Notes under the pieces: generated by a model | Seen by the model: only the letters and a program-made list of their open reading frames with translations | The model's database searches: none | What the model was told of the DNA's origin: nothing | Assembly: GCA_963845755.1 (NCBI GenBank) | Contig: CAWJTV010000013.1 | Span: 287,973-351,972 of the forward strand | Length of the DNA stretch: 64,000 bases | Reading direction: 5' to 3' | DNA from: an uncultured Planctomycetota bacterium | Lineage (GTDB): Bacteria; Planctomycetota; Planctomycetia; Isosphaerales; Isosphaeraceae | Position numbers and translations under genes: made by a program | Shown here: piece after piece, positions 1 to 64,000 of the stretch | Position numbering within the stretch: position 1 is the stretch's first letter | Layout: every line of letters begins with the position of its first letter

Positions 1-268
1 CCGCTTCGTGGTTGGCCAAAGACTGCAAACCGTGGGATGCCGGCCTCCGCGGCCTGAACTCGCCCCGTCGGCCTCCGCTGTTGTCATCGGGGCCATCCGG
101 CCTTGTCACTGGAGCCTCGATATCACCAATCGCGAGGACGAATCGCGGATTCGCGAAAGGCACTCCCACGCACGCTGGCGTCGCCCGTGCGACCGGGCGC
201 TACGAGGTTGACTACCGACGTCGGCGTAGGGACGTGCTGGAATCCTGAGGCCAATATATTAAATAGAT

Positions 269-1036
269 ATGAAGAGCTTTATTATCTATTTATTAAATCC
301 CTTTACAATTGCGAGCATTGTGACCGGCGTGGGGGTTTTCGCCCTGTGGCGCAAACGTCAGGTGTCCAAGGCCCTGCTCTCAGTCGTCACGCTCGGTTTC
401 GTATCGATGATTGTGCTCGAGCTTCCCGTAGTGAGTCATTTCGCACTGGGAAGCCTGGAATGGTCGTTCATGCCCCTTGGGGAATTGCCGAAAGAGGTCC
501 AGGCGATCGTCGTGCTGTCGGGAAGCAGCAATCCCCCCAATTCGGTGCAAACAGAAGCCACACTCGGTTCGGATACGTCCCATCGTTGTGTTTATGCCGC
601 ATCTGTTTACCATCGCCTGAAACCGATGCCAGTCCTCGTCAGCGGAGGCAAGGTTGACCCTACGGTCTCAGGGCCCGCCGTCGCTCAGCTCATGTCCGAC
701 TTCCTGATCAAGTTGGGCGTGGATGCCTCGGCGGTCGAATTGGAATCCGTTTCGCGCTCGACGCACGAAAATGCAGTCGAATGCCGGAAAGTGCTCGATC
801 GACGACGCATCCGGAGGATCCTCCTGGTCACGGAGGCCTGGCATATGCGACGTGCGGCGTTATGCTTCCGCAAGCAGGGGATCGAGATCATCCCCGCAGC
901 CTGCCATCATCGTGCGACGAGGTTGGAGGGTTCGATCCTGAACTTCTTACCCAACCCCTCCTCGACGGAAGGTCTTTCGGATGCCTTTCACGAATGGCTC
1001 GGCCTGGCCTGGTACGGGTTACGAGGTTGGATCTGA
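269..1036 (+). CDS. YdcF/DUF218 family membrane-associated protein
   Basis: N-terminal TM segments, AIVVLSG, VLVSGG, ExxSRSTHENA, LLVTEAWHMRRA and HEWLGL motifs typical of DUF218. Confidence 0.85.
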   Translation: MKSFIIYLLNPFTIASIVTGVGVFALWRKRQVSKALLSVVTLGFVSMIVLELPVVSHFALGSLEWSFMPLGELPKEVQAIVVLSGSSNPPNSVQTEATLGSDTSHRCVYAASVYHRLKPMPVLVSGGKVDPTVSGPAVAQLMSDFLIKLGVDASAVELESVSRSTHENAVECRKVLDRRRIRRILLVTEAWHMRRAALCFRKQGIEIIPAACHHRATRLEGSILNFLPNPSSTEGLSDAFHEWLGLAWYGLRGWI

Positions 1037-1045
1037 CGTTGATCC

Positions 1046-1150
1046 GGGATCGGCGCCTTACTCCGACCATCAAGGCCGTTCCGACCGGATTTGTGCGAGC
1101 GACAACGACATCGGAGAGAACCAGGTGACCTCGTTTCGCGTTCTGATCTT
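1046..1150 (+). repeat. 105-bp diverged direct repeat, copy A (orphan RBS plus first codons of the deacetylase gene)
   Basis: Aligns without gaps to 2053-2157 with about 14 mismatches (manual count); reads GGAGAG-GTG VTSFRVLI versus VTPFRVLI. Confidence 0.9.
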
Positions 1151-1439
1151 ATTCCGGTCAGATCGTCGTTTTCGGGATGACCCGGACACGAGACTGCGAT
1201 TCACCATCCCGCTATGTCCCACAACGGCCTTGGCGAGAGTGCCAAGGTTCGTATAGCTCCGCGGTCAGGATGGACACCGAGATGGTGAGGATCACCGATT
1301 CCGATTTCACCGGTCTGGACCGCTAGGTTTAGATGTCTCCTCTTTGGGATTTGGTCTTGTCATGAACATCAGCGCAGCAATGCTCGGAGAATCGCGATTC
1401 GCGGGCTCGCAACGCAACGACGGGGAGCCGCGAGACGGC

Positions 1440-1922
1440 ATGGTTGTCGTATTCACCGATGGTGAGATCGACGGAGTGACGATGCGACCGCTCCGATTCT
1501 ACCATGATGCGCGGGGCTGGTTGGTGGAGCTGTTCCGTCAGGATGAGGTGGGGGAAGAGCGGTGGCCCGCAATGACCTATGTTTCTGAAACCTTGCCGGG
1601 GGTGACCCGCGGCCCGCATGAGCATGCCGACCAGACGGACGGGTTTGCATTCCTCGGCCCGTCGGACTTCCGGCTCTTCCTGTGGGACACTCGAGCCGGC
1701 AGCCGGACCCAGGGCCGCCGCACGAGCATTATCGTCGGGGTGTCGAACCCGATGGCAATCTGGATCCCCCCGGGGATCGTGCACGCTTACCGCAATATCG
1801 GGGGTGTCCCGGGCTTGGTGTTCAACGCGCCCAATCGCCTCTTTGCCGGCTGGGGCAAGAAGGAGCCGGTCGACGAGATCCGCCACGAGGACGCCGAGCC
1901 CGACCGGTTCCTGATGGACTGA
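1440..1922 (+). CDS. dTDP-4-dehydrorhamnose 3,5-epimerase (RmlC/RfbC-like cupin)
   Basis: DARGWLVELF, PGVTRGPHEH, WDTR, IPPGIVHAY motifs; start chosen at ATG 1440, ORF extends up to 1344. Confidence 0.8.
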   Translation: MVVVFTDGEIDGVTMRPLRFYHDARGWLVELFRQDEVGEERWPAMTYVSETLPGVTRGPHEHADQTDGFAFLGPSDFRLFLWDTRAGSRTQGRRTSIIVGVSNPMAIWIPPGIVHAYRNIGGVPGLVFNAPNRLFAGWGKKEPVDEIRHEDAEPDRFLMD

Positions 1923-2052
1923 AGTTCGCCCGCAAGCAGCCATACGACACCCAGCGCATCCTCGGCGTCAACCGAACCGAGATGCCTGATGGTGGCGATC
2001 TCTGATCGGTGCCGGAGCGTTGAGGCATCCGGGATCGGATCAGCAAGGCCTT

Positions 2053-2157
2053 GGGACCGGCGCCTGACCCCGACCATCGAGCCCGTTCCGGCCGGATTGG
2101 TACGAGGGACCACGACAACGGAGAGAACCACGTGACCCCGTTCCGCGTTCTGATCTT
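2053..2157 (+). repeat. 105-bp diverged direct repeat, copy B (5' end of the intact deacetylase gene)
   Basis: Matches 1046-1150. Confidence 0.9.
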
Positions 2158-3847
2158 CGCCGATGCCGAGCCGCACCGGATTAAACAATTGCTCAGACAT
2201 TTGATCGAGGATCTGCCTGAAGTCGAGCTGAGCTTGCTTTACGAGGAGAAGCGTCGCCCCTCGCCGATGAGTCACGGAACCGGGCCGACTCCGGAAGGAC
2301 ACACAAGTTTGGGTCTGCTCATACAGTCCGTTGTCGGCGAGTGGGCGAGGTCACTCTCCTCCATAGCAAGCGGGTGTCTCGATCGGCTGCTTCGCTGGCT
2401 TCACGCCGCCCCGTTCGACGCCGATGCAGGACATTCAAGCGTCGATGAAGTGCGCGAATACGCCGAGCATCAAGGCGTTACCTTCTGCCTCGCGGCGGAT
2501 CCGTCTTCACAATCAGCCCGGGATTTCGTTCGGAACGAGAATCCCGACCTAGGTGTGATCTTCGGTGATCCGACCCAAGATTCGGATTTGTTCCGGATAC
2601 CCAGAAAGGGCTCGATCGCTCTTCACTCAAACGGAAGGTTCGGCGATCATCGAGCCGGGCCTGCAACAAGGGACTCGGGTCGGTCCAACCAATCGTCGCA
2701 CGTCGTGTCGGCCTACCGGCTCGCGGGCTGTGCCGGTTCGCCCGTTCTCCTGGATGAACGATCGTTCCCCGTTCAGCAGTACGACACGTCCCAGAGCATC
2801 GCCGTCAAGTCGGACCTTCTCGGGATTGAATGCCTCGTCAACGTCATCCGGTCGGAGCGGAGCGGTGACCGGGGAGGGCATGCTGAAGGAACAGCCGAGA
2901 GCAGATGCGATTCCTTGAGGTGCCACGGAGTCGCGGGGGCCGATGGCTTTGTCGTCCGCAATCGTCGGCCATTCCGCCCCAGGTCTGGCCGGCCTCTAGC
3001 CAAACTGATGGCTCGATTCCTTCTCTATCCGAAGGTTTGGATGGACAACCGCCGCAGGGCCGTCACCCGGCGCTTTCCCATCGTGATCCTCTTCGGCCAC
3101 GTCGTGGCCGACCGCCCCAAGTTCATGGGCGTCTCGACCGATCAATTCCTCAGGCAAGTGAGGTTTCTGAAGAAACACTATCGAATTGCGTCGCTGCCCG
3201 ATGCAATCCAGATGCTCGAAGAGGGTCGAGTTCCTTCACCGACCGTCGTCTTGACCTTCGATGATGGCTACGGAGATAACTACCTCGGACTGCGTGCGGT
3301 GATCGATTCGGAAGACATTCCGGTCACCCTGTTCGTGTCCACCAGAAACATCGAGGAGAATTCCCCTTTCGATCATGATCTGAGGCGCGGGGAATCGGAC
3401 TTCTTCCCTTTGACGTGGGACCAACTCAAGGCGTTCGAGCACCGGGGCAGCACGATCGGTAGCCATACCCGGACGCACTTCGATTGCGGATCGCGAGACG
3501 AGGCATTGCTGAAGGACGAGATCGCCGGCGCCCAGGACGACTTGCGGCACCATCTGGGACACACTGTACCCTATTTTTCATTCCCTTGGGGATACTCGAA
3601 GAATATGTCCAAGACCGCGATCCGGATCGCGGCGGAGACCTATCCTCATTTGTTCGCCGCGTATGGCGGGGCGAACGAGCCTGGTGCCCCCTCTTTGCCG
3701 TTTTTCCGGCGTGCCTGCCTGCCCGAAACCTTGCTCGAGCTGGAACTTCTGCTGCAAGGCCTTCTGGATTTCGGAAAGGCGGAGGCCGAAGAATCTTCGA
3801 TGAGTGGTCTGACGCGAGTCACTCCGCGCGTGTGCCACGCCGGATGA
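2132..3847 (+). CDS. Polysaccharide deacetylase (NodB-like C-terminal domain) with a degenerate formyltransferase-like N-terminal region
   Basis: VLTFDDGY, GSHTRTH and FSFPWG in the C-terminal half; N-terminal PDLGVIFG...FRIPRKGSIALH; GTG start after GGAGAG. Confidence 0.8.
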   Translation: MTPFRVLIFADAEPHRIKQLLRHLIEDLPEVELSLLYEEKRRPSPMSHGTGPTPEGHTSLGLLIQSVVGEWARSLSSIASGCLDRLLRWLHAAPFDADAGHSSVDEVREYAEHQGVTFCLAADPSSQSARDFVRNENPDLGVIFGDPTQDSDLFRIPRKGSIALHSNGRFGDHRAGPATRDSGRSNQSSHVVSAYRLAGCAGSPVLLDERSFPVQQYDTSQSIAVKSDLLGIECLVNVIRSERSGDRGGHAEGTAESRCDSLRCHGVAGADGFVVRNRRPFRPRSGRPLAKLMARFLLYPKVWMDNRRRAVTRRFPIVILFGHVVADRPKFMGVSTDQFLRQVRFLKKHYRIASLPDAIQMLEEGRVPSPTVVLTFDDGYGDNYLGLRAVIDSEDIPVTLFVSTRNIEENSPFDHDLRRGESDFFPLTWDQLKAFEHRGSTIGSHTRTHFDCGSRDEALLKDEIAGAQDDLRHHLGHTVPYFSFPWGYSKNMSKTAIRIAAETYPHLFAAYGGANEPGAPSLPFFRRACLPETLLELELLLQGLLDFGKAEAEESSMSGLTRVTPRVCHAG

Positions 3848-4043
3848 CTCGGCATTCTCCTGGCAATCGGAGAACAACGAAGCCTTGGTTCCTCAAGGGA
3901 CACCGTCCTCAGAGACGATGGCCAAGCCCCTACGCGTGCTCGAGGTCGAGCGTATCATTCATGATCCGCGACGCCGCTTCTCCTGGAAACGAAACCGTAT
4001 TTCTGGACCGCGTGCCAAGAGCATATCTTGCACCTCTTGACTC

Positions 4044-5411
4044 TTGATACCCATGTTGACTGGAGACTGTGACGGGACAATGAGCCGATCGCCGGGCTTC
4101 GGATACTTTCTTTTCATCCTGCTTAATGCCACCCTGTTCATCAGGCCTCACGAGCTCTTCCCAGAACTCGGACTGGGCGTAATGCCGATCTACAATGTCA
4201 TCATGATCGGTTGTCTGACAGTCTCAGCGTCCGCGGTATTTGGCCAGTTCAAGTCGGAAACGTTGCGTAATAATCCCGTCAATGTTTATATACTTTGCTT
4301 CTTGGCGTCGGCGGCCGTTTCGCACTTATCCCACTTTCGGATCGCTGAAGCGCTCACCGGGACGACCGATTTGAGCAAGATCCTTCTTTACTATTTTCTG
4401 CTCGTAGGATTTCTCGATACCTTCAAGCGTCTTCGTGGATTCCTGCTTTGGCTCGGCGTGCTCGCGGTGGTCTTGGTTTCACTTTCGCTGTTACACTACT
4501 ATCACTTCGTCAACATCCCTACCCTGGAGGCATACCACGAATTCGAGCCTGAGCTTGATGACGAAACCGGCGGAAGTCTCGCAATAGACAGACTTACGTA
4601 CACCGGGATCTACGGCAACCCGAACGATCTCTCGCGCATCTTGGTGATCGGGATTCTCATCAGCCTCTACTTCCTGGGCGACAGCCGTCTGGGTCTACTC
4701 CGCCCACTCTGGCTATTGCCGATCGCTATGTTCGGCCTGGCGTTGCACTTGACTCACTCGAGGGGGGGGCTGTTGGCTCTGTTCGCTGGTATCGGCGTCC
4801 TCTTCTACAACCGCTACGGGATGAGAAAGAGCCTCCTCCTGGGTGGCCTGATTCTTCCTATCCTCCTCGTCGCCTTTGGTGGCCGACAGACCGACTTTTC
4901 CACAAGTGGGGGTACGGCCCAGGAACGAATTAAGCTCTGGAATGAGGGCCTCGTCCTCCTGCAGGGTTCTCCGCTGTTCGGGATCGGTATGGATCAGTAC
5001 GGCGAACATCTCAAGAAGGCCGCGCACAACTCATTTGTCCATTGTTACGTAGAACTTGGCTTCATCGGGGGTAGCTTCTTCTTCGCGATCTTCTGCCTGC
5101 TAGCCCGAGTCCTCTGGTCCGACCGTGCGGCTGATCCGGATGTCATCGACCCCGAGTTGAGTCGCCTCCGTCCCTTTCTGTTGGCAATCTTGTTATCTGC
5201 TATTGTCGGTATGTTTTCTGCTTCACGTTGTTATTATATTCCTACATATATGGCAGCCGGACTTTGCATGTCCTATTTAAACTTGATGGCCATGGCGGGC
5301 CATCGCATGATGCCCAAGAACGACACGAATCTCTTGGGCCGCCTCTTCTTCCTCAGCGTCTTGGCTTTGGCCGGTCTCTATGTTTATGTGCGCCTGAAGT
5401 CACGTTATTGA
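4044..5411 (+). CDS. O-antigen ligase / Wzy-like polysaccharide polymerase
   Basis: Many TM helices; GNPNDL, THSRGG, R-x-x-LW, PLFGIG, AHNSFV motifs. Confidence 0.85.
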   Translation: MIPMLTGDCDGTMSRSPGFGYFLFILLNATLFIRPHELFPELGLGVMPIYNVIMIGCLTVSASAVFGQFKSETLRNNPVNVYILCFLASAAVSHLSHFRIAEALTGTTDLSKILLYYFLLVGFLDTFKRLRGFLLWLGVLAVVLVSLSLLHYYHFVNIPTLEAYHEFEPELDDETGGSLAIDRLTYTGIYGNPNDLSRILVIGILISLYFLGDSRLGLLRPLWLLPIAMFGLALHLTHSRGGLLALFAGIGVLFYNRYGMRKSLLLGGLILPILLVAFGGRQTDFSTSGGTAQERIKLWNEGLVLLQGSPLFGIGMDQYGEHLKKAAHNSFVHCYVELGFIGGSFFFAIFCLLARVLWSDRAADPDVIDPELSRLRPFLLAILLSAIVGMFSASRCYYIPTYMAAGLCMSYLNLMAMAGHRMMPKNDTNLLGRLFFLSVLALAGLYVYVRLKSRY

Positions 5412-5585
5412 GCGGCCGTATCGACATCTTGCCACGAAATCGAGCGGCTTGATCGAAGGTGTGACGCAGCCGGCAGTCATAGGGACTCCGCTTCCCTCGG
5501 GCTTGAGAGCCGCCCGGCGGGACTCCCAGTAGTGGGCGCGGGCGATCACGGGCTCGTCGAGACTCTCGATTCGATCGGTATCAAG

Positions 5586-6801
5586 ATGAAAATCGGCCTC
5601 CATTCAACTGGATATCCAGGATTGACGCCCGCCGGGGGGGTCGCGACATACACCCGCGAGCTGGCCCACGGCCTCTGCGAGCTCGGGCACGAAGTCCACG
5701 TCTTGATCTCGGGTGAACCCGTCGAGCCGGCCCGCGACGGCCCAGTCTGGGTTCATAAGACCCGTAGTGACTACTTCCCGATCGTTGAGCGGATCCTCCC
5801 CGGCTCGGGGGCCTGTTATTACATTGGCGCGACGATGAGGCGACTCGCGACCGAGTATGGGCTCGACATCGTTGAGTTCCCGAACTGGGAGGGAGTCGGC
5901 CTCTGGTATGCCCTGCGGCGTCCTACCCCCTTGATTGTCAGGCTCTACACCTCCTCCATCGAGGCGGGCCAGATCAACGGGACCAGCGGCGACCGTTCCA
6001 TACGCTGGGACGTCTCTCGGGAGCGGTGGCTGTCCTTGATGGCGGATACGTTGGTGACACACTCGCAAGCCCATCGCCAATTCATGGCGGAGGAGCTGGC
6101 GATTGACAGCGGGCGAATTGCGGTCGTGCCCCTCGGTGTCATCGTGGACCGGGGATTTCGACGGGCGCCGCGGCAGGGAACCGATCTGACGGTGGTCTAT
6201 CTCGGCCGATTGGAGAACCGCAAAGGCACCATAGATCTCCTGCGAGCGGCGCCGGAGGTTCTACGCGAGGTTCCGGAAGCCGCGGTTCGTCCTCATTGGA
6301 GCCGATCGACCGCACTGTCCTGGAGGGCGGACACACGCACGGTACCTCGAGGAGGAGTTTCCCTCGGAGGTTCGCAGCCGGATCACGCTCACTGGCCCAT
6401 TGCCGAACGCGGACGTGGATCGCTGGTTGCAGACCGCCGACCTGCTCGTGGCGCCCTCCCTGTATGAGTCGTTTGGGCTCATGTTTCTGGAGGCGATGCG
6501 TTGGGGGACACCGGTCATCGGCACGACCGCAGGCGCCATCCCAGAGGTCGTCGAAGACGGGAAGTCCGGCGTGCTCGTGACGCCGGGCCGGCCGAGTGAG
6601 TTGTCCGGCGCGATCGTGGCACTGTTGCGTGACGAAGAGCGTCGCCGACGGCTAGGCGAGACCGGTCGCCGTCGTGTTGAAACCCTCTTTACCGTCGATC
6701 GAATGGCACGGCAGGTTGCAGATCTTTATGCCTCGGCGATCGAAAAACGGGGACGCGTGAACTCTCGACCTTCGCCGTTGCTCCGCCGAACGGGTTGCTA
6801 A
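5586..6801 (+). CDS. Glycosyltransferase family 4 (split by a 1-bp frameshift near 6285)
   Basis: GGVATYTRELA and YLGRLENRKG in ORF 5532-6467; PSLYESFGLMFLEAM in ORF 6400-6801. Confidence 0.85.
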
Positions 6802-7004
6802 CCCCGCAGGGCGCCGCGAGTCATGGCCCAGTATCTGCGTCGATCGTCAGACCCCTTTGCGGCTCGCTGTATGGCCGGTGCGCCGACATCGTTGCGGTTC
6901 GTCACCCAATCGACCTTTCCGATTGTAACGAATGGGCGGGTTATGTTGAGAATGCCTTCCGCGGTAGAACGAAACCCCAACGCGTTTTGTTGGAGGAAAT
7001 TGCC

Positions 7005-7853
7005 ATGCTTCAATACATTCAGTTACCGCTTCTAGCAGCACGCGTCACGGCGGATAGCGAGAGCTTCCGCTACGCGAAACCGTTTCGGCACGTCGTACTT
7101 GATGATCTTCTTGTCCTGGAGAGCGCGCGGGAATTGTTGAATGCATTTCCGGCGGTGGAGTGGCCTGGCTGGGATCGCGGTTTCGGAGATAACGAACCTC
7201 ATCAACCCAAGAAACTTACGTGCTGGGACATTGGAGTCATTCCATCGCCCCTGGATCTCTTCATCCACGAATTGAACTCCGGGCCGTTCCTCACGTGGCT
7301 CGAGAAACTGACAGGGATCGAAGACCTGATTCCGGATCCCCAGTTGGCTGGCGGAGGTCTGCATTCGTCCGGACCTGGTGGACGCCTTGTCCCTCATACG
7401 GACTTCCATAAGGGCAAGAATCAGCGCCTATACCGCCGCCTTAATTTATTGGTCTATTTCAACGAAAACTGGTCTGCGGATAACAACGGCGCCTTAGAAC
7501 TGTGGGATCTGCGTAAGGACCGCATCGAACGCCAGGTGTTACCGGAGTTCGGGAAAGCAGTGATCTTCGAAACGGATGATCAGTCGATGCACGGATTTTC
7601 GAAGCCGATCGTGGGGCGGTTTCGCAATTCCGTGGCTATTTACTATTACACCGCGTATCCGACAAGTCGATACAGCGGGGACGGGGATACGCATTGGCGA
7701 CCGGACGGTGGTCCAAAGAGGGGCTTGATCACACTTCCTGTGCGCAAACTGGCGATGTTCGCTTCACGAGCCATGGCGGGGGCCGGGTGGCGGCTGGCTA
7801 ACGCGGCGAATCGAGTGGAAGACTGGACGGGCGGGCGACAGGCGCCGCCCTGA
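7005..7853 (+). CDS. 2OG-Fe(II) oxygenase
   Basis: PFRHVVLDD, GGGLH, HxD (PHTDF), RRLNLLVYFN, HGF and RNSVAIYYY; GGAGGA RBS before ATG 7005. Confidence 0.85.
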   Translation: MLQYIQLPLLAARVTADSESFRYAKPFRHVVLDDLLVLESARELLNAFPAVEWPGWDRGFGDNEPHQPKKLTCWDIGVIPSPLDLFIHELNSGPFLTWLEKLTGIEDLIPDPQLAGGGLHSSGPGGRLVPHTDFHKGKNQRLYRRLNLLVYFNENWSADNNGALELWDLRKDRIERQVLPEFGKAVIFETDDQSMHGFSKPIVGRFRNSVAIYYYTAYPTSRYSGDGDTHWRPDGGPKRGLITLPVRKLAMFASRAMAGAGWRLANAANRVEDWTGGRQAPP

Positions 7854-7933
7854 AATGGATCGCTCTTTGGGAGAGTGATTCGATCGACTTTCCATGGAAC
7901 CGGTCTCTAATCCTTTCGGGAAGTGAAGAATCC

Positions 7934-8878
7934 ATGGCGCGGAACCTTGACTCGATCCCACAGAACCTTGTCTCGATCGTTGTCCCTTGCTATCGCGGCG
8001 CACGCTTCCTAGCGGAAGCCATCGAAAGCTGCCTCCGCCAGACGTACCGCGAGATCGAGGTCATCGTGGTTGATGACGCAAGTCCTGACGACTGCGCCGC
8101 GATCGCCGAGCGTTATGTCCGGACGGACAAGCGGGTTCGCCTAATCCGCCGGCCGCAGAATGGTGGGGTCTCACGCGCCCTGAACACAGGGTTGGAGGTC
8201 GCTCGCGGTCGGTACCTGACCCGCCTGGCTCAGGACGATGTATTCGGTGAGAACGCTGTCGAAGTCATGCTGAGGCACCTACAGGCGCGTCCGGATGCGG
8301 GCCTCGTCTATTGCGACAACTATGTCATCGGCGAGGAAGGCGAGGTGATCGAGCGGTACTGCCTCCCCGAACCCGACGACGTACTTTCTTTCAGAAATCG
8401 CCTGGGGCTGTGCGTCATGTGGCTGCGGGAGGTCACCGAAAGGGTGGGGTATTTCGATCCTCGTTTCGACACCGCAGAGGACTTCGAGTACTGGCTGCGG
8501 ATCGCGGAGTCGTTTCCCATTATCAAATGCCCCGACGTCGCCCCCTTCTATGTCCGGGCTCACGGCGAGAACGGATCCACGCTGTTCTTTGAGAGGCAGG
8601 TACACGCGACGCTCGACGTCGTGAACAGCCGCTTCCCGACTCGTTCGCTGCGGCAGCGCCTCGCGAAGCGGAAAGCACTGGCGAGCGCGGTCTTCTCTGC
8701 GTCGATCGGCTATTCCACGATTTGTCGGCGACAGATCCCGGCATTGGCCCGCCTGCTGCAGTCACTCGCCCTCTGGCCGTTCCCCTACCGCTCGGGCGAG
8801 CTGCCACGGCCGCTGGCCCGCCCAAAGGCGATCGTCGTATACACATTGCGACTTATTGGTTTACTTGGTTCATATTGA
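7934..8878 (+). CDS. Glycosyltransferase family 2
   Basis: VSIVVPCY, VVDDASPD, NGGVSRALN and EDFEYWLR. Confidence 0.9.
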   Translation: MARNLDSIPQNLVSIVVPCYRGARFLAEAIESCLRQTYREIEVIVVDDASPDDCAAIAERYVRTDKRVRLIRRPQNGGVSRALNTGLEVARGRYLTRLAQDDVFGENAVEVMLRHLQARPDAGLVYCDNYVIGEEGEVIERYCLPEPDDVLSFRNRLGLCVMWLREVTERVGYFDPRFDTAEDFEYWLRIAESFPIIKCPDVAPFYVRAHGENGSTLFFERQVHATLDVVNSRFPTRSLRQRLAKRKALASAVFSASIGYSTICRRQIPALARLLQSLALWPFPYRSGELPRPLARPKAIVVYTLRLIGLLGSY

Positions 8879-8963
8879 CATATCATCAACATATAACATT
8901 GATAAATATCTTAACATATTTTTAATAATACTTGTATATTTGTTTTTTCGAGGATCACCACTT

Positions 8964-10170
8964 ATGAATTTTACTCCGCAACCGAACGCCGGATTCGTCG
9001 GAGTCGACGCTCCTGCATCCCCCCTCGTTCATAAACTCCGGTCGTTCCTCTACGTGAACGACTTGGTGCCTCGCCAATTCGGGTTAGGGGCTCGTTTTAT
9101 TTCGGAACTGGGCCGGCGGGCCGCGTCCGATGGCATCCGGATGGGGATCTTGCTGGCAGGTGAGCCGATCCCCATGGTTGCCGAGGCTTTTCGTGGTGCG
9201 GGAATCGATTGGTGGTCGCTGCCGGATTGGAAGGCTTCCGACGACCAGGAGCGGCGGTGGCGATTCGTATCGGGTTTCCGGCGCGTCAATGCCCTCGAAG
9301 ATTGGGACGTGGTCGTTTTCAACCACTGCAATCCCGTCAGTGTAATATGTGCTTGCACGTGGTCCCGAATTCGCGACGGACGCCGATTTGCTCGGGTGTG
9401 GCATCAACACCAGGGAGTCCCTCGGCCGCGAGGCATCAAGAAGTACGTTTCGACGTTGCGTCTGCTCGGGCCATTCATGGATGCCCTCGTCACCAATTCG
9501 GGCTCGGGCAGGAGCTATTACACAGAGCGACTCTGTCCGCCGGAGAAGATCCGGGTGATCAACAATGGCGTTCCAATTCCTGAAGGCCGCACTGAGGCAT
9601 CCTTGAGGACGGAACTCGGATTGCCGGATTCGGCCCGATTGCTGGTCGCGGTCTCGAGTCTGATCCGACGCAAAGGCATCGATGTGTTGCTGGAGGCCGT
9701 AAGCGAGTTGTTCAAGGAGCACAGCGACTTGCATCTGATCATCGTGGGGGGCGGGCCGGAACTGGAATCCCTCCAGGAGGCAGCACGGCGCTTGGGGATC
9801 GAGCATCAAACCCATTTCCTGGGCATCTCGAACCGGGTCATGGACATACTTTCCGACACCGACGTCTTTGTGTTGCCATCTCGCAACGAGGATCTGCCCT
9901 GTTCCATACTCGAGGCGATGGCCTCCTCACTTCCCGTCGTGGCGACGGACGTCGGTTCGATTCGAGACATGGTACTTCAGGATAAGACCGGCTTCCTTGT
10001 GCCGCCTGAAGACCCCGTCGCTCTGCGCTCGGCCCTTCGAAACCGTACTTCTCGATGAGGAACTTGCTCTTGGGTTGGGGCGCCGCGGCAGGGAGCGGGT
10101 CGAGACATTGTTCAGCTTCGATGGGGTGGTGAACGGTCATTTGCAGCTTTACCGGGACTTGTGCAAGTAG
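8964..10170 (+). CDS. Glycosyltransferase family 4 (frameshift near 10040)
   Basis: VINNGV, RKGIDVLL, VLPSRNEDLPCSILEAMA; C-terminus continues in ORF 9868-10170. Confidence 0.85.
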
Positions 10171-10403
10171 GCGTGGTCCGCCTCGGCGCCACGCGTGTTT
10201 TCCTGAGCGGCTTTCGATCTCAAGTGTTAGTGCCATAAGAATGGGATTGGTCTTGCCTTACGCGTAGCGAGACCGCCACGAGGACGAAGAGGCTCGACCA
10301 CAGGGGTCGGATCGGGACCAGGAGAGAGAGTTTGTTGAGGGCGTCTTTCATTGCGGCTTGCAAAAGGGAATGGGTACAAATACCTTCTTCCAGGAGTACT
10401 GTA

Positions 10404-12551
10404 ATGTGGAAGCGTGACAATAGCCGCCACAACACGGTCAAGCCATGGATTCCCAGGTCCTCGGTCCGATCCTCCCGACAGGAGAGGGGGCGCCGGCTGC
10501 GAGTCGAGCTCCTGGAGCCGAGGTTAGCGTTGAGCACATACTATGTCTCTACGACCGGGAACGACGACAACGACGGCTCGAAGTCCAGCCCCTTCGCGAC
10601 CATGCAGCACGCCATGATTGCGCTTGAGCCGGGTGACACATTAGATGTCGAGTCCGGTTCCTATCCGGGCTTCATCGCCGGTTGGGATTCCACCCCGGCC
10701 AGTTCGGGAGATCCCTACGGCTACATCGACGGTACGGCCGGCAACCCGATCACCATCCAGGCCGATCCCAGCGCACCCGCTGGCTCGGTCATCATCGACT
10801 CGAGCAACGATCAGACAGCCGTCGGCATCGACCTGGAGCCCGGATGTAATTATATCAATTTGTCAGGCTTCACGATCGAGGACGGCGACGGCAGCATCAC
10901 CCGGGCCGGGATGAAGGTGACCGGGAACGATGATGGCATCCTCGGTAACACCGTTTCCGGAGTCGGCGGATTCGGCATTCTCGTCAACAACGCGAACAAC
11001 GTGCTCATCCAGGGCAACACGGTTTCCGGCACGACCGGGAGCGGTGGTACGGGCCATGGGATGTACATCTCCGGCAGCACCAACGGTGCCGTGGTCGAAG
11101 ACAACTATATTTATAATAATGATTATATCGGAATTCACATCAACGGGGATGTGAGCGAGGGAGGTCTGGGGCTGGTCACTAATGCCCTCATCGAGGACAA
11201 CGTGATCTATGGCAACGGCCAGAATGGCATCAACGCCGACGGCCTTCAGAGCTCGGTCATACAGAACAACCTGATCTATGACTATCAGGACTTCGGCATC
11301 TGCCTCTTCAAGCTCGACGCCTCGGCCGGCAGCTCGAACAACGTCATCGTGAACAACACCATCGATGCCGGGACGACGGGCGGCGCTGCCGCGGTTCGCA
11401 TCCTGGATGCGAGCACCGGCAACACCCTCCTCAACAACATCCTGCTCGGTGCCGGCGGGATCACGCTTCGCATCAGCAACGACAGTCTTAGCGGCCTGGT
11501 GAGCAACTACAATGTGGTCGGCTCCCTGGTCCAGTCGGAGGACACCGGCAACACCGAGTCCCTCGCCCAGTGGCAGAGCCAGACGGGACAGGATGCCAAC
11601 TCGCTGATCGCCACAGAATCGCAGCTCTTCGTCAACCCATCCGCGGGCAACTACCAGGAGTTACCTACCAGCCCGTCGATCGGGGCCGGGACATCGACCG
11701 ACGCCCCCTCGACCGATCTGGTCGGCACGGCGCGCCCGCAGGCCCAGGGTTACGACATTGGCTGTTACGAATATATTCCTCCCGCGCTGGTCCCGACGGC
11801 CGTGAAGGACAATGGCCAGGCAGGCTACTACCAATACGGCAAGTGGACGACCATGGCGGGGGGCTACGGGGGCACGTATGCGCTGGCCAACCCCAACACC
11901 TCCAGCACTGCCACCGCCTACTGGAATATGACGGTCGCGGCCGGCACCTATAGCATCTGGGCCACCTGGGTCAACTCGTCAGCCGATGCGTCGAACGCCG
12001 CGTATACGATCTATCACGGATTCACGAGTCTGGGCACGGTCCAGGTCGATCAGCAGCAGGCGCCGGTGGAGGCCGGGTATGGTGGTGTGCTGTGGTCCCA
12101 ACTCGGGACCTTTACCGTGACGAAGGGCACGATCACCGTCATCTTGAGCGCCTCGGGTGCCAACGGTGACATTATCGCCGATGGGATGCTGTTGGCAGCT
12201 ACCGGCACGGCCACGGTCGCACCGGGACCGGTCGCTCCCGGACCGACAGGTACGCCCTCGTCGACGACAGAAGTTCCGCTCGGACCGCCCATGCCGGCAC
12301 CCGGGCTTGACCAGGATCAGCAAAGCAGCTCCGGGACCCCGATTGTCGCGAGCGCCGGTGCTGTGGTTATCCGGCGCCGGCGGCACGATCGTGTCGCCCA
12401 CCACGATCGCGGACGACATCGCCATCGGAGAAGCGAGCGGGCGGGCGAGATCCGTCACACTGCGACTCTGATCGATCGCGCGATCGACAAGGTCATCGTC
12501 GGACGGCGGCCGGGCCAGGCCCTCCTCGTCGACCCCCTCGAAGAGGGTTGA
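10404..12551 (+). CDS. Secreted right-handed beta-helix protein with LEPR-xLL N-terminal motif and C-terminal beta-sandwich (golvesin/CBM-like) domain
   Basis: RRLRVELLEPRLALS; YYVSTTGND; N/G/I-rich PbH1-like repeats; SPSIGAG...YDIGCYEY; second domain ending ANGDIIADGMLL. Confidence 0.75.
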   Translation: MWKRDNSRHNTVKPWIPRSSVRSSRQERGRRLRVELLEPRLALSTYYVSTTGNDDNDGSKSSPFATMQHAMIALEPGDTLDVESGSYPGFIAGWDSTPASSGDPYGYIDGTAGNPITIQADPSAPAGSVIIDSSNDQTAVGIDLEPGCNYINLSGFTIEDGDGSITRAGMKVTGNDDGILGNTVSGVGGFGILVNNANNVLIQGNTVSGTTGSGGTGHGMYISGSTNGAVVEDNYIYNNDYIGIHINGDVSEGGLGLVTNALIEDNVIYGNGQNGINADGLQSSVIQNNLIYDYQDFGICLFKLDASAGSSNNVIVNNTIDAGTTGGAAAVRILDASTGNTLLNNILLGAGGITLRISNDSLSGLVSNYNVVGSLVQSEDTGNTESLAQWQSQTGQDANSLIATESQLFVNPSAGNYQELPTSPSIGAGTSTDAPSTDLVGTARPQAQGYDIGCYEYIPPALVPTAVKDNGQAGYYQYGKWTTMAGGYGGTYALANPNTSSTATAYWNMTVAAGTYSIWATWVNSSADASNAAYTIYHGFTSLGTVQVDQQQAPVEAGYGGVLWSQLGTFTVTKGTITVILSASGANGDIIADGMLLAATGTATVAPGPVAPGPTGTPSSTTEVPLGPPMPAPGLDQDQQSSSGTPIVASAGAVVIRRRRHDRVAHHDRGRHRHRRSERAGEIRHTATLIDRAIDKVIVGRRPGQALLVDPLEEG

Positions 12552-12759
12552 GCCGGTCGCAGGTTGATCGCTCGCCAGCGTGAGGCATGTTCAACTCGTC
12601 CTGGGGCACGGGGGTTGAATCCCACCCGGCCAGGATGTTCGAAAGGCGTCGCATCGCACCGACCCATCGACAGAGTTCATTCCGTACGATAGGATGATCG
12701 GCCGGATCCTTCACCGTGGAAGGCAGTATCCCTCCCGATCTCTCTGCGAGGTGCCCGCC

Positions 12760-13506
12760 ATGCGATCGAAAGCTGTTCAGCGGTTGCTTTGCTTCCTCGC
12801 CCTGATCCTCGGAGGCGCCCCTCACGCGTTCGCCGGCAGCCTGACCTACTCACATAGTGCTTCCGCCCTGCCCGACGCACCCGGACCCGCGATCACCTTA
12901 CTATCGATCACGGGCGAGAACGATGGGACCAATTTCAACTTCACCTTGACGTTCGCCAATCCCACGATCGAGGGACCCTCTTCTGGTAACAACGACGCGG
13001 TCTTCGGGTTTATCAACCTCGACACGGACAACAACTCCTCGACGGGCGTCACTGGTGCCTACCTGGACTCCAACGGCTATGAGCCGGGCTTCGGTCAGTA
13101 TACGCCGAGCTCCTACGGAATCGACGCTTATATCAACCTGAGCAGCGAGGGGAACCCTCTTCACGGCGTCCCGGGGCTCGTCGATGTTGTCTCGACCAAC
13201 GGCTTTGCTCCCATCGCCACAGTTCCGGTGACTTATACCAATCAAGCGGGATCGACTCCGTCCACGCTGACCCTATCCATCCCTCTTTCGGTTTTCTCGA
13301 GTAACGGCATTACGCTCCTGGACACCGGGAACTTCTCGGTAGTCGTGGGCAACGCCAATAATGCGACAGATTTCCTTCCTTCGAGCGACGCCGTTCCCGA
13401 GCCGAGTTCTGTGATCCTCCTGATGTTTGGGGTGTCGCTGAGCCTACTGTCCTCGGGACGTAGGAATCGGGCCGTCGCGGCGAGACCCAGCGTTCCGCTC
13501 AGGTAG
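12760..13506 (+). CDS. PEP-CTERM sorting domain protein
   Basis: Signal peptide ending AFA; C-terminal VPEPSS, hydrophobic helix, then RRNR. Confidence 0.85.
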   Translation: MRSKAVQRLLCFLALILGGAPHAFAGSLTYSHSASALPDAPGPAITLLSITGENDGTNFNFTLTFANPTIEGPSSGNNDAVFGFINLDTDNNSSTGVTGAYLDSNGYEPGFGQYTPSSYGIDAYINLSSEGNPLHGVPGLVDVVSTNGFAPIATVPVTYTNQAGSTPSTLTLSIPLSVFSSNGITLLDTGNFSVVVGNANNATDFLPSSDAVPEPSSVILLMFGVSLSLLSSGRRNRAVAARPSVPLR

Positions 13507-13709
13507 GGGGATTCTCGTCAGGAGATGGCCGGTTGGCGTTGAGGACGGATTGTATCGAGGCGGAGCCACGTTACGGCTTCGAGCCGCTTCCTGACGGGGA
13601 GGAGCAACCGTCTTGGCGGCAATTGCAGTCGATTGGCGAGCCGTCCTGGGAGATCCGCCGCTCTCCTCGAGGACTCCGAAGAAGCTCAGGAGGCGGTCCA
13701 GGCTGATCC

Positions 13710-14864
13710 ATGAATGTCGCTCATCTCGTCCTGTCACTCGACGTTGGTGGCCTGGAACGCAATGTGATCAACCAGGTGCGCGAAGGCCAGGCTCTCGGGC
13801 AGTCCGTCTCGGTCATTTGCCTCGAGAAGCCCGGAGTCCTGGCGGAGCAGGTTGATGCTTGGGGAGGCCGGTTAATCAGCCTGGACAAACCTCCCGGCAT
13901 TCATCTCTCTGCATTACAGCGGCTCAGGGCCATCCTCCAGGAACTCGAACCGGACATTATCCACACGCACCAGATCGGCACGCTTTTCTACGCCGGGCCC
14001 GCGGTTGCCAGCCTGGGGAGATCGCGGATAGGTGTGGTTCACACCGAGCACGGCCGGGAACCCTACGCGAAATCCGCACGGCGGCGCTGGTTGGGACGGT
14101 TAGCCGGCCTATACGCCCAGCGCTTCTTTTGCCTGACTCACGACATGGCCGCTGAGTTAGTCACCAATCGAATCGTGCCGAAGCGGAAGGTCCAGGTCAT
14201 CGACAACGGTATCGACATCGATCGATTGGGCGATCGAGGCGACCCGGTCTCCCTGCGCCGTTCTCTGGGGATACCTCACGATTCGATGGTGATTGGGAGT
14301 GTCGGTCGTCTCGTCGAAATCAAGCGACACGATGTGCTCATTCGCGCCTTCGGGGAACTGCGGCGTGAGATCCCCAGCGCTCATCTGGTCATCGTGGGAG
14401 ATGGGCCCTGCAGAGACGAACTCCTCAGCTTAGTCGGCCAACTCGATCTAGGGCCGAGCGTCCATCTCGTCGGTTATCAGCCCCAAGCCTGGAAGTTCCT
14501 GTACATCTTGGACTGTTTCGCCCTGTCGAGTCGCTCGGAGGGGATGCCTCAGGCGGTCCTTGAGGCCGCCATCGCCGGGCTGCCGATCGTCGCGACCAGC
14601 GTCGGTGGCTTGCCCGAAGTCATCGAGCATGGTCGGACGGGGATCCTTGTGGAACCGTGCGAACCGGAGGCCATGACCCAGGCCATCTTGTCAATTCTGC
14701 GAGACCCTGACACCGCACGCGCGATGGGCCGGGCGGTGCGAGAGCGAGTCGAGTCGAGGTTTCACGTTCGCCGGATGGCTCGAGTCTACCATCACCATTT
14801 CATTGAGATTCTGGGTTCTGATCGTCCAGCCGATCGACCCGTCTCGAACGAGTCTCCCCTATGA
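13710..14864 (+). CDS. Glycosyltransferase family 4
   Basis: LDVGGLER, HTEHG, IDNGID, VGRLVEIK, SSRSEGMPQAVLEA. Confidence 0.9.
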   Translation: MNVAHLVLSLDVGGLERNVINQVREGQALGQSVSVICLEKPGVLAEQVDAWGGRLISLDKPPGIHLSALQRLRAILQELEPDIIHTHQIGTLFYAGPAVASLGRSRIGVVHTEHGREPYAKSARRRWLGRLAGLYAQRFFCLTHDMAAELVTNRIVPKRKVQVIDNGIDIDRLGDRGDPVSLRRSLGIPHDSMVIGSVGRLVEIKRHDVLIRAFGELRREIPSAHLVIVGDGPCRDELLSLVGQLDLGPSVHLVGYQPQAWKFLYILDCFALSSRSEGMPQAVLEAAIAGLPIVATSVGGLPEVIEHGRTGILVEPCEPEAMTQAILSILRDPDTARAMGRAVRERVESRFHVRRMARVYHHHFIEILGSDRPADRPVSNESPL

Positions 14865-16079
14865 AGCTACTCTTTATTTCCACCGTATTTCCGAATGCAA
14901 TCGACGCATCGCGCAGGCTGTTTCAACGACTCGCTCGTCAAGGCCCTGGCGAAGGAGCACCGGGTCGATGTCGTCTCCCCGGTCCCCTGGGTGGACCTCG
15001 TTAAGGGCCTTCGAGAAGGGATCTGTCTCCCCCTGTACCGGCCCATCGCGAATCCCGCGGGCTTCGGCGTCCGTTATGTGCCCTTCCTCTACACGCCAAA
15101 AACCCTGCGCCGTTGGTACGGCGACTTCTACTGGACCTCGATCGCTGGGACGGTTCGGTCCGTGATCCGCACGTGTCGGCCGGAATTGATCATCGCCTAC
15201 TGGGCGCATCCGGACGGCGAGGCCGCGGTCAGGATCGGTCGCTTGGCCGGGGCGCCGTCGTGTGTGATCATCGGCGGATCGGACGTCCTGCTCTTGACCC
15301 GCAAGCCGAGCCGGCGACGCAGGGTCCGGAAGGTGTTGGAAACCACGGACGCGGTCATCACGGTGAACGAAGACCTCAAGGACGCCGTCGTGAGTCTGGG
15401 GATCCGCCCCGACAAGGTCCATGTCTGGAGCCAGGGGATCGACATGGGACAGTTTCACCCGGGAAACAAACAGCTTGCGCGGCGCCAGATCGGGATCCCG
15501 ATCCCAGGCCGTGTCATCGTCTGGGTGGGACTGATGGTTGCTGTCAAGGGGCTCGATATCCTCCTTGAATCGTGCGAGAATCTGCGGGCCCGTGGCGTTG
15601 ACTATCACCTCTACCTCGTCGGATATGGGCCATTGTGTAAGGAGTTGATGGCCCGATCCGAGGCCCGCGGGCTGTCCACATATGTCACGTTCGTTGGCCC
15701 CAAAACTCACGACGAACTGCCCGATTGGTACCGTGCGGCCGACTTGACCGTGTTGCCGAGTCGGTCCGAAGGGTTGCCGAACGTCCTCAGGGAGTCGCTG
15801 GCTTGCGGCACCCCATTTGTTGCCTCCGATGTCGGGGGAATCCGCGAGATCGCCGATCGAAGTTCCAGCCTGCTCGTCTCGAGCGAGGACCCCGCCTCGC
15901 TGGCCGATGCGATCGCACAAGGCTTGGACCGTTGGGATGGGGATAGATCGCTCGCCCGGCCGATGATCAAGAGCTGGGAGGAGTCCGCGAGTACCCTGGT
16001 CAACATCATGAAACCCTATGTCGGTTCCCGCGCTCTCGGCGATTGCTGTCACGTCGCCCATCCCGCGGCCGTTCAATGA
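14861..16079 (+). CDS. Glycosyltransferase family 4 (frameshift near 14912)
   Basis: ATG 14861 MKLLFISTVFPN joins ORF 14895-16079 (GGSDV, KGLDIL, PSRSEGLPNVLRESLACG) if one base is removed. Confidence 0.85.
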
Positions 16080-16420
16080 ATGAGCGAATGGAACCCAAGA
16101 ACTTCGATCAACGAGAGCAGGCCGCCTCTCCGGGTTCGTTTCCCTCTGCCGCGGGATACGGTCGCATCCGCGTCACAACGAAGATTCTGGATTGAGGCGG
16201 TTGCATCAACGGGCCTGAGATGACGGACGGTCCGGTGCGCTTTCCCTGCGACGGTTTCCCATGGCTGAGGCTCGCGATGTCGCAGGACGCTCCCGGTACC
16301 ACCCAATCAGGCGCGACGAGAGGAGCTGGTGAATTGAACTCTTCAGCTCAACATTCCTTACTCGCGAGGGACGGAAGGCTTACGGAACACCGTGGTCGTG
16401 ATGTCCGAGATCGCGGTGCA

Positions 16421-17392
16421 TTGAATGTATTCATAACAATCGACACCGAGTTCTCGCCCCTGTTCCCCGACGGTCGCCAGCGCGGATTCGAGCAAGAAAT
16501 GGCGCGCGAAATCGATGGGGTTACGGCGGACGGCAGGTTCGGCCTGTCGTATCAGTTGGACGTACTCGACAGGTACGGCCTGAGGGCGGTCTTCTTCGTC
16601 GAGTCCCTATTCGCTTCGGTTGTCGGCCTCGATCCGCTGCGCCGAATCGTCGGGTTGATCCAGGATCGAGGCCATGAGGTTCAGCTCCATTTGCACCCCG
16701 AATGGGTCTCGTGGATGTCTTCCCCAATCCTCACGGTCGGGGACCGCCATTACCTCCGGGACTACAGTGAAGACGAGCAGACATTGCTCATCGCTCACGG
16801 CCTCGAGAACCTCCGCGCCTGCGGAGTTCGCGTCCCGTGCGCCTTCCGCGCCGGAAAATATGGCGCGAATTTCGATACCCTCGGCGCGCTCGCCCGAAAT
16901 GGGATCCCCTACGACTCGAGTCATAATACCTGCTATTTGGGTTATTCTTGTGATATGGATACCGGAGGATTTTTATTGCAACCCAGGGTAATCAAGGGGA
17001 TCTATGAGTTCCCGATCACCTTCTTCCGCGACTGGCCCGGGCACTACCGGCACCTGCAGCTCTGCGCCTGCTCCATTCACGAGCTGAACAACGCACTGAT
17101 GATGGCATGGAATATGAATTGGTATTCGGTCGTAATCGTCTCGCACAGCTTCGAGCTGATCAAACATCGGAAGCAAACCAGGAAGGCCGCCTCGGTCAAC
17201 CGGATCCTGGTCCGGCGCTTCGATCGACTCTGCCGTTTCCTCGCCGGCAATCGGGATCGGTTCCAGACGGCGGTGTTCTCGGAAATCTCGACGGAATCGA
17301 TCCCCAGGACGGAATTCTCCCAGCCGCTCCACTCGGGTCTGCACTACACGATCCATCGATATTACGAGCAGGCACTCCGGAGAATCATGTGA
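16421..17392 (+). CDS. Polysaccharide deacetylase-like protein
   Basis: VFITIDTE, AVFFVE, GHEVQLHLHP, AFRAG, YDSS; start uncertain, ORF extends to 16220. Confidence 0.75.
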   Translation: MNVFITIDTEFSPLFPDGRQRGFEQEMAREIDGVTADGRFGLSYQLDVLDRYGLRAVFFVESLFASVVGLDPLRRIVGLIQDRGHEVQLHLHPEWVSWMSSPILTVGDRHYLRDYSEDEQTLLIAHGLENLRACGVRVPCAFRAGKYGANFDTLGALARNGIPYDSSHNTCYLGYSCDMDTGGFLLQPRVIKGIYEFPITFFRDWPGHYRHLQLCACSIHELNNALMMAWNMNWYSVVIVSHSFELIKHRKQTRKAASVNRILVRRFDRLCRFLAGNRDRFQTAVFSEISTESIPRTEFSQPLHSGLHYTIHRYYEQALRRIM

Positions 17393-17541
17393 TAGAATTG
17401 TGGGCATTTATTCATATGGCGAGTGTGGCCTGATTCGTGGGGATTCGCGGTCCAGGGGCGGCTCGCCTACCGAAGCCACTACCCCGGGGTTCGGCGATCA
17501 CTCGGTTAACCGGAGGCGGCATATCTCGTGCCGGATTCTCG

Positions 17542-18618
17542 ATGAGGCTCGTCGCCGTCGTCGGCGCGCGTCCCAATTTCATGAAGATCGCCCCCTTGTT
17601 ATGGGAGATCCACCGTCGCCCGAACATCAGCGCTTACTTGGTCCACACGGGGCAGCACTATGATCGGGAAATGTTGACGCTCTTTTTCGACCAGTTGCAC
17701 ATACCACGCCCGGACATCAATCTGGAAGTGGGATCGGGCTCTCATGCATTCCAGACCGCGGAAGTGATGAAGCGGTTCGAGCCGATCGTCAAGGAACAGT
17801 CCCCGGATGCGGTCGTCGTCGTCGGGGACGTGAACTCGACTTTGGCTTGCGCCCTGACGTCTGTCAAACTCGGCATACCGGTGGCCCACGTGGAGTCGGG
17901 ACTACGCAGCTTCGACCGGTCCATGCCCGAGGAGATCAACCGCGTCTTGACCGACGCGATCAGCCGATGGTTGTTCGTGACCGAACGAAGCGGCCAGATC
18001 AACCTGAAGAACGAGGGGATCCCCGATGAGCGGATCTTCTTCGTCGGCAACGTCATGATCGATACGCTCCTGGCCTGCCGGGAACGCAGTGACGAGTCCC
18101 CGATATTGGAGCGGCTGGGTTTGTCGGGAGGGGGTTATGCCGTCCTGACGCTGCACCGGCCATCGAATGTGGATGATCCTCTCGTGCTCGACGGCTTGTT
18201 GACCGCCGTCGAACGACTCCAACGGGAGGTACCGGTTGTCTTCCCCGTCCACCCGCGGACCCGGAAGGCCCTGGGCAGCCTGGTCGGAAAACCGATGCCC
18301 CGGCTCCTGTTGATCGACCCATTAGGATATCTCGACTTCGTTAAACTTGTGGCACATTCTCGTCTGGTCTTGACCGACTCCGGGGGCCTCCAAGAAGAGA
18401 CCACCGTATTGGGGGTCCCGTGCCTGACGCTGCGGACCACGACCGAGCGGCCGGCGACGGTGGAGCAGGGGACGAACGTGCTCGTGGGACTGGACCCGGC
18501 CGCGATCATTTCTTGTGGAATCCGTGCACTGACAACCGCACCCAAGCCGGACCGGCTCCCGGAATTCTGGGACGGCCGCGCGGCTGAGCGGATCATCGAT
18601 ATCCTGGCTCCTCGATGA
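17542..18618 (+). CDS. wecB: UDP-N-acetylglucosamine 2-epimerase (non-hydrolysing)
   Basis: VGARPNFMK, HTGQHYD, GDVNST, HVESGLRS, PEEINR, TLHRPSNVD, TDSGGLQEE. Confidence 0.92.
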   Translation: MRLVAVVGARPNFMKIAPLLWEIHRRPNISAYLVHTGQHYDREMLTLFFDQLHIPRPDINLEVGSGSHAFQTAEVMKRFEPIVKEQSPDAVVVVGDVNSTLACALTSVKLGIPVAHVESGLRSFDRSMPEEINRVLTDAISRWLFVTERSGQINLKNEGIPDERIFFVGNVMIDTLLACRERSDESPILERLGLSGGGYAVLTLHRPSNVDDPLVLDGLLTAVERLQREVPVVFPVHPRTRKALGSLVGKPMPRLLLIDPLGYLDFVKLVAHSRLVLTDSGGLQEETTVLGVPCLTLRTTTERPATVEQGTNVLVGLDPAAIISCGIRALTTAPKPDRLPEFWDGRAAERIIDILAPR

Positions 18619-18861
18619 ATCCACGATCTGGAGCGCGCATTCGGGCCGCCGCCGGCGGCGAGCTCTTGCCGATGATCGGCTTCCCCTCATCACGACTGAT
18701 ACGGTCGCCCCGAGCTCATCGCAGCGCCGACCTGGCGCATCGGTCCTCATTGCGTCGGTCAGACAAGTCGCCGATCGGTTTTTCGTCCTGCGGCGTCATC
18801 CATCACAACCTGCCCAATGGTAACCTGCGCCTCAACCTTCACATCGAGAGAGCAACCCGGA

Positions 18862-20046
18862 ATGCAACAGACGATCCTCTACTTTGGGAACGATTGGTCG
18901 GCCGATAATCGGACCTCCAGCCACCATATCGCGCGTTGGCTGGCGCGACGCCATCGGGTCTATTATGTCGAATGTCCGGGCTTGCGGGCCCCGAAGCGGT
19001 CCGGGCGGGATGCGAGGAAGGTGTGGTCGAAGCTGTGGCGGTTCCTGCGGGGGGTGAGGCCCACGCCGCAGGGGGTGATGGTCCGGACGCTGCTCCAGAT
19101 CCCTCTCCACCGCTTCGCGGTCATGCGTTGGTTCAATCGTCTCTTGATCACGGTGACACTTCGCCACATGATGTGGCGGGAGAACATCCGCCAGCCCATC
19201 ACCTGGTTCATGGTGCCCCATCTCTCCAACGTCGTCGGGCGACTGGGAGAGCGATTGTCGGTCTACTACTGCATCGATGATTATGCGACGCTGCCCGACG
19301 TCGATCACGACGCAGTGCGCGCCATGGACGAGGAGCTGACAAGCAAGGCCGACCTGGTTTTCGTCTCGGCCGAGAGCCTGCTGGAGCGGAAGCGGCCTCT
19401 CAACGAGCAGACCTATTTCAGCCCGCATGGGGTCGATTTCGACCTGTTTTCCCGCGCCCAAGACGACCGAACGGTCGTGCCCGCCGACACGGTCGGGATC
19501 GGTCGGCCTGTTGTCGGTTTCTTCGGTCTGATCGAGCGCTGGATCGACCTGGAATTGATCGATTACCTGGCCGAGAAGCGTCCCGATTGGAGCTTCCTCA
19601 TGATCGGCCGAGTGGCGGTACCCTCAGACCAACTCCCCTCGCGGCCGAACATCCATTGGATCGGGCAACGGTCCTACGAGAGCCTTCCGGCCTACGGCAA
19701 GCAATTCGACGCCGCGATCATCCCGTTCCAGCTCACGCCGGTCATCCTTCACGCCAACCCGCTCAAGCTCCGCGAGTACCTGGCGATGGGCAAGCCGATC
19801 GTTTCGGTCAGGACGCCGGAGATCGAGAAATACGCCGACGTCGTCAAGATCTGCGACTCGCGCGAGGGATTCCTCGCCGGACTCGACACGGTGCTGGCTC
19901 GCCCGGACGGCGTCGAGGAGGTCGCGCGACGAATGGAGCGGGTGCGGCCGGAAGGCTGGGATGCTCGTTTGCACGAAGTCTTCAGGGTCGTCGAGGGCCA
20001 TAACGACGACCGCGCCCACCGAGCCGTGGCCGAATACGCAGTCTAA
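18862..20046 (+). CDS. Glycosyltransferase (GT-B fold)
   Basis: VYYCIDD, PHGVDF, VGFFGLI, NPLKLREYLAMGKPIV. Confidence 0.85.
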   Translation: MQQTILYFGNDWSADNRTSSHHIARWLARRHRVYYVECPGLRAPKRSGRDARKVWSKLWRFLRGVRPTPQGVMVRTLLQIPLHRFAVMRWFNRLLITVTLRHMMWRENIRQPITWFMVPHLSNVVGRLGERLSVYYCIDDYATLPDVDHDAVRAMDEELTSKADLVFVSAESLLERKRPLNEQTYFSPHGVDFDLFSRAQDDRTVVPADTVGIGRPVVGFFGLIERWIDLELIDYLAEKRPDWSFLMIGRVAVPSDQLPSRPNIHWIGQRSYESLPAYGKQFDAAIIPFQLTPVILHANPLKLREYLAMGKPIVSVRTPEIEKYADVVKICDSREGFLAGLDTVLARPDGVEEVARRMERVRPEGWDARLHEVFRVVEGHNDDRAHRAVAEYAV

Positions 20047-20182
20047 GTCCAATACCGTACTCTAAACGTCCGCCGTCGCGCGACGGCCCATATCATGAAT
20101 GTCGTTGTACATCTACAGGTGTTATGAAGTTGTTTCCTGCCTGTGCAGAAGGCCTTCACCATCACGAGCGAGCTGAGGTATC

Positions 20183-21200
20183 ATGACAAGCCAGGTTTTC
20201 CTCCGCAAAGCCGACGTCGCCAACCCGCTGAGCACCGTGCGCGAACTCCTGAATGAATGTCGCTTCAGGGAGCTGATCGCCGGTGGAGCACGAGTCGTCA
20301 TCAAGCCCAACCTCTGCACGGAGCGACTCGAGCAGCTCCACACCGCCAACACCTCGATCGGGGTCTTGCGTGCGGTCTGCGAAGTGGTGCGGGAGCAAAC
20401 CGCGCGGATCACGATCGTCGAGTCGGACGGGGCGCCGCTACCCGGCCGAGGCAGCCTTCGAAAACAATGGGGTCTATGCTTTGGCCGAGGAGTTGGGCCT
20501 GAAGGTCGTGAACCTCTCCAAGGATGAGCTGGTCGAGATTCCCGACCCGCGGCTCAAGGGGTTCGGCATGGCGCGGACCTGGCTGGAGGCCGACGCATTC
20601 GTGACCCTCCCCGTGCTCAAGACCCACGCGACGACCGTATTTACCGGCTGCTTGAAGAACCAATGGGGCTGCATCCCCCGGTACGATCGCATCCTGCTAC
20701 ACAAGTACCTGCACGAGTTGATCGGCCAGATCAACGCAATCCGACCTGTCACCCTGGCCCTGATGGACGGCCTCGTCGGGATGCAGGGCCGTGGCCCGAT
20801 CAACGGCTATCCGATCAACCTGGGTGTCCTTCTCGCCAGTCGAGACCCCGTCGCCCTGGACGCCACGGCCATGCGCCTCATCGGGCTGGAGCCGGCGACG
20901 AGCCGACACGTCGTCCATGCCGAGCGGATCGGCCTTGGGTGCTACTGCGAGACACAGATTGCTGTGGACGGGCCGTTCGCCGAGCTGCGAACGACCGTCG
21001 AGCCCGCGGTCGAGGACTGGGCGATCAAGCTCATGAACCAGGTCGCTCGGTCTCCCTTCATCACCAAGCACTTGCTGCTCAACGACCACGTCTTCTATCC
21101 GGTTCGACGCGCGGTCGGGCTCTGCGCCATCTCGCAGGCCGCCATCGCACTTTCAAGAATCCGGCCGCTTACGGAACACTACCCAAATAGGACATCATGA
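20183..21200 (+). CDS. DUF362 domain protein (frameshift near 20430)
   Basis: VVIKPNL (ORF 20183-20527); LPVLKTH, TGCLKN, DGLVGMQGRGP, DPVALD (ORF 20283-21200). Confidence 0.8.
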
Positions 21201-21502
21201 TCGGCTCGATTGGGGGCAGCGAAGTACCCGGCACTCAAGGGAGATTGCTCTTTTGCTAAGGTCTTCATCGACGTATTTTTGAGGCAGCTCGCCGGGGTGT
21301 CGAACCGATCGTCCGGCAATCCGCGACGTCCGTCGAATTATATCGAGATGCGCCGTCAAAGCGCGGGTCCTCCGAAGAATGGTCGGCGACGAGTGCCGTC
21401 CTGGCGACGATCTGCCGACGGGACTAACACCTTCGGGGGCGCCGAATTCCTCGGGAAACCTTCCGTGAACTTCCGGTACTCTCTCAGGCGCGAGTGGTTA
21501 CC

Positions 21503-23047
21503 ATGCTCGAGACGAACGCAAATGCCTCCCACACGACCCGGTGGTGGATCTCTGCGATCTTGGCGACTTTGCTGGGTTTGGTTCTACGCGGCTTCGCCAT
21601 CGATTCTCAGAGTTTCTGGTACGATGAGGCGGTTTCATCAGATATCATCATGTCCTCTTATGGAGATATATTATGTGGAGACGCGAAGGACCAGGGCAAT
21701 CCGAACGCATACTTGATCTGTGCGAAGGCCTGGTCGGGCCTTTTCGGGCGCACCGAGATCGGGTTTCGCAGCTTTTCAGTGGTTTGCGGCGTCTTGACCA
21801 TTCCTTTACTCGGACTCCTGGGATGTCAACTCTTCAATGAAGACGTGGGGATTATGGCAGCCGGTCTGCTGGCGATCTCACCCCTCGAGATTGAGCTCTC
21901 GAACGAAGCGAGGTGCTATGCTCTGCTTCATCTCGTGGCGGTTGGGAACACGTACTTCTTCGTCTTGTGGGTACGAGGAGAGCGACGGATCGATCTGATC
22001 CTTTACGGAGCGACCGCCGCTCTCGGGTGGTACACTCACTATTACGCCCCCGCGCTCCAGCTGGCCCAAGCAACCTCGCTGGCAGTCTTACCCCACCTTC
22101 GAAAGCGACTTTTCCCCTGGACCGGCGCAATGCTCGGGGCGATCTTGCTCTGGAGCCCATGGCTTCCCGCTTTCGTCGAACAACTCCGCACCCCCGGGAA
22201 CTTGGAGCGTGTCCCCGGGGAGAGTTGGCTGATACAGTACTTCGCTACGCCGATCGCCTTCGGACTGGGGCGAACCTTTGCCTGGCGCGATTCGCCCTAC
22301 TGGATGTTCGGACTGGCGGCACTCGTCGTGATGGTGACGCTGCTCTTTCCGGTTGCTCTCGGAATTGTGCGCGGTCCCTCTCAGCGATTTGCGCGCGTGC
22401 TCCTGCGGCATGGTTCCTGATACCGATTCTCGGCCCTTTGATCCCGGCAGTTCTGGGGAAGCCCATCTATTCATACCGATATGCAAGTATCGGCGTGCCG
22501 GCCTTCCTCTTGCTGGCCGCGCTAGGATTGCGACAACTTCGCCCAACATCGAGAGCGGTCCTCCTGGGATTACTCCTCAGCTTCACCGCGATCTCCTTGT
22601 TCCGGTATGCGACGCGGCCCTTGAAGGATGATTGGCGCTCTGCGGCCCGCACGCTCCTCGCCGGGATGGACGCCCAGGAGTTGGTCCTTTTCGATAAACC
22701 GATCGAGATCGTTACGTTTCGTTATTACGCTTCCAGGTATGGTTGCATGCCGGCGAAGGTGGTTGGCCTGAAGCCTCGGTCAATTGGTGGGAGCAGACTC
22801 TCCGGGAATGGGTATCGGGACGGGACTCGGATCGAGTGGGATGACCGGGATTATTCCGTCGAAATCGGCGCGAGCCCAGGTCTCTGGCTGGCCCTCTGTC
22901 TCCCCGTCCTACGCGCCGAGGAATACACATCGGAGTTTCGAACGCCTGGGTTTTAGGCTGGTTGAACATCAGTCGTTTCATCGAGTTGATGTATATCACT
23001 TCATAAAAATAAAGGGTCTCCGGGGCTCGGACACGCGGGTCCGGTGA
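21503..23047 (+). CDS. GT-C membrane glycosyltransferase (GT39/ArnT/PMT-like); frameshifts near 22408 and 22944
   Basis: SFWYDEA, RSFSVVCG, SNEARCYAL, YTHYY and many TM helices; continues YRYA...KDDWRSAA in ORF 21913-22956. Confidence 0.75.
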
Positions 23048-23073
23048 GTCGCGGTCGCCGCAATTGGGAGGAC

Positions 23074-24261
23074 ATGTTTATGATTATATTAAAATCTATT
23101 TTTTGTTTGTGCGGCTTATTAATTATTTATGTTTATTTAATTTATATGCTTCTGATCTGTTTCCTGGATTACTGGTTCGCGCCATCGACCGGGGAAACCC
23201 CGGACGATCCCGAGGATTGGCCCGAGGTCACGTTGCTGATCGCCGCGTACAACGAGGAAGCCGTCATCGAGCAACGGATCCGCAATGGCCTGGCCATGGA
23301 CTATCCGCGCGAGCGGCTTGAGATCGTGATCGGGCTGGATGGATGCACCGATAACACGGCAACGATTGCCCAGCGATTCGTGGGTCGCAGTCTCAGGCTG
23401 CTCGACTACCCCCAGCGCCGCGGCAAGGCCACCGTCCTCAACGCGGCCATGGCCGAGATCCAGAGTCCGATTGTCCTGATGTCCGACGCGAATACCGACA
23501 TCGATCCTCAGGCGGCCCGCCGCCTCGTCCGATGGTTCCAGGACCCGTGGGTGGGTGCCGTCGTGGGACGGTTGATCCTGACCGAGCCGGGCACCGGCAA
23601 TAACGTGGACAGCCTTTACTGGAGGTACGAGACCTTTTTGAAGCGATGCGAGGGGCGGCTGGGAGCGCTGCTGGGGGCCAACGGCGCCATCTATGCGATT
23701 CGCCGCGATCTCTATGTCCCGATTCCCTCCGACACCATCATCGACGACTTCGTCATTCCGCTGCTGGCCAAGCTCCGTTCGGGCTGCACCATCATCTACG
23801 ATGGCGAGGCCGTCGCGCGGGAGGAGACCCCCGCGAGCGTCGCCTCGGAATTCCAACGCCGGGCCCGGATCGGGGCCGGCGGGTTCCAGAGCATCGCCCT
23901 GCTCTGGCGATTGCTCGATCCCCGCCGTGGCTGGGTCGCGTTCACTTTCCTCTCGCACAAAGTCTTGCGCTGGTTGTGCCCGTTTTTCTTGATCGGACTC
24001 CTGGTCAGCAACGCCCTACTCCGGGATCACATCCTTTTTCGATGGGCGTTCGGCGCCCAGATCGCCTTCTATGGGGTATCGCTCTTGGCAGCCCTCGCGC
24101 CACGGGGTATTAGACTGCCGAAGCTCATCCGGCTAATGACCATGTTTACCGGCATGAACGCCGCCCTCCTCGTGGGCTTCTTCCGCTGGATCACGAGGCG
24201 TCAGAGTGCTGCATGGCGGCGGACGACGCGGGTGGCGGAAGCCACCGGAGCCCTCCGATGA
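23074..24261 (+). CDS. Glycosyltransferase family 2 (membrane-anchored)
   Basis: IAAYNEE, DGCTD, GKATVLN, SDAN, GAIYAIRR, DDF, QRRARI, SHKVLRW; GGAGGA RBS. Confidence 0.9.
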   Translation: MFMIILKSIFCLCGLLIIYVYLIYMLLICFLDYWFAPSTGETPDDPEDWPEVTLLIAAYNEEAVIEQRIRNGLAMDYPRERLEIVIGLDGCTDNTATIAQRFVGRSLRLLDYPQRRGKATVLNAAMAEIQSPIVLMSDANTDIDPQAARRLVRWFQDPWVGAVVGRLILTEPGTGNNVDSLYWRYETFLKRCEGRLGALLGANGAIYAIRRDLYVPIPSDTIIDDFVIPLLAKLRSGCTIIYDGEAVAREETPASVASEFQRRARIGAGGFQSIALLWRLLDPRRGWVAFTFLSHKVLRWLCPFFLIGLLVSNALLRDHILFRWAFGAQIAFYGVSLLAALAPRGIRLPKLIRLMTMFTGMNAALLVGFFRWITRRQSAAWRRTTRVAEATGALR

Positions 24262-25484
24262 ACACGGGATACCTTCTGGCCTGCATCTTCGGCGCCGTAG
24301 TCTTGCTCATGGCAGGGGGCGGCCTCGTCGACGGCGAGTTGCGTCGGAGGAGCATGGACCGCTGGATGTTCACCTACATCCGGGAGCGGTCGAGTCGTCA
24401 TGCGCCGAGACCCGGCAGGCCGGTCCATCTTCTGCTGTGCATCGCCGACCACTTCGAGCCGAGAAATGGCGGGGTGACTCCGGATGTCGCCCGTGGGCGG
24501 ATGCTTCGGTGGACTGAAGACTATCCGAGGTTCTGCCAGGAATTCCGCGACAGCGATGGGCGTCCCCCCCGACATACGTTCTTCTACCCCATCGAGCAGT
24601 ACGTCGATTCGGATCTCGATGCGCTGGCGGAGATCTGTAGACTCGGCCTCGGCGAGGTGGAGATTCACCTCCATCACGACCACGACACTTCGGAAAACCT
24701 GCATCGGACCCTGATGACCTTCAAGGAGGTTTTGGCACGGAACCATGGACTGCTAGCCCGGCATCGCGAGACGGGCGAGGTCGCCTACGGCTTCGTGCAC
24801 GGAAATTGGGCATTGGACAACGCGCGCCCCGATGGGGCTTGCTGCGGCGTCAACGATGAGATCGAGATCCTCAAGAGGACTGGGTGCTACGCCGACTTCA
24901 CGCTGCCCTCGGCGCCCGACCCGACCCAGACCCGCAAGATCAATAGCATTTACTACGCAGTCGACGACCCGCATCGACCCAAGTCGCACGACTCGGGGAC
25001 CGACCTCGGGAGTGGCATGATTCCGCGCGACGGGCTGATGATCGTCCAGGGGCCACTGGTCCTGGACTGGAAGCGCCGCAAGTGGGGGATTCTCCCTCGG
25101 ATCGAGAACGGCTGTCTCCAGGGTAACCAGCCTCCGGACCCGGTCCGACTCGAAGGATGGCTTAGAGCGCGGGTCCAGATCCCCACGCGGCCGGACTGGT
25201 ATTTCGTCAAGCTCCATACCCACGGCGCGCCCGAGGAGAACCAGCGTGTCCTCCTAGGCGAGCCGATGGCCGCGTTCCATCGCGCGCTGGCCCGGAAGGC
25301 AACCGAGGATACGAGCTTCCATTTCCACTATGTAACGGCTCGCGAGATGTACAACCTGGCCTGCGCCGCCGAAGCCGGCTGGCAGGGTACTGTGGATGAC
25401 GCGCGGGATTATGAGCTAGTCTTTAACGGGGCTGTGCGATTGGTGTCGGCCTCCGGTCGAGACATCAACACGGCAACGGCGTGA
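24258..25484 (+). CDS. Hypothetical protein, possibly metal-dependent carbohydrate esterase-like
   Basis: ADHFEP, EIHLHH, GFVHGNWALDN, YADFTLPS, FVKLHTHG; ATGA-coupled to the upstream GT2. Confidence 0.6.
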   Translation: MNTGYLLACIFGAVVLLMAGGGLVDGELRRRSMDRWMFTYIRERSSRHAPRPGRPVHLLLCIADHFEPRNGGVTPDVARGRMLRWTEDYPRFCQEFRDSDGRPPRHTFFYPIEQYVDSDLDALAEICRLGLGEVEIHLHHDHDTSENLHRTLMTFKEVLARNHGLLARHRETGEVAYGFVHGNWALDNARPDGACCGVNDEIEILKRTGCYADFTLPSAPDPTQTRKINSIYYAVDDPHRPKSHDSGTDLGSGMIPRDGLMIVQGPLVLDWKRRKWGILPRIENGCLQGNQPPDPVRLEGWLRARVQIPTRPDWYFVKLHTHGAPEENQRVLLGEPMAAFHRALARKATEDTSFHFHYVTAREMYNLACAAEAGWQGTVDDARDYELVFNGAVRLVSASGRDINTATA

Positions 25485-25573
25485 CGGTGCGCATTTTGTT
25501 CAGCCCACTACTTAAGTAAGATCAGGGAACGAGGCCAGGTCGCAGGCCGTGGACTCCAGCAAGGATTGAAGGC

Positions 25574-27217
25574 ATGATCAACGTCGCCAACGGTGGGGCG
25601 AGTTCGGCGAGATCGTCGCTGCCGACCAAGATGAGAGGACGACTCCTCACTCTGGTCTTGGTCTCGGCTTCGGTCTGGGGCTGTCACTCAGACGTCCGAG
25701 CCGCCGATTACTGGGTCGCTCCCAACGGGCGAGATGCGACCGGTCGGGGCAGTCGATCTCGTCCGTGGGCGACCCTCCAATATGCCGCCAACCGGGTTCG
25801 TAAGGCCGATATCGTCCACGTCCTCGATGGTGATTACGAAGGTTTCTACTTGACCCGCGGGGGGACGCAGTACGCCCCGGTCCAGTTCCGAGCCGAGGGG
25901 AAGCACGTTCGGATCTCGAAGCGGAACCGCGAGACCCCGGACGGGATTAACATCGAGGGTGCCAGCCATGTCATTCTCGACGGCTTCGCGATCAACGGCA
26001 TGCCTCGCGCCGGGATCCGTGCCACGCACAGCTCCGGTACCAGGATCCAACACATCAACGCCGATGGCAACGGGATCTGGGGAATCTACACAAGTTTCTG
26101 CGATGATATCCGCATCGAAGACAACTCCTGCTCGGGATCGATCAAGGAGCACGGAATCTACGTGAGCAACAGCGCCGACCGACCCGTCATCCGCGGCAAC
26201 ACCTCCCGAGGCAATCGGCAATGTGGTATCCATATCAACGGCGATGCGAGCCAGGGGGGCGACGGGATCATCTCAGGTGCCCGGATCGAGAACAACCTCA
26301 TCTCCGATAATGGTCGCGGCGGCGGGTCGGGCATCAATTGCGATGGCGTGCAGGACTCCAAGATCCAGAACAACTTGCTCTACGAGAATCACTCCAGCGG
26401 GATTTCCCTCTACCGCGTCGACGGAGCGGCCGGGTTGACCGGCAACTCTGTGATCAACAATACGGTCGTCCAGGCGACGGATTCGCGGTGGGCCGTCAAC
26501 ATCAAGAACCGGAGCAGGAACAACCTCGTCGCGAACAATATCCTCATGAACGGTGGATCGCGTGGTAGCCTCAACGTCTCCTTGGACTCCTTGGCAGGAC
26601 TCCGGAGCGATCATAACATCGTTGCGGACCGGTTCTCGCCCGACGATGGCGAGCGAATCCTCAAATTATTCTCCTGGCAGTCCGTAACGGGTCTTGATGG
26701 CCACTCTCGCCTCTCGAGTCCCCGGGATCTTTTCGTCGATCCTGATGGCGGCGACTACCACCTCCGGCAGGGGAGTCCAGCGATCGACGCGGCCGACCTC
26801 GCGATGTCTCCACGCACAGACATCGAAGGAGTGCCCCGGCCGCTGGGCGCCGGCCCGGACGCGGGCGCCTACGAAGCGAGGGCCGGCGCCAAGAACGGCC
26901 ACGGCCGAGTCGGTCCTCTTCGAGGGCATGTCCTCACAGCAGGATTCCTTGCTCTCGTCGTTGCTGGGTTCGCAGCAACATGGGGGTTTCGCGCTTGGAT
27001 TCAGGCTATTCCCACAGCAATCGTGATGGATGTACTTTTTGATACTTTGGCAAGCTGTTGTGTCGAAGCAACATCCAGTTGCAGGCTACAATCCCCCTTC
27101 GACCTGCCAAACTTGGCACTCTTGATATTTAATGACCAAACTAGACCCTTCAGACCAGAGTCGCGATACGCCCCTGCCGGCTCGTCGCGTTCCGGGTCCG
27201 ATGCATCTCGAAGATGA
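25574..27217 (+). CDS. Secreted right-handed beta-helix protein, paralog of 10404-12551
   Basis: Signal-like N-terminus, YWVAPNG, HGIYVSNS, GIHINGDASQGG, GINCDGVQDS, SPAIDA...PDAGAYE, C-terminal TM. Confidence 0.75.
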   Translation: MINVANGGASSARSSLPTKMRGRLLTLVLVSASVWGCHSDVRAADYWVAPNGRDATGRGSRSRPWATLQYAANRVRKADIVHVLDGDYEGFYLTRGGTQYAPVQFRAEGKHVRISKRNRETPDGINIEGASHVILDGFAINGMPRAGIRATHSSGTRIQHINADGNGIWGIYTSFCDDIRIEDNSCSGSIKEHGIYVSNSADRPVIRGNTSRGNRQCGIHINGDASQGGDGIISGARIENNLISDNGRGGGSGINCDGVQDSKIQNNLLYENHSSGISLYRVDGAAGLTGNSVINNTVVQATDSRWAVNIKNRSRNNLVANNILMNGGSRGSLNVSLDSLAGLRSDHNIVADRFSPDDGERILKLFSWQSVTGLDGHSRLSSPRDLFVDPDGGDYHLRQGSPAIDAADLAMSPRTDIEGVPRPLGAGPDAGAYEARAGAKNGHGRVGPLRGHVLTAGFLALVVAGFAATWGFRAWIQAIPTAIVMDVLFDTLASCCVEATSSCRLQSPFDLPNLALLIFNDQTRPFRPESRYAPAGSSRSGSDASRR

Positions 27218-27266
27218 GACGGCCGATTTCTCAGGTCGATGCCACACACCAAGACCTGGAGGGGTT

Positions 27267-28603
27267 ATGCGTCTGTGCCTGGTCGAAGATATGGCCGCCG
27301 GTGGGCTTGAACCACTGACCTTGACACGTCCGGTGCATGAATTGCTCCTGGGCGCCACCACACTCGCAAGCAAACTTGCGCGCGCGTTCGGTATCGGACC
27401 TGGACCACAGCGTCGTGGATGCGTGATTCGCTCCCATCTGGTGACCGCCCAGCAACATCGTGATCCGCACATGGTGGTGAACGACCGTGACTGGCTGGCG
27501 TGCGCGGCGGTGGTCGTGGCCAACAGTCGATGGGTTCCCCCAGCGGGGTTCCGGGTTCCCGACGATCATGGTCCCTGGGTGGGATTGTGCGAGGGGCAAC
27601 CGGCCTGTGCGCTGGTTGGTCCCGAGGAGGCCGACTCGCTGGAACCGCAGCATGTCAACATCTGGTTCGAGCGGGTCGCGGCCCGGTACGGAGGGTCGGA
27701 GCTCGGCGGCGAGTGGATCGTTCGCCCGTGGGATCTGGTCGCCCGCAACGGAGCCTATCTGGAGCGGGATTTTGTCGAGGGAGGGCATGGGGGAGTCACC
27801 AACCGGCACTTGACCACGATGGCGCTCGTGGGACCAGCCGATCGACTGCGAGTCCACGATACCGCCCGCATCGACCCCTACACCGTCTTCGACACGACGA
27901 ACGGCCCGATCATCCTGGGGCCGAATGTCTGGGTCCAACCGTTCACCCGGATCGAGGGCCCGTGTGCGATCGCCGCCGACACCCAACTCTTCCGGGCCAA
28001 CCTGCGCGGTTGTGTGACGATCGGGCCTCAGTGCCGGATCGGTGGCGAGGTCGAGGCCGCCATCGTCCACGGCTTCTCCAACAAGTATCACGAGGGGTTC
28101 CTGGGGCATGCTTATGTCGGCGAATGGGTCAACCTCGGAGCGATCACGTCCAACAGCGACCTGCGCAATGATTACGGCGAGGTCTCCGTCCCCCTCCAGG
28201 GGGACCCGATTCCGACCGGTCAGGCCAAGGTTGGCTGCTTCATCGGCGACCATACGCGGACCGGCATGGGGAGCATGCTCAATACGGGTACGTCGATTGG
28301 CGTGATGTGCAACGTCCTGCCGGCAGGGATCCTCTTGCCGAAGCACGTGCCGTCATTCACCGCAGTCTTGTACGGCCGGGTTGCGCCAGCTTTTCGCTCG
28401 ACAAGATCTTCGAGACGGCTCGCATCGTGATGAGCCGCCGGGGCAAGGTGTTCAACGAGGCCGAGGAACTGCTCCACATGGCGCTCCACGACCAGACCCG
28501 CCTCGAACGCGAGCGCGCCTTCCAGCGCTCCCATGATCGCCGGGGCGATTTCTGGCCGATCGCCCAGGCCGCACGGCCCGATCGGCCCTACGCCGCTCTG
28601 TAG
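27267..28603 (+). CDS. GlmU-related putative sugar nucleotidyltransferase/acyltransferase with left-handed beta-helix (frameshift near 28390)
   Basis: LEPLTLTRPVHELLLG, CRIGGEV, NKYHEGFLGHAYVGEWVNLGA, KVGCFIGDH. Confidence 0.8.
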
Positions 28604-28744
28604 CTTACGGCGACCAGAACATTGATGTCGCCAGAGAATACGATCACAAGTCACTGTCGCAAGAAAGGCCGTGCTGCACTCAGCCAATATAAAACCGCAC
28701 GTTTCCCAATAATATCGTTTAACTAGGATTCATTGAAAAAAATA

Positions 28745-28773
28745 TCGAAGTGGACTTGACTTCATAGTACAAT
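28745..28773 (+). promoter_or_regulatory. Possible sigma70-like promoter upstream of the diiron-enzyme/ACP cluster
   Basis: TCGAAG-N17-TACAAT preceded by an AT-rich tract (28685-28745). Confidence 0.3.
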
Positions 28774-29001
28774 CACGGTGAAAATCCATCACTCGCTCAT
28801 TGAGGAGCGGGAGAGAGCAGAGTCGCAAGGATCGTCCCAACGAAGTCGGGGACATCTGAGATTGCTCCTGGCGTGTCTGCTCGCGCGCGCATTCGATGTC
28901 TTGCGAGGGCGCCCACAAGGTTCTCTCGAAGCGACCCGCCAGCATTGTCGCTGGTAGTCTCAATTCGACTCACAATCCCAATCTCGTACGGAGGACGTAC
29001 C

Positions 29002-29667
29002 ATGCCATCATCGAATGGGTGTTTGCTTGCAGAACCTGTTGCGTTGATTGAGGACAAGGTGACCGCAATCATCGACGAGCTCATCGAGTCGCTGCCCGAC
29101 CCGAAACAGCTTACCAGCCAAGAGCGCCGTGGGATCATTGCGAGATACACCTCGGTGCTCGAAGGCAATTTCATTTACTGGATGACGGCCGCGGTCATCG
29201 CCGCTAAGGCGGAGCAATCGGGGCCCATCCTGCTGGAAAACCTGTATGAGGAAGTGCATGACTGCCATCCACTGATGCTGCGCAAGTTTGCGATGGCGGC
29301 CAACGCCTTCCCCACCGATACAGACGCCTTGGCGGTGCACGACGACCTGACCAAGATACGCCAGTTCATGGGCAAGCTCTCGCCGGTCAAGTTGGTGTTG
29401 ACGATGGGCTTCTTCGAGGGCTTCATCCAAAAGTTTATGGCTTACCTGGCCTACTTGGCCGCGCAACAGGGCTCGACGGAGATGGAGTACACCGATGTCC
29501 ATGGTGTCTGCGACATCGAGCACACCGAAGGGCTCTTCAAGGTGTTAGCTGCTGAGATTGCCCTGACGTCGCCCGCGCCGGATGCGGATCTCTTCGAGGG
29601 AGTCGCCCTTCTTCGCACTCTGATCGAGCGGATTATCTGGCCCCACGCGGCACCGGCTGCTGCCTGA
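29002..29667 (+). CDS. Heme-oxygenase-like diiron oxidase (CADD/PqqC-like)
   Basis: Helical-looking 221-aa protein with LLENLYEEVHDCH, FFE and YTDVHGVCDIEH, matching the CADD-type E..H / E / H-x3-D-x2-H ligand set; GGAGGA RBS. Confidence 0.7.
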   Translation: MPSSNGCLLAEPVALIEDKVTAIIDELIESLPDPKQLTSQERRGIIARYTSVLEGNFIYWMTAAVIAAKAEQSGPILLENLYEEVHDCHPLMLRKFAMAANAFPTDTDALAVHDDLTKIRQFMGKLSPVKLVLTMGFFEGFIQKFMAYLAYLAAQQGSTEMEYTDVHGVCDIEHTEGLFKVLAAEIALTSPAPDADLFEGVALLRTLIERIIWPHAAPAAA

Positions 29668-29731
29668 ATCGCCGGGCGAGGAAATACGCGTGCCAAGCTA
29701 GCCAAGAACACTGCCAGCGGAGAACTCATGC

Positions 29732-29977
29732 ATGAGCGTTCGATCTGAGATTCTCGACCAGTTCAACCAAGTCGCGCATGAGCAGGACAAGCGGCTCGGG
29801 CCGCTGTCCGATGAATCGCCGCTGCTGGACTTGGGCTTGGACTCGCTGTGTTTCGCGATCATTGTGAGCCGCCTGGAAACCGTGCTGGGCGCGGACCCGT
29901 TCAGCGAGAGCGAAGACGCTCCCTTCCCTGTGATTCTGGGAGAGTTTATACGCTTCTATGAGAACGCCGTGCAATAG
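29732..29977 (+). CDS. Acyl carrier protein
   Basis: 81 aa, acidic, LGLDSL phosphopantetheine motif. Confidence 0.88.
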   Translation: MSVRSEILDQFNQVAHEQDKRLGPLSDESPLLDLGLDSLCFAIIVSRLETVLGADPFSESEDAPFPVILGEFIRFYENAVQ

Positions 29978-31355
29978 CTTCCCTATCCTGCGGGATGCGA
30001 TCGATGCCGACGGGACGCCGCCTGGCTCTTTGATCGGCGCCGCCCATCGCACCACTCTTGGCGATCTGCTCCAGGGGTCAGCGATTGCGTCCGGCGTTGA
30101 GAATCTGCGCGGACGCTCGGTGCTGATCGCCTCGGCTGACCCATTCCTCGTGGCGCTGGCGCTGATCGAGTGCGATGGACTGGCGCGGCGCATGACTCTC
30201 TATCCGCCCGACCTCGCTCTCGAGCATCTGCCCTACGTGATGCGTCACGCCGAGGTGGATTCGGTGGTCTCCGACGGCAGTTTTCTCAGCGCCGCCTCCA
30301 TCGGCGCGGCGCAATATGCCATATGTACGCCGCGGCTGGTCCCGCGCGTTCATGCCAGCCTAGAGCGTCTGCCCACCGAGTGGATTCTGCTCACCTCGGG
30401 AACAACCGGCCGGCCTAAGATGGTGCTGCACACGCTGGCCAGCTTGGCGGGAGCCATTGGCGCCAGCGAGTCGCACACCGAAGTGATCTGGGGCACGTTT
30501 TACGACATTCGCCGCTACGGCGGCCTGCAAATCTACCTTCGCGCCGTGCTGTCGCGTTCGTCGCTGTTGCTTACCGGGCCGCAGGAGCTGGTGGCGAACT
30601 TCCTGCGGCGTGCCGGAGAAGCCGGCGTAACGCACATCTCCGGCACTCCATCACACTGGCGGCGGGCGCTGATGAGCCCCGAAGCCGACCGCATTGCGCC
30701 ACGTTACATCCGGCTCTCGGGCGAGATCGCCGATCAGGCCATCCTCAACAGCCTGCGCTCCTTCTATCCGGACGCTGAGATCAGCCACGCCTTTGCCACC
30801 ACGGAAGCCGGCGTGGCCTTCGATGTCCGCGACGCGCTGTCAGGGTTCCCAGCCAGTATGCTGACCGGCACCTCAGGTGTCGACTTGAAGGTGGTGGACG
30901 CAACGCTGCGCGTGCGCTCCAGCCGCACCGCCGAACGCTATCTCGGCGAGAATCCGCCCGTACTGAAAGACCGGGAGGACTTTGTTGACACCGGCGACGT
31001 GCTCGAGCTTCGCGATGGCCGCTATCACTTCCAGGGCCGGCGCGACGGCGTTATCAACGTTGGCGGGCTCAAAGTGCATCCCGAGGAAGTCGAAGCGGTG
31101 CTCAACCGCCATCCTCAGGTGCGGCTGTCACTGGTCAAGACGAAGAAGAACCCGATTACCGGCGCGCTCGTCGTAGCCGATGTGCTTCTCAAGGACCCGT
31201 CTACTCCCGAGGGCGATCAGGCGCGTGAATTGCAGCAGACCATCGCGCAGTTCTGCCGTGAGTCGCTGGCGCCACATAAGGTGCCGGCGGCGATCAGCTT
31301 TGTTCCCGCGTTAGCCATCTCGGAGACAGGAAAGCTGGTACGCCGTCATGGGTAA
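29958..31355 (+). CDS. AMP-dependent (ANL family) acyl/aminoacyl ligase
   Basis: LTSGTTGRPK, ATTEAG, DTGD, GRRDGVINVGGLKVHPEEVE, SETGKL. Confidence 0.88.
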   Translation: MRTPCNSFPILRDAIDADGTPPGSLIGAAHRTTLGDLLQGSAIASGVENLRGRSVLIASADPFLVALALIECDGLARRMTLYPPDLALEHLPYVMRHAEVDSVVSDGSFLSAASIGAAQYAICTPRLVPRVHASLERLPTEWILLTSGTTGRPKMVLHTLASLAGAIGASESHTEVIWGTFYDIRRYGGLQIYLRAVLSRSSLLLTGPQELVANFLRRAGEAGVTHISGTPSHWRRALMSPEADRIAPRYIRLSGEIADQAILNSLRSFYPDAEISHAFATTEAGVAFDVRDALSGFPASMLTGTSGVDLKVVDATLRVRSSRTAERYLGENPPVLKDREDFVDTGDVLELRDGRYHFQGRRDGVINVGGLKVHPEEVEAVLNRHPQVRLSLVKTKKNPITGALVVADVLLKDPSTPEGDQARELQQTIAQFCRESLAPHKVPAAISFVPALAISETGKLVRRHG

Positions 31356-31391
31356 CGTCATCGTGACCGGCGGAAGCCGAGGCATCGGACT
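31187..31391 (+). repeat. About 205-bp diverged direct repeat, copy 1 (ligase 3' end plus SDR start)
   Basis: Aligns to 32538-32743, including ...GGAAAGCTGGTACGCCGTCATGGGTAAYGTCATCGTGACCGGCGGAAGCCGAGGCATCGGACT. Confidence 0.92.
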
Positions 31392-31746
31392 CGTTGTTCG
31401 CTATGGAGCGGCGATCTTAACTGCACAGGTCTGTATCTGCGGCGGTCCCATGCTGGGGCTAGCATCTGCCGGACGCCGGGACTTCGCTACAGAAACCGTG
31501 CATGCTTCTCCTGCTGCCTAGATCTCCCTGGCCTGCCTGGCAGTCCTCCCGACTGTTCTGGCCTACACCCTGTGGTACGTGGCCCTGGAGCGGCGTTCCG
31601 CAGCGAAATTGACCATCTTTACCCATCTTACGCCGGTCTTTGGCGTCGTGCTGTCGGCGGCGGTGCTTGGCGAGGCTGTCGGGATGACCGTCATTTCAGG
31701 CGGGGTTGTCGTCGTTGGAGAACTCGCCTTCACAAACCTCAAATGA
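31348..31746 (+). pseudogene. Chimeric pseudogene: SDR N-terminus fused in frame to the 3' part of an EamA/DMT transporter
   Basis: MGNVIVTGGSRGIGL, then TAG at 31519, then VLAYTLWYVALERRSAAKLTIFTHLTPVFGVVLSAAVLGE (EamA-like). Confidence 0.7.
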
Positions 31747-31767
31747 ATTTTGTGGTGGCATAATCGT

Positions 31768-32514
31768 ATGATCATCTGGAAATTTGGCGGGGCGTGCTTC
31801 TCAGATAATGAACGCCTGATCAGAATCGCTCGCAAGATCGCCGACTGGCCTCGACGCCGCGACCTCGTCGTGGTCGTCTCGGCCAAGCAGGGTGTCACCG
31901 ATCAGTTGATTGCCGAGATGTGCGAGTTGAATCCCAATCCCCCGCTCGATGCGCTCGACACCATCCTGGCGACGGGAGAGATGCAGGTCGCGTCTCTGCT
32001 CGCCGCCTCGGTCGCGCGCTTCGGGAGGAGCGCGACCGTGATACCCCCGTGGAACGTGTTTCGCACGGACGATGTCCCGAATAATGCCACGATCGAGTAC
32101 GTCGATGCCGTACCGATCGTCGATCAACTCGAGCGGTACACGATACCGATCGTACCGGGATTCGTGGGCGCGACGCAAACAGGGATACTTAGGACGTTAG
32201 GCCGCGGCGGATCGGACTACTCGGCGGTGGCACTCGGCGTGCGACTTTGCGCGAGCGAAGTGTGCCTGTTCAAAGCCGATGTTGATGGCATCTATTCGGC
32301 CAATCCGCACATGGATGGCGATGCGCGTCGCATCGATAGGCTGAGTCACCTCGAGGCCCTCTGCCTTGCCCGAGAAGGGGCCCGGGTTTTGAATTCCAAG
32401 GCCGCGGCGCTCGCGAGTGAGAGCGGCCTCACGCTGTGGGTACGCCACGCTTTTGAGAAAGGAGGAGGTACCCAAATCACTTCGATGCCGCATGTGTTGT
32501 CGGACTGTGGCTAG
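31768..32514 (+). CDS. Aspartate kinase catalytic domain only (no ACT domains)
   Basis: WKFGG, VVVVSA, LATGE, IVPGFVG, TLGRGGSDYSA, DVDGIYSANP, GARVL; ends after 248 aa. Confidence 0.8.
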   Translation: MIIWKFGGACFSDNERLIRIARKIADWPRRRDLVVVVSAKQGVTDQLIAEMCELNPNPPLDALDTILATGEMQVASLLAASVARFGRSATVIPPWNVFRTDDVPNNATIEYVDAVPIVDQLERYTIPIVPGFVGATQTGILRTLGRGGSDYSAVALGVRLCASEVCLFKADVDGIYSANPHMDGDARRIDRLSHLEALCLAREGARVLNSKAAALASESGLTLWVRHAFEKGGGTQITSMPHVLSDCG

Positions 32515-32537
32515 GCATTGCTCGCTGCTTAGCGAAA

Positions 32538-32743
32538 TCTCAGGGACCCGTTGACTCCCGATGGCGACCAGGCGAGCGAATTGGAACAATCCATCACGCA
32601 GTTCTGCTGTGAGTCGCTGGCGCCGCGATAAGGTGCCGGCGGCGATCACCTTTGTTCCCCCGTTGCCCACCTCGGAGACAGGAAAGCTGGTACGCCGTCA
32701 TGGGTAATGTCATCGTGACCGGCGGAAGCCGAGGCATCGGACT
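32538..32743 (+). repeat. About 205-bp diverged direct repeat, copy 2 (dead ligase tail plus start of the intact SDR)
   Basis: Matches 31187-31391; carries a 1-bp insertion in the ligase portion. Confidence 0.92.
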
Positions 32744-33438
32744 GGGCATCGTTCGCCGCTTAGCGAAGACCGGCTACCGTGTGATGGCCCTCGCGCGAAA
32801 AGAGAGCCCCGAGTTGCGCGAGGCCATCGATGAGGCAGCAGGTCGCGGCATCGGCTCGATTGGCTTCACTCCATACGATCTGGCCGAGACCGACGGCATG
32901 GCCGCACTCGTCAAGCAACTCCGTAAAGACCTGGGGCCCGTCTACGCCCTGGTGAACAACGCGGGCATGAGCATCGACGGCACGCTGGCGCTCACCAGCA
33001 CTACGCAGATCGAGCAGGTGGTGCGGCTCAACGTGGTTTCGCCGATCCTGTTGAGCAAATATGTCTTACGTACGATGATGGCCGACGGCACGGGCGGTCG
33101 CATCGTCAATCTGGCATCGATCATCGCCTTCACGGGATATAGCGGGCTCTCCGTTTACGGCGCCGACCAAAGCGTCGATGATCGGCTTTACCCGCTCGCT
33201 GGCCCGTGAAGTCGGCCGAACCGGCGTGACCGTGAACGCGGTGGCGCCGGGCTTTGTCGATACCGAGATGACCAAGGGACTGACCGAGGAGCATCGCGAG
33301 CAGATCGCGCGGCGACGCGCATTGCGCCGGCTGGTAGAGGTGGATGACGTTGCCGCCGCTGTCGAGTATCTGCTCAGCGACGGTGCCAGGAACATCACCG
33401 GCACGGTCATCACTGTCGACGCGGGGAATACGGCATGA
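32700..33438 (+). CDS. SDR oxidoreductase, 3-oxoacyl-ACP reductase-like (frameshift near 33165)
   Basis: TGGSRGIG, VNNAG, YxxxK region across the frameshift, VNAVAPGFVDTEM, ITGTVITVDAG. Confidence 0.85.
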
Positions 33439-35237
33439 GCGTAGCACTCGGCGAAACCGTTCAAATAGCTGCTAGGCCAGGCGCGTCCGTATCCCGGGCT
33501 TGGCTGCGGGCGCTCGAGTTGACGGCGCCCATACCCCGCCAGCGCGAGCGCGTGCTGCCCGCAGTCGTCGACGAGTTGGGCCACCGGCTGGGCGACAAGC
33601 CCGCGCTGCTCTCCGACCGCGAGTGCTTCACCTACCTCGAACTCGCCGGTGCGCGCGGCGGTACGCCCGCTGGCGCTCGCACAGGGCGTGGCCAAGGGCG
33701 ATGTGGTCGGCCTGTTGATGCCCAACCGCCCTGAGTATCTTGCTATCTGGCTGGGTGTCACCCGCGTTGGCGGAGTCGTCGCACTACTCAACACCAACCT
33801 CGTCGGGCAGTCCCTTGCGCACTGCATTCAAGCTGTTTCGGCTAAACACCTCATCGTCGCCGCGGAGCTCGCCAATGCGCTCGACACGGCCCTGCCGCAC
33901 CTCGCCGCGCCGCCGCAGGTGTGGATTCACGGCGGATGGCGCAGCATCGACGAGACGATCGAAAGCCTCGCGGCCGCGCCACTCGAGGCCGGGGAGTTGC
34001 GCGAGATCACTATCGACGACCGCGCGCTCTTTATCTTCACGTCGGGCAGCACGGGCATGCCCAAGGCCGTCAACGTGAGCCACGCGCGCGTGATGCAGTG
34101 GGGGCTGTGGTTCGCGGGCATGATGGACGCCCAGCAGGGCGATCGGTTGTACAACTGCCTGCCCATGTATCACAGCGTCGGTGGAGTACTGGCTCCGGGC
34201 GCGATGTTGGCTGCCGGCGGCTCGCTGGTTGTGCGCGAGAGGTTCTCGGCGAGCCAGTTCTGGAGCGACGTCATCCGCTGGGAGTGCACCGCGTTCCAGT
34301 ACATCGGCGAGCTTTGCCGCTACCTGCTGCACCGCCCCATGCGGAGAACGAGACCGCGCACCGCCTTCGGCTCGCTTGTGGCAACGGCCTCGCGGCCAAC
34401 GTGTGGGAGGCGTTCCAGCGGCGCTTCCGCATCCCGCAGATCCTCGAGTTTTACGCTGCCACGGAGGGAGGCATCTCGCTGTTTAACGTGCAGGGCAAGC
34501 CCGGGGCCATCGGCCACATTCCCCCGTATCTGGCGCACCGCTTCGCGCCTGCGCTGGTCGCATTCGACTTCGACAAAGGCGAGCCGACCCGCAACGAGAA
34601 CGGTTTCTGTATTCGCTGCGGCGTCAACGAGCCCGGCGAGGCGATCGGCAAGGTGCAGAACGATCCGGCGAGCACCGGCAGCCGGTTCGAGGGATACACC
34701 AGTGCGGCCGAGACCGAGAAGAGAATCCTTCGCAATGTCTTCGCAGCGGGCGACGCCTGGGTACGGACCGGCGACCTGATACGCCAGGACGTGAAGGGCT
34801 TCTTCTACTTCGTCGACCGCATCGGCGACACTTTTCGCTGGAAGGGCGAGAACGTGGCGACCTCCGAGGTTGCGCAACAGCTCTGCGCTTTCGAGGGCAT
34901 CCTGCATGCGAGCGTCTACGGAGTCGCGATTCCGGGAACCGAAGGCCGCGCCGGGATGGCGGCCATCGTCTGCGAAGGCGCGCTCGACCTCGCCGCGCTG
35001 CACCGGCATCTCGCCGAGCGGCTGCCCGCCTACGCGTGTCCGCTCTTTCTACGGCTCTGTCCGCAGGCCGAGTTAACCGGCACCTTCAAATATACGAAGA
35101 CCGATCTCGTCCGGCAGGGATTCGACCCGAGCCAATGCGCCGACCCACTGTACTTCAATCATCCCGAGCTGTGCGCCTACGCCGTACTCGACGCGCCGCT
35201 GTACGACAGCATCCTCGCAGGAGCCATCCGTTTATGA
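33435..35237 (+). CDS. FATP-type long-chain acyl-CoA synthetase (frameshifts near 33655 and 34340)
   Basis: IFTSGSTGMPK, LPMYHSVG, FSASQFWSD, QYIGELCRYL, YAATEG, RTGDL, DRIGDTFRWKGENVAT, EGRAGMA, TGTFK. Confidence 0.85.
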
Positions 35238-35450
35238 TCTGGAACAGCGACACCACCCAGACATGCCTACGACTCTGCGCCCGCAAGTCCACGCCACGCC
35301 GATGTGCTCGGCTCGGGCGCAGTTATATAGAACCGAGGTTTCCCGTTGTTTGCCCCGCCCGGGTAGCGGTTCGCACGCTTCCCCACGGAGCACGACCTGA
35401 GCTGATCGCCACACAGCCTTAACGCAACGTACCGCAGAAGGTGAGAGCCG

Positions 35451-36849
35451 ATGCAGGTCGATCAGCTACAGCACGAATTCGAGCGGGTGCAGGCCGATCT
35501 CGCGGGTGGCCCCATCCTTCCCGCGGTCACGGTGGACGAGATTCGCCGTTATCTAGCCAGCCAGTATCACTTCCAGAAAGAGCTTCCTCTCGATGAAGTT
35601 GTCCAAGACGCCGAGAAGATGCTTCGTAACTGGCAGGTTCAGGTAACTCATCCGCGCTATCTCGGGCTTTTCAACCCATCCGTGACGCTGCCTTCGGTGA
35701 TCGCCGAGACTTTGGTGGCTATGTATAACCCCCAGCTAGCCAACTGGCGCACCTCGCCCGCCGGCAACGAGATCGAGCGGCATACGCTGGGCTGGCTGGC
35801 GGCTAAGTTCGGCCTGCCCGGAGATACCATCGCGACCTTTACCAGCGGAGGCACGGAAGCCAACCTCTCCGCCGTGGCGGTGGCGCTGAGTCATGCGTTT
35901 CCGGAATACGGCGAGCACGGTCTACGCACCTTGTCGGCGCCTCCGTCTCTCTATCTCACGGGTGAGGCGCATCATGGATACAACAAGATCGCGCACATGA
36001 CCGGGATCGGGCGCCGTGCGCTTCGCCTAGTCAAGACCGACCGCTGTCTGAAGCTCGACTTGGATAGCCTGCGCCGCCAGGTGCGCCGGGACCGCGAAGA
36101 CGGCTGGGCGCCCTTTCTGGTCGTCGGCACTGCGGGCACCACCGCGGCTGGGGTCATCGATCCGCTGCCCGATATCGCCCGGTTCTGCCGCGAAGAGGGT
36201 TTATGGTTCCACGCCGATGCCGCGTGGGGCGGCGCGGCGATCCTCTCGCCCGCGCTCAAGGAGAATCTCGCTGGCATCGAGCAAGCCGACTCGATCACCT
36301 GCGACGCGCACAAGTGGCTTTCCGTGCCCATGGCCTGCGGCATGTTCTTCTGCCGTCACCGGGAGAGCGTGGCGCTGCGCGTTTCACGCCGATGTGACCT
36401 ACGTGTCCGGCAAGCAATCCGGGCCGGTCTTCGATCCGCTCACCAACTCGACCCAGTGGTCGCGGCGGTTCATCGGACTCAAGCTGTTCCTGGCCTTGGC
36501 CAACCTGGGCGAATCCGGATATGCGGCGATGATCGAGCACCAGGCGCGCCTGGGCCATGTCCTGCGCCGGGCGCTGACGGCCTCTGGCTGGCAGGTCGTC
36601 AACGAGACGCCGCTGCCACTGGTCTGCTTCACGCGTGAGCATCTCGACCCGGCCGCCTTCCTCGCCGCGCTGCACCGGCGGCAGATCGCCTGGATGTCCG
36701 AGGCCCACATCGACGGAGCTCCGGTGCTGCGCGCCTGCATCACCAACTTCCGCACTACGGAAGCCAGTATCCATCAGATCGTGGAAGCGATGAATCAACT
36801 GTTTCAGCAAGGGGTGGGCACGCTCAAGCCGGAGCCGCAGTTGCGATGA
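35451..36849 (+). CDS. Group II PLP-dependent amino-acid decarboxylase (frameshift near 36378)
   Basis: HPRYLG, TSGGTEANL, GTAGTT, WFHADAAWGG, ADSITCDAHKWL; C-terminal LRACITNFRT. Confidence 0.85.
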
Positions 36850-36913
36850 GGACAATCGCGCCCGCAGACTGGACAACGTCCGCGCAGAGGCACTCGCCAA
36901 CGGTGGAGTCTCG

Positions 36914-38188
36914 ATGAAACGCGAAACACTTGCCATTCACGGTGGTTACGAGCCCGACGCCGCTACGCGGTCGGTTGCGGTACCCATCTACCAGACCGTG
37001 GCCTACGCTTTCGACAGCGCCGAACACGCCGCGGCGCTCTTCAACCTGGAAGTCGAGGGCTACCGTTACACGCGCATAAGCAATCCCACGACTGCCGTGC
37101 TGGAGCGGCGCATGGCCGCGCTCGAAGGCGGACGGGAGGCGATGTGCGTGGCCACCGGCCAAGCCGCGGTGAACTACGCGGTGCTCAACCTCGCCGGCAT
37201 GGGCAGCAACATCGTCTCGCCGCCGCAGCTCTACGGCACGACGCACACGCTGTTCGCGCATATTCTGCCGGAGCAGGGCGTGTCGGTGCGTTTTGCCGAG
37301 TCCGAGCGTCCTGAGGCTATCGAGCGCCTCATCGACGCCGAGACGCGCGCCATCTACTGCGAGAGCGTAGGCAATCCGGCCGGCAACATCTGCGATATCG
37401 AGGCGCTGGCGCAGGTGGCGCACCGGCACGGCATCCCACTCGTGGTGGATAACACCGTGGCCACGCCTATGCTGATGCGCCCGATCGAGTACGGCGCCGA
37501 TATCGTGGTGCACTCGCTCACCAAGTATATGGGCGGGCACGGCACAACGCTCGGCGGCGTCATCGTCGATAGTGGCAACTTTCCGTGGGCGCAGCACGCC
37601 GCGCGCTTTCCCATGTTCTGCGAACCCGATCACTCCTACCACGGCCTGGTCTACACCGAGCGATACGGTCCGGCGGCCTACATCGCCCGCTGCCGCAGCC
37701 GGTATCTGCGGACCACCGGAGCCGTGCTCGCGCCGCTCAGCGCCTTCTTGCTGCTGCAGGGAGTCGAGACCGCGGCGCTGCGCGTCGAGCGCCACGTGGA
37801 GAACGGCCGCAAGGTGGCCAAGTTTCTGCGCAGCGACCCACGCGTGACCTGGGTCAAGTACGCCGGTTTTCCCGACAGTCCGTACTACGCGCTGGCCCAG
37901 AAGTACCTCAATGGGCAGGGCTGCTCGCTGATGACGCTGGGCGTCAAGGGCGGCTACGAAGCCGCCATCCGCTTCTACGATACGTTGAAACTCATCACCC
38001 GCCTGGTGAACCTGGGCGACGCCAAGTCGCTGGCCTGTCACCCGGCTTCGACCACCCACCGGCAGATGTCGCCCGAGGAACAGCGCAACGCCGGCGTTCT
38101 GCCGGAGATGATCCGCCTGAGCATCGGGATCGAACATATCGACGACATCCTGGCCGACCTCGATCAGGCCCTGAACGCGGCAATGTAA
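36914..38188 (+). CDS. metY: O-acylhomoserine sulfhydrylase / aminocarboxypropyltransferase
   Basis: VAVPIYQT, YTRISNPT, VVDNT, HSLTKYMGGHG, LLLQGVET, NLGDAKSL, HPASTTH, IRLSIGIE. Confidence 0.88.
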   Translation: MKRETLAIHGGYEPDAATRSVAVPIYQTVAYAFDSAEHAAALFNLEVEGYRYTRISNPTTAVLERRMAALEGGREAMCVATGQAAVNYAVLNLAGMGSNIVSPPQLYGTTHTLFAHILPEQGVSVRFAESERPEAIERLIDAETRAIYCESVGNPAGNICDIEALAQVAHRHGIPLVVDNTVATPMLMRPIEYGADIVVHSLTKYMGGHGTTLGGVIVDSGNFPWAQHAARFPMFCEPDHSYHGLVYTERYGPAAYIARCRSRYLRTTGAVLAPLSAFLLLQGVETAALRVERHVENGRKVAKFLRSDPRVTWVKYAGFPDSPYYALAQKYLNGQGCSLMTLGVKGGYEAAIRFYDTLKLITRLVNLGDAKSLACHPASTTHRQMSPEEQRNAGVLPEMIRLSIGIEHIDDILADLDQALNAAM

Positions 38189-38230
38189 GCGAGAACGCCG
38201 CTCGCCGCGGCGCGCAACAAAGAGGTTGCC

Positions 38231-39276
38231 ATGCCAGTCTTTTTGAACCCGAAGTATCACGATCCCGAGCGCTGGTCAGGCCTCAACTGGCCGCGTGTGC
38301 AGCCGGGCGCAAAAAAAACCCACGCAGAACTTTTCTGCACATCGGCTTGGTCAACAACATGGCCGATGCAGCCATGTGCGCAACCGAGCATCAGTTTCTC
38401 AGGCTGCTTGAGGCGGCTGCGGGGGATATGCTGGTCCACTTCACGCTCTATGCTTTGCCCGAGGTGGAGCGGAAGCCCGATGGCCGGCGCCGCGTGGGCA
38501 GCTTTTATTTTGACATTGAGCAGCTTTGGGAGCAACCGCCGGAGCAATGTCCGGACGGGTTGATTGTCACCGGACGCGAGCCGCTCACCCCCGATTTGCG
38601 CGAGGAGGCCTACTGGCCCAGCTTTAAACGCGTTCTAGAGTGGACGCAGGAGCACGCGCGTTCGGCAGTATGGTCGTGCCTGGCGGCTCATGCGGCGGTG
38701 CTGGCGCTCGACGGCATTGACCGCGTGCGCAGTCAGCACAAGTACTTTGGGATCTTCACCTGCGAGCAGGCCGCGCCGCACGCACTGCTCGCCGGCGCGC
38801 CCGCAAGCCTGCGCTTTCCTCACTCGCGCTGGAACGGCGTCTCCCCGGGCCAATTAGCCGCGAACGGATACGAGGTGCTCACGCGCACCAGTGACGGTGG
38901 CGTCGACACCTTCGTCAAGCAGGATGCAGGGCTGTTCGTGTTCTTCCAGGGCCATCCGGAGTACGAGTCCGAGACGCTTATGGGCGAGTACCGGCGGGAC
39001 GTCGGGCGGTATCTCAGGGGCGAGATGGAAACCTACCCGTTGCTGCCGCTGCACTACTTCGAAGAAGAGACCGAGCGCTCTCTGTGGGAGATCGAAGCCA
39101 AGGCACGGGCATCGCGCCAGGAGACGCTCCTCGGAGAGCTCTCTGCCGTGCTCAACAGCGTCCGGATCCGCAACACCTGGCGCAGCACAGCCGTCCTCAT
39201 CTACCGCAAATGGCTCGAGCACCTGTGTACGCAGAAGCGCCACGGCGGCAAACTTATGGTCGGCGTGGGAGCTTAG
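38231..39276 (+). CDS. metA: Homoserine O-acyl(succinyl/acetyl)transferase, MetA family (frameshift at or near the A8 run about 38311-38318)
   Basis: IGLVNNM, DGLIVTG, WSCLAAHAA, PHSRWN, FQGHPEY. Confidence 0.8.
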
Positions 39277-39335
39277 AAGATGCCACTTGTAGGACTCGAA
39301 CCTACGTCAAATTCCCCTCTTGTAGGAACAATGGC

Positions 39336-40389
39336 ATGATATTCGGAACGAAAATCACCCCATTGCGACGCGATGATATTCCAGAATTGAGCCAGTTTCT
39401 TATCAGCGGTGCCCGCGATCCCACAACCTATTATCGTTACTCTCACGAGGTCCTCTTATGGAAGTATTTTGATGGGCCAAGCGGTCCTTCGGGAGACTCC
39501 GTCTGCAGCCTCATCGCGCGCTCGGCGGGCAGGATCATCGGACACGTTGGAATGTGTCCCCGCCAGTTCATCGTATCGGGAAACGGAGCGACGCCAATAT
39601 CGACAATGCACGCCATCGACTGGCGGGGCTCGCCTGCGCATCCCGGCTTGGGAGCCTTCTTGATGCTGCAAGCCCTTGCGACTAGCAAGACACAGTACGC
39701 CATCGGCGGAACCGAACAGGCGCAAGCCGTCTTTCCAAGGTTGGACTTCGAGCAGAAGCCCAAGGTCGCCACCTTTCGCAAGGTGCTCGCTACCATTCCA
39801 TCGCTTGCGTACGACGGGTCAGGGATTATTCCGCAAATGGGCAGGAACAACTAAGGACATGGTGTCGGTTTGGCGGGCGCGCACACCGCCGGTGCCGCAG
39901 ACCGTCGAACTCCGCGCGGCACCTACGTTCACCCAAGAAATTGATTGCTTACAACGACAGTCTTCACTACGCATCGTGACGTGCCAGCGTGATCACCTGC
40001 TGCTCAATTACTTTCTTCGGTGTCCACTGTCGGGCTTTTCTGGCTGGACGATTCACACATCTCAGCGAATGATCGGCTTCGCCGTCTTGAAGATCACTCC
40101 GTACGGACGAATCCAGCTTGGAAAAATAGTGGATTGTTGGCTTGATACCGAGGATCCGTCATGTTGGCAGGCCGCGGTCGCGGCGCTCATCGATCGCCTC
40201 CGCGCCCTTTCTGCGGACGATGTCACATGTTATGCTACCACCCCGAGCCTGCACGCGGCATTGCTCTGGAATGGCTTCGCCAAATCGGGGGAAAGAAACG
40301 TGTACATTCGCGACAAACAGCAATCGCTACCCCGAGACCTTCCTTTCGCACTCTCGATGTTGGATAGCGACCGTGCCATTCTCTACTGA
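39336..40389 (+). CDS. GNAT-like (probably tandem-domain) acyltransferase (frameshift at about 39791)
   Basis: LLWKYF, IIGHVG, AIDW...GLGAFL, R-x4-LNYFLRCP, IVDCW, LLWNGF; the duplicate at 51095 lacks the extra T and restores the frame. Confidence 0.55.
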
Positions 40390-40424
40390 ACCTGAAGTGC
40401 GCCCCTAAAACCAGACGAGTTGGC

Positions 40425-40686
40425 CTACTGAACAGACGTTGCAACCGATGGCTTTGATCGTGGCATGCCGATCCATTGTTGCTCGAACTCAGCCGGAGTC
40501 AAGTACTCCAGCGACGAGTGGATCCTCTTGCGGTTGTAGACGTCATCCAGGAACCTCCCCAGGCCCCTCATGGCGTCGCTGAAGTCCTCGTACTCCGAGA
40601 GATCGACCTCCTCTTCCTTGATGGTCCTCATAAGCCCCTCGGCGTAGCCATTCTCCTCGGGTTCGCCCACGCTCGCCATGCTGGCG
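40425..40686 (-). pseudogene. IS3 orfB (integrase core) C-terminal remnant
   Basis: ENGYAEGLMRTIKEE...YNRKRIHSSLEYLTPAEFE. Confidence 0.85.
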
Positions 40687-40723
40687 GTTTCGGTCAGGAT
40701 CGGGTTCTCCCGCACTTTTGATG

Positions 40724-43113
40724 GTGCGACACGATGTCGTCGATGTGGCTGTGCCGAGGCCTTCGGAGAAGACCGACGGCACCTGTTGTTCTGCCGACAG
40801 GATCCTACCGGGATAGTAAGCCCCGGAACAACGTAACCTCCTCTCTCGAGAGGGCAGCCGACGCGTGAGCTGACGCTGCGACCGCGAGCATCAAGGCGGT
40901 CGGGGGCCAGGATGAGGTGGATAGGTCAACTTCGGTGAAGCAGCGATAAACGTCGTGAGTGCGAACAAGCGAAAGATGCTGACACGCTTGGGCCAAAACG
41001 GCATGTGGTCAGGTTCGAGGGCTCATCGATCTCTCGACGCAGATGACGGACCACCGGCGGATAGCTGCGACCTTCCCCACCCCGGCATATCGGCGAAACG
41101 TGGTAAGCCCGTCGTCTCCCCGCAAGGGAAAGCGACTCGCAAGAGAAGCCGATGGGGCGGCGGGTAAAGGAGGAGGGAGAAAGCGAAAGCTGGTCCGTAA
41201 CCGACCAGATAAGGGTTGAGCCATCCGGCGAGATCACCCTACCCGAAAGGGGGCAGACTTCCCTCTGGTCTTCCGTCACGAGAGAACCTTGGCCAACCGA
41301 CAAAGGGAGACAAGCAGATATGTCAGCAGCAGAAATGCCCGCTGGTGCGGCTCCCGACCTTGCAACCGACTGGCATTCCATCAATTGGAAGGCGGTCTAC
41401 CGCAATGTTCGTCGGCTCCAGGCGCGTATCGTGAAGGCGGTTCGGGAGGGCAGGTGGAATAAAGTCAAAGCCCTGGTTTACCTGCTCACTCACTCATATA
41501 GTGGCCGGGCTCTGGCCATTCTACGAGTTATCAGCAATTCGGGTGCAAGAACTCCGGGCGTGGACGGAATCCTCTGGACCACGCCGGAGGCCAAGACGAG
41601 GGCCTTCAACGCCTTGCGTCGGCACGGCTATCAGCCGCAACCGCTCCGCAGGGTGTACATTCCCAAGAGCAACGGCCGCCGCCGCGCCCTCGGGATTCCC
41701 ACCATGGCCGATCGAGCTATGCAGGCCCTCCACCTGCTCGGTCTCGATCCCATCGCGGAATCTCAAGCCGACGGTCACTCCTATGGCTTTCGGTTGGAAC
41801 GATGCTGCGCCGATGCTCTGGATCAATGTCACAAGATCCTGAGGAATCCCACCGGTCCGAAATGGATTTTGGAAGGGGATATCAAAGCATGCTTTGATCA
41901 AATCAGCCATAACTGGCTGCTGGACCACATCCCCATGGACAAGGACATGCTCAGGAAATGGTTGAAGGCCGGTTTCCTGGAGAAGCAAGTTCTCTTCGCC
42001 ACCACGGAAGGCACACCTCAAGGAGGGATCATCTCTCCTGCGCTGGCGAATCGGACGTTAGATGGGCTCCAGCAGTTGTTGGAGCAACGCTTTGGCACCC
42101 GAGGCCATCGGCGTGACGAAGCCAAGGTCCATCTGGTCCGCTATGCGGATGACTTCATCATCACCAGCACCTCACGAATCCTCCTGCAACGCGAAGTCCA
42201 ACCTCTCGTGGAACACTTCCTACGTCAGCGGGGTCTCGAACTCTCCCACGAGAAAACCAGGATCACGCATTTGGAGAACGGCTTCGATTTCCTTGGCCAA
42301 ACGGTCCGACGTTACCGCAGTGGCAAGGTCTTGACCAAGCCATCAAAACGAAGCGTCAAGACCTTCTTGACCAAGATCCAGGAAACGATCGACAACTCGG
42401 GGAGCATGACGGCTGGAGACTTGATCCTGCGTTTGAACCAACAGATCAAAGGCTGGACCATGTACCATCGTTATGTCGCGAGTAAACGCACCTTCACGAC
42501 TGTGGACAACCGAATCTTCTGGAAGCTGAAACGATGGTGTCATCGACGCCATCCGCAGAAGAGTTGGAAGTGGATCAAGACGAAATACTTTCAACAAGTG
42601 GGTCACCGAGACTGGGTGTTCACGGGCACAATCCGTGACAGCACGGGCAAGGGCCGACCCATCCAGCTCATGAACGCCGTGGGAGCCAAAATCCTGCGGT
42701 GGGTGAAGATTCGGAGTGCCGCCAACCCCTACGATCCGGAGTGGGAACTCTACTTGGAAGAACGGCTGGCCTGGAAGCTCAGCCACACTCTGGCGGGTCG
42801 AGGACGGATCGAATATCTCTGGAAGGAACAGCAGGGACGTTGCGTGGTGTGCAGGCAAGCGCTTCACGCCGAAGAGCAACCCTGGCACATCCACCATCGG
42901 GTCTGGCGCAGTCACGGTGGCCAGGAGACGTGTGACAACCTGGAAGTGCTCCACGCCAACTGCCATCGACAAGTCCACGCCCAGAAGCAATCGCTGAAGA
43001 ACCCAGCCGCGTCCTGAGAGGGGCGTTAGTGAAGGCTTGAGCCGTATGAGGCGCAAGTCTCAAGTACGGTTCTTAGGGGGCGGGGAGACAGCAATGTCTC
43101 CCTGCTACCCGAC
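40724..43113 (+). ncRNA. Group II intron (probably IIB, chloroplast-like class)
   Basis: 5' GTGCG; domain V GAGCCGTATGAGGCGCAAGTCTCAAGTACGGTTC; domain VI ending CCCGAC; EBS1 CATCAA (40889-40894) in a GACCGC/GCGGTC hairpin, complementary to the exon end TTGATG. Confidence 0.92.
41320..43017 (+). CDS. ltrA: Group II intron reverse transcriptase/maturase with HNH endonuclease
   Basis: WHSINW..VRRLQARI, TPGVDG, RRVYIPK, GTPQGGIISP, RYADDF, maturase region, HHRVWRSHGG...NLEVLHANCH. Confidence 0.95.
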   Translation: MSAAEMPAGAAPDLATDWHSINWKAVYRNVRRLQARIVKAVREGRWNKVKALVYLLTHSYSGRALAILRVISNSGARTPGVDGILWTTPEAKTRAFNALRRHGYQPQPLRRVYIPKSNGRRRALGIPTMADRAMQALHLLGLDPIAESQADGHSYGFRLERCCADALDQCHKILRNPTGPKWILEGDIKACFDQISHNWLLDHIPMDKDMLRKWLKAGFLEKQVLFATTEGTPQGGIISPALANRTLDGLQQLLEQRFGTRGHRRDEAKVHLVRYADDFIITSTSRILLQREVQPLVEHFLRQRGLELSHEKTRITHLENGFDFLGQTVRRYRSGKVLTKPSKRSVKTFLTKIQETIDNSGSMTAGDLILRLNQQIKGWTMYHRYVASKRTFTTVDNRIFWKLKRWCHRRHPQKSWKWIKTKYFQQVGHRDWVFTGTIRDSTGKGRPIQLMNAVGAKILRWVKIRSAANPYDPEWELYLEERLAWKLSHTLAGRGRIEYLWKEQQGRCVVCRQALHAEEQPWHIHHRVWRSHGGQETCDNLEVLHANCHRQVHAQKQSLKNPAAS

Positions 43114-43290
43114 ATCCGAGGCCGCCTGCCGGTACAACGATGCTCGTTCTCCCCGGGGATTCCTGGCTTTACGGTACCGGAGAAGGGACACCATCATCAA
43201 AAGTGCGGGAGAACCCAGGATCGGTATCACTTTTTCGGTCCAGTGGGAGCCACCTGAGCGGTTGCGGCGCGATCCGTTTGATCGCCACAC

Positions 43291-43533
43291 TCAGCGGTGG
43301 CCGGAGTTCGAGCCGGCCGGCACCCCTGGCCGGCGCCTGGTCCGCGGGGCGGGTGTGACGCGAACGGCTGTCCGGGACGGGCGCGATGCCCCTTCGAGCA
43401 TCCAGGGGATGTCACGACCGAGCCGCTGGCACAACTCGACGGCGGCCTCGAACAGCCCCCCGCCGGTCGCCGCGGCGTACAGGTCCAGGTGATTCCCGGA
43501 GGAGCCGCATTTGAAACATCTATAGATATGCAA
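43291..43533 (-). pseudogene. CHC2 zinc-finger (primase-like) fragment
   Basis: YRCFKCGSSGNHLDLYAAATGGGLFEAAVELC; 5' part missing. Confidence 0.55.
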
Positions 43534-43607
43534 TAATAGATTTGCGGAGAAGCGGCAATCCGATAGTAACGTAAAATATGCTCTTCGCAGAATCGTGTGG
43601 GTAACTT

Positions 43608-44696
43608 TCAGAGCTCCGGCAGCATGCAGGTGAGGATCTTCAGCCGGAAATACTCTTCTTCACGGTAACCAAAGGCCCGATGTTGAAGACCGCGGATCTT
43701 GTTGTTGAGCCCCTCGACGAAGCCCAGAGCCACCTTATTCTCCTCATGACAATAAGCCTCGATGCCATCCCAATGTGTCTCGATCATCCGAGCGAACTTC
43801 TGGAACGGCTCCAGCCGCTGCCATCTCAAGGCGTCTTTCCAGTTCTCGAAGAACCGGCGTGCCCAGCAGGGTCGGTTGTCGTCCCAGAGCTGACCGAACG
43901 ACTCCTTGAGGAGGTAGGCCTTGTTCCACCGCCGGTTGACACGGAACAGCAGCTTCAACGCCTGCTTCCCCTTGAGGGTCAGGTTCTCCCACCGGGAGAG
44001 GAGGTTGTACCTTTGCCCCTTGATGAAACGGCGCTGGTCCCCCGAGAGGCGTGCGTACTCTCTCCGCCGCACGTCGTCCATGGCCTCTCCCAGGTGCTTG
44101 AGGACATGGAACTTGTCGTAGATGATCCGGGCCTGGGGAGCGTGCCCTTCCTTGAGGGTGGATTTGCGGAACGCCTTCCACATGTCCATGACGGCCAGGC
44201 GAATCTTGCGGCATTTCTTGGGGCCGAGCCAGGCGAAGAACTCGTCCAGACTCGCCTCGGAGCGATCCTGGCCGCCGAACCCGATCGGCCGCCCTCGCTC
44301 CAGGTCGCTGACCACGATGCGATAGCTGTGGCGCTTGCCGACGGCGATCTCGTCGATGCCGATGACTGGCGGAGTGGGGCCGCCAGCCCGGCGAAGCTGT
44401 TCCTGCATGTACTCCTTGTCCAGCTCCTTGACGGTATGCCAGTGCAGATGCAGCTCTTTGGCAATTGCCTGGACGGTGCTCTTTGGGCACCGCCGGCCCA
44501 CGTAGAAGGCGAACCGCTTGGTATAGAGGGGATTGTCCGCCAGCCAATCGAGCTGCTCGCGCTTCACGCCACCACACCGCGGGCAATCGACCCGGCGGAC
44601 CGAGAGCTCGAGATAGACTCGGCGGTCGCCGCAGGTGAGGTCGCGCACACGGCGCGGCCGTTGATCGTAGAAGGTGCGACACGCACTGCCGCACAC
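43608..44696 (-). CDS. ISL3 transposase
   Basis: RRVDCPRCG, IGIDE, VMDMW, YDKFHV, AYLLKE, VEGLNNKIR...RAFGY. Confidence 0.9.
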   Translation of the reverse strand: MCGSACRTFYDQRPRRVRDLTCGDRRVYLELSVRRVDCPRCGGVKREQLDWLADNPLYTKRFAFYVGRRCPKSTVQAIAKELHLHWHTVKELDKEYMQEQLRRAGGPTPPVIGIDEIAVGKRHSYRIVVSDLERGRPIGFGGQDRSEASLDEFFAWLGPKKCRKIRLAVMDMWKAFRKSTLKEGHAPQARIIYDKFHVLKHLGEAMDDVRRREYARLSGDQRRFIKGQRYNLLSRWENLTLKGKQALKLLFRVNRRWNKAYLLKESFGQLWDDNRPCWARRFFENWKDALRWQRLEPFQKFARMIETHWDGIEAYCHEENKVALGFVEGLNNKIRGLQHRAFGYREEEYFRLKILTCMLPEL

Positions 44697-44715
44697 GCCG
44701 CACCGAGTTTTTTTC

Positions 44716-46420
44716 TAGGCTGGCAAAGTTAGCTGGAGGCAGCGGTGCTCCAACTCCTTGAGGTAGGCCTCGGGATTGTGGCGGAACCGGCGTTGCTTCC
44801 GCCGCGATTCCCGCCGCGCCTCCAACTCCGCGCAGCTTTCTTCCAGCCCTCAAGATAGCCCGGGCTCAGCACCAAGCCTTCGTCCGGCCGCCGCCGCGTC
44901 GCCAGCCCCGAGATCACCCGCGCCGAGCCCATCACCACCAAGCCCGGCGACCCCCGACGCCGACCGCTGGCCCGGCGCTCGTGGTAGCGATGACTGCCGA
45001 AGGTGTGTTCCAGGTCGTTATTCGTCCGCGGCAGGTCCGCCGAGTCGTAGCAGGCAAACAAGCCCGGCCAGTAGCTCCGAGTCACCTTCACGAACTGCTT
45101 CAAACCCGCTCGCACCGCGGGCTCGGTCGTCGTGGCCGCCGCCCGGCGCATCCGTACCAGCAGTTGCACCATCCGTCGTCGCACTTTCTTCGCCGGCAGC
45201 CCCTCCTCGTTCTTGAGGATCCGGGCGGCGCGCTTGACCCACTGGTAAGACTCCCGCACCGCCGGGAACAACGCGGCCGTCTCCTCCAGCCCGCGCCGCA
45301 GCACCTGCTGCAGCCGTTTCAAGCCCCCGGGCCAGGCCCCCGCCGTGGCGACCAAATGGTCCAGGCTGGCGGCAATCCGGCTCAATCGATCCTGCCGCTT
45401 TAGCCCGGAGGCCACCAGCGGCGGCAGGGCGTCGTCGGTCAAGGCCCCGCGCACCGCGGCGCAGTAATCCCGCACCACCTTCGCCTCCGCGTCCTCCGCG
45501 TCGTCCTCCAGCGTCTTCTCCGCCGCACGCTCGATCTTCCGGATCCCCCGCACCCGCTTCTTCAACTCTTTCTTGGCGTGGCGATCCGCCTCGTAGATCG
45601 GCTTGGCCGCCTCGCGGAGGTAGTGGAAATGGCAGAGTTGATGGGGGACACCTTTGAGGGCCATACCCACGGCGTTGCGGATGCTCTCCTGACCGTCGGA
45701 GACCACGCCGGTAATCGGCACTGGCAAGGCCTTGCGCACCTGGTTGATCAGGCCGGCCAAGTCCTTGGCGGTGGACGACAACAGGCTCTTGGCCAGGAGG
45801 ATCTCGCCGGAGAGGCAGTCGCGCAGCACCCAGAGGACCTCGTGGCCGACATCCGGCTGCAGTCCGTCGATGGCCAGGATGACGCGGCCCTGCGGGCGCA
45901 ACAGCGGACCCAGTCGCTGGGGATCGGCCGTGGCCAGGGACCGCAGCTCGTCGTAGCGGTCCAACAGGTTGGTGACGGTGCGTTCGGCCAGGATGAGCCC
46001 GCGGTGCGTGAGCTCGCGGTGGATCTCGGGGATGCTGCGGTGCTCGGCATAGCGGAGCCGGCCCACCAGGGCCATGACGTCGAGGCCGAACTCGTGATAG
46101 GGCAAGGCGAAATGGGGCTCAGCCTCGGGGCGGTAGGGACGGAGGAAGCGGGAGCAGGCGGGATTGGGGCAGCGTCGGATCGTCAGGGTCAGCCGGAAGA
46201 CGCCGTCGAGGGTGCTGATGGTGCGAAAGTTGTTGTAGTCGGCACCGGTCCGGTGCCGGCACTCGGGGCAGTTCAAAAGGACCGGGGTGAGGGTCAGGTC
46301 GCGATCCGGTTGTGGTCGTGGTCGTCGTCGTTTGCGATTACGCATGGAAAGCCTCCTCTGCTCTATTCTTACGTCCATTATACCGAGCCGAGGGGCTGAC
46401 CAGCTACTTTTGCTACCCTA
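44716..46420 (-). mobile_element. IS with Mutator-like DDE transposase and 9-bp target duplication
   Basis: Imperfect 21-bp IRs TAGGCTGGCAAAGTTAGCTGG / TAGGGTAGCAAAAGTAGCTGG; GTTTTTTTC at 44707-44715 and 46421-46429. Confidence 0.8.
44729..46345 (-). CDS. Transposase (DDE with CxxH motif, N-terminal zinc ribbon)
   Basis: CPEC...CPNPAC, LAIDG, VVSDG, QLCHFH, PRTNNDLE. Confidence 0.8.
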   Translation of the reverse strand: MRNRKRRRPRPQPDRDLTLTPVLLNCPECRHRTGADYNNFRTISTLDGVFRLTLTIRRCPNPACSRFLRPYRPEAEPHFALPYHEFGLDVMALVGRLRYAEHRSIPEIHRELTHRGLILAERTVTNLLDRYDELRSLATADPQRLGPLLRPQGRVILAIDGLQPDVGHEVLWVLRDCLSGEILLAKSLLSSTAKDLAGLINQVRKALPVPITGVVSDGQESIRNAVGMALKGVPHQLCHFHYLREAAKPIYEADRHAKKELKKRVRGIRKIERAAEKTLEDDAEDAEAKVVRDYCAAVRGALTDDALPPLVASGLKRQDRLSRIAASLDHLVATAGAWPGGLKRLQQVLRRGLEETAALFPAVRESYQWVKRAARILKNEEGLPAKKVRRRMVQLLVRMRRAAATTTEPAVRAGLKQFVKVTRSYWPGLFACYDSADLPRTNNDLEHTFGSHRYHERRASGRRRGSPGLVVMGSARVISGLATRRRPDEGLVLSPGYLEGWKKAARSWRRGGNRGGSNAGSATIPRPTSRSWSTAASS

Positions 46421-46660
46421 GTTTTTTTCGGCGCCGGCGGAGCGTGATGACCACGGCCCGAGGGTCACCGAAGATCCCCCGGACTTCGGCCTTTGGGGAA
46501 AAGCCGAGGAACCTGTAGATGTCCTGAAATCGTTTGAGTTTGCCCATCCGCTCATCGTGACAGGTTTTCCAGCAGGTGAGAAGCGGGTTCCGCCCGGAGA
46601 AAATAGGGATTTGCTGGCCCCAAGAGGCCGAAAACTACCCACACGATTCTGCGAAGAACC

Positions 46661-46919
46661 CTTTTAAGATCTCGATCTGGCACGTGGCCCTGCCCAGCAG
46701 TTGCTCCAGTTCGGCGATCCGGGCCTGGTCCTCATCGCGCTGCTCGTCGGGCTGGAAGAGCGTGTGCGCCCGCTCCAGGAACGATGACTTCCAGAGGCCG
46801 AGCAGGTTCGGGCTGAGTGCGTGCTTGCGGCATGCCTCAGCCGGAGACTGCGTCCCGGCCAGAACCTCCAGGACGACCTTCGCCTTGAACTCCGGTGTGA
46901 ATCGCCGTTGTTTTCTCAT
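46661..46919 (-). pseudogene. IS3 orfA, cut at its 3' end by ISL3
   Basis: MRKQRRFTPEFKAKVVLE...RIAELEQLLG. Confidence 0.85.
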
Positions 46920-46986
46920 CCCAGTGCGCCTCCTCGGGGGTCTCAACCCCCATTATGCACTGGTCTGAATCCTGGGGCGCACTTCA

Positions 46987-48010
46987 GTCGAAGTCGAGCG
47001 GCTCAAGCTCCTGGTAGCCGAGTTGATGCTAGACAAGCAGATGCTCCAGGACATCGCAAGAAAAGAGTGGTGACTCCGAACCAGCAGCGGGTCGCCGCCG
47101 ATTACCTGAGCGAGGAGTACGGAGTCTCGCAACGGCGGATCGGCCGGGTCTTGGGTCGGTCCCGCTCATCCCTGCGATACCGTCGCCGGGACCGAGCCGA
47201 CGAGACGCCCTTGCTCCGAGAGATCCGGCGCCTGGCCCGTCGTCATCCCCGCTCCGGCTACCGGCGGGTCCACGCGGTGCTGTTCCGCCGCGGCTGGTCG
47301 GTCAACCTCAAACGGGTGAGGCGGCTCTGGATCGAGTTGGGGCTGCGGCGGCCCTTCAGGCTGAGAAAGGCCCGGAAACTCGGCCCGAAACCGGGGGTCG
47401 GCGCCAACAGTTGCACGCAGCAACCGGCGCGGTTCAAGAACGATGTGTGGACCTGCAACTTCATCCACGATCGGACGGCGGGAGGACGTCCCCTCAGGTG
47501 GCTGACGCTGGTGGACGAATACACTCTGGAGTGCCTGGTGTTGCATGCGGGTGAGTCGTTATTCGGCGGCGATGTTCGGCGGATCGTGGCCTGTGTGATT
47601 GGTCGTCGCGGGGCGCCGACCCGGATCAGGACTGATAACGGATCAGAATTTATTTGTGCGGTGTTGACGAACTGGTTGCCGGGCGGGGCGAAGTCGATCC
47701 CGGTGGCCGCAGCGAGCCCCTGGGAGAACGACTATATCGAGTCCTTTCACAGCCGGTTGCGTGATGAGTTCTTGGAATGGGTGGAATTCGAGACGGTGGC
47801 GGATGCCCGTGCGAGGGCGGCGTGGTTCCGCCGGGAATACAACACGGTGAGGCCGTACAGCTCACTGGGGTACGCGACGCCGAAGGAGTATGGCGCGGCC
47901 TGCGATGGAAGGGAGAACCGCGAACAAAGCATCATTAAATTACATATAAATAATTATATATATTTAACAGACTCCCATTTGGGGTGGACCAAAAAACGGC
48001 GAGCAGCCCA
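46987..48010 (+). mobile_element. 5'-truncated IS3-family element (orfA tail plus orfB)
   Basis: EVERLKLLVAELMLDKQML tail; orfB GYRRV, VWTCNF (first catalytic D appears as N), RTDNGSEF, ENDYIESF; IR-like end ...GGACCAAAAAACGGCGAGCAGCCCA. Confidence 0.8.
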
Positions 48011-48104
48011 CACCTCTCTCAGCTTGCCTGAGAACCCCAGAATTCAGGGGGAATCTCGATGTGGTGTCTCCAAACCTCGAAACCCGCATCAGGGCAAGGT
48101 CGAA

Positions 48105-48977
48105 ATGTCCACTCTGCAACGTACCGCCAGACTTACCCTGAGGAATTCCCACATGGGTCGCCTGACGACTGCCATGGCTACGATTGCCGCCGAGCCGCCA
48201 TTCCGCTTGCTCACCCGATTCGTGATCAAGAACTGCTGGCCATCAGTTGAGACCCGCGCTCACTGGGACATCTCCCCCCGCCCGGCATACTTGCTTGGCC
48301 TGATGCGGGCTGCCCGCCAGGCGAAGAACGAGGGAATACGCGCGATCGCAGTAGCCGAGTTCGGGGTAGCCGGTGGTCGCGGCTTAGTCATCCTCCAGGC
48401 CGAAGCCGAGGCGGTCGAGCGTGAGACTGGGATCGACATCTTGGTCTATGGGTTCGACATGGGAGCCAGCGGCTTGCCAGAACCCATCGGGGATCACCGA
48501 GATCACCCCGAACGATGGAAGCCCGGGGACTATCCGATGGATGAAGAGTTACTACGCTCGCGCCTAACCAGCCGCACGACACTGATCCTCGGAAACGTCG
48601 CGCGGACCGCCAGCGAGTTCTTTGCGCGGCACCACCCGCCCCACCTCGGCTTCGTCGCCTTCGACATGGATCTGTATTCCTCCACAATGGCCGGGTTCCA
48701 AGTCTTCACCGATCCAGACCGAAAGATGCTGATCCACTGCCCGCTCTACTTCGACGACTTAGGGAGCTTTACGTATCACCGCTTCGCCGGGGAACTCTTG
48801 GCGATCGATGAGTTCAACGCGGCCAGTCACGAAGTCAAGATTGACGTCTGGGCCGGAGTCAGGGACGATCGTCCGTTCTACAGAGCGGGTTACCTCGGTC
48901 ACATGTACGTCGCTCACGACCTTGCGGCTGCTGTACGGACTCAACCACGGCCAGAGACCGAGGTGTTGCCCCTGTGA
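48105..48977 (+). CDS. TylF/MycF-like SAM-dependent O-methyltransferase-related protein
   Basis: VAEFGVAGG, YGFDMG..GLP, FDMDLYSST, YFDD, GELLAIDEFN; the ORF track fuses it to the upstream IS3 orfB. Confidence 0.6.
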   Translation: MSTLQRTARLTLRNSHMGRLTTAMATIAAEPPFRLLTRFVIKNCWPSVETRAHWDISPRPAYLLGLMRAARQAKNEGIRAIAVAEFGVAGGRGLVILQAEAEAVERETGIDILVYGFDMGASGLPEPIGDHRDHPERWKPGDYPMDEELLRSRLTSRTTLILGNVARTASEFFARHHPPHLGFVAFDMDLYSSTMAGFQVFTDPDRKMLIHCPLYFDDLGSFTYHRFAGELLAIDEFNAASHEVKIDVWAGVRDDRPFYRAGYLGHMYVAHDLAAAVRTQPRPETEVLPL

Positions 48978-49106
48978 CGCGGGTGTAGTAGAGTCCGCTG
49001 CGTGGGACACATAGGAATTCGCGCGTAGCCAATGGGGGCATTCGGTGTCAGGTGGCCTTCGGTGCGTGACATTCGGTGTAAGCCGTCACGCCTTGGCCAG
49101 CGCATA

Positions 49107-50261
49107 CTAACATGTAGATCCGGTAAGGACTTGCAGCAAGTAGTTTTCGTTCCAGCCACAACTACGGCGTTTCATGGCGAGGCTGGTGCGGTCGGGATGC
49201 CGTTTCAAGAGCGACAACGTGAAGCGGTTGAGCCAGGCGAAGTTCTCCCGCAGCGCCTCCTCGCGGATCCGCGACTCGTCCTCGCGATAGGTCACGTCGA
49301 GCACCCAATGGCAGCTATTCTCGATACCCCAGTGGCCCCGGACAGCCCTCGCCAGCCGCTTCACGTCCATGGTCAGGCTGCTGATGTAGTACCGGACCTC
49401 GACGCTCTGTTTCCCGTCGCGGACGCACAGCGAGGTCACCACCGCGATCGTCTTCAGCGCCTTCCAGAGCCCGAACCCCGGCAGGCCCTCGGGGGCCGGG
49501 ATCTGGAGATACGTACGCGTCTCCTGGCGCCCATGGCCCTTCTCGGTCGTTACCTGCTCTTGGGCCCCCTCCAACTCGCCCTCGAGTTGTTCGTGGATGT
49601 GATCGATGACCGCCTGATGGAGCGTCTCCTGGTTCCCTTTCAGCGCCAGGACGTAGTCCCCCTCGCCGTCGATGATCTCCGCCGCGATCGCCTTCTGGGC
49701 CCCGATCGCGTCGATGGTGATGATCGCCCCCCTGATGTCCACCAGCCGCAGGACCTCGGGGATCGCCGTGATCTCGTGGGACTTCTCGGCGCAGGCCACC
49801 TGCCCCAGCGTCAGGCCGAACTCGCTGGCCCAGATGCTGACCGAATGCAACGCGCCCAGGCCGTTCTGGCGATCGTGGCTCCGCCGCGCCGTCTTGCCGT
49901 CGACCGCGAGGACGGGCTGCTCCACGCCGGTCGCCGCGGCCGCCTCGGTGCGCAGCGACTCCAGCCAGCTCACAAAACAGGCCTGGAAGGCCCCCGGCCG
50001 CAGGGCCATCAGAACGCGACGGAAGACATCCTTGCGCGGGACCCCATCGGGCAAGTCCAGGTTTGCCACGAGGAACTCCTCCTTGAGGGCGGCCCATTTG
50101 GCGATCGCGGTGGGTCCGTTGGCGCCGGCCAGGACCGCCATCACGGCGATGATGACCACGCTGACCAGGGGATGCTTGCGATTGACCGAGGAGCGCGGGT
50201 CCTCCAACTCCTCGAAGTGCCGTGCGACCTCGTCCAGACCGATTCGCCGAACTTCCGCCAT
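49107..50261 (-). mobile_element. ISAs1-family transposase (element about 49092-50378)
   Basis: LEDPR, AVDGKTARRS, HEITAIP, TIDAIG, LKGNQ, HGRQE, HWGIENSCHWVLDV; CAGGGC end at 50378. Confidence 0.9.
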
Positions 50262-50408
50262 GGTCCATCCTCCGTGGGTAGTCGCAAAAGGAGCGCCATC
50301 GAGAATGATAGACAAAGGATCACAAAAAGGAAACATGACCCAGGTTGCCCAATCTAGCCACAGTTAGCGCTAGCCCTGGGTCATTCAAAGGTCTAGCATC
50401 CGAGATCT

Positions 50409-51094
50409 CAGGGCCCTATAACTCATAGGCGAAGGAGTTGCCCCATGAGTACGGAGTCTACCAGTGCCACCCTCTACGATGTTTTTTGCGGGATCCCGAC
50501 CCACGGCATCGCCGCGGGACGGTCTATTTTCCCTGGCGTAGGTCCTGACCCTGATCGCCACGGCCATGCTCTGCGGCGCCAGCAGCCTGGCGGCCATCGC
50601 CCAGTGGGGTCGCGATTACAACGACCTCGTACCGCTTCTGGGCTTCTCCCGCAGGACCTGAGACGGCCGCCGCTACCGCACCCCCGGTATCAGCAAGTTG
50701 CATCCCCTCCTGGCCGCGCTCGACGCCGCAGCGTTCGAGGCCGCCTTGACCCGGTGGATCTCGGCTCAGGGCGTCGCCGACCTGCCCGAGCGGGTCATGG
50801 CGCTGGACGGCAAGGCCTTGCACGGCACCCCGGGGGCATCAGCTCCCCGGCGTCCACCTGCTGGCCGCCTATTGCCTGGACGTCGAGGCCGTCATGGCCC
50901 AGCTTCGTGTCACAGGCAAGACCAAAGAGCACAAGACAGCGCTGGAACTGCTCAAGATCTTCCCCTTGAAAGGGACGCTCTTCACCGGCGATGCGGCCTT
51001 CACTCAGCGGGATTTCTGCGAGGCCGTGATCGCGGGTGGGGGCGATTATTTCCTGACGGTCAAGGAGAACCAGCCCACGCTGGAGGCGGATATC
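50409..51094 (+). pseudogene. Truncated, degraded ISAs1-family element
   Basis: CAGGGC start; ALDGKALHG, FTGDAAFTQ, YFLTVKENQPTL; joined to the GNAT duplicate. Confidence 0.8.
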
Positions 51095-53096
51095 CGCAAG
51101 GTGCTCGCACCATTCCATCGCTCGCGTACAACGGCTCAGGGATTATTCCGCAAATGGGCAGGAACAACTAAGGACATGGTGTCCGTTTGGCGAGCGCGCA
51201 CACCGCCGGTGCCGCAGACCGTCGAACTGCGCTCGGCACCTACGTTCACCGAAGAATTGAGGCTCTCCCGCAGAATCTGTGGGTGCGTAATCGAGAAAGG
51301 AATCCGCCTTGAGAGGGAGGATCGCGTCCTGGGACACCCTTCGCTCAAGATGGAGTTACGACGCTTCATCGGTACCGGGAGTGCCCCAGGATGCGTATCC
51401 AGACAATCCTCAATCGTGTGGAGAAGTTCAAGTCGTTCGTTTACGGCAAAGCGTGCCTGGAGGAGGCGGACGACGGTCCGACTCAGGTGGTGCAAGTCCA
51501 GCCTCGGAAGAACAGCCGACCGTATTGCTCCGGATGCGGTCGCCCTGGTTCGGCTTACGATCGCTTGGAGGAAAGGCGTTTCGAGTTCGTGCCGTTGTGG
51601 GGGATCGCCGTCTTCTTGGCCTAGTGGATGCGACGGGTGAGCTGCAAGCGGTGTGGGGTGACCGTGGAGATGGTCCCGTGGTGCGACGGCAAGAATCAGC
51701 TGACGACGACTTACCGCCGGTTCCTGTCCACCTGGGCCAAGCGACTGAGGTGGAGTGAGGTGGCCTCGATCTTCCGCACATCGTGGGACAGTGTCTACCG
51801 CGCTGTGGACTATGCGGTCGAGTGGGGCATGGCGCGACCGGGACCTGAGCGAGCTGACGGCGGTGGGTGTGGATGAGATCGCCTGGAGCCGTGGGCACAG
51901 GTATTTGGCGCTGGTTTACGACATCGGGGGAGAGTCGCGGCGACTCCTGGCCGTGGCCTCGGAACGGACGGAGTCGAGCTTGCGCCTGTGCCTGGATGGT
52001 CTCGGGGAACCGGCCTGCAAGCGGCTGCGATCCGTATGCAGCGACCTGTGGAAGCCGTACCTCAAAGTGATCGCCGAGCGACTCGGTGAGGCGGTTCATG
52101 TCCGGGACCGGTTCCACGTCATGCAGAAGTTCGGCAAGGCGATCGACGAGATTCGGGCGGAGGAGGCGAGACGACTGCAGCGCGATGGCTACGAGCCGGT
52201 CTTGAAGCGTTCGAGGTGGTGCCTCCTGAAGCGCCCGGAGGACTTGACGTAGAAGCAGACGGTGAAGCTGCAGGAGCTCTTGAAGTACAACCTCCGAACG
52301 GTGCGGGCGTATCTCCTGCGGGAGGAGTTCCAGCGGCTCTGGGAGTACCGAAGACCGGCGTGGGCCGGAAGGTCCCTGGACGAAGGGACGAGCCGGGTGA
52401 TGCGCTCGCGGCGGGAGCCGATGAAGAAGATCGCCCGGACGATTCGGACTCATCGATCATTGAACCTGAACTGGTTTCGCGGCCGCGGCGAAGTCTCGTC
52501 AGGGGTCGTGGAGGGGCTCAACAACAAGGTCAAATTGGTGACGAGAAAGTCATATGGCTTCCGGACCGCCGGGGTTGCAAAACTGGCTCTGCGACACAAT
52601 CTCGGACGCCTCCCCGTGCCAGAACACACCCACAGATTCTGCTGAGGAGCCGAAATGGCTTCAACTACAGTCTTCACTGCGCATCGTGACGTCCCAGCGT
52701 GATCACATGCTGCTCAATTACTTTCTTCGGTGTCCACTGTCGGGCTTTTCTGGCAGGACGATTCACACATCTCAGCGAATGATCGGCTTCGCCGTCTTGA
52801 AGATCACTCCGTACGGACGAATCCAGCTTGGAAAAATAGTGGATTGTTGGCTTGATACCGAGGATCCGTCATGTTGGCAGGCCGCGGTCGCGGCGCTCAT
52901 CGATCGCCTCCGCGCCCTTTCTGCGGACGATGTCACATGTTATGCTACTACCCCGAGCCTGCACGCGGCATTGCTCTGAAATGGCTTCGCCAAACGGAGG
53001 GAAAGAAACGTGTACGTTCGCGACAAACAGCAGCCGGTACTTCGAGACCTTCCTTTCGCACGCTCGATGCTGGATTGCGATCGGGCCATCCTCTAA
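51095..53096 (+). pseudogene. Duplicate of the 3' part of the GNAT-like gene (39777-40386), split by ISL3
   Basis: 51095-51260 and 52652-53096 closely match 39777-40386; premature TGA at 52977. Confidence 0.9.
51261..52651 (+). mobile_element. ISL3-family element with pseudogenised transposase (51391-52645)
   Basis: IRs GGCTCTCCCGCAGAATCTGTGGGTG / GGCTCCTCAGCAGAATCTGTGGGTG; VGVDE, CSDLW, DRFHV, VEGLNNK; internal TAG stops. Confidence 0.88.
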
Positions 53097-53703
53097 GAAG
53101 GCTCGGGCCGCCGTCATTTATCGGTATTAAGCGATCTCGGCTTCAGCCGGATTAGCGGCCGTCATTGGGGAGAATCGATTCTCGGACTTGTGGAAGCGAA
53201 AGACGAAGTTGGTTGAATGGAGATCTCTAACGATGTGAAAAGCCAAAAGAATTGCCTCCGGCGCGCAAAACCTGCCTGGAAGCGCTAGCTACTGTCGAGC
53301 TGATGTAAACAGAAAGGGGGCGCGGCTCATACCGCAACACCCTTTCCCGACCAACCGCCGAATGAGCCACATCCGTATATCGATCGTTGGAACCTATTTA
53401 CACCTTCAGGCCCAGCCCGGCGCCAGGTATCCAAGCATACCGAACATTCATCTATAAGAGCAATATTGGCAGCCTGGGATAACCCTGCCGGAGTCGGTCG
53501 TGTTGGACTCTGCTCTGAGAGTCTCACCACCCGCATCCTGTAGGCGCCCGACCCGCAACGGGAAAAGACTGAGGCAGGGTCTCCGCATCGGAATTCACTA
53601 ATGGCAGGACGGATCCGACATTCGCAAGCTCTCGTTCTTTGAGTGGAAAACTTGTTCTGAACGAACTTTTCGCCAACCTTTCCTCCCTGCTGAGGGGTCA
53701 ACC

Positions 53704-55104
53704 ATGATCGAACTGAAGGAAGCTCCCAAGGAGGGTGCGCTAGACCAGCATTGGACCGACACTTGGAACGACAGGGATCAAGGATCCTTCCGCGCACTGC
53801 TTTCCCGGATCGAAAACCGGACAGCGAGGGTCGGGATTATTGGGCTGGGTTACGTGGGATTGCCACTGGCCCGCGCATTCGTGGAGAAAGGATATTCTGT
53901 TCTGGGTTTCGACACCGATGCGAGCAAGGTTGAGCGATTGAGGGGCGGGGCAAGCTACATCGGCCACATTCCGGATGATGTTGTCCGTCAGATGCAGGCT
54001 CGAGAGTTCGAGCCAACCAACGATTTCCTTCGGCTCGGCGAACCCGAGGCGATCATCATCTGCGTGCCGACGCCTTTGACGGAGGCGCGTGAGCCGGACC
54101 TCAGCTATGTGATCAGGTCATCCGAGGCGATTGCCACCGTGTTGCGTCCCGGACAGCTCGTGATTCTCGAGAGCACGACATACCCCGGTACCACCAGGCA
54201 GGTCGTGTTACCCATCCTGGAAGCCAAGGGGCTCACGGCGGGCCGGGATTTCTTCCTGGCGTTCAGTCCCGAGCGTGAGGATCCCGGTAACCCGGATTTC
54301 TCCGCGCCGAAAATCCCCAAGGTTGTTGGAGGGTTGGAGCGGCAAAGTCTCGAGCTGGCTGCCACGCTCTATGGCCAGGCTATGGCCGAGGTCGTGCGCG
54401 TCTCCAGCCCCGAGGTCGCCGAGGCTTGCAAGATCCTTGAGAATACCTACCGTGCGGTGAACATCGCCCTGGTCAACGAGTTGAAGGTGTTGTACGACCG
54501 CATGGGGATCGACGTCTGGGAGGTGATCGAGGCGGCCAAGACCAAGCCGTTCGGCTTCCAGGCCTTCTATCCTGGCCCCGGACTGGGCGGTCATTGTATA
54601 CCGATCGATCCCTTCTACCTCACCTGGGTCGCGCGGAAGTATGGCTTCGCGACCCGATTCATCGAACTGGCCGGTGAGATCAACACATCGATGCCATCCT
54701 ATGTCGTCGGCAAGGTGGCCGACGCGCTCAACTCCCAGGCCAAGCCGGTCAATGGGAGCAAGATTGCTCTGCTCGGGATGGCTTACAAGAAGGATGTCTG
54801 ACGATCCTGCGCGAGTCGCCGGGATTCGAATTGATGGACTTGCTCCTGCGGAAAGGCGCGATGGTCAGCTACAACGATCCGCACATCCCCGTGCTTCCCA
54901 CCATGCGCCATTACCCCCGCTTGGGAATGTCCAGCACGGAGTTGACGGCGGATTACCTGCGCTCTTCAAGATTGCGTCATCATTGCGACTGATCATTCCG
55001 CTTATGACTGGGCCTGGGTGCTCGAACATTCCTCACTGGTCGTCGATACACGGAACGCGACGAGGAATGTGAGAGGCCGCCATTCGAATGTCGTCTTGGC
55101 ATAG
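53704..55104 (+). CDS. Nucleotide-sugar dehydrogenase (UDP-GlcNAc/ManNAc type); frameshifts near 54800-54815 and 54965
   Basis: IIGLGYVGLP, ICVPTP, LESTTYPGTT, FSPER, CKILENTYR, GPGLGGHCIP, LGMAYKKDV, ATDH, DTRN. Confidence 0.9.
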
Positions 55105-55225
55105 GGCTGTTTGTCAAGAACGCAGCCAATACGTGTCCGTCCGGTGAAGTGCATCTACAAAGCGGCGTGACTCCCCGCGATGATAGTGCTGTCGGGGCCA
55201 GTGGTCCCGTCAGGGAGATCACGCC

Positions 55226-55591
55226 GTGTCTCGAAGCCGAACCATCGATCTACGATGGAATGCCCTCCTCAACGATTTCCGCAGGAGCGGTCTGACTCAA
55301 GCCGAGTTCTGCCGCCTTCGCCAAATCTCGCTTCACTCCTTCCGAAAGCATCTCTACCAGCCCGCCCCGGCCGATCGCACTCCCAGCGACGATCGTCCTT
55401 TCGCCAGTGCCGACCGCCATTTCCTCCCGGTCACTATCCTTCCCGATCCCATCCCGCCGAGCGCCGCCTCGGGACCCCACCTCGAACTCATCCTCTCCAA
55501 CGGACGTCGGATCGCCGTCGCCCCCGGATTCGACCCCCTGACCCTCCGCCATCTCATCGCGGTCGTGGAGGGACGCCCATGTTCGGACTGA
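55226..55591 (+). CDS. tnpA: IS66 accessory protein TnpA
   Basis: W...FRRSGLTQAEFCR, FLPV, LELILSNG. Confidence 0.8.
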   Translation: MSRSRTIDLRWNALLNDFRRSGLTQAEFCRLRQISLHSFRKHLYQPAPADRTPSDDRPFASADRHFLPVTILPDPIPPSAASGPHLELILSNGRRIAVAPGFDPLTLRHLIAVVEGRPCSD

Positions 55592-55913
55592 GCGCCGCGG
55601 TCCGCGTCTATCTCGCCAAACAGCCGGCCGACATGCGCAAGAGCTTTGACGGCCTGGCCGCCCTGGCATCAGGCAGCCTGGCGCTAGATCCCCTCTCCGG
55701 TCATCTCTTCGTCTTCGTCAACAAGCGCCGCGACCGCATCAAGATCCTGTACTGGGATCGCGATGGCCTGGCCGTCTGGGCCAAGAAGTACGAGTAAGAC
55801 TGCCCCCATCCTCTCGACTTTACAGGAATCGTCGGACACCCCCATAATCGCGCTGGCCGGCCTGATGCGGCTGGCGGAATGGATCGAAGCTCAACACCCC
55901 GTGATCCAAGGAG

Positions 55914-56111
55914 GTGCCCCATGTCGCGAGACGCCGGACTCGTTGCTCCCCCCCGCGCACGTCGGTCGTTCGGCCGTCGGTGCTGGACCAACTCTGGAGC
56001 CGACTGACGGACGAGCAGCGTCAACGAACGCTGCTCACCCTCAGCGACATCGTGACTCGACAACTCGGCGCGCCTCGCACCGCTCAGGAGGTGCGCGATG
56101 AAATCTCGTGA
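55914..56111 (+). CDS. Small protein overlapping the recombinase start (copy 1)
   Basis: QLWSRLTDEQRQRTLLTLSDIV; open in both copies; start uncertain. Confidence 0.5.
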   Translation: MPHVARRRTRCSPPRTSVVRPSVLDQLWSRLTDEQRQRTLLTLSDIVTRQLGAPRTAQEVRDEIS

Positions 56112-58279
56112 TGCACGGGCCGTCAATCGCACGGACAGATCAATCGACGAGACTCCATCGACCTCCACCTTCGGCCAGAGGTCGAGCTCGAAGATTGGCG
56201 ATCGGCATCTCGATCGACTCGCGATCGTGTACGTGCGGCAGTCGACGCCGCAGCAAGTCCTCGAGAACCGCGAGTCTCGCGAACGGCAGTATGCTCTGGC
56301 GCAGTTCGCGCAACGGCTCGGTTGGCCCGCAGAGCGGGTGGTGATCATCGACGAGGATCAGGGCCACGGCGGCAAGTTGACCGACCATCGCACGGGCTTC
56401 CAGCGGTTGATGACGGAAGTGAGCTTGAACCACGTGGGGATCGTGCTGGGGTTGGAGCTTAGCAGGGTGTCGCGGTCGAATACCGAATGGCATCGTCTTA
56501 TCGACGTCTGCGGCATCTTTCGCACCCTGCTATGCGATCAAGATGGCGTCTACGATGCCTTGGACAGTAACGATCGTCTCCTCCTTGGCATGAAAAGCGC
56601 AATGAGCGAATACGAATTGATTACTATGTACAATCGTTTGCTTCGAGGCAGTCGGAACAAAGCGGAGCGCGGCGAGCTGTTCCTGGCCGTTCCGCTGGGA
56701 TACCTCAAGACGGCCACGGGCGAGATCATTCAAGAGCCTGACGAGCAGGCGCGTGGAATGATTCAGTTGGTGTTCGAGAAGTTCGAGGAACTCGGTTCCG
56801 CCTACGCGGTCTTCCGTTACCTGGTCGTGAACAACCTGCAACTGGGATTTCGCCGTCATCGCGGTGGGCGCATTGGGGAGCTGGAGTGGAAGCCAGCCTC
56901 TCCCAGTCGAGTCCTGTCGATCTTGCGACACCCCATCTATGCGGGGGCATACGCTTATGGCCTACATCGCGCGGGGACGAAGAATCCCACGACGGGTCGA
57001 GCCGAAGGCGGCAAGTGGTTCGTGCCGCCCGAGGAGTTGGCCGTGTTCCTGCCGGATCGGCTCCCAGCGTACATTAGCTGGGATCGCTATCTCGCGAATC
57101 AGGAACGCCTCAAACAGAATCGATCGCTCCACGACACGCGGGGCGTGCCCAAACGCGGCGAGGCCTTGCTGCCCGGCCTGGTCGTCTGTGGGAAATGCGG
57201 CCGCCACATGACGACGCGATACAAGGCCGACAAGAAGCCCGGCTATCACTGCGGCGAGTATTGGCGGCTGGCCCTGGACGAGCCGTGCGGGTGCATCTCG
57301 GCAAAGACGCTGGACGACCTGGTCGCGAAGGAAGTGCTCCGCGCGTTGGAGCCCGCTGCGCTGGACCTGAGCCTACGCGCGATCGAGAACGCCGAGCGAG
57401 AGCGCAAGCGCCTCCACGACCATTGGCGTCAGACTCTGGAACGCGCACGCCAGGAGGTCGAGAGGGCCGAGCGGCAGTATCAGGCCGTGGAGCCCGAGAA
57501 CCGACTCGTGGCGCGGACACTCGAGGCGCGGTGGGAGGACGCGCTGAAGAAGCAGCGTCAAACGGAGGAGGATTACCATCGGTTCCTGACGAGACTGCCG
57601 GCGACGCTGAACGACGCCGATCGCCAACGGATTCGATCGCTCTCCGAGAGCGTCGCCGCGCTCTGGCACGCACCAGGCACGTCGGCGATGGATCGCAAGC
57701 AGATCGGTGCGCTGCGCGGTGGAGCGGGTCATTGTCGTGGCCGACAAGGCGACTGAGCTCAACGAGGTAACGATCGTTTGGCTCGGCGGCATGACAACCC
57801 AACAGCAGGTCGCGAGGCCAGTCGGCAGGTATGAGCAATTGAAGGATTTTCGACGCCTCACGGAACGAATCAAGCAACTCCATCGAGAAGGACTTCACCT
57901 GTCGCAGATCGCCGCGCGGCTCAATGCCGAGGGCTTCGTCCCGCCGCGCCGTCGCGGCGTGTTCACGGCGGGAACGATCGGGGCGTTGGTCCGTGAACTT
58001 GGGCTGGTCGGAGAACTGTTCCGCGACGACCTCGTCGGCCAGGACGAGTGGTGGATCCCCGACTTGGCCGGGAAACTCGGCGTCATCGCCCAGAAGGTCC
58101 ATTATTGGATCAAGCAGGGTTGGGTCCATTCGCGGCGTACGCCTTCGGGAAAGCATCTGATCGTGTGGGCCGACAAGGACGAGGTTCGTCGCCTGCGACA
58201 ACTGGCCAGACGAAAGAACTCCTGGATCGCCGCCCGGCACCCTGAGTTGGTCGTTCCCAAGGACCGTCCCGACCGGTAG
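56098..58279 (+). CDS. Large serine recombinase (frameshift near 57707)
   Basis: YVRQST catalytic motif, SRVSR, PLGY, recombinase domain, CGKCG zinc ribbon, coiled coil, C-terminal HTH-like extension. Confidence 0.92.
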
Positions 58280-58595
58280 CAAGAGAGGCCGCCGATTCGT
58301 GGCGGCAGTAGCCCAACGTCTCAGGATTTGTGTAACGCCACAAGAACGAGGGTCCTGTGATGCCAGCATCAAGAGGCTCGAACGCGGCACCTTCCGCATC
58401 CCGGACGCGGCGGCCGATCGCGTCGAGATGACCACCGCCGAACTCGCCGCCCTCCTGGCCGGCATCGATCTGGACAAGGCCCGACGGCGCGTCCGCTACT
58501 CGCGGCCCGCCACTCCCCTTCGAAATTCGGAGAATAATCTACCGACAGGAGCATAATGCGCCAACAATCGAGCACCCGTCAACGTAGTATAGGGT

Positions 58596-59453
58596 ATGAT
58601 CACCCTCGCGGACCCACTCCCGGACGACCTGGAGGCGGCCCATCAGCTCATCCGTGAGCTGCTCAAGTCGCTCGCCCAGCAGGTCCATCTCAACGAGAAG
58701 CTCCAGCACCAGCTCGAGCAGCTCCTCCGCCAGCGCGACGGTCCCAAAGGGGAGCGGATCGACCCGGCCCAGCTCTTGCTCTTCGCCCGGGAGATCCTGG
58801 AGCAGGCCGAGGCGGCGCCGACACCCGCCCCGACCCCGGAGCCGGCCCCGGCCCCGACGCCCGCTCCGAGTGCGGCCCAGAAGAAGGGCCACGGACGCAA
58901 GCCGTTGCCGGCGAGCCTGCCCCGAGTGCCGGTCTTGCACGACGTCCCGCCCGAACAACGCACTTGCCCCGACTGCGGCGCCGAGCGCACCTGCATCGGC
59001 CGGGAAGTCCGCGAGCAACTCGAATTCATCCCCGCCCGCCTGGTCATCCTCGAACACATCCGCCCCAAGTACGCTTGCCAGGACTGCCAGGCCAACGTCG
59101 TGATCGCCGACGTGCTCCCCGAGCCGATCGACAAGGGCCTGCCAGGCCCGGGGCTGCTGGCTTACGTCGCCGTCAGCAAATATGCCGATCACTTGCCGCT
59201 CTATCGCCTCGAGGGAATCCTCGATCGCTCGGGCGTCGAGTTGTCGCGGTCGACGATGTGCGACTGGATGGCCACGATCGCCGATCTGCTCAAGCCGATC
59301 GTCGATCTGATGCTGAAGAAGATCCTCAGCTCCAGGGTCGTCCAGAACGACGACACGACGGTGCCGGTGCAGGACCACGACGGCAAGGGGATCAAGACCG
59401 GCCGGCTCTGGGTCTCCGTCGGCGACCGCGGCCATCCTTACGTGGTCTATCGC
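58596..59453 (+). pseudogene. tnpC: IS66 TnpC, 3'-truncated
   Basis: GPKGERID, GHGRKPLP, CPDCG, KYADHLPLYR, QNDDT; cut by recombinase element copy 2. Confidence 0.88.
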
Positions 59454-59544
59454 CAGGAATCGTCGGACACCCCCATAATCGCGCTCGCTGGCCTGATGCG
59501 GCTGGCGGAATGGATCGAAGCTCAACACCCAGTGATCCAAGGAG

Positions 59545-59742
59545 GTGCCCCATGTCGCGAGACGCCGGACTCTTTGCTCCCCCCCGCGCACGTCGGTCGA
59601 TCGGCCGTCGGTGCTGGACCAACTCTGGAGCCGACTGACGAACGAGCAGCGTCAGCAAACGCTGCTCACCCTCAGCGACATCGTGATTCGACAACTCGAC
59701 GCGCCTCGCACCGCTCAGGAGGTGCGCGATGAAATCTCGTGA
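59545..59742 (+). CDS. Small protein overlapping the recombinase start (copy 2)
   Basis: Near-identical to 55914-56111. Confidence 0.5.
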   Translation: MPHVARRRTLCSPPRTSVDRPSVLDQLWSRLTNEQRQQTLLTLSDIVIRQLDAPRTAQEVRDEIS

Positions 59743-61899
59743 TGCACGTGCTGTCAGTCGCACGGACAGATCAACCGACGAGACTCCATCGACCTCTACC
59801 TTCGGCCAGAGGTCGAGCTCGAAGATTGGCGACCGGCATCTCGATCGACTCGCGATCGTGTACGTGCGGCAGTCGACGCCGCAGCAAGTGCTGGAGAACC
59901 GCGAGTCTCGCGAACGGCAGTATGCTCTGGCGCAGTTCGCGCAACGGCTCGGTTGGCCCGCAGAGCGGGTGGTGATCATCGACGAGGATCAGGGCCACGG
60001 CGGCAAGTTGACCGACCATCGCACGGGCTTCCAGCGGTTGATGACGGAAGTGAGCTTGAACCACGTGGGGATCGTGCTGGGGTTGGAGCTTAGCAGGGTG
60101 TCGCGGTCGAATACCGAATGGCATCGTCTCATCGACGTCTGCGGCATCTTTCACACCCTGCTATGCGATCAAGATGGCGTCTACGATGCCTTGGACAGAA
60201 CGATCGTCTTCTCCTTGGCATGAAAAGCGCGATGAGCGAATATGAATTGATTACTATGTACAATCGTTTGCTTCGAGGCAGTCGAAACAAAGCGGAGCGC
60301 GGCGAGCTGTTCCTGGCCGTTCCGCTGGGATACCTCAAGACGGCCACGGGCGAGATCATTCAAGAGCCTGACGAGCAGGCGCGTGGAATGATTCAGTTGG
60401 TGTTCGAGAAGTTCGAGGAACTCGGTTCCGCCTACGCGGTCTTCCGTTACCTGGTCGTGAACAACCTGCAACTGGGATTTCGCCGTCATCGCGGTGGGCG
60501 CATTGGGGAGCTGGAGTGGAAGCCAGCCTCTCCCAGTCGAGTCCTGTCGATCTTGCGACACCCCATCTATGCGGGGGCATACGCTTATGGCCTACACCGC
60601 GCGGGAACGAAGAATCCCACGACGGGTCGAGCCGAAGGCGGCAAGTGGTTCGTGCCGCCCGAGGAGTTGGCCGTGTTCCTGCCGGATCGGCTCCCGGCGT
60701 ACATTAGCTGGGATCGATATCTCGCGAATCAGGAACGCCTCAAACAGAATCGATCGCTCCACGACACGCGGGGCGTGCCCAAACGCGGCGAGGCCTTGCT
60801 GCCCGGCTTGGTCGTCTGTGGGAAATGCGGCCGCCACATGACGACGCGATACAAGGCCGACAAGAACCCGGCTATCACTGCGGCGAGTATTCGCGGCTGG
60901 CCTTGGACGAGCCGTGCGGGTGCATCTCGGCAAAGACGCTGGAGACTTGGTCGCGAAGGAAGTGCTCCGCGCGTTGGAGCCCGCTGCGCTGGATCTGAGC
61001 CTACGCGCGATCGAGAACGCCGAGCGAGAGCGCAAGCGCCTCCACGACCATTGGCGTCAGACTCTGGAACGCGCACGCAGGAGGTCGAAGGGCCGAGCGG
61101 CAGTATCAGGCCGTGGAGCCCGAGAACCGACTCGTGGCGCGGACACTCGAGGCGCGGTGGGAGGACGCGCTGAAAAAGCGTCAAGCGGAGGAGGATTACC
61201 ATCGGTTCCTGACGAGACTGCCGGCGACGCTGAGCGACGCCGAGCGCCAACGGATTCGATCGCTTTCCGAGAGCGTCGCCGCGCTCTGGCACGCCCGGGC
61301 ACGTCGGCGATGGATCGCAAGCAGATCGTGCGCTGCATGGTGGAGCGGGTCATTGTCGTGGCCGACAAGGCGACTGAGCTCAACGAGGTAACGATCGTTT
61401 GGCATGGCGGCATGACAACCCAACATCAGGTCGCGAGGCCAGTCGGCAGATATGAGCAATTGAAAGATTTTCGACGCCTCACGGAACGAATCAAGCAACT
61501 CCATCGAGAGGCACTTCACCTGTCGCAGATCGCCGCGCGGCTCAATGCCGAGGGCTTCGTCCCGCCGCGCCGTCGCGGCGTGTTCACGGCGGGAACGATC
61601 GGGGCGTTGGTCCGTGAACTTGGGCTGGTCGGAGAACTGTTCCGCGACGACCTCGTCGGCAGGACGAATGGTGGATCCCCGACCTGGCCGGGAAACTCGG
61701 CGTCATCGCCCAGAAGGTCCATTATTGGGTCAAGCAGGGTTGGGTCCATTCGCGTCGTACGCCTTCGGGAAAGCATCTGATCGTGTGGGCCGACCAGGAC
61801 GAGGTTCGTCGCCTGCGACAACTGGCCAGACGGAAGAACTCCTGGATCGCCGCCCGGCACCCCGAGTTGGTCGTTCCCAAGGACCGTCCCGACCGATAG
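59729..61899 (+). pseudogene. Large serine recombinase copy 2, multiple frameshifts
   Basis: Same protein as copy 1, spread over several overlapping ORFs. Confidence 0.85.
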
Positions 61900-61989
61900 C
61901 AAGAGAGGCCGCCGATTCGTAGCGGCAGTAACCCGACGTCTCAGGATTTGTGTAACGCCACAAGAACGAGGGTCCTGTGATGCCAGCAT

Positions 61990-62168
61990 CAAGAGACTCG
62001 AACGCGGCACGTTCCGCCTCCCGGAGGCCGGGGCCGACCGCGTCGAGATGACCACGGCCGAACTCGCCGCCTTCCTGGCCGGTATCGACCTGAACACGGC
62101 CCGACGGCGCGTCCGCTACTCCCGGCCCGCCACTCCCCTTCAAAATTCGGAGAATAATCTACCGATAG
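61990..62168 (+). pseudogene. tnpB: IS66 TnpB 3' half (copy 2)
   Basis: KRLERGTFRLP...LAAFLAGIDL. Confidence 0.8.
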
Positions 62169-62215
62169 GAGCATAATCCGCCAACAATCGAGCACCCGTC
62201 AACGTAGTATAGGGT

Positions 62216-63789
62216 ATGATTACCCTCGCAGATCCACTCCCGGACGACCTGGAAGCGGCTCATCAGCTCATCCGTGAGCTGCTCAAGACGCTCGCTGAGC
62301 AGATCCATCTCAACGAGAAGCTCCAGCACCAGATCGAACAGCTCCTCCGTCAGCGCTACGGCCCCAAAGGCGAGCGGATCGACCCGGCTCAGCTCCTGCT
62401 CTTCGCCCAGGAGATCCTGGCGCAGGCCGAGGCGACGCCGACACCCGAAGCGACCCCGGAACCGGTCCCGGACCCGACGCCCGCCCCGAGTGCGGCCCAG
62501 AAGAAGGGCCACGGCCGCAAGCCGTTGCCGGCGAGCCTGCCCCGAGAGCCGGTCTTGCATGACGTCCCGCCCGAACAGCGCACTTGCCCCGACTGCGGCG
62601 CCGAGCGGACCTGCATCGGCCAGGAAGTCCGCGAGCAACTCGAATTCATCCCCGCCTGCCTGGTCATGCTCGAACACATCCGCCCCAAGTACGCCTGCCA
62701 GGCCTGCGAGGCCAACGTCGTGATCGCCGACGTGCTCCCCGAGCCGATCGACAAGGGTCTGCCCGGTCCGGGGCTCATGGCTTATATCGCCGTCAGCAAA
62801 TATGGCGATCACTTGCCGCTTTATCGCCTCGAGGGGATCCTCGAGCGCTCGGGCGTCGAGTTGTCGCGGTCGACGATGTGCGACTGGATGGCGCGATCGC
62901 CGAACTGCTCGAGCCGATCGTCGATCTGATGCTGAAGAGGATCCTCGCCTCCCGGGTCGTCCAGAACGACGACACGACGGTCCCGGTGCAGGACCACGAC
63001 GGCAAGGGGATCAAGACCGGCCGGCTCTGGGTCTCCATCGGCGACCGCGGCCATCCTTACATGGTCTATACCTAGACGCCGGACCGCAGCGCCACCGGGC
63101 CCCGGGAGATCTTCAAGGACTTCCAGGGTTATCTCCAGGCCGACGCCTATTCGGCCTACGACGGCCTGTACAAGTCGGGCGAGATTATCGAGGTCGGCTG
63201 CATGATGCACGCGCGACGGAAGTTCTACGAGGCGCGGACCGTCGACCCGCAACGGTCCCATCAGGCGCTGGCATGGATCAGCCTGCTCTACGACGTCGAA
63301 CGCGACGCCAAGAAGCGCGCGACCGCGGACTACGAGGCCTTCGTCGCGTTCCGGCACGAACTGCGAAACGAGCGATCGCGTTCGATCTTCGACAAGTTTC
63401 ACGCCTGGCTGGAAGCCGAGCAGCCCAAGGTTCTGCCCAAGAGTCCGATCGGCGAAGCGATCCAGTATGCCTTGAACCATTGGGAGGCCCTGAAGCGTCC
63501 GTTGGAGGCCGGGTTCCTCGAACTGGACAACGGTGCGTGCGAGCGCGCGTTCAAGCCCGTGGCGCTGGGACGGAAGAACTGGTTATTCGCGGGGAGCGAC
63601 CAGGGAGGCCAGACGGCGGCCGTGTTGATGAGCTTGTGCACGACCTGCAAGAATCTGGGGATCGACCCCCAGGCTTACCTCCGCGATGTGCTCGATCGGA
63701 TCAGCACGCACCCGGCGAAGCGGATCGACGAACTGCTGCCGGACCGCTGGCAGGAGTTGCACCAGGCCGGCGCCGACGGGACTGAGTGA
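62216..63789 (+). pseudogene. tnpC: IS66 TnpC (frameshift about 62892, TAG at 63073)
   Basis: KYGDHLPLYR, LQADAY, CMMHARRKF, AIQYALNHW, DNGACERA, GRKNWLFAGS. Confidence 0.88.
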
Positions 63790-64000
63790 CCGCACCCGAG
63801 CCCCGCGCTCCTCGTCACCCCGGACGAGCGCGGGGCGATCTGCGCGCCCTCAAGGTTTGTCCCGCCCCAAGTTCGTCTCGGCCCGGCGCGAGCGCGGGAT
63901 GATCGCGTGCGCCGAGCACAGTGAAAGAATCAAGACGGTGCCCCGAACATCATCTCACGCCCGTGAACCGCTTTGAAGATGTGGTTCACCGGACGCACTC

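Follow-up and report, generated by a model that had tools for sequence, protein, structure and literature searches.

A conserved eight-gene cassette with a heme-oxygenase-like diiron enzyme and a possible role in decorating a surface polysaccharide

Results

Gene content of the locus

Open reading frame and profile scans of the window (the whole 64,000-nucleotide stretch of DNA analysed here) place ten co-oriented genes on the + strand at 29002-40389, as the original prediction had it. The genes and the features around them are as follows.

29002..29667, + strand: HDO (heme-oxygenase-like diiron enzyme), 221 aa
29732..29977, + strand: ACP (acyl carrier protein), 81 aa
29958..31355, + strand: short ANL (adenylate-forming) ligase LIG1, 465 aa
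31187..31391, + strand: direct repeat copy 1, with the working 3' end of the ligase and, as a remnant, about the first 15 codons of the SDR
31750..32514, + strand: aspartate-kinase catalytic domain without ACT, 254 aa, within an insertion of ~1.15 kb
32538..32743, + strand: direct repeat copy 2, with a degenerate remnant of the ligase 3' end and the working SDR start
32700..33438, + strand: FabG-like SDR (short-chain dehydrogenase), frame change near 33165
33435..35237, + strand: FATP/very-long-chain acyl-CoA synthetase-type ligase, frame changes near 33647-33671 and 34334
35451..36849, + strand: group II PLP-dependent amino-acid decarboxylase, frame change near 36374-36376
36914..38188, + strand: MetY-type O-acetylhomoserine sulfhydrylase, 424 aa, intact
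38231..39276, + strand: MetA-type homoserine O-acyltransferase, frame change near 38310
39330..40389, + strand: GNAT-like protein (X356), 349 aa, frame change between 39751 and 39806
40428..40925, - strand: fragment of an IS3-family transposase at the cassette boundary (NF033516, E 5e-16, limited to the C-terminal part)
40782..43113, + strand: group II intron with reverse transcriptase/maturase (41152-43017), from Rfam and domain matches

The order of the genes differs from that first listed, with the kinase between the short ligase and the SDR, and the earlier gene list had missed both the frame shifts and the block of mobile elements. The reported overlaps are real for the ACP and the ligase (20 nt) and for the SDR and the FATP-type ligase (4 nt). 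The remaining one, between ligase and SDR, involves a remnant only: the SDR start overrun by the ligase 3' end at 31348-31392 belongs to the first copy of a 206-bp direct repeat, which is 89.8% identical to 32538-32743 by blastn, and the tblastn pieces concur. No KS, condensation or thioesterase domain was found among the window ORFs scanned, as had been claimed.

The cassette was described as lying between glycosyltransferases and a nucleotide-sugar dehydrogenase. Upstream of 28430 the window is indeed a glycan locus (GT2 and GT4 glycosyltransferases, Wzy_C, a polysaccharide deacetylase and a UDP-GlcNAc 2-epimerase). The dehydrogenase, at 53602-54801, is separated from the cassette by ~13 kb containing IS elements, the group II intron and recombinase genes. 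The ends of the intron match RF02012 (40782-40907) and RF00029 (43037-43113), and its encoded protein carries RVT_N, RVT_1, GIIM and HNH domains.

Individual proteins

The HDO, present as one gene copy in the genome, scores 29.8 bits with PF14518 (cut-off 28.9). Its AF2 model (pLDDT 90.9) finds HrmI, CADD, UndA and BesC as top Foldseek matches (TMq 0.58-0.71), and residues E54, E84, D87, H89, E139, H167, D171 and H174 are invariant over 76 sequences. The ACP matches PF00550 at 21.8 bits (cut-off 20.8), with the segment G35-L36-D37-S38-L39 unchanged across 71 sequences. The short ligase matches PF00501 and PF13193, its translation holds the TSGTTGRPK motif and the C-terminal ETGK lysine, and among solved structures it comes closest to ACSM2A and to beta-aminoacyl-ACP synthetases (E about 1e-12 to 1e-14).

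Matches of the SDR to adh_short and adh_short_C2 are spread over two frames, and its orthologue is one unbroken frame in loci L005 and L050. The FATP-type ligase meets NF006134 (cut-off 625) in two fragments of 278.5 and 404.3 bits, and with the intact orthologue of L005, human FATP2 structures are found at E 2e-121. For the decarboxylase, PF00282 gives 163.6 bits with the first fragment and 227.8 bits with the intact L050 orthologue; the best NCBIfam models, RhbB (a siderophore-type DABA decarboxylase) and PanP, both stay far under their cut-offs, and the PDB relatives include 4rit, 4obu and DesA. MetY scores 609 bits with TIGR01326 (cut-off 495). MetA, the N-terminus of which is encoded in a different frame, scores 199.8 bits with PF04204 and 356.3 with NF003776 (cut-off 358), for which the L050 orthologue reaches 388.2. 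The kinase scores 133 bits with PF00696 and 186 with NF005154 (cut-off 376), in an alignment limited to positions 3-246 of 407; the profile scan found no ACT regulatory domain in it, and it is 35% identical to the second aspartate kinase of the genome, on contig C47.

Frame shifts in the window

Frame changes affect the SDR, the FATP-type ligase (two sites), the decarboxylase, MetA and the GNAT-like gene. Seven frame-shift sites in these five genes and one in the ligase remnant amount to eight single-base indels in the 7.8 kb after 32600. Such a density could mean that the frame shifts are real and that the cassette is decaying into several pseudogenes next to mobile elements. The IS elements, group II intron and recombinases that fill 40.4-64 kb, and the broken additional copies of the GNAT-like gene at 51065-51373 and 52659-53093, agree with decay. 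We nevertheless judge it improbable and regard assembly errors as the most likely source, because in this genome the essential genes rpoB and rpoC are broken in the same manner (into two frames and three frame segments, respectively) and because one-base indels occur at six of the seven sites in related short-read soil contigs that are 88-99% alike. These contigs are one base shorter at 33165 (SDR), one base longer at 38310 (MetA), and carry indels at the same positions as the FATP sites. Against decay also stand a Cys/Met PLP gene on contig C5 that is likewise split, the frame changes found elsewhere in the same genes in MAGs of the same naming series (L003, L004 and L006), the intact HDO, ACP, ligase, kinase and MetY, and a genome completeness of only 87.9% in 49 contigs. 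The three indels of rpoB and rpoC in about 7.8 kb are sparser than those of the cassette, so some of the latter could be real.

Conservation of an eight-gene cassette

The proposal that the genes form one co-conserved unit is borne out for a core of eight: HDO, ACP, short ANL ligase, FabG-like SDR, FATP-type ligase, group II PLP decarboxylase, MetY and MetA. When the window proteins were compared by tblastn with 78 related loci, matches were obtained for HDO in 78, ACP in 76, ligase in 73, SDR and FATP in 67 each, decarboxylase in 62, MetY in 59 and MetA in 57. The full core set occurs in 51 loci and is colinear in 50 of these; where the 10 kb downstream is complete, 49 of 65 loci hold all eight. 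The loci lie in MAGs with Planctomycetota or Acidobacteriota labels and in three cultured Acidobacteriaceae, and the cassette, its genes closely packed or overlapping, recurs almost unchanged among soil members of the two phyla. Cultured carriers include Tunturiibacter lichenicola MP8S11 and Terracidiphilus gabretensis S55. As dozens of other genomes have these genes in an identical order, the gene set is not a chance assembly.

The two remaining genes fare differently. The aspartate kinase, counted as part of the system in the original prediction, has a match in 1 of the 78 loci (L003, 90% identity) and is a local insertion common to that one other locus, outside the conserved system. The GNAT-like gene is found in six loci, each Planctomycetota-labelled; acidobacterial cassettes have two alpha/beta-hydrolases instead (40/78 loci).

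The distribution is patchy. HDO was found in none of 40 relatives, same genus included, in none of 300 other genomes of the window's phylum, and in 4 of 201 sampled Tunturiibacter-family genomes, with the centre genome counted. The cassette is best explained as a self-contained, horizontally moved biosynthetic unit, for which we count both this patchiness and the co-inheritance of its genes.

MetY and MetA in the cassette

MetY and MetA score as standard enzymes, and the best MetX candidate in the window's genome is not a clear one (111 bits). These observations would suit ordinary methionine genes that merely adjoin a fatty-acid-activating operon, so that there would be no single system. This explanation is largely refuted and we give it very little weight. 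The pair comes after the decarboxylase in 57-59 of the 78 loci across phyla, and cassette MetYs from different phyla resemble one another more closely than each resembles its strain's own housekeeping paralogue: window MetY shares 75.7% identity with the cassette MetY of Terracidiphilus gabretensis, and 54-55% with the housekeeping MetY of that strain. A strong MetX is kept elsewhere in four of five other carrier genomes, in three of them with an adjacent MetY-like gene, and in four of the five the cassette copy is the only HTS gene. The HTS family was found in none of the 40 relatives without the cassette. Judged by these sequence comparisons, MetY and MetA are a cassette-specific pair and not the housekeeping genes. 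As neither the window's genome nor its family relatives have a clear MetX, the pair may have a housekeeping role in this one genome.

Glycan association and a possible free product

The link to surface glycans made in the original prediction is strengthened by the wider sample. Glycan genes lie directly upstream of the cassette in 12 of 17 sampled loci, spanning two phyla; they are missing upstream in four (L006, L009, L042 and L079), and L012 is ambiguous. The window's own four upstream glycan genes had no tblastn match in the 78 related loci. HDO is also found fused to GT4 in four protein clusters, two of them with 42 and 10 member sequences, and single ATP-grasp-DegT-HDO and HDO-hydrolase fusions exist.

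The product could instead be a free small molecule or lipid, such as an N-acylated sulfur-containing amine, a hydroxamate-type chelator or a building block for nonribosomal peptides, with the glycan genes adjoining only as shared content of an accessory island. Several neighbourhoods point this way. An NRPS (A-T-C-A-T-TE, 1993 aa) lies directly upstream of the L042 cassette, L008 has a type II thioesterase, a P450 and a second HDO copy, and a lysine/ornithine N-monooxygenase-like flavoenzyme is found upstream in L024, L042 and L078, together with an ATP-grasp in L024 and L078. The neighbours in L042 and L008 fit a free metabolite equally well as a glycan decoration. The resemblance of the decarboxylase to RhbB, PanP and DesA and the four loci without upstream glycan genes add to this case. 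The GT4-HDO fusions and the glycan genes at 12 loci argue against it, as does the weak likeness of the acidobacterial hydrolase pair to hydrolases named for an exopolysaccharide-associated system. On balance we consider a free product unlikely, while giving it more weight than decay of the cassette.

Comparison with known systems

We found no characterised counterpart of the cassette in the literature searched. The known HDOs HrmI, CADD, UndA and BesC share with the window HDO the PF14518 helical fold and a conserved His/carboxylate set that includes an H-x3-D-x2-H stretch, at 11-17% sequence identity in structural alignments; by sequence, a search of the window HDO against the PDB gave no match even at E 10. 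Unlike the known enzymes, this HDO clade has an ACP neighbour and sometimes a GT4 glycosyltransferase fusion. A 2026 HDO review, in the portion available, counts about a dozen validated members with free fatty or amino acids as substrates, and the available main text mentions a carrier protein in one cited title only.

The exosortase A set (TIGR03098 ligase, TIGR03100 and TIGR03101 hydrolases 1 and 2) is, like this one, an uncharacterised cassette tied to exopolysaccharide. A ligase with two alpha/beta-hydrolases is found both there and in acidobacterial cassettes, and TIGR03100 and TIGR03101 are the only NCBIfam models matched by the acidobacterial pair. All scores are far below the cut-offs (54 against 203 and 48 against 168 for the hydrolases, 58 against 592 for the ligase). 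An ACP and a PLP decarboxylase are associated with the exosortase A set; to our knowledge it has no HDO, FATP, SDR, MetY or MetA. The window differs further in lacking the hydrolase pair and in having a group II decarboxylase (PF00282), and the closest exosortase gene is about 125 kb from the cassette.

Dlt, which D-alanylates teichoic acid, and AlmEFG, which puts glycine on Vibrio lipid A, each attach a small acyl or aminoacyl group to a surface polymer by means of a stand-alone ANL ligase, a transferase and a small carrier protein of their own. By description only, the window cassette has a like layout of ANL ligase, dedicated carrier protein and candidate transferase; neither Dlt nor AlmEFG is known to have an oxidase or a decarboxylase, a second ligase or genes for precursor supply. 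Two ANL enzymes, a stand-alone ACP and a PLP decarboxylase are shared with the pathway for macrolactam beta-amino-acid starters (VinN/VinL/VinO/VinM logic). PDB relatives of the window ligase include beta-aminoacyl-ACP synthetases, with weak similarity (E about 5e-12). Unlike that pathway, the cassette has no polyketide synthase, and the macrolactam decarboxylase belongs to what we take to be another fold family.

The tetronate block of Vibrio cholerae, which includes an ACP, offers a parallel by description: genes in an O-antigen locus make an unusual C4 acyl group for an amino sugar. In the part of PMC3441752 available, VC0248-VC0252 are proposed for tetronate N-acylation of perosamine in the O1 antigen, a pathway itself proposed from homology only, and WbeL, a product of this block, is given a length of 471 aa and a putative ATP-binding domain. 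That part reports no HDO, MetY, MetA or decarboxylase, unlike the window cassette.

Proposed function

Since the cassette recurs usually beside sugar-polymer genes, it probably builds a decoration of a surface polysaccharide, one not described before. This is our best explanation of the whole, with steps drawn from family membership and context, and we put its chances at about even. The best reading of the product is a carrier-tethered, HDO-oxidised unit from the homocysteine/methionine branch, possibly fatty-acylated, that is moved to a surface glycan.

MetA and MetY would convert homoserine into a private supply of homocysteine or an S-substituted analogue; the score of MetY is that of an ordinary sulfhydrylase, and its product may be no more than homocysteine. 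In this genome the inserted kinase could drive aspartate into the homoserine branch. The decarboxylase would turn an amino acid of the homocysteine/methionine branch into an amine, and the short ligase would load an acid on the dedicated ACP, where the tethered unit could be oxidised by the HDO, whether through N-oxygenation, desaturation or C-C cleavage. A long-chain acyl group, possibly 3-oxo or 3-hydroxy, may come from the FATP-type ligase together with the SDR. A transferase would then attach the product to the surface polysaccharide, at a sugar or an amino sugar, a part that may be played by the alpha/beta-hydrolase pair in Acidobacteriota and by the GNAT-like protein in Planctomycetota. 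The 349-aa GNAT-like protein has no Pfam or NCBIfam match of its own, and the signals for the predicted GNAT are weak: PF00583 is touched by 12 of 35 relatives (best E 0.003), Acetyltransf_1 or Acetyltransf_9 occurs in a minority of members of the closest atlas clusters, and the seven PDB profile matches (E 0.02-0.17) are all aminoglycoside N-acetyltransferases.

Gene content and surroundings of the locus

The locus belongs to a 14.27-Mb genome assembly of 49 contigs that is 87.9% complete, in which the window occupies positions 287973-351972 of contig C13. Scanned with Pfam and NCBIfam, the open frames yield ten genes, all on one strand between 29002 and 40389, in agreement with the original prediction.

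Genes of the locus
29002-29667, +, heme-oxygenase-like diiron enzyme (HDO)
29732-29977, +, acyl carrier protein (ACP), 81 aa
29958-31355, +, short ANL ligase
31750-32514, +, amino-acid-kinase domain, aspartate-kinase-like, ending before the ACT domains
32700-33438, +, FabG-like SDR
33435-35237, +, FATP-type ligase
35451-36849, +, group II PLP decarboxylase
36914-38188, +, MetY
38231-39276, +, MetA
39330-40389, +, X356, 349 aa, without a family match of its own

Of the predicted gene overlaps, those of ACP with ligase (20 nt) and of SDR with FATP-type ligase (4 nt) are present, and the scanned window ORFs contain no KS, condensation or thioesterase domain, again as claimed. A 135-codon frame at 31356-31763 was considered as a further gene and set aside; it is without a family match, occurs in one locus only and is probably spacer. 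The Rfam scan of 27000-44000 returned a group II intron only, with no riboswitch ahead of the cassette or of metY.

Upstream, a glycan locus (263-28430) encodes GT2 and GT4 transferases, Wzy_C, a deacetylase, a 2-epimerase and beta-helix proteins. Within its glycosyltransferase block, at 6681-7853, stands a gene for a 2OG-Fe(II) oxygenase, a second candidate for oxidative tailoring at this locus. The cassette had been placed between this block and a nucleotide-sugar dehydrogenase gene; the upstream flank stands, while the dehydrogenase (53602-54801) lies 13 kb past the cassette. Downstream is a block of mobile elements of about 23 kb (40428-64000).

Mobile elements downstream of the cassette
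within 40428-64000, IS3 fragment
40782-43113, group II intron with RT/maturase/HNH gene
43611-44714, -, ISL3 transposase
46788-48974, rve integrase
49110-50363, -, IS4-type transposase
50750-51637, IS4-type transposase
51749-52249, ISL3 transposase fragment
55171-55794, 58593-59729 and 62213-63786, IS66 pieces
56056-57753 and 59687-61170, serine recombinases

Two broken extra copies of X356 are found at 51065-51373 and 52659-53093 (50% and 74% identity to the orthologue in the related locus L005), just upstream of the dehydrogenase gene, which is of the UDP-glucose type. This gene may once have stood directly after the cassette, before the mobile elements arrived.

Conservation and distribution of the cassette

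A scan of one genome per species gave 280 stretches with HDO relatives, the best 80 of which were kept, corresponding to 78 loci. Among these, MAGs labelled Planctomycetota, Pirellulales or Tepidisphaeraceae encode relatives with 73-87% identity, and many Acidobacteriaceae and Bryobacterales encode relatives with 59-70% identity. Comparison of the window proteins with the 78 loci by tblastn recovered HDO in 78, ACP in 76, the short ligase in 73, SDR and FATP in 67 each, the decarboxylase in 62, MetY in 59 and MetA in 57; the kinase was recovered in 1 and X356 in 6, and no locus gave a match to the window's four glycan genes upstream. Counting only matches of at least 60 bits, the full set of eight core genes occurs in 51 of these 78 loci and is colinear in 50 of the 51, so that the co-conservation on which the prediction depended is borne out. 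Where the full 10 kb downstream were available (65 loci), all eight occur in 49 and at least six in 57; the remaining loci are incomplete through contig ends or through insertions that shift genes beyond the fetched range. The eight genes very probably form one single co-inherited functional unit. The cassette is real, widely conserved and uncharacterised, and the general idea of a candidate new biosynthetic system holds, its details requiring correction.

The accessory genes vary by lineage. Two alpha/beta-hydrolases accompany 40 of the 78 loci (best 80 of 280) and a hexapeptide acyltransferase 15, and all six loci with X356 are Planctomycetota-labelled. At the level of genomes the cassette is rare and patchy: it was found in none of 40 relatives of the window's genome, the same genus included, and in none of 300 other genomes of the phylum. 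Sampling of 201 genomes from the Tunturiibacter family gave 4 with the cassette (centre genome counted). Cultured carriers are Tunturiibacter lichenicola MP8S11, Acidipila rosea DSM 103428 and Terracidiphilus gabretensis S55; with the cassette in at least three cultured strains, all non-pathogenic, its chemistry is directly testable. A search of sequencing runs found none with at least half of the sampled words, the best shares (0.21-0.23) coming from soil metagenomes. Pieces from metatranscriptome library X17 that match the window at 88-99% were not counted as expression, given possible DNA carry-over and contigs that derive from relatives.

The aspartate kinase is an insertion

The kinase had been predicted as a member of the system, which the comparison does not bear out. 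A direct repeat of 206 bp (31187-31391 and 32538-32743, 89.8% identity) duplicates the junction of the ligase 3' end and the SDR start, and flanks about 1.15 kb with the kinase. The same arrangement recurs in one locus only, L003, of the 78 (best 80 of 280 HDO stretches), with a kinase 90% identical. The other aspartate kinase of the genome, on contig C47, is 35% identical. By these comparisons the kinase was added in a particular lineage. It has an entire catalytic domain (PF00696 positions 2-233 of 234). On the aspartate-kinase models, which run to 407, it stops at position 246 and scores 186 against a cut-off of 376, and Pfam and NCBIfam scans detect no ACT regulatory domains in it, so that it falls short of full aspartate-kinase membership. 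Its place on the aspartate-to-homoserine route fits a role in precursor supply, and we infer an active enzyme that is insensitive to feedback.

MetY and MetA appear to be dedicated copies

Window MetY scores 609.1 bits on TIGR01326 (cut-off 495.1); on NF004757, a narrower model, its 659 does not reach the cut-off of 790. MetA of the orthologous locus L050 reaches 388.2 on NF003776 (cut-off 358), and window MetA, read in one frame and without its first ~26 residues, 356.3. The pair could have been nothing more than the sole housekeeping copies, a reading that the carriers speak against and the window's genome in part favours. The cassette copy is the only HTS gene in four of five other carrier genomes; the fifth, Acidipila rosea, shows no HTS gene, and its locus stops at a contig end. 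A strong MetX is encoded elsewhere in four of these five (352-463 bits), adjoined by a MetY-like gene in three of them. Moreover, window MetY is 75.7% identical to the T. gabretensis cassette MetY, while cassette MetY copies are only 54-55% identical to the housekeeping copy of that strain. The window's genome itself has no convincing MetX (best 111 bits), likewise its family relatives, and the HTS family was found in none of its 40 relatives. On these absences the lineage seems to do without either acyltransferase, and the MetY/MetA pair seems to have arrived with the cassette. Judged by these comparisons, MetY and MetA are probably dedicated cassette copies.

The HDO and its partner proteins

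Window HDO passes the PF14518 gathering score by a small margin (29.8 against 28.9 bits), and its L050 orthologue scores 34.4 bits. The AF2 model (pLDDT 90.9) is all-helical with the seven-helix heme-oxygenase-like fold. Foldseek ranks the N-oxygenase HrmI, CADD, UndA and BesC highest, at a probability of 1.00 but E-values of only 2e-3 to 5e-2 (TMq 0.58-0.71 at 11-17% identity); by sequence, the PDB gave no match up to E 10. Across 76 sequences there is no variation at residues E54, E84, D87, H89, E139, H167, D171 and H174, which by kind and number could make up a three-His/three-carboxylate metal ligand set. Most known HDO reactions were new chemistry at the time of their discovery. According to the accessible text of a 2026 review, the family has about a dozen validated members acting on fatty or amino acids, and within that text a carrier protein is named in one cited title only (PMC13108848). 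Prediction of an HDO-ACP complex scored 0.00, a value that is informative in neither direction.

The ACP scores 21.8 on PF00550 (threshold 20.8), and its G-L-D-S-L motif, with the serine for phosphopantetheine, is invariant in 71 sequences. The short ligase matches PF00501 (46.6 bits) and PF13193 (42.8 bits) and carries TSGTTGRPK and a C-terminal lysine motif; its N-terminal 140 residues match no model, and its likeness to ACSM2A, benzoate-CoA ligases and beta-aminoacyl-ACP synthetases is distant. The intact FATP orthologue of L005 aligns with human FATP2 over residues 49-600 (E 2e-121), and in the window NF006134 (cut-off 625) gives 278.5 and 404.3 bits for the two fragments. The decarboxylase has a Pyridoxal_deC domain (163.6 bits in the window, 227.8 in L050), and in neither locus does a substrate-specific NCBIfam model reach its cut-off. 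It is about equidistant from tryptophan, lysine (DesA), diaminobutyrate and acidic-amino-acid decarboxylases, which does not firmly indicate a substrate. X356 itself matches no Pfam or NCBIfam family. Twelve of its 35 relatives touch PF00583 (best E 0.003), and all seven of its PDB profile matches, each weak (E 0.02-0.17), are GNAT enzymes; the GNAT signals are weak but agree with one another. Its AF2 model (pLDDT 51.6) was too poor for a fold search.

Link to glycan genes and proposed pathway

Upstream ORFs were scanned in 17 loci (118 proteins; a size limit excluded seven further ORFs, of which one was scanned separately). Clear glycan genes occur in 12 of the 17 and comprise sugar transferases, GT2, GT4, Wzx, Wzy, Wza and Wzz types, UDP-glucose dehydrogenase and deacetylases; L012 is ambiguous, and L006, L009, L042 and L079 have none. 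A search for longer relatives returned six fused proteins containing HDO. Four are clusters of a GT4 glycosyltransferase with a C-terminal HDO part, 53-66% identical to window HDO; PF14518 passes the 1e-5 filter in two of the four, and two clusters have 42 and 10 member sequences. The others are an ATP-grasp-DegT aminotransferase-HDO protein and an HDO-hydrolase protein.

Two loci have neighbors of another kind. In L042, from a Bryobacterales MAG, a 1993-aa NRPS (A-T-C-A-T-TE; L042:3740-9718) is directly upstream of HDO and is itself preceded by a flavin N-monooxygenase-like gene. In L008, from a Planctomycetota MAG, HDO is present twice, together with a type II thioesterase and a P450 fragment (L008:7994-13584), and the X356 gene lies between the HDO-ACP pair and the ligase. 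The NRPS of L042 and the thioesterase, P450 and second HDO of L008 speak against a purely glycan role. We favor a glycan as the target of the product by a slight margin only.

The likeliest pathway is inferred as follows, its specific chemistry being held with low confidence. MetA and MetY would supply homocysteine, or else an S-substituted analogue, for this pathway alone, and the decarboxylase would form the matching amine. The short ligase would load an acid onto the ACP, and HDO would oxidize the tethered unit. The FATP-type ligase and SDR would bring a long acyl chain, and a lineage-specific transferase (the GNAT-like protein or the hydrolase pair) would place the product onto a sugar of the neighboring glycan pathway. 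A further reading, which we consider doubtful, is that this would be the first HDO acting on a carrier-protein-tethered substrate, in a pathway joining a homocysteine- or methionine-derived amine with a long-chain acyl group. Its outcome would be an undescribed sulfur-containing lipo-amino decoration of exopolysaccharide in Acidobacteriota and Planctomycetota of peat and soil, carried from one phylum to the other by a single mobile cassette. The partner genes of this HDO clade are a fixed set, with what would be its own homoserine-to-homocysteine branch, and the clade is physically tied to glycosyltransferases. If the product decorates exopolysaccharide, it would be a glycan modification of a new kind, in two bacterial groups that rank among the most abundant in acidic soil and peat.

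Comparison with known systems

Among named gene sets, NCBIfam's exosortase A-associated ligase and hydrolase pair comes closest. Assignment of the cassette to this class was rejected on scores and location: the ligase scores 58 on TIGR03098 (cut-off 592), and the hydrolase pair of acidobacterial loci scores 54 and 48 on TIGR03100 and TIGR03101 (cut-offs 203 and 168). The genome has exosortase (EpsH-family) genes at C13:191359-192114, C5:363071-363832 and C24:76983-77759; none is near the cassette, the closest being about 125 kb away on the same contig and the others on other contigs. With scores below cut-off and this distance, there is resemblance and not membership. Dlt/Alm-type carrier-protein acylation and the macrolactam starter-unit pathway have their logic in common with the cassette. 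So does the tetronate pathway of the Vibrio cholerae O1 antigen, itself proposed, as compared by its description in the accessible text (PMC3441752). A literature search of openly readable papers found nothing on the cassette.

Integrity of the reading frames

Frame changes affect the SDR, FATP (two sites), decarboxylase, MetA and X356 genes, at sites near 33165, 33647-33671, 34334, 36374-36376, 38310 and 39751-39806. Their orthologues are single frames in short-read MAGs and complete genomes (L005, L050, L078). In the window's genome rpoB runs over two frames and rpoC over three frame segments (C34:79366-83015 and C34:567489-571586), and a Cys/Met PLP gene on contig C5 is also split. Short-read contigs from soil metagenomes, 88-99% alike, differ by one-base indels at 32627, 33165, 33647, 33671, 34334-34336, 36374-36376 and 38310, which account for the six gene sites before 39751 and for the ligase remnant; none is listed for the X356 site. 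The split rpoB, rpoC and C5 genes and the short-read indels point to assembly error. Eight indels fall within 7.8 kb here, against three over about 7.8 kb of rpoB and rpoC, and for this higher density we allow a small probability that some of the frame shifts are real. As even rpoB and rpoC are split, any apparent pseudogene in this genome needs a check for indel errors. At 20277-22956, a PMT_2-type glycosyltransferase comes after a DUF362 gene and seems to occupy three overlapping frames (21201-21716, 21428-22420 and 21895-22956), probably another frame-shift artefact.
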